Source: Mobula hypostoma (Eukaryota). From it: 64,000 nucleotides of DNA. The stretch is taken from assembly GCF_963921235.1 (NCBI RefSeq), contig NC_086097.1:173726001-173790000 (forward strand), in the 5' to 3' direction. Each line of letters starts with the position of its first letter. Position 1 is the first letter of the stretch. This document shows, piece by piece, positions 1 through 64,000 of the stretch. Position numbers and translations under genes: made by a program. The notes beneath the pieces were generated by a model. The model had not been told where the DNA came from. It saw nothing but the letters and a program-made list of their open reading frames with translations, and made no database searches.

Positions 1-2455
1 CCCGTTGCATCTCAGAACTTCGAATTTTTTCCCCATTTAAATAATAGTCTGCCCGTTTATTCCTTCTACCAAAGTGCATAACCATACACTTTCCAACATT
101 GTATTTCATTTGCCACTTCTTTGCCCATTCTCCCAATCTATCCAAGTCTCTCTGCAGACACTTTGTTTCCTCAGCACTACCAGCCCCTCCACCTATCTTT
201 GTATCATCAGCAAACTTAGCCACAAGGCCATCTATTCCATAATCTAAATCGTTGATGTATAACGTAAGAAGAAGCGGCCCCAACACGGACCCCTGTGGAA
301 CACCTCTGGTAACCAGCAGCCAACCAGAATGAGATCCCTTTATTCCCACTCTCTGTTTCCTGCCAATCAGCCAATGCTCTATCCACGTATGTAACTTTCC
401 ATAATTCCATGGGCCCTTATCTTGTTTAGCAGCCTCGTGCAGCACCTTGTCAAAGGCCTTCTGAAAATCCAAATACACAACATCCACTGCATCTCCCTTG
501 TCTAGCCTACTTGGAATTTCCTCAAAAAATTGCAAAAGGTTTGTTAGGCAGGATTTTCCTTCAAGGAAACCACGCAATCTTCCAGTCCTCCAGAACCATG
601 CCAGAATCTATTGACTTTTGAAAGATCATTGCTAATGCCTCCGTAATCTCCACAACTACTTCCTTCAGAACACGAGGGTGCATTCCAACTGGTCCGGGTG
701 ATTTATCTACCCTTAGACTATTCAGCTTCCTGAGTACTTTCTCTGTTGTAATTGTGACTGCGCACACTTCTCTTCCCTGACACCCTAGAGTGTCTAGTAT
801 ACTGCTGATGTCTTCCTCAGTGAAGACTGATGCAAAATACTTGTTCAGTTCCTCCGCCATCTCCTTATCTCCCATTACGATTTCTCCAGCATCATTTTCT
901 ATTGGTCCTATATCTACTCTCACCTTTTACTCTTTATACACTTGAAAAAGCTTTTAGTATCCTCTTTGATATTATTTGCAAGCTTCAATTCATAGTTCAT
1001 CTTTTCCCTCATAAAGACCTTCTTAGTTTCCTTTTGTAAGGTTTTAAAAACTTCCCAATCCTGTCTTCCCACTAATTCTTGCTTCCTTGTATGCCCTCTC
1101 CTTTGCTTTAACTTTGGCTTTGACTTCTCTTGTCAGCCACAGTTGCATCCTTTTTCCATTCGAAAATTTCTTCTTTTTTGGAATATATCTGTCTTACACC
1201 TTCCTCACTTCTCGCATAAACTCCAGCCACTGCTGCTCTGCCGTCCTTCCCGCCAGTGTCCCTTTCCAGTCAACTTTGGCCAGTTCCTCTCTCATGCCAC
1301 TGTAATTTCCTTTACTCCACTGAAATACCGACACATCGGATTTCAGCTTCTCTTTCTCAAATTTCACAGTGAACTCAATCATGTTATGATCACTGCCTCC
1401 TAAGGGTTCCTTCACCTCAATCTCTCTAATCACCTCTAGTTCATTATACAATACCCAATCCAGTACAACCGATCCCTTTGTGGGCTCAACGACAAGCTGT
1501 TCTAAAAAGCCATCTCGCAGACATTCTACAAATTCTCTCTCTTCAGCTCCAGTGCTGACCTGATTTTCCCAATCCACTCGCATGTTAAAATCCCCCACAA
1601 TTATCATAACACTGCCCTTCTGACAAGGCTTTTCTATTTCCTGTTGTAATTTGTAGTCCACATCACTGCAGCTGTTTGGGGGCCTGTATATAACTGCCAC
1701 CAGGGTCCTTTTACCCCTGCGATTTCTTAGCTCAACCCATAAAGATTCTGCACCTTCCTATCCTATGTCACCTCTTTCTAATGATTTAATATCATTTCTT
1801 ACCAATAAAATCATGCCACCCCCTCTGCCTACCTGCCTAACCTTCCGATACACCGTGTATCCTTGGATGTTCAGCTCCCAGAGACATTCATCCTTTAGCC
1901 ACGTCTCAGTGATGGCCACAATATCACACCTGCCAATTTGTAGCTGTACGACAAGATCATCCATCTTATTCTTTATGCTGCGTGCATTTAAGTATAACAC
2001 TTTAAGTCCAGTATTTGGTACTTTTTGCTTTGATTGCACCGCAACTCATCCCAATGGCTGCAAATTTGCCCCATCACCTGCCTGTCCTTCCTGACATCTT
2101 TACTGCTCACTATCTTAGATTTATTTCTGTTTTCCCCCTCCTCTGCTCTATCATTCCAGTTCCCATCCCCCTGCCAAATTAGTTTAAACCCTCCCTAACA
2201 CCTCTATTAAACCTTCGCGCCAGGATATTTGTCCCCTTCGGGTTCAGGTGTAACCCGTCCTTTTTGAACAGGTCATACTTCCCCCAGAAGAGATCCCAAT
2301 GATCCAAGAATCTGAAGCCCTGCCCCCTGCACCAGTCTCTCAGCCATGCATTCATCTACCTGATCCTACTATTCTTGCCCTCATTAGCACTTGGCACAGG
2401 TAGCAATCCTGAGATTACTACCCTGGAGGTCCTGTTCTCAGCTTCCTTCCTAACT
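1..2455 (-). mobile_element. CR1 LINE, ORF2 (APE endonuclease plus N-half of RT) and ORF1 C-terminus, degraded; runs off the window start
   Basis: ORF pieces LKVLYLNARSI..IAITETWL (1758-2039), YRPPN..IIVGDFN..GSDHNMIEF (1194-1700), KSPGPVGMHPRVLKEV (561-923), broken by stops and frameshifts. Confidence 0.92.
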
Positions 2456-3024
2456 TTCTATCGAACTCAATAAATAAGTTTGCTGATGACACCACAACTG
2501 TAGGCCGTATCACGGGTAATGATGAGTTTGAGTACAGAGAGGAAATTAAGAACCTGGTGGTGTGGTGCGAAGACAATAACCTATCCCTCAACGTCAGCAA
2601 GATGAAGGAATTGGTTGTTGACTTCAGAAGGAGTAGCGGACCGCACGACCCCATTTACATCAGTGGTGCACAAGTGGAACAGGTCAAAAGCTTTAAGTTC
2701 CTTGGGGGCAATATCACAAATGACCTGACTTGGTCCAACCAAGTAGAGTCCACTGCCAAGAAGGTCCACCAGTGTCCTTACTTCCTGAGAAAGCTAAAGA
2801 AATTTGGCCTGTCCCCTAAAACCCTCACTAATTCTTATACACATTAGAAAGCATTCTTCTAGGGTGCATCACAACCTGGTATGGAAGTTGCCCTGTCCAA
2901 GACTGGAAGAAGCTGCAGAAGATCGTGAACACGAGGAATTCTGCAGATGCTGGAAATTCAAGCAACACACATCAAAGTTGCTGGTGAACGCAGCAGGCCA
3001 GGCAGCATCTCTAGGAAGAGGTAC

Positions 3025-3060
3025 AGTCGACGTTTCGGGCTGAGACCCTTCGTCAGGACT
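3025..3060 (-). ncRNA. Minimal type I hammerhead ribozyme motif (Penelope type)
   Basis: Minus strand reads AGUC-CUGACGA-AGGGUCUCAGCCC-GAA-ACGU-C-GACU: stem I AGUC/GACU, core CUGANGA, stem II GGG/CCC, GAAA, palindromic ACGU stem III, GUC cleavage triplet. Confidence 0.8.
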
Positions 3061-3319
3061 AACTGAAGGAAGAGCTAGTAAGAGATTTGAAAGTGGGAGG
3101 GGGAGGGGGAGATCCAAAATGATAGGAGAAGACAGGAGGGGGAAGGATGGATCCAAGAGCTGGACAGGTGATTGGCAAAAGGGATATGAGAGGATCATGG
3201 GACAGGAGGCCCACCTCTGGGTTTTCCCCCCTCCCCCCCCCCCTCCTGTCTTCTCCTATCATTTTGGATCTTCCCTCCCCCTCCCACTTCCAAATCTCTT
3301 ACTAGCTCTTCCTTCAGTT

Positions 3320-3355
3320 AGTCCTGACGAAGGGTCTCGGCCCGAAACGTCGACT
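3320..3355 (+). ncRNA. Minimal type I hammerhead ribozyme motif (Penelope type)
   Basis: AGTCCTGACGAAGGGTCTCGGCCCGAAACGTCGACT, with all core positions intact. Confidence 0.8.
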
Positions 3356-3877
3356 GTACTTCTTCCTAGAGATGTTGCCTGGCCTGTTGTGTTCACCAGC
3401 GACTTTGATGTGTGTTGCTAGAAGATCGTGAACACAGCCCAGCACATCACACAAACCAATCTTCCGTCCTTGGACTCAGTTTACACTGCACGCTGTTGGA
3501 GCAGTGCTGCCAGGATAATCAAGGACACAACCCACCCAGCCAACACACTTTTCATCCCTCTTCCCTCCGGGAGAAGGCTCAGTAGCTTGAAGACTTCTAC
3601 GACCAGATTTGGAAATAGCTTCTTTCCAACCATGATAAGACTGCTGAACTGATCCTGACCCGGACCTGGGCCGTACCCTCCAAATATCCGGACCTGCCTC
3701 TCTGTTTTTGCATCACCTTACTTTCCCTTTTCTATTTTCTATTTATGATTTACAATTTAAATTTTTAATATTTACTATCGATTTGTACCCCAGGGAGCGC
3801 GAAGTGCAGAACCAAATATCGCTGTGATGATTGAATGTTCTAGTATCAATTGTTTGGTGACAATAAAGTATAAAGTA

Positions 3878-4235
3878 TAACTCCTGGAAATCTCCCTTCA
3901 GGACCTCCTCCCTTTTCCTATCTATGTCATTGGTACCAACATGTACCAAGACAGCTGGCTGCTCACCCTCTCCCCTCAGAATATTCTGTACCCGATCCGA
4001 GACATCCCGTACACTGGCACCTGGGAGGCAACACACCTTGCGGGTATCTCTATCAGGCTCACAGAATCTCCTGTCCGTTCCCCTGACTATGGAATCCCCC
4101 ACGACTACCGCATTTCTCTTCTCCCTCCTTCTCTCCTGCACAACAGCGCCAGGCTCAGTGCCAGAGACCCGGTCACCTTAGCCATCCCCTGTCAGGTCAT
4201 CCCCCTCAACAGCATCCAAAACGAGACACTTGCTG
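3878..4235 (-). mobile_element. CR1 ORF1 (SGNH esterase-like), continuation of the element at 1-2455
   Basis: AVVVGDSIVRG..CCLPGA..VHVGTNDI..EEVLKGDFQEL in ORF 3743-4141. Confidence 0.88.
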
Positions 4236-6102
4236 CTGTCAAATGACTATAACTTGCTTTGAGAAGTTAAAAGCTGTGAAGCAGAACACTTCCTTAAGAT
4301 CTGAATTTGTCAACAACATGCAATGACATGGTCATCCGCTTTGGCTGCAGTTGTTCTACTGATCTCAAATAGACCTGACTGAAATATTGCTGTGGTTTTC
4401 TTCGTACCAAGAATATTAAACAGATGAATGAACGATAACCACAAGTGAGTCAGCATGAAAAGGAACTTGAGAGGACCATCTCAAACACTTGCCACATGAT
4501 CACCCATTTGCCCCTACCAGCACTGTGTGTGGAAGAGATGAAAGTTTCCACATTGGCCTAATCAGAAATCTCAGAACCTGCAAAACCAGAGTTATTCTCA
4601 ATCCTGAGGGCCTACATAAGAAGAAGCTGTTATTATTTTGTAACTGAATAGCTGGTGTAGCACAGTGGGAATATTCCTGTCGCTATGAAATAGTCAGTAA
4701 TTATTTCAATCCTCATATCAAGACTGATTATCTCTCCAGCGCAGTGCAAGGTGGTGCTGGTGAACCATGATGCCGTATTGTGGGCTGCTTACAAAACATA
4801 TAACTCTTCTGAGTTACCCTCACTGCAATTTGCAGCCTGTAATTTCCCTTTCAGCAAAATTATTATGAATCTACTTAATAAGCAAGCAATTTCACAATAT
4901 TCTGAAGGACTCAGCGGGCTTGACTCTCAAGCCTGCACCTTGAAGCAGATGTCATCATGGCCAGAAGAGAGGGAGGAGGGGAGGACTCCAAGCCAGGCTG
5001 AGCCACTAAGAAATGAAAGTCCCTCTACTCAGCATCTTGGTAGCAAATGTACGGTCGCTGGAGAAGAAGATTGAGGACCTAAGGGCAAAATTGTTGTCTT
5101 GGAGAAAAATGAGGAATTACTGTGTTCTGTGTTTCACGGAAACAAGGCTCACTCTGAAAAGTCGGATGAGTAAGTAAGACCCAAAGGCTTCTCAATACAC
5201 AGGATGATCCAAACGTCTGATTCAAAGGTGGCAAAACGTGGTGGTGGGGGGGCCTCTGTGTTTCATGATTAACTCTTCTTGTTGCTCGAACACGACAGTT
5301 CTATCATACTCTTGTTCTCCTGATCTGGAGCAACTAAAGATTAAGTGCTAACCATTCTACTTAGCAAGAGAGTTCTCCTCCACGATGCTGACCACAGTTT
5401 AAGTACTGCCCAAAGACAACGTTAATCAGATACTTGAGATATTAAATGCTACCATCATCAAACCAGAAACAGCTTACCCCAACACATTTCAAATCAGTCA
5501 GTGACTTCAATCAGACTTTTTGAAGAAATCTCTGCCCAATTATCATCAGCATATAACTGGCAGCACCAGGGGTCCCAAAACACCTGATCACTGCTATACT
5601 TCAAAAAGGAGTGCCTACTCTTTTACACTTAGATTGCATTTTGGGAAATCTGATCACTTGGCTGTCCTTCTCCTACATACATACAGGCAGAGGCTAAAGA
5701 GCAAGATTCCAGAGATAAGGACACAAAGAGATGGTACATGACGCAGAGAGGCAGCTACAGAACTGCTTTGAGTCAGTGGACTGGGTCATGTTCAAGGACT
5801 CATCAAAGGTTCTGAACAAATATCACGACAGTTGTTACAGACCTTATAAACGCAGTCATAGACAAGTATGTCTCCACAAACCCTGCATGAACCATGAGAT
5901 TCACAATATGCTGAGGGCCAGATCAGTGGCATTCAGGTCTGGCGACCAAGTGAGATACAAGAGGTCTAGGTACAATCACCGGAAAGCCATCCCACTTGCG
6001 AAATGGCAATTCTGGACTAAACTTGAGTCACTGCAGAATGTTCAGCAGCTGTGGAAGGGTTTTACCTCTTACAAAGTGAAACCAAGCGTCATAGATGACA
6101 AC

Positions 6103-8120
6103 GCAAACATGAGAAAATCTGCAGATGCTGGAAATTCAAGCAGCACACACAAAATGCTGGTGAACACAGCAAGCCAGGCAGCATCTGTAGGAAGAAGTAC
6201 AGTCGACGTTTCAGGTTGAGACCCTTCGTCAGGACTAATGGAAAAAAGAGATAGTAAGAGATTTGAAAGTGGAGAGGAAGGGGGAGACCCGAAATGATAA
6301 GAGAAGACTGGAGGGGGAGGGATGAAGCCAAGAGCTGGGAAGCTGATTGGCAAAAGGGATACAAGGCTGGAGAAGGGGGAGTATCATGGGACAGAAGGCC
6401 TTGGAAGAAAGAAAGGGGGAGGGGAGCACCAGAGGACGGTGGAGAATAGGCAAGGAGTTATTGTGAGAGAGGAAGAGAGAGAAACATACATACATACATA
6501 CATAAATAAAGGATGGGGTACGAAGGGGAGGAGGGGCATTAACGGAAGTTAGAGAAATCAATGTTCATGCCATCAGGTTCGAGGCTGCCCAGACAGAATA
6601 TAAGGTGTTGTTCCTCCAACCTGAGTGTGGCTTCATCTCGACAGTAGAGGAAGCCATGGATTGACACATCGGAATGGGAATGGGACGTGGAATTAAAATG
6701 TGTGGCCACAGGGAGATCCTGCTTCCTCTGGCGGACAGAGCGTAGATGTTCAGCAAAGCGGTCTCCCAATCTGCGTCAGGTCACCTCCCTCCCCTTCCTT
6801 GATCTCTCTGTCTCTATCTCTGGGGACAGCTTATCTACTGATGTCTACTACAAGCCCACAGACTCTCACAGCTATCTGGACTATTCTTCTTCCCACCCTG
6901 TTACTTGTAAAAATGCCATCCCCTTCTCTCAATCCCTCCGTCTCCGCCGCATCTGCTCTCAGACTGAGGCTTTTCATTCCAGGACGAAGAAAATGTCTTC
7001 CTTTTTTAAAGAAAGGGGCTTCCCTTCCTCCACCATCAACTCTGCCCTCAAACACATCTCTCCCATTTCACGCACAGCTGTTCTCACCCCATCCTCACGC
7101 CACCCCACTAGGAATAGGGTTCCTCTTGTCCTCACCTACCACCCCACCAGCCTCCAGGTCCAACATATAATTCTACATAACTTCTGCCATCTCCAATGGG
7201 ATCCCACCACCAAGCACATCTTTCCCTCCCCCCCAACTTTCTGCAGGGATCACTCCCTACGTGACTCCTTTGTCCATTTGTCCCCCACCATCCCTTCCCA
7301 CCGATCTCCCTCCTGGCACTTACCCTTGTAAGCAGAAGAAGTGCCACACCTGCTCTCCCTCCCTCACCACCATTCAGGGCCCCAGACAGTCCTTCCAGGT
7401 GAGGCGACACTTTGCCTGTGAGGCGACACTTTACCTGTGAGCCTGCTGGTATGATATACTGTTTCCGGTGTTCCCGGTGTGGCCTTCTATATCTTGATGA
7501 GACCCGACGCAGATTGGGAGACCGTTTCGCTGAACACCTACACTCTGTCTGTCACAGGAAGCAGGATCTCCCAGTGGCCACACATTTTAATTCCACGTCC
7601 CATTCCGATATGTCGATCCACGGCTTCCTCTACTGTCGAGATGAAGCCACACTCAGGTTGGAGGAACAGGGTAGCATCCAACTTGATGGCATGAACGTTG
7701 ATTTCTCTAACTTCAGCTAATGCCCCTCCTCCCCTTCTTACCCCATCCCAATTTATTTATTTATTTATTTATTTTTCTCTCTTTCCCTCTCACAATAACT
7801 CTTTGCCTGTTCTCCATCTTCCTCTGGTGCTCCCCTCCCCCTTTCTTTCTTCCAAGGCCTTCCGTCCCATGATACTCCCCCTTCTCCAGCCTTGTATCCC
7901 TTTTGCCAATCAACTTCCAAGCTCTTGGCTTCATCCCTCCCCCTCCTGTCTTCTCCTATCATTTTGGGTCTCCCCCTCCCCCTCCCACTTTCAAATCTCT
8001 TACTATCTCTTTTTACCATTCGTCCTGACGAAGGGTCTCAACCCAAAACGTCGACTGTACTTCTTCCTGTAGATGCTGCCAGGCCTGCTGCAGTCCACCA
8101 GCATTTTGTGTGCGCTGCTT
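6103..8120. mobile_element. Penelope-like element: inverted pLTRs with RT C-terminus and GIY-YIG endonuclease remnants
   Basis: Plus arm ~6782-8120 encodes LPFLDL..TDVYYKPTDSHSYLDYSSSHP..RLRRICS and IYCFRCSRCGLLYLDETRRRLGDRFAEH. Minus arm 6103-~6781 repeats the GIY-YIG end and pLTR. 15-bp TSD GTCATAGATGACAAC at 6088-6102 and 8121-8135. Confidence 0.92.
6201..6236 (-). ncRNA. Minimal hammerhead ribozyme motif
   Basis: Minus strand AGUCCUGACGAAGGGUCUCAACCUGAAACGUCGACU, core intact. The partner copy at 8021-8056 (+) has GAAA changed to AAAA. Confidence 0.75.
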
Positions 8121-9518
8121 GTCATAGATGACAACAATGCTTTGCTCCCAAGAGAGCTCAGAGCCTTCTATGCTCACATTGACCTTCAAAACATGGGGGA
8201 GAAGCCTTCAGCAGCTCCCACTGCCCCTGATGACCTTGCAATTTCAGTCTCTGAGGCCAGGGTGAAAACAATCTTCAGAAGGTGAACCCACAGAAACCAT
8301 CTGGCCCAGGCGGGTAGCTGGCCAAATACTAAAGAGCTGTACTGATCAACTGACTGCAGCGTTCACTGATATCTTTAACTCCACGCTTTGGCAGTCTGAC
8401 ATACCCACCTGCTTCAAGCAAGCTTCAATTATAAGAACATGATAACCTGCCTCGATTACTATCATCCAGTCGCACTTACATCCACTGTGATTAAGTGCCT
8501 CCAGAGGTTGGTGATAAAACACATCAACTTCAGCACGAGAAGTGACTTGGATCTGCTGCAATTTACCTACTGGCTCAACAGGTTCACACCAGATGCCATT
8601 TCAAATTTGCTGACAACAGCACTGTCAGTGGCCAAATCATAGGTAGTGATGAATCAGCATATAGAGGGAGATTGAAGATATTGCTGAGTTGTCACGCAAA
8701 TAACCTCTCACACAAGATCAACAAGACCAGCAAGCTGATTATTGACTTCAGGAGGAGGAAATTCGAAGGCCACGTAGCTGGTCTTCATTGGGGATCAGAG
8801 GCACAGAGAGTCAACAAATTTAAATTCCTCAATGTTATCATTTCATAGGACCATTATTGGGCCCAGCATGCAAGAAAGCACGGCAGGGCCTCTACTTCCA
8901 TAGAAATTTGCAAAGATGCAACATGACATCTAAAACCTTGACAAACTTCTATTGGTGTGTGGTGGAGAGTATATTGACTGGTTGCATCATCAATGCCCTT
9001 GAACGGATAATCTTATAAAAAGTAGTGGATATGATACAACCCAGACCATCACAGCCAAAGCCCTACCCACCATTAAGCACATCTACACAGAGTGCTGTCG
9101 CAGGAAAGCAGCATCCATCATCAAGGACCCCCATAACCAAGCACATACTTTCTTCTTGCTGTTGTCATCAGGAAGAAGGTACAGGAGCCCAGGTCCCACA
9201 TCACCAGATTTAGGAACAGTTAATACACCTCAGCTATCAGACTTTTGAACCAGTGGGGAAAACTTCATTCAATTTCACTTGCCCCATCACTGAACTGTAC
9301 CCACAACTTATGCACTCACTTTCAAGGACTCCTCATCTCATGTTCTCAATATTTATTGTTTATTTATGATTATTATTTCTTTTTTTCTATTTGTATTATT
9401 ATAGTTTATTGCCTTTTGTACACTGGATTGTTGTCCATCCTGTTGGATATGGTCTTTCATTGATGCTATTATGTTTCCTGGATTTACTGTATATGCCCAC
9501 TGCAAAGATATGATTCGC

Positions 9519-9759
9519 GAGGGTGGGGGGAGGAAGAGGGAGGGAGAGGGGTGAGGGGATGGGGGGAGAGGGGGGAGGGGGGAGAGGGGAGGGGGAGGGG
9601 GAGGGGAGAGGTAGGGGGAGGTGAGAGGGGAGAGGTAGGGGGAGGTGAGAGGGAAGGGGAGGGGGAGGGGTGGAGGGGAAGGGAGGGGGTGGAGGGGAGG
9701 GAAGTGGCGGGGAGGGGGAGGGGAGGGGAGGGGGGAGAGAGAGAGAGAGGGAGGGGGGA
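9519..9759 (+). repeat. G-rich polypurine low-complexity tract
   Basis: About 240 nt of almost pure G/A with many G3-G6 runs and an internal tandem duplication (GAGGGGAGAGGTAGGGGGAGGTGA x2). Confidence 0.95.
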
Positions 9760-11269
9760 TTATGAGAGGCACAGAAATACTGGATAATTAAAAACAAAAG
9801 GCTCAAAGTCAGGAGTAGGAGATTTAAAGGGGATCTTTGGGGTAAGAATTTATGGTTAAAAATCACACAGTTATTGAAATGTGCAACATTTTCACAGATG
9901 GTGGTATAGAAACAATTATTATATTTAGCAGGCATTTAGAAAGACACTCAAATAGGCATGGCATAGAAGGTTACAGTCAGATGAAGGAAAAATTGAAGTT
10001 TACATGGGCAAAAAGGTCAGCACAGAGGTGATGGGCAAAAAGTCTGTTTCTGTGCTGTACAACATGATGAATCAATGACTCTAAAGATGTGAGAACCTTC
10101 AAGTGGATCACAAGTATCTCGTTTCTGTGCAGTAAAGTTATGTAGAACGAGAACAGTGGTTAAAGTCCATTCCTGTCTACCTTGTAAAATTCTGCTCAGT
10201 TAACCACATCAGGATGATAACAGCACCTGCTAGCTGAGATCAGACATAAATCCAAAAGGTCTCAGAAATGCTCATCCCAAAGAAATAATGACCATCTGTG
10301 CACATGCACAAAGCCCATTTTGGATCATGTCACTGAACTGGCAAAGCTATAGGCAGAATATAAAGAAGTAGATGACCATTAAGAACTAGGAAGTGAACAT
10401 TAATGAAACTGATGGTCTCTTAACAGTTATTCTTACTTTGCATGCTCAGCAGCAATTGCATTCCACATTATAAGTAAAGAAATTTAACTTTTAATAACAG
10501 CCCTAGAAAGAATTATTGAAACAGTTATCTCAAATTTGATTATTCCCATTTTTATCATGTTCAAACCTATTAGCACTCTGAAAAAAGTAACCTTGAGCTG
10601 TCTGCAAGACCTTAAATAGATAAAAATAACTTACAAGAGATTATAATCTAACTAAACAAACTTTCAGAAAGGAAACTACTATCATTGTAGTACTTATTGA
10701 CATAACCTTGTTGGAGTAGATGATTCCAGTATTACTTACTGCTGTTCCTCAAAGCAAACAAATGGACTAACTTAGCTCTCTCCAAAGTTTTAAACTATCG
10801 GAATGGCTGAACCAAATAGTTTAAAATCAAATCCATGAACAGTATCTGAAAATGCACCATTTTTCATCCTGAAATCACAGCACCTTTTTTTCCTAGTCTC
10901 CACTATCAACAACAAAGTCAAGTCAAACATTTCAAAGTGCAACATGGAAGCAGACATGACATTAAAAGGACAGGTACATAAGTATATAACTAAATTATAT
11001 AATATACAGTTTGCTCAAGTTTAGATCTGAAGTATGCCTGTCATTTGAAAGTTTGGGAGTATTTTTCTTCAATTTAAAACCTGCAGTTCTCAATAGTCCA
11101 AACGATTTAAACCTGTTTAAGTGAAAAGGTCTGGTAGATTCTTTCAGCAGCCAAAAAAACTGGCAAGAAAGATATTACTTAGTAAAATCTATATGCTGTG
11201 CTATCTTTGTGCATTTGGTTTACATCTGGAAAAAAATGTTGCAGCTTTAGAATTGGGTGTGATGTAAAT

Positions 11270-12350
11270 CAAAACAACTGCAGATACTAGAAATCTGAAA
11301 TAGAAACCCAAAATGCTGGAAATACTCAGCAAGTCAGACAATACCTGTGGAAAGTGAAAACAAATTAGTTGTCAGTAGCATGGTTTAGAAAAATGACTGT
11401 GGTAGTGCACAGCGCTCTTGACCACAGCTCTTCTATTTCCTGCCCCACAGTTCTATTCCTTTCTCCCACTCTAGTTTCCCTTGTTCTCAACTTCCATCAC
11501 CTAAGCCTCCATATTCAATGGATTACCCCTTAACAGCTGCACCAGCTCCAATATCATTCTATATACCTATATCTTCCGTATTTTGCATTTTGTGTTACCC
11601 TGGTCCACTCCCAATGACTTCCATTTTATGGTATGTTTCCCTGCAACTGAGGAAATGAAACACATGTCCTTTCACCTTTTCTCTTCTGTCCCCCCCTCAC
11701 CCCCATGAGGGACACAGTCTCTCCAAATTTATTAACAATTCTCTTGCACTTCTTCTGGTCTAGTGTACTACAATCAGTAATTACAATGTGGCCTCCTCTG
11801 CACTAGAGAAACCAAACGCAGATTGGGTACATCACTGATTCACAAGGGTGATCACTGAATGCACGTGTTCAATGTAACGGAGTGATCCTGAGTTTCTTCT
11901 TGCCTGTCAGTTTAATTGCCACTCTAATCTATTTGGCTGTAGGATCAACAGAAGCTTCAGGAACAACATCTATCTCAACATAGCCTTCCAGAACCAATAA
12001 CAAATTCTCCAACTTTTTCTAACTCACTCTTTCTATTTGCAACAGAACTTGTCATTTCTGCGAATCATCTGTCTTTGACCCAGTTACTCTCTTTTCATTA
12101 ATATTGTTAATACCACAATCCTATTAGCAACACAACACACAAAGAAGTATAATCTGACTCCAACTATTACACTAATTTATAGGTCTCACCCCATCAGACA
12201 CATTCTCTCTGTTCTACCGATTCCTCTCCTATCTTCTCTGCTACTGAAACTCTCTGTCCCAATTTTGACAAAGGGTCTCCAGCTTGAAACAATAACTCTG
12301 TTTAACTTTCCATAGGTGCTGCCTTACCTGCTGAATGTTATCAGCATTTT
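11270..12350. mobile_element. Old, highly decayed Penelope-like element with inverted arms
   Basis: CTGCAGATACTAGAAATCTG..AAATGCTGGAAATACTCAGCA at the left end, inverted match near 12310-12350, and GIY-YIG-like DNA remnants at ~11630-12010. Confidence 0.6.
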
Positions 12351-12359
12351 CAAAATTAA

Positions 12360-13557
12360 AGCAACACACACAAAATGCTGGAGGAACTCAGCAGGTTAGG
12401 CAGCTGGTAAAAATTACAGTTGACGTTTCGGGCTGAAACCCTTTGGAAGGACTGGAGACAAAAGCTGAGGAGTAGATTTGAAAGGTGGGGGGGGGGGAGA
12501 GGAGAGAGAAACGCCAGGCAATAGGTGCAACTTGGAGGGGAAGTGATGAAGCAAAGAGCTAGTTAGTTGATCAGTGAAAGAGACAGAAGGCCATGGAGGA
12601 AAGAAGAAAAATGGGGGGGGCAGGGAGAAGAACTAGAAGGAGGCAATGGTTAGGCAATGAGATAACATGAGAGAGAGAATGGACAAGGAAGTCACATAGG
12701 GAGCGATCCCTGCAGGGGATTGTCCATTCCTCCCTCCCCACTGATCTCCCTCCTGGCAATTCTCCTTGCAAGCGGAACAAGTGCTACATCTGTTGCTACA
12801 CTTCCTCCCTCACTACCATTCAGGGCCCTAAACAATTCTTGAAGGTGAGGCGACACTTCACCTGTGAGTCTGCTGGGATCATATACTGTGTTCGGTGCTT
12901 CTGGTGTGGCCTCTTGTATATTGATGAGACCGAAGGAGATTGGGAGACTGCTTCGCCAAGCATCTATACTCCGTCTGCCAGAAGAAGTGGGATCTCCCAG
13001 TGCCACCCATTTTAATTCCACTTCCCATTCCCATTCTGATATGTCCATCCATGGCCTCCTCCACTGTCGGGATAAGGCCACACTTATGTTGGAAGAACAA
13101 CACCTTATATTCTGTTTGGGTAGCGTCCAATCTGATGGCATGAACGCCAATTTCTCAAATTTCCAGTAATGTCCCCCCTCCCACCCCATCACCATTTCCC
13201 ATCCCCTTGTCCTTCTCTCATGTTATCTCCTTGCCTGCCCATCGCCTTCCTCTGGTGCTCCTCCCCCCCCCACTTTTCTTCCTTCCATGCCCTTCTGTCA
13301 CCTTTCACTAATCAAATTCCCAGCTCTTCGCTTCATCCCTCTGCTTCCAAGTTGCACCTGTCACCTGGCGTTTCTATCTCCCCTCCTCCCACCTTTCAAA
13401 TCTACTCTTCAGCTTTTTTTCTCCAGTCCTGCCAAAGGGTATTGGCTTGAAGTGTCGACTGTACTTTTTTTTCTATAGATGCTGCCTGGCCTGCTGAGTT
13501 TCCCCCAGCATTTTGTGTGTGTTGCTCAGATTTCCAGCATCTGCAGATTTTCTCTTG
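12360..13557. mobile_element. Penelope-like element with inverted pLTRs and GIY-YIG remnant
   Basis: ATHFNSTSHSHSDMSIHGLLHC..LEEQHLIFCLG (ORF 12864-13169). Inverted arm 12360-~12719. TSD TTTTCAAAATTAA / TTTTCGAAATTAA at 12347-12359 and 13558-13570. Both hammerhead cores are mutated. Confidence 0.88.
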
Positions 13558-13642
13558 TTTTCGAAATTAAGTAGGGTGCCTGATTCACAACAAACCTCAT
13601 TTCTAACAGGAGCAAATTAGAGAATGTTATAGGTTGAATATT

Positions 13643-14072
13643 TATACTTTACACTTTATACTTTATTGTCGCCAAACAATTGATACTAGAGCGTCCAATC
13701 ATCACAGTGATATTTAATTCTGCGCTTCGCGTTCCCTGGAGTACAAATCAATATTAAATATTAAAAATTTAAATTATAAATCATAAATAGAAAATAGAAA
13801 AAGGAAAGTGAGGTAGTGCAAAAAAACCGAGAGGCAGGTCCGGATATTTGGAGGGTACGGCCCAGATCCGGGTCAGGATCCGTTCAGCAGTCTTATCACA
13901 GTTGGAAAGAAGCTGTTCCCAAATCTGGCCGTACGAGTCTTCAAGCTCCTGAACCTTCTCCCGGAGGGAAGAGGGGCGAAAAGTCTGTTGGCTGGGTGGG
14001 TCGTGTCCTTGATTATCCTGGCAGCACTGCTCCGACAGTGTGCGGTGTAAAGTGAGTCCAAGGACGGAAGAC
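13643..14072 (-). mobile_element. Rex1/Babar 3' fragment, same family as 2456-3877
   Basis: LPSLDSLYTAHCRSSAARIIKDTTHPAN..PLPSGRR..SFFP. 3' UTR and TAAAGTA tail closely match 3460-3877. Confidence 0.9.
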
Positions 14073-14519
14073 TTGAATTCAATTGTGTAATATAGTTGAT
14101 TAAATCCAACTTTTAATGCTCAAAGTATTTTAATTTCGCTTGCAGTTTCTAATTCAGCTGCAATAATCAGAGTTGCCAGACTTTGGACCTAATTTAAATA
14201 TTCTGATTTTTCAAATTAAATTTTACTAACTTGTTACAATATTTGAACAGTATGCAGCAACCTATCTCTCAAGGTTTATGCTGCTACTTTCTGGTTCAAA
14301 CTTTTAAAATCCCAGCTCTCCAATTAGGCAAAACTATGCTGGATCCAAAATTAATTATTTAGTTAAAAAAACTGCATTCACTTAAAATGATCAATGAATC
14401 ACATAGCCCAATCAGCTCAAAATCTCCAAACTAAGTCTTAATGCTGTTTTGAAAAATACAAGTGCACTGTGTAACACTCTATCTCAATTAAGGTCAGTGC
14501 TAAAAAGTTAGGTTAGGTC

Positions 14520-15120
14520 TAAGAACACTGAGGCTGTCTACAAGGGTCAGAGCCGTCTCTATTTCCTGAGGGGACTGAGGTCCTTTAACATCTACTGGAT
14601 GATGCTGAGGATGTTCTACGAGTCTGTGGTGGCCAGTGCTATCATGTTTGCTGTTGTGGGCTGGGGCAGCAGGCTGAGGGTAGCAGACACCAACAGAATC
14701 AACAAACTCATTCGTAAGGCCAGTGATGTTGTGGGGATGGAACTGGACTCTCTGACGGTGGTGTCTGAAAAGAGAATGCTGTCTAACTTGCATGTCATCT
14801 TGGTCAATGTCTCCCATCCACTACATAATGTACTGGGTGGGCACAGGAGTACATTCAGCCAGAGACTCATTCCACCGAGATGCAACACAGAGCGTCATAG
14901 GAAGTCATTCCTGCCTGTGGCCATCAAACTTTACAACTCCTCCCTTGGAGGGTCAGACACCCTGAGCCGATAGGCTGGTCCTGGACTTATTTCATAATTT
15001 ACTGGCATAACTTACATATTACTATTTAACTATTTATGATTCTATTACTATTTATTATTTATGGTGCAACTGTAACGAAAACCAATTTCCCCCGGGATCA
15101 ATAAAGTATGACTATGACTA
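14520..15120 (+). mobile_element. Rex1/Babar-type LINE 3' fragment (different family)
   Basis: ORF 14599-14973 MLRMFYESVVASAI..SHPLH..RKSFLPVAIKLYN; AATAAA followed by an (ATGACT)n tail. Confidence 0.85.
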
Positions 15121-16334
15121 AGTCTCGCCATTCTATGTGCAATTAAGTCAAAACTTACTTAATATAACTAAGCTGTAGAAAAGTTAAAACATAGCACAAA
15201 TGCAAAAGGCTGCAGATTCTGAAAATCTGAAATAGAAAGAGGAATATTTGAGAAATACTCAGATCATGTAATACTCTTAGAGGAAGTAACAGATTAACAT
15301 TTCACCCTCCTTTGAAAGCCTTGCCATTTCTCTCTCCATGAACGCTATATGACCCATCAGATGTTGCCTGTATTCTAGGACTTCACTGCTTTCAATTATG
15401 CCTCTCTGATATAAAAAATAGACATGCAAAAGTATATATTGTGTGAGAACATGGTGATACACAGCTGCAAAGCACACCATGTTAACATTCCCAAACTGGA
15501 GTTAAATTTGAAGGATTATTTTTAAGTTATGGTAGCAGAGATGTGTCAACATGTACTGAATATAGTTTGCATGCTAACATCTTAAGGGGACATAAAATTG
15601 GGGGGTGGGGTGAGATGGATTCAGGATGTAAAAAAGCAGCAGCTCCTTTCAATCTTTTTAACCACATTAATTAGTTAACATATTGCTACCTATGTAATTT
15701 CAAATTAGCACACTTTTTCTGATCTGGTGTTTATTGATACCACAAGAGTCAAATTCATTGCTATGTGACTATAAAATTATCATACCTATAACGTGTTTAG
15801 AAGATTTCCAAATTGAGCTGCAATCCATATCCAATGAGTCTAATGCAAATAAGGTGTGGTTTCACTTTAACCAAAACAATACAATAGATTTGATTAGAAA
15901 AGATAGTTTTTACTTTTTTGAGACTCTGCAGCCAGCATAATCAAAGACCCCACCTATTCTAGACATTCTTTCTTCATATCCCCTCCCCTGCCATCAGGCA
16001 AAAGGTGTAAAAGCCTAAAAGCATGTACCATCAGCCTCAAGGACAACTTCTATCCTGCTGTTACAAGATTACTGTAACGCCCCCTTGTACAATTAGTGGA
16101 CTCTTGACTTTTTTTATATCATCATGGCCTTGCACCTTATTACCTGCCTGCATTGCACTTTCTGTAACACAAAACAACACTTCTCACCAAACCTCAATAC
16201 ATGTAACAATAATGTGACAATGAAGATCATAACTAGTAACCAAAATTCACCCCATTATACTTTGTCAATAGAAACAACTTCAAGCAGTGCACCTGTGAAT
16301 ATTTGAGTCACAAAACTACATTTTGCACCCACAA

Positions 16335-16760
16335 ATCGCAGGACTTTGCAGACAGTGGTGCGGACAGCCAGCACATCTGTGGATGTGAACATCCCACTAC
16401 TCAGGACATATACAGTGTCCTTTTTGTTTGTGTACGTAAAAAGGGCCCAAAGGGTCATTGGGGACCCAAGTCACCTCAACCACAAACTGTTCCAACTGCT
16501 ACCATATAGAAAACGGTACAACATTAAAACCAGGAACAACAGGCTCCGGGACAGCTTCCTCCACCAGGCCATCAGACTGATTAATTCATGCTGATACAAT
16601 TGTATTTCTAAGCTATATTGACTGTTCTGTTGTATATCTTACTGTATATACTACTGATTACAAATTACTATAAACTGCACGTTGCATATTCAGATGGAGG
16701 TGTAAAGATTTTTACTCCTTATGTATGTGAAGGATGCAAGAAATAAAGTCAATTCAATTC
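16335..16760 (+). mobile_element. Rex1/Babar 3' fragment
   Basis: LQTVVRTA..IGDPSHLNHKLFQLLP..DSFLHQAIRLIN; AATAAA followed by an (AATTC)n tail. Confidence 0.8.
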
Positions 16761-17169
16761 ACAAACCAATAGAAATACATCATCAGTTAATGTAACATAT
16801 GTTACAATCTCAGAAAAAGGATCAATTCTCAGGAAATTTTGAGCACTTTAAATTGTGCAGTAGCATATTTAGTTGTATATGAGGAAAAAGCAGTTATTTA
16901 CTGATACTTAAAGAAAATACACATCAAAGAACCATTAAATTTAGGAAGCAATGACCACGTGAGCTGATCAAAAGCCCACTTCTCAAGTTGCAGTTTAATC
17001 ACTATTTAAAATACTGTTCTTATAACTTGAAGATATAATCTCACCTGACTATCCTGGTCAGTTAGGTGAAAGAGAGGGCAACAGGTCAAGGCCCAGAAGG
17101 CTATAAAAACTTTTGTTTGTGTAGTTCAAGGGGAGGGAAGCAAACATCAAAGAGAAAATAAAGCAATAC

Positions 17170-17257
17170 CTTTGCCAGCACTGCACTCCATTGTATACAG
17201 GTAATCCATGTAGAAAGCTCCAAAACGCTGCACACCAGCTATCTCTGTGTATGTCTC
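17170..17257 (-). CDS. VPS13B: VPS13B internal coding exon (probably exon 12 equivalent)
   Basis: 88 nt, pyrimidine-rich tract+cag|...|gtattg. Translates ETYTEIAGVQRFGAFYMDYLYTMECSAGK+G (phase 1 end), matching recalled ETYTEIAGMQRFGAFYMDYLYTME. Confidence 0.95.
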
Positions 17258-18810
17258 CTGCCAACAAAGAAAGACAAATAAAACTTAAGTTCCAGAAGGA
17301 TGGAGTTCAGAGATTACAGCCCTATACAGGGATGCCTATTTATATTTGTGTAGCCATTACACAAAGACTTATCAGGGAAAGAGTACAGAGGTTATCTTAA
17401 GCACCCTCCAATTCAAGTAACATGACATAGTACAGAGAGCAATACAATTTGGGTTACTACTTCACCAGTTAATATATAATTTTAGTTACATTGAGAGTCA
17501 GTGATCTCTCAGTATTTTTTCCCAAATGTAGCTTAGAATTCAATTATACTCATGCTATTTGTTGAAGTGTGGCATCTGTATTCAGGAATACAATGCAAAT
17601 CTGCCTCAAAAATTACCTGCATATGATAGAACTTCAACAAGAATACAGATTGGCCAGTGTTCAATCACCAAAACTGTGCTTGTACCACCCTAAAGTTTTC
17701 TGTCAAGTAAATGACAATTACAACTAATAGCTTACAGTAAAATCAATACTCTTCGCTTTCTCTCCCATTAGTACCTTCCGCCACTCAAAGGTGGAATTCA
17801 CTTTTAATTATACTGCAGGGTTTGTGAAACAGAATCTCCATACACAGGTTTATTTTAAACTGCATTGTAGGGTTTAGTGTACATCTTTTAAAATGAAACT
17901 TTCGCAAGATTTTATTTACCTGTAGCTCTAAGCGAAGCAAAATATAACATGGGTGCTTCAACTTTAACGTTCACTTCAACGTTAAGCAGAGAATGGTACA
18001 AAAGTTAAAAACAGCATTGTAGTCTATCTCTCCAATTCTGAAGATACAAAAATGCTCTAGCATTCCCCCATTATCCTTTACTTCAAAACAAACCTATCCA
18101 ACTTTAGCTTCAATTGTCCTGTAGGATCCTCACTGTCTTCCTGGGTAATCTTGTTCATCTGTCCACCAACTAATTGCTGACTACGTCTCCACAAAGGCAA
18201 ATTGATAATTCTTGATCAACTTGTGCCACTCTAAGTTTAGATTAGTCCTATCCTTTACAATGTTTTACAGCAACTTTCCTATTCCTGACATGATATTACT
18301 GGACTAATATCCTGGTTTATCCCTGCAGCCCTCTTGAATAAGGGTACCATATTTGTTGTCACTAATGTGGCCAAACAAAATTCGAAAATTTCTGCAATCT
18401 TAACTCGCACGACAGCCTCAAAAATCATCAGACCCTGGGGATTTATTCAGTTTTAACTCCTCAAAATCTAAGATGTCCTCTTGTTCATTGACAGTGTACT
18501 CTAGAACTATGATAGAGATGTACAAAATCATAAAACACACAGATAAGATGAATGTATGCAGTGTTTTTCTCCCCCAGGAAAAGGCAATCAAAATCTCGAA
18601 GGCAAAGGTTTAAGGTGATGAAGTTCAGATCTGTGAAAAAGTTTTGATTTCAAAGGGTCTCAAAGGGCATCATTTTCATGCATGTACATAGAATCAGCTG
18701 CCAGAGTGAGTGATTGAGCCAGGTACAATAATAAAATTTAAAAGAGATTTAAACAGGTACATGGATAAGAAAGATTGAGAGGAATATAAGTCAAATACGA
18801 TTGAAAGAGG

Positions 18811-19629
18811 CGGTGTGCAGTTAAGATGGACCAAAATGGCAACTTCTTTGCTTGCATCTTTGGAAACAGCTCTATTCCCATCTTTAATATGTTTATTTTC
18901 CCTTTCAGGGTTTTTGGAAGACCCTGACCTGGAGTTACGTGCTGAATTCGGTTCTTTGCGGGAATGGAACCCGTTCTCAGTGTTTCAGGACTGGCCAAGG
19001 GTTCGGCCTGAGAGCCGGGCTTGAATTCGGAAGTCTAAGATCTCGGGGCTCTGGAGACAGGCGGATTGAGGGTCGGTGTCAAGTTAGGAGACCTGTGTGT
19101 CATCAGGAGAGTCAGGATATCTGCTGTGGGCCCAAAGACCTGGGATCTTTGCGATCTTCAAGCACAGTGCTTGAAAAAAGCAACGTAACGGACTTTTTAA
19201 TGTGGTAAACCAGGGGGTTGTTTGTTAAATCTCCGTGCTGGCTGGGAAAATGGAGACAACTTTTTCTCCCTTATTAGGGAGACAGAGAATCTGCGGTATT
19301 TCGAATGTTGGGCGTAATGCAAAGTCTTTGGGAGAACAGCAAGTCTGTGTCTGTGGAATTGCTTTGCTCATGCTTGAATGCTTGGTGATGGTGCCGATGC
19401 TTGCTTTTTTTTTGCCGTTGGGGGGAGGGGGGATTTTTGCTCACTGCCACTTCTGTGCGGGAAGTGGGGAGCTGGGGGGGACTTTGGGGTTCTTAGGTTT
19501 ATCTGTCGTTCATTCCTTGGGGCACTTCTCTGTTTTCGTGGATGGTTGCAAAGAAAAATCACTTCAGGATGTATATTGTATACATTTCTCTGACATTACA
19601 TTGGACCTTTGAATCTCTGAACCTTTGAA
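18811..19629 (+). mobile_element. Non-coding retroelement (~0.8 kb) inserted into an old CR1 3' end
   Basis: Starts near AAGATGG and ends in a (CTTTGAA)-like short-repeat tail. CR1 3'-UTR sequence before 18800 resumes at ~19630. Confidence 0.55.
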
Positions 19630-19879
19630 ATGCTGGCAAATGGGTCTGGCTTAAATAGTCTTATTGGTTGGCATGAACAAGTTGGGCTGAATGGCCTGTA
19701 CCCTTGCTGTGGAGCTCTACTAATCTAAGGTCTCCATTCCCTCCCTTATTTCGTAAACTACATTGTCATTCTCCATAGTGAATACAGGTGCCAAGTAGTA
19801 TTTTAAGACCTCACCCACATCCTCTGGCTCCAGGCACAGATTGCCACTCTGCAAATACGAATCACAACAATGTACGCAG

Positions 19880-20375
19880 TCAAAATCAGAATCAGAATCA
19901 GGTTTATTATCAATGGCATGTGACGTGAAACTTGTTAACTTAGTAGCAGCAGTTCAATGCATTACATAATATAGAAGAAAATAAATAAATAAATAAATCT
20001 TATTCAGTATAATGTACGTATATTGAATAGATCAAAAGTCGTGCAAAAAACAGAAATACTATATACTAAAAAAAGTGAGGTAGTGTCCCACGGGTTCAAC
20101 GTCCATTTAGAAATTGGATGGCAGAGGAGAAGAAGCCGTTACTGAATCGCTGAGTGTGTGCCCCCAGGGTTCTGCACATGCCACCCGATGGCAACAGTGA
20201 GAAAAGGGCATGCCCCGGGTGCTGGATGTCCCCAATAATGGATGCTGCCTTTCTGAGACACCACTCCATGAAGATGTCCTAGGCACTCTGCAGGTTAGTA
20301 CCCAAGATGGAGCTGACTTAATTTACAACACTCTGAAGCCTCTTTCGGTCCTATACAGTAGCCCCACGCCCCCCA
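19880..20375 (-). mobile_element. Rex1/Babar 3' fragment
   Basis: (AATCAG)n tail and TTTATT at 19883-19910. Minus strand carries LRKAASIIGDIQHPGHALFSLLPSG-type sequence. Confidence 0.8.
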
Positions 20376-20584
20376 CCACCAGACAGGAAAGGAATGGGTT
20401 CCATTTTTACAGATATCAGTTAGCTGATTTTGTCAAGGAGTTGGAAAATTACAAAATTACTCAAAATAATAGCCATGCCTCCACAGTATTGTAATGATTG
20501 ACAATGAAAACAAATGTCTAATAAGAAAGAACAACTACTTAATGTAGAGAAGAATAAATATTTCTGCTATTTGTAGCACCAAAA

Positions 20585-22980
20585 GACATGAGAGAATAGG
20601 ACCAATCAAGTATGACAGTGGAAAACTGTGTATGAAACCGGAGGAGATAGCAGAGGTAATTAATGAATACTTTGCTTCAGTATTCATGACAGAAAAGGAC
20701 CTTGGCAATTGTAGGGATGACTAACAGCAGATTGAAAAGCTTGAGCATATAGATATTAAGAAAGAGGATGTGCTGGAGCATTTGGAAAGCATCAAGTTGG
20801 ATAAGTCACCAGGACCAGATGAGTTATACCCCAGGCTACTGTGGGAGGCAAGGGAGGAGATTGCTGCATCATCAATGGGGACGGGAGAGGTTCCAGAGGA
20901 TTACAGGCTTGCAGATGTTGTTTCCTTTTTCAAGAAAGGGAGTAGAGACAGCCCAGGAAATTATAGACCAGTGAGTCTTACTTCAGTGGTTGGTAAGATG
21001 ATGGAGTAGATTCTGAGAGGCAGGATTTATGAACATTTGGAGAGGCATTATATGATTAGGAGTAGTCAGCATGGCTTTGTCAAAGGCAGGTCATGCCTTA
21101 CGAGCCTGACTGAATTTTCTGAAAATGTGACTAAATACATTGATGAAGGTAGAACAGTAGATGTAGTGCATATGGATTTCAGCAAGGCATTTGATAGGGC
21201 ACCCCATCCAAGGCTTATTGAGAAAGTAAGGAGGCATGGGATCCAACGGGACCTTGCTTTGTGGATCCAGAATTTGGTGCCTACAGAAAGCAAAGAGTGG
21301 TTGTAGACGGGTCATATTCTGCATGGAAGCTGGTGACCAGTGGTGTGCCTCAAGGATCTGTTCCGGGACCCTTTCTCTTCATGATTTTTATAAATGACCT
21401 GGGTGAGGAAGTGGAGGGATGAGTTAGTAAATCTGCTGATGACACAAAGGTTGCGGGTGTTGTGGATAGGGTAGAGAGCTGTCAGAGGTTACAGCGGGAC
21501 ATTGATAGGATGCAAAACTGGGCTGAGAAGTGGCAGATGGAGTTCAACCCAGATAAGTGCGAGGTGGTTCATTTTGGTAGGTCAAATATGATGGCAAAAT
21601 ATAGCATTAATGGTAAGACTCTTGGCAGTGTGGAGGATCAGAGTGATCTTGCGGTCAGTGTCCTTAGGACACTCAAAGCTGCTGTGCAGGTTGACTGTGT
21701 GGTTAAGGAGGCATACATTCCCCATCATATTCAGGGTATTTCATTTTCAAACCAATATGTAATTGCATTCGTTACATTGTTGGCAAGAAGAGCTATTTTA
21801 TTGAAGTGGAAAGATACTTCTGCTCCTACACTAATTCAATGGTTTTCCCAAGTAATGTTATGTCTTAGTTTGGAAAAATTAGAAGTAGAACTTTTGATCC
21901 CCGATTTGATTTTGAGAGAAGGTGGGGCTCTTTTGCTAAATATTATCATTTAATTTGAATTAACTTACATGGTTTCCTTCCAATTTTATGTTATATAAAT
22001 GTGATTTGGCAGTTGTTGTTTTCTTTTTCTTCTTTTATTTTTTTATATATATATATATATATATAAATAAATGATTGTAAGACATATTGCTCCTGGAGTT
22101 GGTTCCTAATGGTTGTTTTTTCTCTTTTTTTTGTTTTGTAATTAGTGGAGTTTTTTTTAATTAGTTAGGGTTCTCTTTTTTCCTTTTTCTTTTATAATTT
22201 CTTTTTCATTAGCATATGTAAGATTTTTTCTTCAGCTTTATTAAATATATATATAATTTGTTGAATTTCTGTATTTTATAGTTGTAGAAGATTATATGTC
22301 AATAAAAAGATTTAAAAATGAAATGAAGAAGGGATACAGTGCATTGGCCTTTGTCAACCATGGGACTGAATTCAGGAGCTAAGAGGTAATATTACAGCTG
22401 TAAAGGACGCTGGTCAGACCCCACTTGGAGTACTGTGCTCAGTTCTAGTCACCTCACTGCAGGAAGGATGTGGATACCATAGAAAGGGTGCAGAAGAGAT
22501 TTACAAGGATGTTCCCTGGATTGAGAGCATGCCTTGTGAGAATAGGTTGAGTCAACTGGGCCTTTTCTCCTTGGAGCGACAGAGGATGAGAGGTGACCTG
22601 AAAGAAGCATATAAGATGATGAGAGGGATTGATCATATGGATAGTCAGAGCCTTTATCCTAGGGCTGAAATGGCTAACCCGAGAGGGCACAGTTTTAGGT
22701 GCTTGGAAGTAGGTACAGAGGGTATGTCAGGAGTAAGTTTTTTTTTTGTTTTTTTGTTTTTTTTTTACGCACAGTGGTGAGTGTGTGGATTGGGCTGCCG
22801 GCGACTGTGGTGGAGGCGGATACAATAGGGTCTTTTAAGAGACTCCTGGATAGATACATGGACGTAGAAAAATAGAGGGCTATGGGTAATCCTAGATAAT
22901 TTCTGAAGTAAGTACATGTTCAGCACAGCATTGTGGGCCAAAGGACCTGTATTGTGCTGTAGGTTTTCTATGTTTCTAAA
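20585..22980 (+). mobile_element. CR1 LINE 3' part (RT plus 3' UTR), degraded and interrupted by an L1 fragment
   Basis: KSPGPDELYPR..NYRPVSLTSVVGK, QHGFVKGRSCLT..DFSKAFD, ADDTK, WAEKWQMEFNPDKC; TTTCTATG tail repeats near 22965-22978. Confidence 0.92.
21717..22325 (+). mobile_element. L1/Tx1-clade LINE 3' fragment
   Basis: IAFVTLLARRAILLKWKDTSAPTLIQWFSQVMLCLSLEK is typical of fish L1 ORF2 C-termini. T-rich 3' UTR, AATAAA and A-rich tail. Imperfect duplication AAGGAGGCATAC / AAGAAGGGATAC at the flanks. Confidence 0.8.
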
Positions 22981-23795
22981 AGTATGCATGCAAGTTGGAC
23001 TTCTGAATTTCATAAAGTTATGGGCACTCACTCGTACATAAGTGTCTATAACACGAACATTCATAACCCAGGAACAGCCTGTAATCCTGTATTAACCTAT
23101 GAGATATATCCCTTTGTTTTAGCTATCTTTCCCCACCTACTCTGCAACTAATTTGTTTTCTCACTTTTCCAGTTTTGATGAAAGATCTTCAAGCCGAAAC
23201 ATTCGCAGTTTCACTTTCCACAAATGCTGCCTAGCCTGCAGAGTTTTGTTTCATTTTACTACACCCATCCCCCCGGTCCCTCTGATTCTCTCACTGTGTC
23301 AGTAAATTATGGCCAAGACTCTCACATTTCTTTCCGTACTTCTCTCAGCAACCAGGATGCAGCCAATCTAGACTAGGAGGTTTATCCATTTGAAGTGCAC
23401 TTCATATTTCCTCCTTGTACCTTCTTTGGTCTCTGACAAAAAGCAAGTTAGGGTAACTGTGAAGAGGACTGTTAAGTATTTCAAGCTAACTAATGAATGA
23501 AATCTGCCACACAAAGATATCAGATATTAGTATTTTTGGAGAAAAAGTAGGCAAAGTACATCGATACTATATGCCTTCAGAAAAGCAGAGGATCATGATT
23601 CTAATTATTAAAATAAAAAAATCAAGGTCCGGTTTTGGATACATTCCTCTGGACAATATCAAATTCATGGAAAAAATACACTCCCAACAATATCATTCAA
23701 TGACATTAGAAATTTAGGCCACTTTTAATATCGGCAGTGAAAAACTGTCTTCTAAACGAAAATGGTAAAACCTCTTTCCACTGAGAAAATCAGGA

Positions 23796-24470
23796 GAAGG
23801 GGAAGATGGCGGTGCGACACAGCTCGCAGCGGCCACTCTGGTGAATGATATCTGTAATTTGTCAAGTAGGGTGCCATGCACAATCCTGATTTGATGGAGA
23901 CAGACATGACAGCACAGAGGAACATCTGGTGAAACTTCTGAAATGCCTTCTTCGCTGCCGCTGCTACTGTGTGGTAACCAGAATCTCTGGAGAAGGCCCC
24001 GAGTCCTCGGCTTTGCTTGTTGCTCGGCGGCCGGGGCGGTGTCGAAGCGCTCGGCAGAGATGGTGCTCGGTGTAGGGGGGCTGGTCAGAGGCTCGAAGTT
24101 TTCTGACGGACTCAGAGTCGGCTATGGTCGGGTGCTTCCAATGCATCGGCAGTTGTCGGCGCCTGGAGATTTATGGCAGGGAGAGTTTCTCCCTTTTGCC
24201 GCCTGCTATCAGGACTATCGGGAGTCAATCGGAACTTTGAGACTTTTCTTTTTACTGTGCCCATGGTCTGCTCTTTATCAAATTATGGCATTGCTTTGCA
24301 CAACTGTAACTATATGCTATCATTATGTGGTCTTGTCAGTGTTAGTCTTTGGTTTATCCTGTTTTTCTTGTGATATCACTCTGGAGAAACATTGTATCAT
24401 TTCTTAATGCATGCATTTCTAAATGACAATAAATGAAGACTGAGTGTCCTCATAATCTAATCTAATCTAA
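23796..24470 (+). mobile_element. Non-autonomous ~670-bp retroelement, copy 1
   Basis: Starts GAAGATGGCGG, CpG-rich body, ends AATAAA..(TAATC)n. Collinear with 30278-30945. Confidence 0.8.
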
Positions 24471-26239
24471 ATACAAGGAAACTGTATAATTGAAAGAAAA
24501 TAAATATTTTATGCTTTTAACTTTTCAAACCAATCCCGACAATCTGAATTCAAAAGAATGTGATTAGAAATATCAAAAGATTTATCATAAAATGCATTCA
24601 TCATTTAAGTGATAAAATGAAACTACACTGCATTGCTGGTTACAGTTAACATTTAAAGAATTTTTTTACACAATTTAATGTTTCTTCAAAAGTAGTTGCA
24701 TTGCACAAATTTATAAGACTGGTGTGCCGTTGAAACAAAAAAAACGCAACACTCAGACACATAGCAACAACCGTGGATAGAGAGAGTCAACATGTGCGCT
24801 GCAACCAATTCTGATGAAACAATGCTTAACATGAATATTAATTCTTTGTTAAAAAAAATACTACACATCTGCTGAAGGTTTCCAACATTTTATCATAATT
24901 TTATTTATCTAACATCTGTCAGATTGATGCCAAATACATCAGTTTGCCTTCATTATTTAACACAATATGAGGATATGCTTCGACAAACATATTGCCAACA
25001 TGGCATGCAGATCTTGGAAAAGAATGTATATTCATTTTCCCCACATTTCTGCACTTTGTATCTTGATTAAGCACGTAAATTCCAGGCTTTTGTTCAAAGA
25101 ATTATGGCCAGCCACAACAATGGAAACGGCACAATTCCAGTGACAGTTTCAATCCTGGCCAAATGTTAATGGTAAATCAGAAAAGACACGCAAATCAAAT
25201 TTGATAATAAAAATGAAATAGTATTTTAAAACAGCTCAAATTATGAACATAAAAATCAAAATGAGTAGACTAAAATTCTTTTCTCTAGCAGGAGGAAGAA
25301 CAAGAGATAATCTAACAGAAATTTTTAAGATTTTAAGACCTTGACTGGTTAGGGTAAATGGGAAACGGGGGGGAGCTTTCTATTTTGGAGGAAACCAACA
25401 TTACAAGCCAGAAAGATTATCACTAATAGTGTAAAAGGGAATTCAGAAGAGACATTCTTCCCCCAGATAGTGAGTGTAATGTAGAACCCATTAAGACCAG
25501 AAGCAATTGAAGTAAATAGCAGAGATACATTGTAAAAAAACTAGGTAAGTATACCCACACCAACACTTTAACTGAAACAACAGCAATGTACCTTGCCAAC
25601 ATATCTACAATGGATAAAGATAAACCACTTATCTCAAAGAAGATTAACTGAGAGGAAAAGCCCGCCTACACCCTGCCACCACAAATTTTGAACAGACCGT
25701 TGAACAAAAGTTCAACATCAAAATCCACATCATCGATGACAATAAACTTCCGTTTTAAGTTCTGCCACTGTCACTGAAATCTCAACTGACGGCAAACATC
25801 AGAGATTACTTAGGAAGTAGGAGCAAGTGTAATCTCTTTCTCCACCATTCAAGATCATGATCCTGCTTGATATCTGTCCTACCTGACCCAACAAACCACT
25901 AATCTTCAACATGAGTAGGCTCAGCAACTGAGCATCCATGTTTCTCTGTGGTGAAGGACAATTTCAAAGATTCACTTCCCTTTGGAAAGGAAATTCCTTC
26001 ACTTTCTTAATAATTATATGAAAGCATTTGCTCTGATATTAATGTTAATTTCGCTATCCTTCTTAAAGGTGCACTTTAAAGCTCCCTCATTTGGTTAAGA
26101 CTTGTGTTTGCATTAATAATTCTATACTGGCTCAAAGATATTGCTGGTGTGAAGCTTGAAACATTTTCTTTATTAAAGGTGTGAAGGTATGATGCAAAGG
26201 TGTAAATGTAAATGATGATGATGAATTGAGAAAAAAATC

Positions 26240-28076
26240 TTGTAAAGCAAAAATGCTTTCAAAAATAATGAAAAAGTTTCAAAATATCAAAAGAATTACT
26301 ATGAAGAGCAGCAAACAATAAAAACTAAATCAAATCAATATTTGGTGTGACCACCAAAAACTGCTTCAATTCTCTTACAAATACTGTCATGCAGCTTTAT
26401 AAGAAAATCGGCTCGTAGGTTATTCCAAGCATCTTGGAGAACTTGCCACAGTTCTGCTGCAGACTTTGGTTTTCTCACTTGCTTCTGTCTCTCCAGGTAA
26501 TCCCAGACAGCCTCGATCAATGATTTGAGACCAAGGCTCTGTGGGGGCCATACCATCTGTTGCAGAACTACTTGTTCTTCTTTATGCTGAAGGTAGTTCT
26601 TTATGACCTTGGCCATGTGTTTGGGGTCATTATCCTGCTGCAGAATGAAGTTGGGACCGATCAGATGCCTCCCTGATGGTATTGCGTGTTGGATGAGAAT
26701 CTGCTTGTACTTCTCAGTATTGAGCAGTCTATTAATTCTGACCAGATTACCAACTCTATTTGCAGAACTGCAGCCCCAAACCTGCAGGGAACCTCCACCA
26801 CGCTTCATTGTTGGCTGCAGATGCTCATCCATGCACTCTCCAGCTCTTCTACAGATAAACTGCCTCTTGTTTGAGCCAAAAATATCAAATTTTGACTTGT
26901 CAGTGCAGAGCATTGCTGCCATTGTCAGAAACCCAAGTCCTTAAGTTTTTGTGCTTAGATGAGTTTCTTGGCTTTGTTTCCACTTTGGACGAATGGCTTT
27001 TTAGCAGCAACTCTTCCATGAAGACCACTTCCTACAAAAAACTCTCCAGATGTAGAGGGGTATACTTGGGTTCCAATGACTTCTATGAGTTCAGAGTTGA
27101 TAGCAGTGCTGGAATTTTTCCGATTTAGAAGGGATGTCAGTTTGATGTATCCCTCATCTGTTGCAGTCAGGTTCCGTAACCAACCACTACATTTCTGGTC
27201 CTCCACCTTGCCGGTTTTCTTTGTGCTTCTTCAGAAGAGCCTGGACAGCACATCTTAAAACTTCTGTCTGTTGCAAAACTTCTGCTTTGAACTTTGATGC
27301 AGGACGATCACCTTGTGTCTTGTTCCTATTCTCACTATTGCCATAGTCTAATGATTTGAAGGTTACACTGTCACAACTGCCACACCCTCACCTTTTAGTT
27401 TGTTTGTCCTTTGTCCAGTTTGATTCTTTTTACACTTGTGTAGCCCCCCTGGCCTGCCTCAGGGTCGCTCGGCTCGCTGTCGTCTAGGGAAACAGCCCTC
27501 GGCCCCGCCAAACTGGGTAATCAGTTTGTGTGGATGCTGTGTGATGTACCCCGCGCATACAATATATTACAGATACACCAAAAACATAACAACTATCGCA
27601 ATTAGTTCATAACATCTTCTCATCAGTAACGAGATTCAAACAAACTGCCAGCCGGAAGGACTTTCTCAGCAGTTAACATAACAAAGAAGCCACTTTAATT
27701 AGACTACACAGTGTTAAAAAAAAGAAACCCCTTACACTTCTTTCTGTTTGAATTAATCAGTTTAGTCCATTCAACTCATTGTGTCATTGATCACTAGCAT
27801 CCTGTTTGTTATCTTTGTTTAATCATGCACTGGGCTGTACACCTAAAATGTATCAATTTTTTATTTGCAAAGTGGTCTATATGTTATTTTAATATATAAC
27901 ATATATTAATATGTTATTTTCTTTAAGAAAATACTTTTAACTTTTTAGAAAACAAATGTTTGGAAATCGAAAATGTGTTCTTCTCTCCTGATACACTAAT
28001 GCACAAGGCAAAAGTCAAGCATCTAAAACAAAATTTATATAAAACCTAGCGAGCCTAAGACTTTTGCATAGTACTG
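26240..28076 (-). mobile_element. Tc1-family DNA transposon, degraded
   Basis: DDE region LCTDKSKF..LQQDNDPKH..WPPQS..IEAVW..GGHTKY (26335-26922) and HTH part (26955-27206). Terminus CAGTACTATGCAAAAGTCTTAGGC with flanking TA at 28077-28078. The other TIR was not recognised. Confidence 0.88.
27439..27736. mobile_element. Short solo-LTR-like insert within the Tc1 element
   Basis: TGTAG...TTACA ends, flanks CTTG/CTTC. Shares GGCCCCGCCAAACT..TTTGTGTGGATGCTGTGTGAT with 39978-40578 and 52604-53177. Confidence 0.6.
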
Positions 28077-28429
28077 TAAGGTAATGCACAACAATTAGAC
28101 TGGGATAATGGGACTGACTGGATAGCAGTACAAGAAGACACAAACAAAATGCAGGAGGAACTCAGCAGATCAGAAAGGAATAAACAGTCTGCATTTTAGG
28201 TGTAGAACCTTCATCATATCAGGACCCTTCATCAGCTACACAAAAGACTGCCTTTGGACCATATCCAGGTTTCAGGATAAGATGATCCACCTACATTTGC
28301 TTTTATCACAGTTCACTTGAGACTGGGCCTACATCTCTGGGGCTCTCCCACTTGTCAGGTCAGGAGCAATGGACCCAGTAATGAATGGCCCAGGAGCTAC
28401 AATATGTCTCTTGCATTACAGGTAGGGTG

Positions 28430-29955
28430 ATAAGACCATAAGGTCATATGACATAGGATCAGACTAAGGCTATTTGACCCATCGAACCTGCTCAGCCATT
28501 CAATCATGGCTGACAACAGGAATTCTGCAGATGCTGGAAATTCAAGCAACACACATAAAAGTTGCTGGTGAACGCAGCAGGCCGGGCAACATCTCTAGGA
28601 AGAAGAGCAGTCGACGTTTCAGGCCGAGACCCGTCCTGACGAAGGGTCTCAGCCTGAAACGTCAACTGCACCTCTTCCTAGAGATGCTGCCTGGCAATCA
28701 TGGCTGATCCTTTTTTCCCCTCCTCAGCCCAACACCCCGGCCTTCTCCCCATAACCTTTGATACTGTATCCAATCAAGAATCTATCAAGCTCTGTCTTAA
28801 ATACTTTACTTTTACTTTATTGTTGCCAAACAATTGATACTAGAGCATACAATCATCACAGCGATATTTGAATACACCAACAACCTGGCCTCCACAGCTG
28901 CCTGTGGTAATAAATTCCACAAATTCACCACCCTCTGGCGAAAGTAATTTCTCCACATCTCTGTCTTAAATGGACGCCCCTCTATCCAAAGGCTGTGTCC
29001 TCTTATCCTAAACTCCCCCACAATAGGAAACATCCTATCCACATCTGCTCTGTCTAGGCCTTTCAACATTCAAAAGGTTTCAATGAGATCCCCCTTCATT
29101 CTTCTAAATTCCAGCGAGTACAGAGCTATCAAACATTGCTCGTATGATAACCCTTTCATTCCCGGAATCATCCTTGTGTACCTCCTCTGAACCCTCTCCA
29201 ATGCCAGCACATCTTTTCTTTGATGCGGAGTCCAAATCTGATCACACCTTTAAGGTGTTCTGCACAGGGACTCCCAAGTCCCTTTGCATCTCAAATTTTT
29301 GGATTTTCTCCCTGTTTAGAAAATAGTCTGCACATTTACTTCTTCTACCAAAGTGCATGACCATGCATTTTCCAACATCACATTTCATTTGCCATTCTCT
29401 TGCCCATTCTTCTAATCTGTCTCAGTCCTTTTGTAGCCTACTTGTTTCCTCAACACTACCTGCCCCTCCACCAATCTTTGTATTATCCGCAAACCTGGCA
29501 ACAAAGCCATCTATTCCATCCTCTAAATCATTGATGTACAGCATAAAAAGAAGGGGTCCCAACACCGACCCCTGCAGAACACCACCAGTCACTGGCAACC
29601 ATAAGGATCTTCACTGCCAGTCAATGCTCTAAAGATGCCAGCAAATTTCCTGTAATGCCATGGGCTCTTAACTTGGTAAGCAGCATCATGTGTGGCAGCT
29701 AGGACATCTGAAAGTCCAAATATACAACATCCACTGCATCTTTATCTATCCAACATGTAATCTCCTCAAAGAATTCCAACAGGTCCCTCAGTCAAGATTT
29801 TCCATTCAGGAAACCAGGCTGACTTTGTCCTATCTTGTCCTGTGTCACTAAACATAACCTCATCCTTAACAACTGACTCCAACATCCTCCCAACCACTGA
29901 AGTCAAGCTAACTGGTCCATAATTTCCATTCTTAAAGAGTAGAGTGACATTTGCA
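28430..29955 (-). mobile_element. CR1 LINE 3' part with internal deletions; hosts a mini-Penelope and a ~70-bp Rex tail (28801-28870)
   Basis: GLDRADVDRMFP..RGHSL..FRQRVVNLWNLLP; NYGPVSLTSVVGRMLES; tail repeats at ~28430-28455. Confidence 0.85.
28514..28694. mobile_element. Miniature fold-back Penelope insertion with hammerhead motif
   Basis: 13-bp TSD CAATCATGGCTGA at 28501-28513 and 28695-28707. Arms meet inside the ribozyme. Plus-strand core GTCCTGACGAAGGGTCTCAGCCTGAAACGTC at ~28633-28663. Confidence 0.85.
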
Positions 29956-30119
29956 TGAGGAAGGCATTTAGCATGCTGGCCTTCAACATCTGAGTAGAGG
30001 AACTGGGAGATTATGTTGCAATTGTACAAAATGTTGCTGAGGTCACATCTCGGCAACAGAACTGTGTACAGTTTTGGTTACTCTATCATAGGAAAGATAT
30101 TACTAAGCTGGAGAAAGTT

Positions 30120-31020
30120 TGCTTTACAATACAGACAAACCAGATTCAATTCTGACCACTGCCTTAAGGAGTATGTACTTTCCCCCGTGACCACATGAGT
30201 TTCCTCAGGGTGCTCTTCCCACGATCCAACGGGGTACAGGTTGTTATGTTAATTGGTCATTGTAAATTGTCCCGTGAGAGGAGAAGATGGCAGCACGACG
30301 CAGTTCACAGCGGCCACTCCGGTGGTGATGTCTGTTATTTGTCAAGTAGGGTGCCATGCACAATCCTGATTTGATGGAGACGGATGTGAGAGCACGGAGG
30401 AACATCTGGTGAAACTTCTAAAATGCCAGCTTCGCTGCTGCTGCTACTGTGTGGTCCGAACTCTCCGGAGGGGAAGGCCCCAAATCCTCGGCTTTGCTTG
30501 TTGCTCGGCAGCTGGGGCGGGGTCAAAGTGCTCGGCAGAGGAAGGTGCTCGGTGTTGAAGGGCTGGTCGGAGGCTCGAAGTTTTCGGACGGACTTAGAGT
30601 CCGCTGTGGTCGGGTGCTTCCAATGGTGCTGCATCAGCAAGTTTGCGGCGCTTGGAGATGCATGGCAGGGAGAGTTTCTCCCTTCTACTGTCTGCGTGAG
30701 ATGATGGGGCTATCGGGACTTTGAGACTTTTTTTTAACCGTGCCCACAGTCTGCTCTTTATCAAATTACGGTATTGCTTTGCACTGTTGTAACTATATGT
30801 TATAATTATGTGGTTTTGTCAGTTTTAGTCTTGGTTTGTCCTGTGTTTCCTGTGATATCATTCTAGAGGAACATTGTATCATTTTTTAATGCATGCATTT
30901 CTTTTTGACAATAAACGAGGACTGAGTGTCCTCATAATATAATCTGGTTAGGATTAAATCAGGGATTGCTGGGCGGTGTGGCTCAAAGAGCCCATTCCGC
31001 ACAGAATTTCTATAAATATG
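30120..31020 (+). mobile_element. tRNA-derived SINE (HE1/V-SINE-like), split by the 670-bp element
   Basis: CCCGTGACCACATGAGTTTCC..TTAATTGGTCATTGTAAATTGTCC. Related copies at ~36280-36510 (+) and ~42720-42985 (-). Confidence 0.6.
30278..30945 (+). mobile_element. Non-autonomous ~670-bp retroelement, copy 2
   Basis: End-to-end similarity to 23796-24470, including the start GAAGATGGC and the end GACTGAGTGTCCTCATAAT. Confidence 0.8.
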
Positions 31021-31026
31021 TAAAAA

Positions 31027-32044
31027 TAGTTGGATCCAACTGTTTAATTGTTGTTTTCTTTGCAATTTAACAATTAACTATCTGCCTGTAGTTTAAGCAG
31101 GCTTTATATGCATAACAGTTTATATTGATATAAACTGAGAAGCGGTTATTGGTGAACTCACAGTCCCCTGGGAAGACAACATCGATGAAGCCCATGAGCG
31201 CAAGTTAACCAAGTATGCAGAGTTAAGATCAGACTGCAGAGACAGAGGGTGGAAGGTCTCATGCTATCCATTCGAAGTAGGCTGCCGTGGGTTTATTGCG
31301 TTCACTCTCCAGAAGTGGCTGCGTGACCTTGGCTTCACTAGAAGAGAGATCAAGTCAACCAGCAGGGCTGTAGCTGAGGCAGCAGAGAAAGGATCAGCAT
31401 GGGTGTGGACCAAGTACGTCCAGAGGGGCAGATAGTCAGACAGTGTAGACATATCTTGCAAACCCTTCAGTAGTTGCATAGACACCTGAAGAGTAGACTA
31501 TCTGTTGGATGGAAGTGACTGATAGAGGCAGATGCCAAGTTTTTAAGCTCACCAGTGGGAGGTGTGCTTTAGCACTGCTGGCCCACCACCTCGAGGGAGT
31601 CTTGATCATAAGCGGGCTGAAACTCCTGAAGACAGGTGGCAGATCAACTGATGATCCCACTGGTGATAGCACAGGACAGTTAACATCTTAGTCCAAGTGT
31701 ATTTTGTAACTGCCCATAGTGGCTAAATGAAGTATAACTCTGGAGCTTTTTTGTTCTACACTAGGTGAATAAGTGTTTCCTCATTGTTTAATTTTTACTG
31801 CAGTATTGAATAATTATTTTCTAATTAATTTATTATTATCTATAGATTGGAATGGAATATTTCTGATCTCTGGGTATAAAAATAGCTCTTTAATGCTAGT
31901 TTTTCTCTTCTTTAAGTAATAGACCCCTGTCACTGTTCTGTTCCTGTACTATCAACTTTTAATAAGATGATCGTAAAGCAACAAGTTCTGTGTTTCGTTC
32001 CTGACTTCTAAAAGAACCTTGGATTAAAACACCAGAATCCATCA
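31027..32044 (+). repeat. ERV 5' LTR (contains the 570-bp Hero insertion)
   Basis: 31027-31137 plus 31708-32044 align with 38980-39389. TATAAAA at ~31875; ends ..AATCCATCA. Confidence 0.88.
31138..31707 (+). mobile_element. 5'-truncated Hero/R2-group non-LTR retrotransposon (restriction-like endonuclease C-terminus plus 3' UTR)
   Basis: Open frame 31139-31435: EAVIGELTVPWEDNIDEAHERKLTKYAELRSDCRDRGWKVSCYPFEVGCRGFIAFTLQKWLRDLG..AEAAEKGSAWVW..*. AACTG is duplicated at 31133-31137 and 31708-31712. Absent from the 3' LTR. Confidence 0.85.
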
Positions 32045-32046
32045 AG

Positions 32047-32064
32047 TGGTGTAGTTGGCAGGAT
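32047..32064 (+). promoter_or_regulatory. Primer-binding site complementary to the tRNA-Ser 3' end
   Basis: TGGTGTAGTTGGCAGGAT, 2 nt after the LTR. Equals TGGCGTAGTCGGCAGGAT with two CpG-to-TpG changes. Confidence 0.85.
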
Positions 32065-33319
32065 TTTCAGTCCAGAACTTGCAATAATCATTCAAATGAA
32101 TTTTTATTACCTAAACAAAAGTGGTAAGAACTTTCTCTTTGTGTTCCAAATGTACAGGGAGAAAAATAAGCCCTGGCTTCTACATCATCAGGCGGAAGTT
32201 CAGATTGAGATACAGATCCATAAAAAAGAAACACGCCCATTAGAGCCACATGCAAAACCGGAAGAGTGTGTACTAAGCATGCAAGCCGGCAGAGCATCAA
32301 AAATTAAATTCATACAAACAGTGGAGCACAGATAAAAAGCAATAAACTTGTGCGAGCCAGTGGAGTATATGAGAAACCTAAATACATGCAAGCATGGGGT
32401 AACAGAACTAAATTAGGGTTGCAACACAACCTGTTCAAATTTCACCTGTAAAGCATATATTTTTGAGATTATGGTCAAAGTAATAAAAAGTACATACAAA
32501 CTAAGATTAAATCAAAACAATGGCCTACTCAGAAGAAACTTACCAGGAACTCTCACCTGAATAAAATATCTGTGTGATAAAATTAAAGAAAAAGTCTAAA
32601 CCAAAAATATCAACAATATTAAGCATAAGAAGGCATGATTTAAGATCCAGAAATGGCTGCTACTGATCTAGAGGTAAGACCGTGTGATTGGTTTGATCAA
32701 ATGTGCAAGCAATTAAAATGGAACATTTAAAGTCTTTTACTAATCGAAAGAAATGTGAAACTTGCAATAAGTTACATAAAACAATATGATAGAGGCAGTA
32801 AAAAGTCTAAAGAGCAAATCTTTCCATTAACCGAATGATGAAAAGGACAATACAGTAATTCAATCAATGTGCATTGTTCGGAATTTCAAAGCAAACCAAA
32901 ACAATCTAAGAAAGTTCAGCCACGACTTCAGGGGGGCAGTCCTGCAAGTGGCACTTCCAGTGACACTACTAGTGTTGCTAGCACTACTGACACTCTGCCC
33001 AGGGAAACACTGACTTCTGAACCTCCACCTGAGGAATTACAGCTCACATCGAACAGTCTTCCTATATGGCACCACCATCTAAACTCCAGAGAATTACAGC
33101 CTACAGTCCTCCAAGATAGCGACATCATCTGAATTCCAAGAATTACAGGATAGACATGACGTAGACTCTGCAGCAGCCTCTAGTGACTCAAATGAGATGA
33201 CAATGATGAAACAATTAAGATTGACAGCTATATCAAGGCTTACTCCAATAAAGTCCAATGAAGTGAAGACACACAGGATTGAAGATAAAACCACTGTAAA
33301 GTAATACATTAACAAACTA

Positions 33320-33870
33320 ATAGAAAATCCACCAACTATTGCTCAACCATGCCACAATCTGCTAAACAGCAAAAAGTGCTCAGACAACCCTGTGACTCTA
33401 AATGCAAAACAACTGGAAGCATTTCAAACTTTAAAGGTGACATTTTGTTCTGCACCTGCATTAAGAATCCCTGATACAGATAAATCATTTATCCTGTAAG
33501 TCAACAAGAAACACATGATAGCAGTATTAACTCAAGAACATGGTGACAGACAGCATCCTGTTAACTATTAATCTGACAAAGATCTGGTTCTGTACAGTGA
33601 TGGCTCCTCAGTGATTTCTGGAACTGAACTGCCGGCATCAGGAAGCATGGCTCCTAGTAGCTATCTGCAACAGGCAGAACTAAAAGCTTTGATTGAAGCC
33701 TGTAAGTTAGCAAAAGGAAGATCACCTTATATCTACACTGATTCTCAGCATTCTTTGGAAGTGTTCATGATTTTGACAATTTATGCAATAAGAATTTCTT
33801 ACAAATATAGGATCCACAATCAAAAATGGCCAACGGATGCAAGAACTTATGGATGTCATACAACTGCTGA
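33320..33870 (+). pseudogene. pol: ERV pol remnant: RT thumb/connection and RNase H N-part (RNase H resumes ~36150-36260)
   Basis: EAFQTLKVTFCSAPALRIPDTDKSFIL..AVLTQEHGDRQHPV; LYSDGSS..QQAELKALIEACKLAKGRSPYIYTDSQ; IKCKSYSK..ESCGN after the CR1 insert. Confidence 0.85.
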
Positions 33871-36145
33871 AGTTATACGGGGAGTCACACAAGTACAGCA
33901 CAGAAACAGGCCCTGAGGTCCGCGTAGTCCATGCTAAAACCATTTAAACTGCCTACTCCCAAAGACCTGCAAAGGGACCACAGCCCTTCATATTACTGCC
34001 ATCCATGTACCGATTCAAACTTCTCTTAAACATTGAAATCGAGCTCACATGGACCGCTTGTGCTCACAGCTCAATTTTGAAGGCATCCCACTTTCCAAGT
34101 ACACTTTTGCCAGAAAACAGCCTGTCCCAATCCACACTTGGCAGATTACCTTGTGCATACTTACTTTGAAACTAATGGCATTGTAATCACTGGATGTGAA
34201 GTGTTCCCCTACACTAATTTCTGTCACCTGCCCTGTCTCATTCCCTCATAGCAGAATCACATGCTCTCACTGTGATTCTACATACTAATGTGGGAAACTT
34301 TCCTGAACACATTTGATGAACTCTATCCACTCTTGTCCTTTTACACCATGGGAGTCCCAGTCAATATGTGGAAAGTTAAAATCACCTACCATAACAACCT
34401 TGTTACTTGCAACAGTCTGCGATCTCTTTACAAATCTGTTCCTCTCAATCCCTTGGACTTTTGGGTGGTTTGTAACACAGCCCCATTAACGTGGTCATAC
34501 CTTTCTTATTTCTCAGTTCCATCCACAATACCTCACTAGTCAAGTTCTCCACTATGTCCTGACTACACTGCTGTGCCACGACCCCTCCTCTTTTAATCCT
34601 CCCCCCGCTGTCTCCTCTAACACAATGGGATTCCAGAACATTGAGCTACCAGTCCTGCCCCTCCTGCAACTCACTAATGTCAATAAAAACAGATGTTGAT
34701 CCATGGCTGGAGCTCATCTGCCTTTCCTACGATACTTCTTGCATTGAAATATACGCAGATCAGGACACTAGTTGCACCATGCTCAACTGTTTGATTCCTG
34801 ACTTCGTCTGCGGTCTTACTGACATCTCTCTCCACAACCACTCCACTAACTGTTTTGGCACTCTGGTTTCCATTCCCCTGCAACTGTAGTTTAAACCCCA
34901 CCGTGTAACATTAACAAACCTTCTCACTAGGATGTTCATTCCCCCCCCCCACCCCCAGTTCAGGTGCAAACCATCCCTTCTGTACAGGGCTCACCTTCCT
35001 TGGAAGAGAGCCCAATGATCCAAAACTCTTATGCCCTCCCTCCTATATGAACTCCTTGGCCATGTATTAAACTGTATAATCTTCCTAGCTCTGGCCTTAC
35101 TGACACATGGCATGGGCAGCAATCCCAAGATCACAACCTTAGAGGTCCTGCCCTTTAACTTTGCACCTAACTCCATGAGCTCCCTATGCAGAACCTTGTC
35201 ACTCACTCTACCAATGTCATTGGTACCTACATGGACCACAACCTCTGGCTGTTCACCCTCCCAGTTCAGAATGAAGAGGACTCAATCTGAGACATCCTGG
35301 ACCCTGGCACCCAGGAGGCAATGTACCTTCCGGAATCTCGTTCTTGCCCATAGAACCACCTGTCCGTTCCCTAACTAATGAATCCCCTATCACCACAGTG
35401 TGCCCCTTCTCCCCCTTTTGCTTCTGAGTCACAAAGCCTGGCTCAGTGCCAGACAGCCGACCACTGTGACTTTCCTCTGTTAGATCAATCCCCCAAAAGT
35501 ATCCAAAGTGATATACCTGTTGTCGAGGGAGATGGCCACAGGGGTACTCTGCACTGGCTCCTTAACCCCTTTCCCCTTCCTGCCACCCAGTTTCCTGTGT
35601 CCTGCATATAGTGAGTAACTACCTGTCTGTATGTCCTACCAATCAACCCTTCAGCCTCTCAAATGATCCGGAGTTCATCCAGTTCCAGCTCCAACTCCTT
35701 AACGCGGATTGCTAGAAGCTGCCACTGGATGCACTACTTGAAGTTGTAGTCGTCAGGGACACGGGAAGTCTCCCCGCCTTCCCACATTCACAAGAGGAGC
35801 ATTGCACTATCCTGCCCTGCATTTCTATTGTCCTAGCTGAGCAGATATAAAGAAGGGAAGGGAAAAAACTTAACCTTTCTTTTCTTTCTCTGACTAAAGC
35901 CTTAAAGAGCTAAGGCCTCAAGATCACCACTCTGATCACTCAGATGACGGCCGCTGCGACAATGGCTGCCACGCTTGCCCGTCTTCTTTTAATTTGCTCC
36001 TGCAAATCAATCTCAAACATGGATTGGGCACTGGTCAAAGTTCTATTATGCTGCCACAACATGCTACTCCCTTTCTTGACTCAGGCAGTGGACTTGAGCA
36101 AAATCACCTCCTCTCAAACTTCCAGTGTCTGGATTCATCGCTGGT
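33870..36145 (-). mobile_element. CR1 LINE with large internal deletion, inserted in ERV RNase H
   Basis: 3' UTR at 33870-34045 joined to EN remnants (VGEHFTSSDYNAISF; CVYFNARSIVGKADEL) and ORF1 esterase (VHVGTNDIG..VVILGLLP). 5' boundary approximate. Confidence 0.8.
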
Positions 36146-36509
36146 TAAAGCTCTATTTATTACCTGTATTAAAATGCAAAAGTTACTCCAAAATGACCAC
36201 AATGGAAAGCTGTGGAAATTTGTGGATGAAATTGCAACTAAGACAGCAATAAAAGAAGTAAAATAAGTATCAACAACACGATAGCACAGCGATTAGCACA
36301 ACACTTTACAGTACTTGTGCCCTGGGTGTATGTTTTTCCCATGACCACATGGGTTTCCCCAGGATGTTCCCATAGTCCAAAGCTATACTAGTTGGTAGAG
36401 TAATTGTTCCATGATTAGGCTAGGGTTAAATTGGGAGTTTCTGGGTGACACAGGTAGAAGCGACAGAAGAGCTTACTCTGCACTGTATCTCAATAAGAAA
36501 GAAACAAAC

Positions 36510-37570
36510 AAACATATGCAGTGAACCTGACAAATGGAATTGTGGAACCAAAACTGAACTCTGTGTCACAGACCAACATACAAGATTATCTGGCACAGCA
36601 AATACACTCCATAGGACATACTGGAATGGAACGATGATAGACAGATTTTCCCAATGGTGGTGGAATCCAAAGTTCAAGGCACAAGCTCAACAAATGTTTG
36701 AAAGATGTATGACATGCCAGAAAACAAATCCTGGAGAAGCAGAAAAACTACCATAATTAAGTACCCCTGCCTCACCTGAGATCCATTTTTACACTTACAA
36801 GTGGACTATATTTCCTTACCAAATTGTCAAGGATACTCAGATATACTGGTAATAGTGGACAAGTCTTCAAGATGGGGGGAAGCGAGACCAGAAAGGAAAG
36901 CCACTGCCATTCACACAGCAAAAAATCTGATCAAGGACTATATTCCGAAACAGGAATTTCCATGTCACATTGCTCTGACCAAGGAATACATTTCACTGGG
37001 AGTGTTTGTCAGAAATTAAGTCGACTGATGAACACTGAATGGTCTTTTTATTGTCCACATCACCCCAGGTCATCAAGCCTAGTCAAATGAATGAATGGAA
37101 CCATCAAACAATGACTGATTAGGTATCATTACGAGGGTGTACCATGGCCTACGGCTGTTCCTATGGTCTTATGTAGCATCTGAGCAATCCCACACAAGAA
37201 AACTAAACCAAGTCAGTTCAAGATGTTAACAGAGCATCCGATGTCACTCCCTGGAGCCCTTCATCTCAGAAAGATAGATATACAGATTATGCAGACAGTT
37301 TAGTTAACTATTATGTGAAATTAACCAATTTGACCAGTCTTCTCAACAGGTTTCTGCCATTTGGGAAGATCCAATAAAAGGACTCACCCTGATTCCTGGT
37401 GAGTGGGTCCTGATTAAGAAACTGCATAAGGAACAATTGGGAGCTGGATGGGTAGGCCCTTCTCAAGTACTGATAATTATTACCAACTCAGTGGTGGAAG
37501 TAGCAAGTAAAAGTAGGTGGATACACACCAGCCACTGCAAGCGAGCTAAAGTGTTATGCAATAAGGACAG
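36510..37570 (+). pseudogene. pol: ERV integrase remnant
   Basis: Zn-finger region (LHRTYW..CMTCQKTNPG), HLQVDYISLP..LVIVDKSSRWGEA, SDQGIHFTG..FYCPHHPRSSSLV, and C-terminal WVLIKK..WVGPSQVL..WIHTSHCKR, with frameshifts. Confidence 0.9.
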
Positions 37571-37789
37571 TAAGCACTGTGGTTAGTGTGTTAGTGAACT
37601 CTTCATCACATTGCCCACATTGCTGGGCTCCAGTGAGCAAATCACTAATGAGCCAGAAGACTCCAAAGAAGTCAACAACGACTGGACATTAATAAATTTA
37701 TTCTATTATTTGTTATTATATTTTTGTTAATTTTCCCTACTCATAGTGTGCCAGCTGAGATGACTCTTAATGTATACTTTTTTTTTGAC

Positions 37790-38102
37790 AATCATAATAA
37801 CAGGCATCTGATAGTCCCATGAGACCATGGATTTGCGCCTTGGAAGGTTTCCAGGGCGCAGGCCTAGGCAAGGTTGTATGGAAGACCGGCAGTTGCCCAT
37901 GCTGCAAGTCTCCCCTCTGCACGCCACCAATGTTGTCCAAGGGAAGGGCAGTAGGACCCATACAGCTTGGCACCGGTGTCGTCGCAGAGCAATGTGCGGT
38001 TAAGTGCCTTGCTCAAGGCCACAACACGCTGCCTCATCCAAGGCTCGAACTAGCAACCTTCAGATCACTAGATGAACGCCTTAACCACTTGGCAATGCAC
38101 CA
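37790..38102 (-). mobile_element. tRNA-headed SINE, copy 1 (inside ERV env)
   Basis: Minus-strand head with A box (TTGCCAAGTGG) and B box (GTTCGAGCC), then CCTTGAGCAAGGCACTTAACC. Near-identical layout at 59140-59440. Confidence 0.85.
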
Positions 38103-38319
38103 AAGATCAGAAATATTACAATTCAACAAGTTCCTGTCAAGTAATAAAAAACAGTACAAGTTAATGGAACAACATGTACTTTATATGAAAAAATGGGGCT
38201 TATACCTTTTTTCCACGTAATTGGTTTGAATCTTGATATTTACAGTATGTTTTTCCTGCCATAAGACATACACACACCTTACTTTTACCTCCCAAGTCTA
38301 AAAGTAAATGAGACATTTT

Positions 38320-38780
38320 AGACGGAGCTCATTTTGCATCAATTTCATTCCCATTTTATGGTGTTGCAAACATAAGGGAGATTACAAATGTGGTTGCAGC
38401 CCTAGAAAGAGTAAGCAATAACGCTGTTGAAGCCTTGGGAAATGTAACAACAGAATTGGTGCCATATCTAAGATTGTTCTTCATAGATATTCCCTTAGCA
38501 GTTAAGGGGAGAAAATGTGCAGTTATAGGTAAGGAGTGTTGTACTTGCATACTTGATGTGTATGAAGACATAACTAATTTGGCTGATCATATTCATAAAG
38601 AAGCAGCTAAAATACATCAATCTGATGGATGAGAATTCTTCAAATGGATTTATTCAAGTCTTGGAATATGGGGATACTCAATATTATTAGTCATAATATT
38701 CATACCATTATACCTTACCATAATTTACATCTTTCTTTTAACCTGTTTGAAGGTGATCATTAATAAAATAGATCAAACTT
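38320..38780 (+). pseudogene. env: ERV env transmembrane subunit remnant
   Basis: Fusion-peptide-like IPFYGVA, heptad VVAALERVSNNAVEALGNVTTEL, IDIPLAVKGRKCAVIGKECCTCI (CX6CC), then a hydrophobic anchor GIWGYSILLVIIFIPLYLTIIYIFLLTC. Confidence 0.88.
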
Positions 38781-38979
38781 GCATAAGCGTGCCTACTACT
38801 CTGTCTAACCATAACATAATCTGATGAATACTCTGAAGAATATATCTACCTTTTGATATTTCATATCCTCGGTAGTTTTTTGATTATTTCATAAGTAATG
38901 TAGATACCACAAGATTTTCTGTCTCTGAATTTTCAGATGTAGTGATTCAAAACATATGATTTAAAATCAAAGGGGAGGT

Positions 38980-39389
38980 TGTTTGGATCCATTTTTAATT
39001 GTCATTTTCTATATAGTTTAACAATTATTATCTGCTTATATTTTAAGCAATCTTTGCGTGCATAACAGTTTAATATGTCTCTAATGGCTATAATAAGTAT
39101 AATTCTGAAGCTTCTTTGTTCTACATGAAGTGAATAATTGTTACTGCAGTACTGAATAAGTATTTACTAATTGGTTTATTATCTATAGATTTGAATTTTT
39201 TTTTCTTATCTCTGGGTATAAAAGTAGCTCTTCTAAGCTAGGCACCATCTCTAGTGTCTCTTTTCTTCAAGTAGTCACTGTTCTGTTCCTGCCCTATCAA
39301 CTTTTAATAAAACGATCATAAAGCAACATGTTTTCTGCATTATTCCTGAATTCTAAAAGAACCTTGGATTAAAAGAACAAAATCCATCA
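38980..39389 (+). repeat. ERV 3' LTR
   Basis: TG...CA ends, preceded by polypurine tract AAAGGGGAGG (38969-38978). TATAAAA at ~39217, AATAAA at ~39306. Confidence 0.9.
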
Positions 39390-39977
39390 AGTAGCAGGAG
39401 GATTTACAAAAATGTTGGGGAACTCAAGGGCCTGAGTTAATGCGAAAGTTTGGGCAGTCTAGGGTTTATTTCTAGAAGTGTAAGAGACTGAGGGTGGCCT
39501 TATAAAAGGACTATAAAAACACGGGGTCATAGAAGGCACATGGACTCTTCCTCATGGAATTAAAAGCGATCAGAGGGAATAAGTTTAAGAAGGCAAAGAT
39601 TCAAAAGGGTAATTTCTTCATGCAGAGTGTGGTGTGTATATAGAGCAAGCTGCCATGTGGTTGAAGCAAATACAATAAAGTATACAAGTTCACTGCAGTA
39701 TAGTCCCCTCAGCCCATGCTGCAGCGTTGACCTATATAATCCCACTCCATAATCAATCTAACTCATCTCTCCGACACAGTACATTTTCTTACATCCATGT
39801 GCCTATCTGTTCCAAATGTATCTGCCTCTACCACCACCCAATTCCATGGATTTACCATTTTCTGTGTAAAAGAATCCCTCCTCTGATATCCCCTATACTT
39901 TCCTTCAATCACCTTATCCTCTCAAATTAGCCTTTGCCACCCTTGGACAAAGATGCTTGCTGTCCGCTCTATCTATG

Positions 39978-40578
39978 TGTAACTCTCGCTTCACCTAGTG
40001 GCTTAATATAGGGGGTGATAACCCCCCGGCCCGGCCAAACTTAAGAAATCTCATTTGGGTGGATGCTGCGCAATGTGTACCCTGTTACAAATCAGTACCC
40101 CAGAATAACAAACAGTACACAATATGCGACTAAAAGATTAAGCTTTATAACTCTTACTTTGACTATATGGTTAGTAGAGAAACGAAATAAAAGGGAAAAA
40201 AAAGGCCCAATCTTATTACACAGTCTGTGCGCAAAGTTGGAGCTCGTTCATAGACTGAAAGTTCACCATCGCCTCCTCTGATTGTCGGTGCCCTTCGGAC
40301 CCTCGCTGCGAGCCCACCCCGTCTGGCGGTCTACTAAATCTCTCGATTTGCGTCTTCTCTCATCTCTCCCTCTCTGGGGAAAGCCCACGAAATCAACTCC
40401 TTCCAGATTCACAAGACAGGGCAACAAAATCCTGATTGGCTAACATGCATACCACAATCCTGTTATCTCCAGCCATAACCCAAACGTTGCTGCTACAGAG
40501 AAACAGTTACCTCAGCAGTGAACATTACAGAGAAGCCATTTCATTAGCCTTAGCAGTGAAACATTACAACGCGTTATA
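39978..40578. mobile_element. Solo LTR (Gypsy-like)
   Basis: TGTAAC...GTTATA termini (GTTACA with one change). 4-bp TSD TATG at 39974-39977 and 40579-40582. Confidence 0.75.
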
Positions 40579-40619
40579 TATGTTTTTCAGAATCTTATGC
40601 ACCTCTATCAAGTCTACCT

Positions 40620-41435
40620 CTACCAGACCAATTTACATTGGGTCACGGGATCACTTTGTTAAGCACCTCTGGTCCAGCAACCAAAAGCAGAATTTCCCAC
40701 TGGCCAACACGAGGAATTCTGCAGATGCTGAAATTTCAAGCAACACACATAAAAGTTGCTGGTGAACACAGCAGGCCAGGCAGCATCTCTAGGAAGAGGT
40801 ACAGTCAACGTTTCGGGTCGAGACCCTTCGTCAGGCCTGCTGCATTCACCAGCAACTTTTATGTGTGTTGCTTTCCCATTGGCCAACCATTTTAATTCCT
40901 ATCCCCATTCCAGTTCCAACATGTTGGTCCACAGCCTCCTCTTCTGCCACCATTGGGCCACTTTCAAGGCGGAGGAGTAACACCTCATATTCTACCTTCA
41001 AACTGATGGCATGAACATCAATTTCTCCTTCCTGCTTGTTTTTCTTTCCCCACCCCTTACCTTTACTTCTATCCCCCACTCTGGTCTCTTACCTCTTCTC
41101 CTCATCTGTCTATCACCTCCCCCTGGTGCCCCTCCTTCTTCCCTTTCTCCTATAGTCCACTCTCCTCTCCTATCAGATTTCTTCTTCTCTAGTTCTTTAC
41201 CTTTCCCACTTCAACGATCACCTTCCAGCTTGTCCTCTTCCTCCTCCCCCCACCCTTAGTCTGGCAACTTCCCCTTCCATTCCAGTCCTGATGAAGGGGC
41301 TCATTGAAAATATTGACCAAATTAAATGAATTGAATATTCATTTTCAGAGATGCTGCCTGGCCTGCTGAGTTTCTCCAGCATGCTGTGTGTGTTGCTCTG
41401 GATTTCCACCATCTGCAGAATTTCTTGTGTTCATG
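40620..41435 (+). mobile_element. Penelope-like 3' fragment (GIY-YIG end plus pLTR), older copy
   Basis: FPLANHFNSYPHSSSNMLVHSLLFC..; pLTR ending GATTTCCACCATCTGCAGAATTTCTTGTGTT. Confidence 0.8.
40709..40871. mobile_element. Miniature fold-back Penelope inserted in another Penelope; minus-strand hammerhead at ~40803-40835
   Basis: 16-bp TSD TTTCCCA(C/T)TGGCCAAC at 40693-40708 and 40872-40887. 40835-40871 is the reverse complement of ~40739-40777. Confidence 0.85.
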
Positions 41436-43177
41436 ATAAATCAAGTAGTGGAGCAGAGAGAAAAAAAGATGAGTGGAGTAGTGGGAATAGTGGCACTTGT
41501 ATTTTTAGATAAAATTATAAGTATTGGTCCAAGTGCTCCCTGCAAGCAGCTCTTGGAAGTGTTTTGAATGCAAGTCTGACCCAGCCTTCAAAAAAATCAA
41601 GAACCACTGCCTCACAGAGGGCCAACATGGATTTGATGAGTCATATGGCTTGTTTCATGCATGAGGGAGAATTGAAAACAAAACGTTAATGGAGTTCATG
41701 GTGAATTAAGGCCCAAGTACAATACAGACACCGCACAGAACTACTGGGCCAAATGGCCTTCTTCCATGTTGGCAATACTTAGGATTACAATGCAAGAGTC
41801 TGAAAAAATACTTTGTAAAAGTAACTCAGAATTGTCTACACAACAGAGGAAATGAGTCAGGCAGAGCAGGAGCAATGCACATAAAACCTGTTATTAAAAT
41901 ATAAGCTACAATTATGAAATCACATGAATCTTTCTGGCATGTCTACAGTAAACATTATGATATCAGTAAAAATTTGGTCCCATGGTACACAAACTGAAAG
42001 CTTAGTAAAGTTTGGCCCAGAATACAGAATACGGAATTCCCTGGAGCTCCAAGTGAGTCCAAAGTTTAACACATCAAAAAATTTGCTGGTGCCTTGGTGT
42101 AAACTTAGATGAGAAAGGGCACAGGTACAACTGGTCAAAGACATTCTTCTCTGCTGCAACATTAACAGTTCCAGTGAAAATGGGGGCCATTTGACCAATC
42201 AAACCTTCGCCGGCTCCATTTAAGGACAAGGCATCTTATCCCATTCCCCTGCTCTCTCCCCATAGCTCTGAAAATTATTTCCTTTCAGATACATATTCAG
42301 CCGTCGTTTGAATACAGCATCGAAATCTGCCTCCACTATTGCTGTTAGTCCTGCCTGTACCCTTCATGACTTCAAATTCCTTTACCAGATATCTTAGTTG
42401 GCCCTGTGTTGCCAGAACAACCCCAGTTTCTTCACTCTATCCATATGTCAGAAGGCTCTCATTTCTGGAATCATTTTCACAAATCCCTTCAACACCCTCT
42501 CCAAAGGCATTGCATTCAACAGCAGCACCCAGATCTGGAAACAATATTCCAAATATGGATTAACCAATGTGTTACAGATGTTTATCATGGTTTCATTGCT
42601 CTTGCACTTCAGGATATCATTTGCTTTCTTAGCCACTTCATCAACTTGACCTGCTATATTCAACAAAGTATACAGAGACACCCACAATCTCTTTGCCCTT
42701 GTACCCCTTTTTATTTAGCGATGTTGTCCAGACCTTTGAGCCACAGTGCCCGAGCAACCCACAGCCCTGATTAACCCTAACACAATCACGGGACAGTTTA
42801 CAGTGACTAATTAACCTACCCAGTATGTCTTTGGACCGTGGGAGGAAACTGGAGTACTCGGGGAAAACCCATGCGTTCCACGGGGAGGATGTACAGAGAC
42901 TCCTTACAGAGCAGCACCAAAGTTGATCACCGTACTTCAGAATGCCCAGAGCTGTAATAGCATCGTGTTAACTGCGACACTACCATGGAATTCTTATCCC
43001 CACTAGTTTATTCTGTGTCTTCTCATTCTTCCTATAAAATCTATTACAGAACCAGTTTTGAAGATGTCCTCAATGGAGGGTGGTTAGTGCCCATGATGGA
43101 GCTGAATGTATCTATAACCCTCTGCAGCTTTTCTACCCTGTGCATTGAAACCTTCCATACCAGGCAATGATGCAACT

Positions 43178-45105
43178 AGATTAGATTAGATTCAACTTTA
43201 TTGTCATTGTGCCGAGTATAGGTACAACGCCAATGAAATGCAGTTAGCATCTAACCAGAAATGCAAAGAATAGTGTTATTTACAAAAAAACTGCCAATAA
43301 AAAGTAAGTGCTACAGCACACAAATATAAAAGTACTGAGACAGTACAATATGGGTGCAATATTGCTAGGCGCTGTGGTGTGAGGTTCAGCAGGGTCACAG
43401 CCTCAGGGAAGAAGCTCTTCCTGTGCCTGCTGGTGCGGGAGCGGAGGCTCCTGTAGCGCCTACCGGATGGGAGGAGAGTAAAATGTCCATAATTAGGGTG
43501 AGATGCATCCTTGATAATGCTTTTCGCCCTGCCCAGGCAGCGTTTATGGTAGATGTTCTCAATGGTGGGCAATTGGGTGTCGATAATCCGCTGGGCAGTT
43601 TTCACCACACGCTGGACTGCTTTGCGGTCCGATACAGGACAATTGCCATACCACACTGAGATGCAGTTGCTGAGTATGCTCTCAATGGTACAGCGGTAAA
43701 AGTCTGTCAGTACCCTGGGACAGAGGTGAGCTTTCTTGATGCTCCGCAGGAAATAAAGGCGCTAGTGCACCTTTTCGATCAGGATGGAGGAGTTCAGGGA
43801 CCAGGTGAGATCCTCGGAAGTGTGGACACCAAGGAATTTGAAGCTTGATCCAGGCTCCACTACAACTCAGTTGATGTAGTTGGGAACGTGAGTGTGGCTC
43901 CTAGTATGCCTGAAGTCCACAATGATCTCCTTGGTCTTCTGCGTGTTAAGAGCCAGGTTGTTGTCGGCACACCACGCGGCCAGGTGCTGGACCTTGGCCC
44001 TGTAGGCCGTCTCGTCATCCCCTCTGATCAGGCCAACCACCATGGTGCCGCCTGCGAACTTGATTATGGAGCTAGAACCATGTACAGGAATGCAGTCATA
44101 GGTGAAAAGGGAGTACAGAAGAGGGCTCAGCACACAGCCTTGAGGCACGCCAGTGTTCAGGGTGAGAGTAGAGGAGGAGAGGTTGTCTAACTTAACTGAT
44201 TGGGGTCTGTTAGTCAGAAAGTCCCAGGTCCAATTGCAGAGGAATGAGCTGATACCAAGCTGGTAAAGTTTGGTGATCAGCTTGGAGGAGATCACAGTAT
44301 TGAATGCCGAACTAAAGTCAATGAACAGCATTCTGACATAAGAGTTGGGGCTGTCCAAGTGGGTCAGGGCAGAGTGAAGTGCCGTGGAGATGGCGTCTTC
44401 TGGTGATCTGTTGGTGCGATAGGCAAATTGATTGGGGTCCAGGGTAGTCGGCAGACAGAATTTCCGATGTGATAGAACCAGTCTCTCAAAGCACTTTGCA
44501 ATGATGGGGGTGAGTGCAACTGGACAGAAGTCATTCAGGCCCGTGGCAGTGGAATGCTTCGGCAGTGGCACGATGGTGGCGATCTTGAAGCTTGTGGGGA
44601 CAACTGCCTGGGCCAGGGATAGATTAAAAATGTCCATGAAAACCCTGGCCAACTGTCCTGCACAGACTCTGAGCACACGGCCAGGTATTCCATCCGGACC
44701 AGCTGCCTTCCGTACATTCACCCTGCTCAGGGTGGCGCAAACATCGGGGGTGGAAAGTGAGAGAGGCAGTTCACCAGGTGGGAGATCCGCTTTGAAGGTG
44801 ACCTCCTTGTTCTCTCGGTCAAAGCGAGCGTAGAAGTAATTGAGCTCATCAGGGAGGGAAGCAGAGCTGGAAAGGGGCATAGTACTAGGTGGTTTGAAGT
44901 CTGTAATGACCTGTATGCCATGCCACACGAGCCAGGGGTCCGAGGAGTTGAAATGCTCTGAGATCCTCTGTTTGTATATGTGTTTAACCTGAGAGATTCC
45001 CTTCCTCAAGTTGGCCCTGGCTAAGCTGTAAGTCTCCCGGTCTCAAGACCTGAAGGCTGAATCTCTGGCTTTGAGCAGGAGGTGAACTTCTCTGTTCATC
45101 CATGG
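43178..45105 (-). mobile_element. Relatively young 5'-truncated Rex1/Babar LINE with a 380-aa RT frame
   Basis: ORF 43867-45009 (KAAGPDGIPGR, PVALTP, QFAYR, LFIDFSSAFNT, GVPQGCVLSPLLYSL); catalytic FADD is altered to FAGG. (TCTAA)n tail at 43178-43192. Sits within an older Rex fragment. Confidence 0.92.
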
Positions 45106-45520
45106 TTCATCAACTATTCAAACTGGTCTCTATGGTACATCTGTAAAAACTGGCTAGTCCTTGATATCAAATCTCCTCAAACTTCTTATAGAGTGTAGCC
45201 TCTGGTGTGATTTCTTCATGATTGCATCAATACGTTGAGCCCACCATACTAATGCCCAGGAACTTGAAGCTGTTCACCTTTTTCATTGTTGACCCATCAA
45301 TGCATACGAGTGTGTGTGTGTTCTGCCGACTTCCTCTTCCTAAAGTCCAGAATCAATTCCTTGACCTTACTAACATTGTTATTGTTGCAACATCACTCAA
45401 TCAATCAATCTATCTTACTCATGTACACTTCATCATCACCATCCAAGATTCTGCCTATGACTGTTCTCTGCATTTCTCAGCTTTAAGTTTCTACTGGTGC
45501 CTACCTGCACATTCTAAATA

Positions 45521-46221
45521 CATTTGGCCATCGGTATCCGTGGAGGCTTTGGTTCCGGGACCCCCCCGCGGATACCAAATTCCGTGGATGCTCAAGTCCC
45601 GTATATAAAATGGCATTGTATTTGCATATAACCTACACACATCCTCCCATGTAATTTAAATCATCTCTAGATTACTTATAATACCTAATACAATGTAAAT
45701 GCTATGTGAATAGTTGTTATACTGTATTGTTTAGGGAATAATGACAAGAAAGAAAGTCTGTACATGTTCAGTACAGACGCAACCATCGTGGCTCTTCTGG
45801 GAACGCTGATGCTGCCTCGGCATCAGCCGATGCCAATTCTCCCGTGATCTTTAAGTTCTTGAGGCTGTAGCGCTTTACATAGCTAGCTAGCCATCCCTTA
45901 CTAGCCTAAACTCCTTCCTCTTGCTCACAACACAAGTAGCGAACGAACTAGACGCGAGGCAAACAATGCTCAAACAACGAGTAATACTTTTAATCATCTC
46001 TATGCTCCCTCTTAGCCTTTGAGGAATTACTTTGACCACTTAATTGCTTTTTAGGAGCCATTTTTTCACAGAAACAAAGGGTGCACACAACACAAGTAGC
46101 AACCCAATGAGACGCCAGGTGAACAATGCTCAAACAACAAGTGCTGGAGAGAGAACTTAACAGGGTTTTTTTTTATCCCGATCAGCGGTTGGTTGAATCC
46201 GCGGATGCGGAGGGCCGACTA
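45521..46221 (-). mobile_element. TcMar-Tigger deletion derivative with MER2-like ends and transposase fragments
   Basis: TA then imperfect TIRs (CATTTGGCCATCGGTATCCGTGGA / TCCGCGGATGCGGAGGGCCGACT). Minus strand encodes MAPKKQLSGQSNSSKAKREHR (from 46061) and ASKGWLASYVKRYSLKNLKITGELASADAEAASAFPEE (45905-45792), a CENP-B/pogo HTH signature. Confidence 0.85.
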
Positions 46222-46734
46222 CTCCTATTGTCAACTACTCCTGAGTATCTATTACAATCCACCTTACAAGTTTATTATATCCCCATATTTTGCGTCATCT
46301 CAAAATTTTGATGATGTGTTCTGTAACCCAAGTTCAACTCACCAATATGCGCAAAGAAGAACAGTGCTCCACTACTGAACTTGAGGAATGCCATATTTCC
46401 TGAGGCCAAAAGACAATTTTTCACTACTACTCTGTTGCTTAAAAAGTTTTAAAAAAAAAATTCACATGAAAAAGCCCCTATTCATCCAATATCGATGACA
46501 AGCTGGTCGTACCTACCAATGGTAACTCCCCTGCCATAGTTAGTAATGCATTATACTAAAAACCCTAGACATATGAAAACAACACTTAAGTTGCAAATCA
46601 AGTCACACACACGGGCCTGATTTGAAATTCCTTTGCCACTCATTTTAGATTGCTGGTGCTCAATATCTCACCAGAAGAACTTCAGCATTTCAAGGCATCA
46701 GTTCACAAACACACACTCCCTTAGTGGATTTAAG

Positions 46735-47410
46735 GAAGTTAAAAGTTAAAGTTTAATTGTCAATCAATCATACGCATGAATACAACCAAATGAAATAGCA
46801 TTCCTCCGTGCAAAGGCGCAAAACAGAAGTACTAACAATGACACACAGAACACAGCACATATAGTACATATAATTATGACAGCATGAAAACATACAGTCA
46901 AAAATAAACAATATCGCCCAAGACCATGATTCCCACGGCCTGTGGATTGATGGTGCATGGAATGTTGTCCTGGAGCCACGTTTCTACAAGGACAAGCCCA
47001 AAGCTGTCCTCATCATGCATTAGTGCAGCCGCAGACAAAAGCAATCCAGCTCGTCTTCTCACCAATGAACCAGTGAACCAGACTTGCAGTATTCTATATG
47101 ACCAATGTCCAGCAGGGTGTTGCAATCACAAGAAAAATGCCAAAGTCAATCATTTCTGATAGCTCATTGGATTGTACACTGCCTCACACATGACCTCTGA
47201 CAGCTTCCTTCTTGGATGGCTGTAGCAGGCTACAAGTCTAGCTCCACTGCTATTGAAAAACTTGCTAGTCAGGTAGACTTGCAATACCTGATATTCATAA
47301 TATACAGCAGTGTCTTCCCATCATTAAAAAAAGGCGTAAAGAACGACAAATTACACCTTTGTTTGGACCCAAAAAGGCTGTGATTGAGCACGCAGCCATC
47401 TTACTGGAAA
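46735..47410 (-). mobile_element. Internally deleted Rex1-like element (5' end, EN scrap and 3' tail)
   Basis: Minus strand starts TTCCAGTAAGATGGCTGC, contains LVLVETWLQDNIP and ends in a short-repeat tail at 46735-46755. Confidence 0.6.
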
Positions 47411-47629
47411 GTTGTATTGATTAAAGCCCATACTTTGTTTGAGAATAATAAAGCAACATTGTCAAATACTGAGATGACCCTCATTTTGTTTATTTAAAAC
47501 TAACATGCCACTGTTTTTCTGTTTCTTAGAAAATGTAAAGTATCCTAACAGCCTTTTCATTTTATTATCCATACACTTCAGTGTTCTTTCATTAGCTTTA
47601 TACCTGAGGAACATTATCACTAAGGGCAG

Positions 47630-48780
47630 ATCACATGACAAGGTCCTGCATGGGAGGGTTGTCAAGAAGGTTCAGTCACTTGGTATTCAAAAGGAGGTAG
47701 TAAATTGTTTTAGACAATGGCTACATGGGAGAAGACACACAGTGGTTGTAGATGGTTGCCACTCTGACTGGAGGCCTGTGACTAGTGGTGTGCCACATGG
47801 ATTGGTGCTGGGTCTGTTGTTTGTCATCTGTATCAATGGTCAGGATGATAATGTTTTAAATTGGATCAGGAAATTTGTGGAAGACACCAAGATTGGGGGT
47901 ATAGTGGACAGCGGGAAAAATGATCAAAGCTTGTAGTGGGATCTGGACCAGCTGGAAAAATTGGCTGAAAAATAGCAGATGGAATTTAATGCAAACAGGT
48001 GTGAGGTGTTGCACTTTGGGAGGACAAACCAGAATAGGTCTTACAAATTTAGCGGTAGGCCACGAAGGAATGTGGTCGAACTGATGGATCTGGGAATATG
48101 GATTCACAATTCTTTGAAATTGGAATCACAGGTACAGTATATCGGATCGTAAAGAAAGCTTTAGCACATTGGAGTTCATAAATCAATGTATTGAGTACAG
48201 TACTGGAGTTGGGATGTGTTATGCGAAATTGTACTAAGACGTTTGTGAAGCCCAATATGGAGTATTGTGAGCAGCTTTGGTCACGTACCTACAGGAAAGA
48301 TGTAAATAAGACTGAAAGAGTCCAGAGAAAATTTCAAGGATGTTGCCAGGACTTGAAGATCTGAGTTGTAGGGAAAGGTTGAATGACCTTGGAACATATG
48401 TCCCTGGAACATAAAAAACTGAGGGGAGATTTGACAAAGGTATACAAAATTTTGAAGGGGAAACAATAGGGTAAATGCAAGCAGGCTGTTTCCACTGTGG
48501 TTGGGTGACATCACAATTAGAGGTCATGGGTTAAGAGTGAAAGGTGAAATGTTTAAGGGTAACATGAGGAGGAATTTCTTGACTCAAGAGGGTGGGGAGA
48601 ATGTGGAATGAGCTGCCAGCACAAGTGATGGATGCGACTCAATTTCAACATTTGGATATGGACATGAATGGGGGGGATATGGTTTGGGTGCAGGTTGATG
48701 GGACTAGGCAGATTAATGGTTCAGCATGGACTAGATGGGCTGAAGGGCGTGTTTTTTTTGTAGTGTTATATGATACCATA
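47630..48780 (+). mobile_element. CR1 LINE 3' half, degraded
   Basis: DKVLHGR..WRPVTSGVPHGLVLG..KFVEDTKIGG; GRMWNELP. Ends ~110 nt from the exon at 48894. Confidence 0.88.
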
Positions 48781-48893
48781 GTTTTAGGACTTAAAATTTG
48801 TTTTAAAAACCATAAAAAATATTCTAAATATATGATGTAATACATTTAAAATGGAATCTTGCAACATAAAATAGTTATAAAATATGACCTGAC

Positions 48894-49031
48894 CTTGTGT
48901 TGGGCAGCATCCAAAATAAACTCGTCCCTGATACCATTATTTTCAGGACTTCGGTAATCAAACAGAGAATTGGTGAGGTATGTTAATCCTTTGCTGTTCA
49001 AACTTTCACCACAACTGAAGAAACAGGCTTC
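48894..49031 (-). CDS. VPS13B: VPS13B internal coding exon (probably exon 11 equivalent)
   Basis: 138 nt, cag|...|gtcagg. Translates EACFFSCGESLNSKGLTYLTNSLFDYRSPENNGIRDEFILDAAQHK. Not in the ORF track; found by reading the minus strand. Confidence 0.95.
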
Positions 49032-51667
49032 CTGTGCAAAAGTAAGAGCATTTTAGTTATTGGGTTTAAAACAAAAATCATAAATTATTTCTCAGCATAT
49101 ATTTGGTAGTCATGAGTAGTTCTGACTTCATTGTAAATATTTATTTTAACAACAAGCTTTTTAATTGCAGTATTTAAATTCAAAGCTTCCAACAATCAAA
49201 AGGCCAGATTATGAACTTTCTTTTCTTAGGGTTTAATTGATCCAGTTGAAAAAGGCAATTATCAATATCCAATGCGTTCATATGTGTATAAGCAAAGTCA
49301 ATACTAAACATGCATAATTAAAATGTTTCAATTAAAAAAATAATAGTTACTTACTTCAACTCTGATAAACAGGAGAACAAGTACTTAGAATATGTGGGGA
49401 GTTAACTGCAAATTGAAGACTCTGTCAGTCATTTAGTCCTGGTCTTAAGGATTTGGAACATTTGGAACAAGTGCAGGAACATTCAACCCAGTAACAGCAT
49501 CAAACAGAGTGTTGCATCTATCACTACACCCATGTGGATTCCACATGTCTAGCAGCAGGATGCAGTTTTACAAGGATTCTCCCGCATCACGCTGAGAAAT
49601 TACCTATATGACCATATGTTGGGTTACACCTGGCATAGGTTCAGAGAAGTCCAATTTTATTGGGGATGTTGAGCCCATGAATTAGGAAGCAAAGGGAAGC
49701 ACTGGTAATTACTTTTTCAATTATCTCACTCGTTTGTTTTTATTTAATATAAAGTTTAGCATATTCTCTGTTATTTGATGTGGCCTTGTGTATCACAGGC
49801 ACATTGAACTGTTACCACACAGGTGAAGCCCGAATGGCTTGCTGAAACTATTTTGGCTCCAAGTTGGAGCAATCCAGCTGACTTCACTCCCTTGCCCTCT
49901 CCCCAATGCCCTGATTTATTTTTCCTTTCGAATGCTCCCTTTGAATGCTACAATTGAATCTGCCTCCACTAATTCACCTGGCAGTACATTCTAAACCACA
50001 TCCACAAACTGCATAAAAAGTATTTCTCCAAGTCAATTCATTGGTCCTTTAGCCAGTCATCCAAGTTCCTTTGTCCTTTTCCACTCTACCAATAGGAATA
50101 GATTTTCTCTTTCACCTCTGTCAGATCTCCTCAGAACTCCCTCTGTTCCAAGTAAAACAACTGCAGGTTTTGCTCCCTCTCCAAAGTCTGCATGTCTTTC
50201 CTAAATTGTAGCACAAGCCTCCTGTTTTCTTTAAAAAAAAATGTGCGTACACCCTTTAGATCTCTTTATTTTTCTATCTCTTGTAGAGTGGGCCACCTGG
50301 ACCTTCAAGCCTGCCCCACCATTCAATATGATCACAGCCTCAACTCCTCTTCGGTGTTAATTCACTCCCCATAACCCTACAGTAAACGAGAATTTCCATC
50401 TTTCAAATATTTATCTATGTCTACTTTAAATATATATAAAATAACCTGGCCAACAACACCCTCAGGAGCAGAGAATTCCAGACATTCACTACCCACTTAG
50501 TGAAGGAATTTCTCCTCAACTCAGTCCGAAATGTCTTACCCTTGCCCCTGGTACTCATTCCACTATCCTGGGGAAATATTCTTCATGCAACCCGCCTGTA
50601 ACTTCATCCATTTCAAAGAAACCTCCTATCATTCCTCTTAACTTTAGTCAATATAGGCTTAGTCAATCCATTTCTCCTTATATTACAGTCCCACTTTCTC
50701 TCGGTTCCTTAAGGTTGTGATAGCCAGGGAGATAGTGGGGATAAGTTCCTAATCCCTACTAAATGCTCCAAGTGGTGTGCATCTCAGATAGCCTCGGACA
50801 ACCAAGTAGAGCTCCTGGCCTCAACATGTGGCTTAGCACCCAAGCCCAGCTGAACCATTTCTACTGACAGGAAAAGGGGCAAAAGTGGGTTATTGGTGCC
50901 TGCAAACGAGTTGCTTCAAGCAGATGGGGCTTGTCAGCCGTGGCGAGCACTCATCTAAGAGACAGAAAACTGATCTCAAACCTCCACTGCCATGCAGCTA
51001 CACCCACTCATAGGGAAGGCTTCAGGAGTAAATCCCGAGGAAAGATCCAGAGTTGGAGTCCCTAAGGCAGTCCTACATTCAGTTCAACGCTAACTGGCAA
51101 CTCCTGCAACGTTGCTGATGCCAAACTGTATCCATCTCTGCCATTCATTTGCACTCATTATCTGTGTGGAGAGGTGAAGCCTGCTGCATGGGCAACAGCT
51201 TGTGCTCCTTATCATATTGCCCTGGCTTGCGTACTGGCTTGTTATGTCGCAATATCCATGGTTAACCACAACCACAGAGGGCCTCATCTTCCCAGCAAGA
51301 ACCTTCATTGTACTCACAATGCCATTAACATCTTTACTCAAATACGGAGAAAAATATTGCACACTATATTTGGGTTCCAGCAATGCTTCATAAATTGTGT
51401 CAGACATCCTTGCTCCTGTACTCAAAATCTTGACATAAAGACCAACATGCTGTTTGCTTCCTTACCACCATCCAGGCCATGCTCTCTTCTCGCTGCAGCC
51501 ATGAGGAAGGTACAGGAGCCACAGGACCCACATCACCAGGCTCAGGAACAGTTATTATCCCTCAACTATCAGGCTCTTGAACCAGAGGGATAAATTTGCT
51601 CAACTTCACTCACCCCATCATTGACTTCTCATAATCTCTATGGACTCACTTTCAAGGACTCTTCATC

Positions 51668-52340
51668 ACAAACACAAGAAGGTCAGTAGATGATAGAAAT
51701 CTAAAGCAACACACATAAAACACTGGAGGAACGCAGCAGGTAAAGCAGCATCTATGGAGACAAATATCTCCAGATGCTGCATGATGCTTCATTAGGACCG
51801 ACAAGGAAGGGGGAAGATGCTAGAATAAAAAGGTGGGGGAAGGGAAGGAGGCTAGCTGGAAGGTGATAGGGGGAGCCAGGTGGGTGGGAAAAATAAAGGG
51901 CTGCAGAAGAAGGAATGTGATAAGAGAGGAGAAAGGGAAGGAGGAGAGGATGCAGAGGGAAGTGATAGGCAGGTGAGCTGAGGTAAAATGCCAGAGTGAG
52001 GAATAGAGGAAGAGGAGAGGGGGAGGGAAATTTCTTTACTGGAAGGTAAAATCAATATTCATGCCATCAGGTTGGAGGCTACCCAGATGGAATATAACGT
52101 GTTGCTTCTGAGGGTGGCCTCATCTTGGCAGAAGAGGGGACCGTGGACCTACATGTCGGAACGGGAATGGGAATCAAAATTAAATTGTTTGGCATTTGGG
52201 AAGTTCAACTTTTGGCAGATGGAGCAGAGGGCTTAGTGAAGTGGTCCCCCAACTTACGACGGGTCTTGCCAATGTAGCAGAGGCTGCATCAGGAGCACCG
52301 GAAACAAAAGACGACCGCAGTCCGTTTGCAGGTGAAGTGT
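51668..52340 (-). mobile_element. Penelope-like fragment (pLTR plus GIY-YIG end)
   Basis: AAACACAAGAAGG..AAAGCAACACACATAAAACACTGGAGGAACGCAGCAGG terminus, followed by GIY-YIG-type DNA on the minus strand. Confidence 0.75.
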
Positions 52341-52603
52341 CGTCATCTCATGTTCGCAATATTTATTGCTTTTTTTGTCGTACTTTTTGTATTTGCTCAG
52401 TTTATTGTCATTTGCACAATCGTTGTTTGTCCTGCTGGGGGTTATCTTTCGTTGATTGTCTTATTTTTCCCGTAATTACTGTACATGTCCACAAGAAAAT
52501 GAAACTCAGAACTGTTAATGGTGACATATATTCACTTCGAACTTTAATCATTACTTTTACCAATACATTTACTTTCAATGACTCATGTCACTTGCTACAT
52601 CAA

Positions 52604-53177
52604 TGAAACACTCCAGTTCTGTCGGCTGTGTAAGTCTGGGGAAGACAATCACTGGCCCCGCCAAACTTGGGAGATTGAGATGCGAGCCCACCCCGAAACC
52701 CCCCTGTTTGTGTGGATGCTGTGTGATTTGTTACCCTGTTACAAATCAATACCACGAAATAACAGTACACCGCATACAATTAAACGATTTAGCTTTATAA
52801 TGCTTAATTTCACTACAGGGTTAGTGAAGAAAAAGCAAAACAAAATAGCCTATTTTAATGTAACAGTCTAATGTGCACAAGTTGGAGCTCACGGTTTCCC
52901 CTTCGCCAATCCTCCGTCGATATCCCCGGCCTTCACTGGATCATAGCTCCGCTCCGGGTCAAGCCCTACGACCACTTCTCTCCAGCATCTTTTCTTTTCA
53001 TTTCCCACCGAACAAAAGACCCAGATCACCCCGGTGTCAGGCACACAGCACGAAAAACATACTCCCATCATTGGACAACTCACATTCCAAAGCATCCGTA
53101 TCTCTATCCATAACCCAAACACTGCTTCTATAGAAAGACCATTACATTAGCAGTGAAACCTTTCCCAGGGTGTTACA
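52604..53177. mobile_element. Solo LTR (Gypsy-like), related to 39978-40578
   Basis: TGAAACAC...GTGTTACA inverted termini. 4-bp TSD TCAA at 52600-52603 and 53178-53181. Shared blocks (GTGGATGCTG..CCCTGTTACAAATCA..AGCTTTATAA; TTAGCAGTGAAAC). Confidence 0.78.
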
Positions 53178-53239
53178 TCAATATTTCCCGATCTTTTAAA
53201 TAATATTTTGTTTTTCCATTATTCCTACCAAAGTGGATA

Positions 53240-55998
53240 TTACTTCCGGGGCGCCTAGGCACGACTCGAGTAGCAGCAGTACTCTCAAAGGATACGATTA
53301 AATATTCCCATTTCAGCTTGATACAGTTAAAAAGCACAACTGCTTCCTAGGTCAGTAGAATCAACAAAGATGTCTTAATGTGTTTTAACAAACTATCGCT
53401 GCTTAAAATCGATGGAAACAACAGCGATTGTGGTGGGAAGTGCCCACGGAGGACACCTCGGAGTAGGCAGAGGTGTAGATCAGGGCTACAAGTGCGTTTA
53501 AGGAAACGGGGTTTTAAACTCCCGAAACCGACTATCTGGCTGGAGAACATGCAGTCTCTGGTGAATAAAATCAATGATCTCAGAGCTGGGGTGCTGAATC
53601 AGAGGGACATTAGGACCGCACGTGTCCTTTGTTTCACGGAATCCTGGTTAATCCCTTCCATACCGGAAGCAGCGATCCAGATCGATGGTTTACTATACAC
53701 CGTCAGGATGGATCTACAGAGCCTCTCAAAAGCAGAGGTGGAGGAATATGCCTCATGATCAACTCCTCTTGGTGCACAAATATATCAGTGCTGTCCCAAT
53801 TCTGCTCACCAGACCTGGAATATCTTGCAGTAAAGTGCCATCCTTTTTAGCTACCACGGGAGTTCTCTGGGGTCATTTTGGTAACAGTTTACATTCCACC
53901 TCAGGCCAACGTCAAGCAGGCTTTAGCTGATCTGAGCAATGGGATCAACATGCATGAAACAGCGCACCCTAACGTCTTCACCAGCGTTTTGGGAGATTTT
54001 AACCGGGACAGTCTGAAAAAAATCACTAAGCAACTACCATCAACAGATCACTTGCAATACCTGAGGAAACAACACACTGGACCATTGCTACACCACCATC
54101 AAGAATGCCTACCGTGCTTTTCCATGCCCTCACTACGGGAAGCCTGATCACCTAGCTGTACTTCTACTCCCTGAGTATAGGCAGAGGCTGAAGACTGCAG
54201 CACCAGGAGTGAGGACCAAGAAGGTATGGACAAGGGAAGCACAGAAGCGCCTACAGGACTGCTTTGAATCAGTGGACTGGACTGTATTCAGGGATCCATC
54301 TTCGAACCTGGATGAGTATGCTGCAGTTGTTACCGACTCCATTAAAACCTGTGTGGATGAGTGTGTGCCCACAAAGACTTACTGTACATTCCCAAACAAA
54401 AAGCCGTGGTTGAACCAGGAGGTACGTTGTCTGTAGAAGGCAAGACCTGTGGCATTCAGGTCTGGCGACCCAGACGTGTACCAGAAAACTAGGTATGATT
54501 TGGGGAGGGCTATTTCAAGGGTGAAGAGACAATTTTGAATGAGGTTGGAGGTGACATCAGATGCACGGCAACTCTGGCAGGGTCTGCAAGACATTAATTC
54601 CTACAAATCGAAACCCAATAGCATGAATTGCAGTGATGCTTCACTACCAGATGAACTCAACGCCTTCTATGCACGCTTTGAAAGGGAGAACACAACTACA
54701 GCTGTGAAGATCCCTGCTGCACCTGCTGACCCTGTGATCTCCATCTCAGAGGCCTATGTTATGCTGTCTTTAAAGAGAGTGAACCCTCGCAAGGCGGAAG
54801 GTCTCGATGAAGTACCTGGTAAGGCTCTGAAAAGCTGTGCACTCAACTATCGGGAGTACTCAAGGACATTTTTAACCTCTCACTGCTACAGACAGAAGTT
54901 CCCACTTGCTTCAAAAAGGCAACAATTATACCAGTGCCTAAGAAGAATAATTTGGGCTGCCTTAATTACTATCACCCGATAGCACTCACATCGACAGTGA
55001 TGAAATGCTTTGAGAGGTTGGTCATGACAAGACTGAACTCCTGCCTCAGTAAGGACCTGGACCCACTGCAATTTGCCTATCGCCACAATAGGTCAATGGC
55101 AGACACAATCTCAATGGCTCTCCACATGGCTTTAGACCACCTAGACAACACAACCACCTACGTCAGGATGCTGTTCATTGACTATAGCTCAGCATTTAAT
55201 ACCATCATTCCCATAATCCTGACTGAGAAGTTGCAGAACCTAGATCTCTGTACCTCCCTCTGCAACTGGATCCTTTACTTCCTAACTGAAAGACCATAAT
55301 CTGTGCGGATTGGTGGTAACATATTCTCCTCGCTGACGATCAACACCGGCACACCTCAGGGGTGTTTGCTTAGCCCACGGCTCTACTCTCTATATACACA
55401 TGACTGTGTGACTAGGCATGGTTCAAATACCATCGGTAAATTTGCTGACGATACAACCATTATTGGTAAAACCTCAGCTGGCGACAAGAGGGCATACAGG
55501 AGTGAGAGATGCCAACTAGTGGAGTGGTGCTACAGCAACAACCTGGCACTCAACGTCAGTAAGATGAAAGAGCTGATTGTGGACTTCAGGAAGGGTAAGA
55601 CGAAGGAACATAAACCAATCCTCATAGAGGGATCAGAAGTAGAGAGAGTGAGCAGCTTCAAGTTCCTGGGTGTCAAGATCTCTGAGGACCTAACCTGGTC
55701 CCAACATATCGATGTAATTGTAAAGAATGCAATATAGCAGCTATACTTTATTAGGAGTTTGAAGAGATTTGGCATGTCAACAAATACACTCAAAAACTTC
55801 TATAGTTGTACCATGGAGAGCATTCTGACAGGCTGCATCACTGTCTGGTATGGAGGGGCTACTGCACAGGACCGAAAGAAGCTGCAGAAGATTGTAAATC
55901 TAGTCAGCTACATCTTGGGTACTAGCCTACAAAGTACCCAGGACATCTTTAGGGAGCAGTGTCTCAGAAAGGCAGCGTCCATTATCAAGGACCTCCAG
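53240..55998 (+). mobile_element. Near full-length Rex1/Babar LINE (5' end, EN, RT), with frameshifts and stops; 3' end lost
   Basis: [85 protein letters not shown]. Confidence 0.92.
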
Positions 55999-56619
55999 CC
56001 GGCTCCCTTGGCACGCTTTCTATCCGTGCTGGGTGAAGCGTCCAGCTAGCAACTCGACCTCATAAAAAAGAAATTGCCTGCTACAGAAGAATCAGCAGTA
56101 AAAAGTTGATGGCCTGTGCTCTCTCATGAGCTTAAAAGGCAATTTCCTTTTTTCCTTACAGTATGATAAAACTGTGTATTAGTTCCTAATAGTTGGTTTG
56201 GTGGTTACCTGTTATATTCAATGATGATAAAAAAGCTATGAAGGAGAGGTTTTAAAGTACCGGGGCAGTTCCACTCGTTTGATCTCAGAAGTCCAATGGT
56301 AGAAAGGTCATCACAACTGGGGTCTTCCTTGGTTGTAGTGGTTGACCATGACTTCTTCAGTGCCTCATCATGCCCTTCACTCTACATACTGTGTGGTAGG
56401 ACCTCCTTCTTGGCCTTTGGATCTCACTGTTGATCTTATCCATCCAGTCCACCAGAGCTAACTTAGCATGATACGACAGGCACGCCCCTACCTCACCAGG
56501 GTATAAAGTCTGCCAACTACCCTCACCTGGTTTAGCCCACCTGTCGAAGCACTGTACTGGAATGTGCACATTGTTGCATACAATCAGCTCTTTGGAGCCA
56601 CAGGTGAGAGCTGAATGTG

Positions 56620-57202
56620 TGCTGAAAATGAAAAATGAGCGAAAATGAACAAAATCAGCACAAGCACCCAAATAATTGACTGCCTTCATACAATGCTTAT
56701 GACAACTGCATCTGCAAAATCTTCATTTACATTGTAACATTCTGGATGATTGTTGATACCTTTTAATTCTTCGTAGGTCCTAACTTGCTGAGGTAGTAAA
56801 ATAGTTTAATTTTCAATCACCAGCCATTTCTGGCATCTCCGTGCCTGAATGCTTGAAACTGCAGTGAGCAAAACAGCTCTGAATTGCCTTAATGCTTGCT
56901 TCTCACCAAATATCAGTGACAAAATTACTGCTTTTTAAACGGAAGCACACGCAACTAATGCCATTTAAAAATGGTGTTCATTTGAAGCACAGTGTAGTGT
57001 GTAACAGCTAAAGGGCTCATACATCTGACAATAGTTAGAAACTATTTGGCCACAGTCTCCTGCCCCAAGTAGGTGGCATAGATTTCCAAATAAACGAAGG
57101 GAATCCAAGCTACGTTCTCAATTCATTTTTGTTCTTTCAGAGTTGTCCCAAATCAGTGGGTGTCCCGATTAACTGATGGCCCAGTTAACCAGAATCCACT
57201 GC
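56620..57202. mobile_element. Probable Tigger/pogo-like DNA transposon remnant
   Basis: End sequence ..TCCCGATTAACTGATGGCCCAGTTAACCAGAATCCACTG resembles a pogo-type TIR. The partner TIR was not found. Confidence 0.4.
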
Positions 57203-58454
57203 ATTAAAACATAAAATTTAATTAAAATATTACAATCAAACCATAAAGTTTGAGAGAGATAGACATTCCAATAGTTCTCTCCTTTCATTTTCAATCAACT
57301 TCTAACATTACAGAGTAAACCTAGTATTAAGATGGAAACACATCCTTAAAGGATTCTCACTTCTACACCACCCAACATTAACATATAATTTCTACTTTTC
57401 ACCTTGGTCCTTTTTCCACCAACACCACCACACCCCCCCCCCGCGCATGCGCACACATACACATGCACACGCGCGCACACGCACACGTGAAACCTTCCCC
57501 CCCCCCCACCAAATAACCAAGAATACTGTATATTTCCAACAAGGTTACCACTCATTCTCCTGAAAGAATTATCCTGCTTAACTTCACTTCAAAAAACATC
57601 CAACCCAGAAATCAATCTGGTAAACCTTTGCTGCACTCCCAATATTACAAGTATATCCTTCAGAACACAGTGAGAATAGATGTGTACAACATTCCAGATT
57701 CAATCTCACTCGAGCCCTTTGTAATTACATTATTTATTCTTGTAGCTAACTTCTCTTTCAATAAAGGGCAACATGATATTTGCCTTTAAAATTTCCTGTT
57801 GTACAAGAAAGCTAACTTTCAACCATTTGTGTACAAGGATGCCCAGGTCTCACTACATACCCAGACCTTTAATTTCACACTGCTTTAAAAATTACCTTCC
57901 TTCTTTCTACCAAAGTGAATGACCTCACATTTTCCATATTATATTCCATCTGCCATGTCCTTGTCCAGTCATTTAAACTGCTTACATTCCCTTGAAGTCT
58001 CTCTGCATCCTATTCACAACCCATATCACCCATAGCTCTGTATTAGCAGAGATCTAAGGTAAATTGCACTTGGTCCCCAATCCAAATCAATGACATACTA
58101 CTGTGAACAGCTGGGGCCCTGGTACCAGTTAATACAGTACTCTGCTGTCCAACCCAGAAATGAACTGCTTATTCCAACTCTGTCTTTCATCCATTAACCA
58201 ATTTAAAATCACATTAAAACTCTGTCCGAAGATTTGCACAAGTTACTTAAAGAAACAACTTCAGAAATGGCTCAACACTCGGGAAGAAAGAGATCTTTAA
58301 ACTATTTTTCAAGATAAAGATAAAATATAAAATATGCAAGGCTTGCAGCATTAAATGTGTTACCTTCTCTTCTCCCATAAGTTGCATTAGTTTCGATCCA
58401 AAGTGAAATTAAAATAAAAACAAAAGCTCTGAATTTGAGAAAACAATCAAGATG

Positions 58455-58655
58455 AGAGCAACATTCTGCTGGAAGAACTGAGTGGGTCAAGCAACATCTG
58501 TGGTACGAAAGGAAATGTTGGTGTTTTGGGTTGATAACTGCATCAGCACGAAAAACATTGATAATTCCTTTCCTCCCACAGATGCTGCTTGACCCGCCAA
58601 GTTCTTAAAGCAGAATGCTTGATACTTTAGATTCCTGCAATTGCAGTCTCTGTGC
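58455..58655. mobile_element. Old miniature fold-back element of Penelope-pLTR type
   Basis: CATTCTGCTGGAAGAACT..GGGTCAAGCAACATCTGTGG and CCACAGATGCTGCTTGACCC..AGTTCTT..AGCAGAATG are inverted arms. Confidence 0.65.
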
Positions 58656-59139
58656 CTGGAGAATAAGCAGCAATACAATTTTCAGAGAGAAATAAATTAT
58701 ATTAAGATGACAAAAGTATGAGAAACTTAACAGAAATGACTCCCTGCCAAGTTACCAATTTCTCTAGTCTGAAACTACATCTTTCAGTAGGCTTCACAAA
58801 ATCAGAACTGATTCACAAATAGCTAAGTAGATTTTCCTAACGTATTTTTGTTCATGTTTATTTATAAAAAATAATGACTTTTGACATTTCCTGAGTATTT
58901 TTAGTGCAATGAAACCAACCTTTTCAGCTAGACTTCAGCAGGCTGCACACTGAAGCAAAGTGCCAGTGAATGTGGGAGAGGAGGGCAGTTTTGGTGCAAT
59001 GTTTAGAAGTGGCAGTATTGATCACTTACCATAATCATTGATATTATTTTGCCTTCAGAATTTCATGAACTTCCTAAGAACTTGATAGTACTTTAAAAAT
59101 ACAATATGATTTTAATATTCCTCTCATCTATAAATAACA

Positions 59140-59440
59140 GTAAATATAGGCATCCGTTAGTCATAGGAGACCATGGATTTGCACCTTGGAAGGTTTCCAG
59201 GGTGCAGGCCTGGGCAAGGTTGTATGGCAGACCGGCGTTGTCCATGCTGCGTCTCCCCTCTCCACGCCACCGATGTCATCCAAGGGAAGGGCACTAGGGC
59301 CGATACAGCTTGGCACCAGTGTTGTCGCAGAGCAATGTGTGGTTAAGTGCCTTGCTCAAGAACACAACACGCTGCCTCAGCTGAGGCTCGAACTAGTGAC
59401 CTTCAGATCACTAGACCGATGCCTGAACCACTTGGCCAGT
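59140..59440 (-). mobile_element. tRNA-headed SINE, copy 2
   Basis: Collinear with 37790-38102; A and B boxes on the minus strand. Confidence 0.85.
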
Positions 59441-60473
59441 AAATGACATGCTGATATTTAATATCCACCTATACATAGTTAACCAAGAGCCAAACTTTCA
59501 GTTTCCTGCAGGAGACATACATGTGAACAGCAAACAGATTCTCCTTCCAAATACTGCCTGTATATTTTGTGTTTAGTCACACCCTCAAAAAATTCAATCT
59601 TTTACAAAGCCATGCTGACTGTTCCTAATCATACTTCCATTTTTCCTTATGATATAGGAGGCTCTCAGAACAATCCCATTCCTTCAATAATGTCCCCTTC
59701 AACATATTCTTTCCATATTCCCACCAACTACCCCTAGATTCTACCACCCACATTCATACCCAGGTAACCTACCAACCAGCCATGAAAAGCAAGCCATAGG
59801 CAGAACTCATCTTAGCCAACCAAAATACCCATCAAAGCTCACCACGCATGCCCACAATGGTCCATATCCCTTGACACCTTTTCCTATCCACATGTCTATG
59901 CAACTGCCTTTTATGTAGTACTATTATACTGGATTCAATCACTTTCTCTGGCAGTTCATTCCATCTACATGTGTGAAGAAACTACCTTTTAAATCTTTCC
60001 TCTCTCACCTTAAATCTATGCCCTCGAGTTTTTGATTACCACTCCTCTGGAAAAAAAAAGGACTGCGTGCATTCACACTATTTATACCCCTCATGATTTT
60101 ATACACTTACTTAATAGATCTAGAATGAATTGTTATTGAAGAGGACATATTAGATGTCTTTGTGGGGTTAAAACTGGATAAATCCACAAAGCAAGCCTGG
60201 TGTGGGAAGAGATTGCCGCAATTTTCAAATGTTCATTAGTCACACAATTCACAACAAATATGGTAACCTTATTAAAATGGTAAATGTCAGGGATAGTAAA
60301 GTTACTGGAAAACATGCTGAGGAATAGGATTAATCTACACTTAGAGAAGCAGAGATTGATCAGGTATTTTCAGGTCGGCTATGATTTCGTCTTTTAAAGA
60401 ACCCCGTTAAAAAAATACTTTCAAGATATTTTATAAAAGCGACCAGAGCACAAAGTTTGGTTCAATTACTTAC

Positions 60474-60596
60474 AGTTTCAGATCTGTTTGCAGTGTCTTC
60501 GAAATCCTTCACACCCATTATTCCCTTAAGGCAAAAAGCCTTGCAGCCCACAAAACCCATTTGGCAATCAAAGAAAGGTTCTCCCATCATCAGCAC
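60474..60596 (-). CDS. VPS13B: VPS13B internal coding exon (probably exon 10 equivalent)
   Basis: 123 nt, aag|...|gtaagt. Translates VLMMGEPFFDCQMGFVGCKAFCLKGIMGVKDFEDTANRSET, continuing the previous exon in frame. Confidence 0.95.
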
Positions 60597-60674
60597 CTTG
60601 ACAAAAATAAGATGAAATATTGTGATTAAAATATTAAGTGCTGTATGTTCAATCAAGAAAGAACATCTCTGGCA

Positions 60675-60803
60675 TAAAAGATTCTGCAGATGCTTAAAAT
60701 CCATGCAAACATGCAAAATGCTGGAGGAGCTCAGCAGGACAAGTAGCATCTATGAAGAGGAATAAACAGTCAACGTTTCGGGCCAAGACCCTTCATCAAG
60801 ACT
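60675..60803 (-). mobile_element. Solo Penelope pLTR fragment with variant hammerhead motif (60768-60803)
   Basis: Minus strand AGUCUUGAUGAAGGGUCUUGGCCCGAAACGUUGACU, followed by the usual pLTR tail. Confidence 0.75.
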
Positions 60804-61079
60804 CTAATTTCATTTTCTAAAACATATACACAAAGAATTAGTACAGAAAAATAGACCTAAGATGAGATGAAAATAGACCTAAAGTTAATAGATACAAATT
60901 CTCTATGCAATATAAATGAGGAAATAAAAAAACATATTTCTCAATAAAAATTAGTTACTGTCCACAAATTCATTACTTCTCAACTTAATAATTCATAACA
61001 CTAATAATTAATAGTAGTGTCCCTGAGCAACTAAGACATCAAATTAGGAACAGACCTTGCAGCCCCTCAACCCTGATTC

Positions 61080-62145
61080 ATAGTCTACAGCAGATGCAAT
61101 CTCACTGGCACTCCACTCAGCCTCAGATCACCTAGGCAACAGCAATACCTATGTCGGGCTGCTGGTTAATGATTACAGTTCAGTGTTCAACATCATCTTC
61201 ATCCCCTCAGTACCAGCTTCAAAACCTGGGCCTCTGTACTTGCCTCTGCAAATGGATCCTTGACCTCCTCGTCAGGAGACCACAGTCATTGTGGATTGGA
61301 AATAATCTCTCCTCCTCACTGACAATCAACACTGCACACCTCAAGAATACGTGCTGAGCCCAGTGCTCTATTCTCAGTATACCTATGACTGTATGGCTAG
61401 GCACAGCTCAAACACCACCTATAATTCACCCAAGACAGAGCTGATGTTGGCAGAGTCTTAGATGGTGACAGGGAGGAATACAGGTATGAGACAGATCAGC
61501 TGGTTGAGTGGTGTTGCAACAACAACCTTGTAATTAAACTCAGTAAGGCCAAGAAATTGATTCTGTACTTCAGTAAGGGTAAATCTGGAAAATACACCGC
61601 AGTTCTCATTAAAGGGTGAGTAGCTTCAAGCTGCTGGGTGTTAACATCTCTGAAGAAGTATCCTAGGCCCATCATATTGATGCAATTACAAAGAAGGGCA
61701 TGCCTGCAGCTATATTTCATTTGGAGTTTAGGAGACTTGGTACGTCACCAAAGGCTCTAGAAAATTTCTACAAATGTACTGTGGAGAACATTCTGAGTGG
61801 TTGCATCACCATCTAACATGGAGGAACCAATGCACAGGATCAGATAAACGCAGAGGATTGTAAACACAACTAGGTCTATTGTTGGCATTTTCAAAAGGAA
61901 TGCCTCAAAAAAGCGGCATCCATTAGCATATGCTTCAGGAACAGCTTCTTCCCCTCTGCCATCAGATTTCTGAATGTTCTATTAACCCATAAACACTATT
62001 TCAATATTTTGCTCTCTTTTTGCACTATTTCTTATAAATTCTAACTTTAACTTACAATAATTTTTATGTATTGCACCATACTGCTATCTCAAAAGAACAA
62101 ATTTCACAACATATATCAGTAATAATAAACCTGATTCTGATTGCA
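61080..62145 (+). mobile_element. Old Rex1/Babar 3' half
   Basis: DYSSVFNII..LQNLGLCTCLCKWILDLL..SSSLTINT; AATAAA followed by a (CTGATT)n tail. Confidence 0.8.
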
Positions 62146-63191
62146 TTAAACTTCTTATTCTTCTAAATTAGGATGACGGAAATTAATTAATATCAAATAT
62201 CAAAAATGCTGTTTTAAAAATATGCAATTCAGAATCCAACTCCTCCTAGTTACCACATATTGCATTTCTTGCTCTTGAAAAGTATTCCTTGGAGCTCTAC
62301 ATTATGAACACAAACAGCACCACCTACAAGCATAGGCATGGGCAAAGGCTGTGCCCTTTTATATTATAAATAAACATGACCAGATCTACTGATAAATCAG
62401 CAAGGATTATGGAAAAAGTTACTGGCACCTTGGGAAAATAAAATTTACCAAAATAGTATATTTTTCAGCACGATTTCCTCCAAAGGAAACAAGGAGAATA
62501 CATCTTAAACACACAATGGGTCTTGTTTCCTTATACTTTGAAGCATTTTAGATCAAGATAGTAAAATGATAAATAACATTCATTGAGTGGTATTGATTTT
62601 CACTGACAAAAGTTCTCGCCATTGGCTATTCTTAACCATGTACCTAAATATATTAAATATTAAATTGTGAATTGTATGAACTTCCAATAAAATCAATTGT
62701 CACATCACTTTATATATACTAACTTATTTCAATAAAACATATTCAGTCTTATCCAAATTCTGTTTCATTATGATTTTGAACTTTTGCATAATAAATTTAG
62801 TTTCAAAGCCAGATTTCAACCTCTTATCTCAACATATGATGAAAGTCTGATGTTACAAAGGGTAATAATGACTTCACCCTTGGCTATTTCTCACAAATCT
62901 TACTGCCAATTGAGAGCATTGCACCTACTTTTAATGGAAACAATAGATTTTCATTGGCACTTGCTACTTTTACAGAGATTTCTACATATCTGTCAGCTCA
63001 TAAAATAGAAGTCCCTCCGCAAAATAATCAATCAAAGTAATTTTGATGTTTTTCTCATATAGACATTTCAGAAAACACATTTAAATGTGTCTTCAATACT
63101 TCCATATAGATAATGCTAAATTAATACATAAATGACGAAATGCTACCAAAGGAAGCTTTGATATAACTTTGGGCAAAAAATTGATGAATAC

Positions 63192-63287
63192 CTCAACAGT
63201 AGTTCCTTCTTGCTCCCAGCAAAGCACTTCTTTGGATTTAACTTTCTGAGGGCTGTAATAGCTGCTCTCTGTTTGCATTTCCGTCAA
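63192..63287 (-). CDS. VPS13B: VPS13B internal coding exon (probably equivalent to human exon 9)
   Basis: 96 nt, cag|...|gtattc. Translates LTEMQTESSYYSPQKVKSKEVLCWEQEGTTVE, matching the recalled VPS13B segment LTEMQVESSYYSPQKVKSKEVLCWEQEGTTVE. Phase 0 at both ends. Confidence 0.95.
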
Positions 63288-64000
63288 CTGTAATGAAATG
63301 ACAATACTTCATTTCAAGTACATTGTATATTAGCAATAAATAGTCATAACCTGTCATCTCAATACACAAAATTGCCACAGACAAATTAGTCTTTACATTT
63401 CAACTAAATTCTGTTATTACACAGGAAACAGGTGCAGAAAAACAGCTGCAAATTATTATCCACATCAGGATATAAGGTTCACTGTTGACTATGATTTAAT
63501 CACATCTAGATAATGACATGTATTTTGAACATAAGGTTAATGTTAAACTTCTCATGTTAACAATTTCTTTACATCTGCTAGTGAAATATCTTCATCACTG
63601 TCAAGTCTGTATCTTTATTTAACTGAATAATTATCCAACTTGATGTGAAAATAAAAAAATTGCAGATCAGAAATGGAAAATAAAAGATTCTTGGGAGTTA
63701 TTTTTATTATTTCAAAAGTCAAATCTGAACCAATAGCATCAAACTACAAAATACCATAATCAATCAGCAAGAATTATTAGAAATTGTCAAATTGAATTCA
63801 GATTCCGAACAATTACCAATGGTTAACTCACCCTTGACAATTATCTCAATTATACTGACATGATTGGAAGCAATATTCATTCCTACAGTATGGAAATACC
63901 CTCAGCTCTCATTACAAATCCATTTCCACTCCTCATGTTGTGTAACTCATATTACACATGCTGGCTTTACATAGCTATGTTAATATGCCATAAGGTAAAG

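What the first reader, a model, noticed from the sequence alone, without database searches (positions are those of the whole stretch)
2917..3435. Fold-back Penelope insertions carrying minimal hammerhead ribozymes on both strands
Seen: a 487-bp insert whose two arms are reverse complements, each with an intact AGUC-CUGACGA-stemII-GAA-ACGU-C-GACU motif (3025-3060 minus, 3320-3355 plus). Established: Penelope-like elements carry minimal type I hammerheads whose palindromic stem III favours dimer-dependent cleavage. Inference: this family (related motifs at ~6201, 8021, 12417, 13425, 28633, 40803, 41284, 60768) seeds the genome with latent self-cleaving RNAs. In any read-through transcript the inverted arm would pair with the ribozyme and silence it, a built-in antisense lock that could explain why such inserts are tolerated in introns.
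Basis: partly seen in the sequence, partly recalled or inferred. Interest (0 to 1): 0.75.

Follow-up and report, generated by a model that had tools for sequence, protein, structure and literature searches.

The report
Head-to-head Penelope insertion in VPS13B intron
This 487-base hairpin in a VPS13B intron is two back-to-back end pieces of a very common Penelope-type jumping gene, each with that family's small hammerhead motif; it was likely written by two separate copying events, one from each cut DNA strand, and although the mirror arm is predicted to block the ribozyme, unpaired copies keep intact motifs just as often, so the block is likely a by-product and not a safety device.

Summary
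In detail: a 487-bp insert between perfect 16-bp target duplications, inverted arms, two intact minimal hammerheads. It sits in a LINE remnant in a VPS13B intron of a cartilaginous fish. It is the terminal repeat of an autonomous Penelope-like element (3.5-kb unit, 1,016-aa RT plus GIY-YIG ORF) in the published inverted-repeat-plus-tail layout; opposite-strand hammerhead pairs were reported in 2014. Folding predicts that the mirror arm abolishes the ribozyme helices. The lock as a reason for tolerance is not supported: intact motifs occur in 60 of 123 paired and 51 of 95 unpaired arms, and an unpaired intact sense copy lies in the same gene. The test restricted to sense intronic copies could not be run. 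The better lead is mechanism: 111 of 123 fold-backs have the ~34-nt tail on one arm only, 102 of 119 have target duplications, both ends show primer-template microhomology, and in 58 of 117 each arm holds sequence the other lacks. Both nicked strands likely prime reverse transcription at two start sites. The scan found this kind before: 469 notes in at least 42 genomes, including this one.

The parts
2917..2932 (+). Left copy of the 16-bp target-site duplication; its last 5 bases also match the element's end (positions -6 to -2)
2933..3213 (-). Arm A: tailed terminal piece of the element, family positions about -286 to -7 (-1 = end of the tail); sense in the VPS13B pre-mRNA
2933..2960 (-). The tail: bases present on arm A only (-34 to -7)
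   Evidence: layout as in PMC8557442 and PMC3846280
3025..3060 (-). Minimal type I hammerhead, intact; cut predicted between 3029 and 3028
   Evidence: numbering from general hammerhead knowledge and PMC4209133
3209..3213 (.). Hinge: 5 bases that fit both arms (microhomology)
3214..3419 (+). Arm B: tail-less terminal piece, -323 to -304 joined to -220 to -35 (83-nt internal deletion between C-rich runs)
3320..3355 (+). Minimal type I hammerhead, intact; cut predicted between 3351 and 3352; antisense to VPS13B
3420..3435 (+). Right copy of the target-site duplication
2413..3760 (+). Host LINE remnant that the insert interrupts (limits approximate); weak RVT_1 and ALKBH8_N hits in 2413-2844
1..17167 (-). 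Part of a 24.7-kb VPS13B intron (between the exon at 17168-17260 and an exon about 7.5 kb before the window)
6105..8121 (.). Second fold-back of a diverged subfamily (arms -675 to -1 and -1383 to -33, 15-bp duplication); intact sense motif at 6201-6236, broken motif near 8021
28518..28695 (.). Short fold-back, 13-bp duplication, no fully intact motif
40706..40873 (.). Short fold-back, 16-bp duplication, motif without stem I

Best explanation
The insert is a single, non-coding insertion of two end pieces of a Neptune-type Penelope-like retrotransposon, likely made when both nicked strands of the target primed reverse transcription at two neighbouring start sites and the two copies were likely joined at the hinge, and its hammerheads are likely silent passengers. 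Shown: the anatomy, the parent element, the one-sided tail, the duplication, microhomology at both outer ends, the intronic position. Inferred steps: (1) the GIY-YIG nuclease nicks the two strands about 11-16 bp apart; (2) one 3' end primes at the outer site (about -7 to +4), the other at the inner site (about -48 to -33); (3) the template is RNA not cut at the hammerhead, usually from the same source copy for both arms, sometimes from two; (4) both cDNAs stop early, often just past the hammerhead, and are joined by short homology or filler; (5) the overhangs are filled, giving the duplication. Head-to-head geometry puts the antisense arm first in any transcript, so a long duplex that buries the ribozyme is predicted as a by-product.
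For: Parent: tandem 3,515-bp unit, 1,016-aa ORF with YIDD, CX4CX2C and GIY-YIG motifs; the ATG lies 37 nt after the tail (Pfam GIY-YIG above cut-off, RVT_1 below cut-off). One tailed plus one tail-less arm in 63 of 70 and 48 of 53 fold-backs, although unpaired copies use both ends about equally (16 and 14). Duplications in 55 of 67 and 47 of 52, mostly 12-16 bp, against 2 of 150 shuffled flank pairs. Mean target-to-element microhomology 1.38 nt at 37 tailed and 1.41 nt at 41 tail-less ends against 0.45 in shuffles, maximum 0.93 in 2,000. In 58 of 117 one-tailed fold-backs, and in this one, each arm holds 10 nt or more that the other lacks, so neither is a plain copy of the other. One pair differs at 8 of 14 linked subfamily sites (L176); 6 of 123 pairs differ at 2 or more of 7 markers. 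In vitro, an anole Penelope protein nicks and extends both strands from two start sites that bound the tail, on uncut RNA (PMC11167929). Passenger status.
Against: All of it is read from old insertions; nothing was assayed. Most pairs share their subfamily markers (1 of 103 discordant at -96 against 20.4 expected), which a self-copying hairpin also predicts. Hinge microhomology is weak: 11 of 22 clean hinges have 2 nt or more (13.6% expected), and 56 of 78 hinges carry filler or could not be resolved. PMC11167929 describes initiation at a site not homologous to the cut DNA, whereas short homology is seen here. 109 of the 123 fold-backs come from similarity- or pattern-selected loci; only 14 are from unselected DNA (12 of 14 one-tailed). 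In 34 of 117 the tailed arm contains the whole other arm, which does not discriminate. Two intact sense motifs lie 3.2 kb apart in this intron, close to the 3.5-kb unit spacing, and both are paired, as the lock idea would want.
Confidence: 0.7

Rival explanations
1. Self-priming hairpin: one template folds back and copies itself, and the nuclease then opens the hairpin unevenly, leaving the tail on either arm (the published proposal).
For: Proposed in PMC3846280 and, for the tail, PMC8557442. Arms mostly share markers and rare variants (54 shared, 33 of them in one diverged pair, against 4.8 expected). Small snap-back fillers occur at some hinges.
Against: Needs trimming to explain the 58 of 117 cases where the longer arm lacks the tail. 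Cannot give pairs from two subfamilies (L176). Does not predict equal target microhomology at both ends, nor unpaired copies of both end types with duplications (19 of 59 and 15 of 38).
Confidence: 0.17
2. Antisense lock under host selection: sense intronic copies with an intact ribozyme would cut host pre-mRNA as dimers, and only those shielded by an inverted arm persist.
For: Complete loss of the ribozyme helices in the fold-back, also in the nascent strand. The insert is intronic and its sense motif is shielded, as is a second intact sense motif 3.2 kb away. Tandem hammerhead retrozymes are reported as depleted from Xenopus introns (bioRxiv 10.64898/2026.07.22.740005).
Against: No enrichment of intact motifs among paired arms. 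Non-CpG core changes are as rare in unpaired (2 of 792) as in paired arms (5 of 945), so unpaired copies are not being broken faster. An intact unpaired sense copy lies in the same gene. The monomer is predicted inactive alone; a relative cuts only with its protein (PMC11167929).
Confidence: 0.08
3. Two separate events or a later rearrangement: a second copy inserted at, or recombined into, the first.
For: A few pairs differ in subfamily; copies are dense, about one young insertion per 20 kb (50 in 994 kb).
Against: One duplication frames both arms in 102 of 119 cases; strict one-tail rule; markers mostly shared.
Confidence: 0.05

Closest known systems
Complex insertions of endonuclease-bearing Penelope-like elements: inverted 5'-truncated copy plus 30-40-bp tail (Craig et al. 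2021, PMC8557442; Arkhipova et al. 2013, PMC3846280)
   Same: Inverted terminal piece joined head to head, tail on one end only, target duplication, partial tandems in full-length copies.
   Different: Here both arms are short and no ORF is left; duplications are longer (mostly 12-16 bp against the 8-10 bp cited for rotifer copies); the counts on 123 insertions favour priming from both target strands over the self-priming proposed there.
Minimal hammerheads in the terminal repeats of metazoan Penelope-like elements (Cervera and De la Pena 2014, PMC4209133)
   Same: Same core, extra base between positions 9 and 10.1, G10.1-C11.1 pair, palindromic 15.2-16.2, no loop III; that paper already notes pairs 100-700 bp apart on opposite strands.
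   Different: Stem II is short (3-4 bp). Cartilaginous fishes are not named in the two parts read. No activity was measured here.
Poseidon element of the green anole in vitro (Frangieh et al. 2024, PMC11167929)
   Same: Two start sites that bound the tail; both strands nicked and extended; uncut RNA as template; AT-rich targets (duplications here 496 of 733 bases A or T).
   Different: Other clade; here the hammerhead and tail lie before the ATG, there inside the ORF. The parts read do not treat inverted products.
Twin priming of L1 (recalled, no call)
   Same: The second target strand primes on the RNA and makes an inverted piece joined by short homology within one duplication.
   Different: In L1 the two pieces come from different parts of the RNA; here they overlap over nearly their whole length and start at two fixed sites about 35 nt apart.

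Membership tests
Endonuclease-bearing Penelope-like element | Single ORF with RT followed by a C-terminal GIY-YIG nuclease | tested here: met
   1,016-aa ORF in L281 with YIDD at 661 and GIY-YIG motif at 918; Pfam GIY-YIG 23.5 bits, cut-off 22.6; RVT_1 E 5e-5, below cut-off
Endonuclease-bearing Penelope-like element | Partial tandem copies forming pseudo-LTRs, variable 5' truncation | tested here: met
   L281, L282, L283, L287, L288; truncation series
Endonuclease-bearing Penelope-like element | Inverted 5'-truncated copy and 30-40-bp tail at one end | tested here: met
   111 of 123 fold-backs; 13 of 20 measured offsets are 31-42 nt, range 28-92
Neptune clade | CX2-5CxxC zinc-finger-like linker between RT and nuclease (shared with Nematis) | tested here: met
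   CKRNKCYTC before the GIY-YIG motif; definition from PMC8557442
Neptune clade | Placement with Neptune, not Nematis, in an RT tree | not tested
   No reference sequences were fetched; the label Neptune-type rests on the linker motif and on a vertebrate host
Minimal type I hammerhead | Conserved core, stems I and II, palindromic stem III without loop | tested here: met
   Both arms; descriptor from PMC4209133
Minimal type I hammerhead | Match to an Rfam hammerhead model | tested here: not met
   None among 16 matches at E<=5; the models expect a stem III hairpin (recalled)
Minimal type I hammerhead | Self-cleavage as a dimer or with the element's protein | not testable with these tools
   Needs an assay; nearest-neighbour energy of the active dimer is -11.9 against -32.1 kcal/mol for the best dimer, without tertiary terms
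Non-LTR retrozyme | Tandem direct repeats of a short non-coding hammerhead unit | tested here: not met
   Arms are inverted pieces of an autonomous element; definition from bioRxiv 10.64898/2026.07.22.740005
Self-propagating fold-back element or MITE | Several copies with the same hinge and arm lengths | tested here: not met
   No other of the 78 hinges listed has this insert's hinge; the other 39 of the 40 best-scoring places lack it (only 40 of 2,818 candidates were scored)

The most novel reading that the evidence does not exclude
Penelope-like elements integrate by coupled double priming: one complex nicks both strands 11-16 bp apart and assigns one 3' end to the outer and the other to the inner start site, on uncut RNA that often ends just upstream of the hammerhead. 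That single rule would explain the inverted repeat, the one-sided tail and the target duplication together, and the hammerhead core would be selected in source elements for a step other than making the template's end.
Probability: 0.6. Interest if true: 0.6.

Novelty: new member of a known kind. Interest (0 to 1): 0.33.

Why it matters
As an object the insert is ordinary: one of tens of thousands of dead end pieces in a layout described in 2013-2021. What counts is the record that the family leaves. How Penelope-like elements make their inverted repeats and tails is still open in the papers read, and the counts here give a direct prediction for the existing in vitro system: one start site per strand, in one product. 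If the lock idea were right it would be a new way for hosts to live with ribozymes in introns, but the tests run here do not support it.

Tried and rejected
Rfam: no hammerhead, only hairpin artefacts. Self-copying fold-back family: rejected, hinges differ. Cap signature (extra G at 5' ends, a lead from earlier notes): no clear excess, 15 G and 15 A before -134 in 30 loci; before -138, 8 G, 8 A and 6 T among the 22 true ends, and several of these bases belong to the duplication. Splice acceptor just before the hammerhead: ends scatter over -148 to -117 and show no common first exon; no GT..AG joint among the 15 joints shown in each of two layings, with 35 and 114 not shown. RNA runs: no holder on record as RNA, contigs only, so nothing on expression, starts or strand. 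One genome search returned nothing because its words were too common. Ends at the cut site: 13 of 30 loci scored as ending there; one of these continues on inspection, two are one locus, and the rest lie at joints with another piece of the element. That gives about 0.6-0.7% of 42,184 copies against 4.9% of 57,715 at -134 (purine neighbours only); no control position was counted, so a small real peak at the cut site is neither shown nor excluded. Pfam on 16 candidate exons found nothing useful; the gene came. Look-ups of earlier notes near the window were empty. Literature searches for twin priming with Penelope (2 papers), for sharks (4 papers) and for an antisense lock (4 papers) listed nothing on point; only listings were seen, and subscription papers are not held.

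Full report
Observation. The insert is 2933-3419 (487 bp) between identical 16-bp copies. Four other copies of the host LINE hold the 16 bp once and run on without the insert, so it is a true target duplication. Of the 8 other motifs named, only the one at 6201-6236 is fully intact (read by eye; for four of them). Rfam has no hammerhead match among 16 matches. The exact 23-mer 5' half of the motif occurs 54,898 plus 2,817 times in the 3.48-Gb genome, the reversed control never.

What it is. Longer copies run into an ORF with RT, a CX4CX2C linker and a GIY-YIG nuclease. Full copies are partial tandems with a 3,515-bp unit and a 1,016-aa ORF that starts 37 nt after the tail, so hammerhead and tail lie in the 5' leader as well as at the 3' end. 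The linker fits the Neptune and Nematis clades (PMC8557442); no tree was made. Numbering the end of the tail as -1, arm A is -286 to -7 on the minus strand, with 5 more matching bases inside the duplication. Arm B is -323 to -304 plus -220 to -35 on the plus strand. The hinge has 5 shared bases. A nearby exon matches VPS13B, best in skate, ray and sharks; tblastn places 9 exons in order on the minus strand, 4 in the window, with the insert in a 24.7-kb intron. Arm A is therefore sense in the pre-mRNA.

Sample used. Insertions were called with hits of 82% identity or more to a family consensus, chained within 200 bp. Sources: 994 kb of unselected DNA in 17 regions including the window, loci from five similarity searches, and 88 pattern-selected loci. 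Duplicate loci were dropped, and insertions at locus edges were left out of duplication counts. Unselected DNA gave 14 fold-backs, 16 unpaired tailed, 14 unpaired tail-less, 4 fragments and 2 others.

The lock idea. Physically it is predicted to work: in the whole insert the probability of every stem I and stem II pair is 0.0 on both strands and in a nascent transcript, and head-to-head geometry always puts the antisense arm first. As a reason for tolerance it failed the tests I could run. Fully intact motifs: 60 of 123 paired against 51 of 95 unpaired arms (p=0.50); 7 of 18 against 9 of 20 in unselected DNA (p=0.75). Decay is mostly at CpG sites in both groups. An intact, unpaired, sense copy lies in another VPS13B intron, 35 kb before the window start; its nearest antisense pieces are about 5.5 and 6.2 kb away. 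The lone motif folds into an inactive rod (-11.9 against -6.5 kcal/mol for stems I and II alone). Published relatives show no monomer activity and low dimer activity (PMC4209133) or cut only with the protein (PMC11167929). The sample is small enough that a modest effect limited to sense intronic copies would be missed.

How it likely arose. (a) 63 of 70 and 48 of 53 fold-backs have one tailed and one tail-less arm; free choice between two equally used sites would give half (p=3e-21). (b) 55 of 67 and 47 of 52 have a duplication, against 2 of 150 shuffled pairs; unpaired copies have one less often (34 of 97). (c) Both outer ends show excess target-to-element homology, 1.4 nt against 0.45 (37 and 41 ends that passed the filters). 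(d) In 58 of 117 one-tailed cases each arm has 10 nt or more that the other lacks; in 34 the tailed arm is the longer. (e) Arms usually share subfamily markers (discordant 1/103, 4/104, 4/99, 8/104, 3/90, 8/52, 13/59 against 20, 31, 35, 32, 15, 21, 29 expected), but L176 differs at 8 of 14 linked sites. (f) Hinges: 11 of 22 clean ones have 2 nt or more of homology against 13.6% expected; 56 of 78 have filler or were unresolved. I infer that both nicked strands prime, one at each start site, mostly on RNA from one source copy. One RNA read twice and two RNAs from one locus cannot be told apart here. The published self-priming model needs uneven opening of a hairpin to fit (d) and cannot give the mixed pairs.

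Where copies stop. 22 of 63 unselected arms end at -148 to -123, at the 5' edge of the hammerhead (-134), and 1 at the cut site (-102); 33 of 58 partner arms end at -148 to -117 and 1 at -102. Genome-wide, a purine precedes -134 in 4.9% of copies (30 of 30 loci are true ends) and precedes -102 in 1.6% (about 11-13 of 30 are ends). Templates were thus mostly uncut at the ribozyme, as found in vitro. The pile-up may mark the RNA start (an initiator-like TCAGTT lies at -140 to -135; consensus recalled) or a stall at a local hairpin. I found no clear cap-G excess and no splice joint, so this stays open.

Comparison. Inverted copy, one-sided tail and duplication: PMC3846280 (passages) and PMC8557442 (passages). 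Minimal hammerheads and opposite-strand pairs: PMC4209133 (parts 1-2 of 4). Two start sites, both strands extended: PMC11167929 (parts 1-2 of 4). Retrozymes and introns: bioRxiv 10.64898/2026.07.22.740005 (part 1 of 5 and passages). No supplements were seen; those of PMC4209133 and PMC11167929 may hold alignments that bear on this. Searches for a double-priming account of these insertions or an antisense lock listed nothing on point, but older subscription papers are not held. L1 twin priming is recalled. Earlier notes of this scan describe the same kind 469 times in at least 42 genomes and reach similar readings; they are not independent evidence. My double-priming reading was written before I saw them (note); the arm-length test and the cap and cut-site tests followed their leads.

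Verdict. Real, a new member of a known kind, interest 0.33. The lock is predicted but likely incidental. The counts on how both ends form are the part worth testing.

Noticed in passing
family positions -130 to -104 (window 3030-3056 and 3324-3350): Non-CpG core positions differ from the majority base in 7 of 1,890 cells (0.37%) against 2.0% in the flanks and about 1.3% per copy judged from target duplications (11 of 436 pairwise). The same holds in paired and unpaired arms and between the two arms of one insertion. Selection in source elements or sequence context may explain part of it; not resolved.
   Followed up: partly
older copies, e.g. window 60681-60803, 12353-13560, 51670-51753: Older families (under 82% identity) share the hammerhead and the end piece; in 25 of 59 the likeness starts at -137 to -130, often after a pyrimidine run plus AG.
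   Followed up: partly
L284, L285, L286 (G000 C21, C2, C18): Three full-length copies begin 3-14 bases before the next unit start, at the outer start site, i.e. almost exactly one unit long; L283 begins at -95. May mark a block at the next protein-bound site or a circular template.
   Followed up: no
L025:1495-3222; L022, L030, L031: Insertions with extra inverted pieces at the hinge; L025 is a near-perfect four-piece palindrome inside one 18-bp duplication.
   Followed up: no
L287:5674-5676 and L288:4533-4535: Two tandem copies share an internal duplication of about 210 bp in the proline-rich part of the ORF, so they come from one source lineage.
   Followed up: no
window 17168-17260, 48894-49031, 60474-60602, about 63200-63299 (minus): Four VPS13B exons; the gene spans at least 140 kb of the region fetched.
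   Followed up: partly
window 26335-26940 (minus) and 33572-33916 (plus): ORF remnants that look like a Tc1-type transposase and a retroviral-type RNase H (resemblance recalled, not tested).
   Followed up: no
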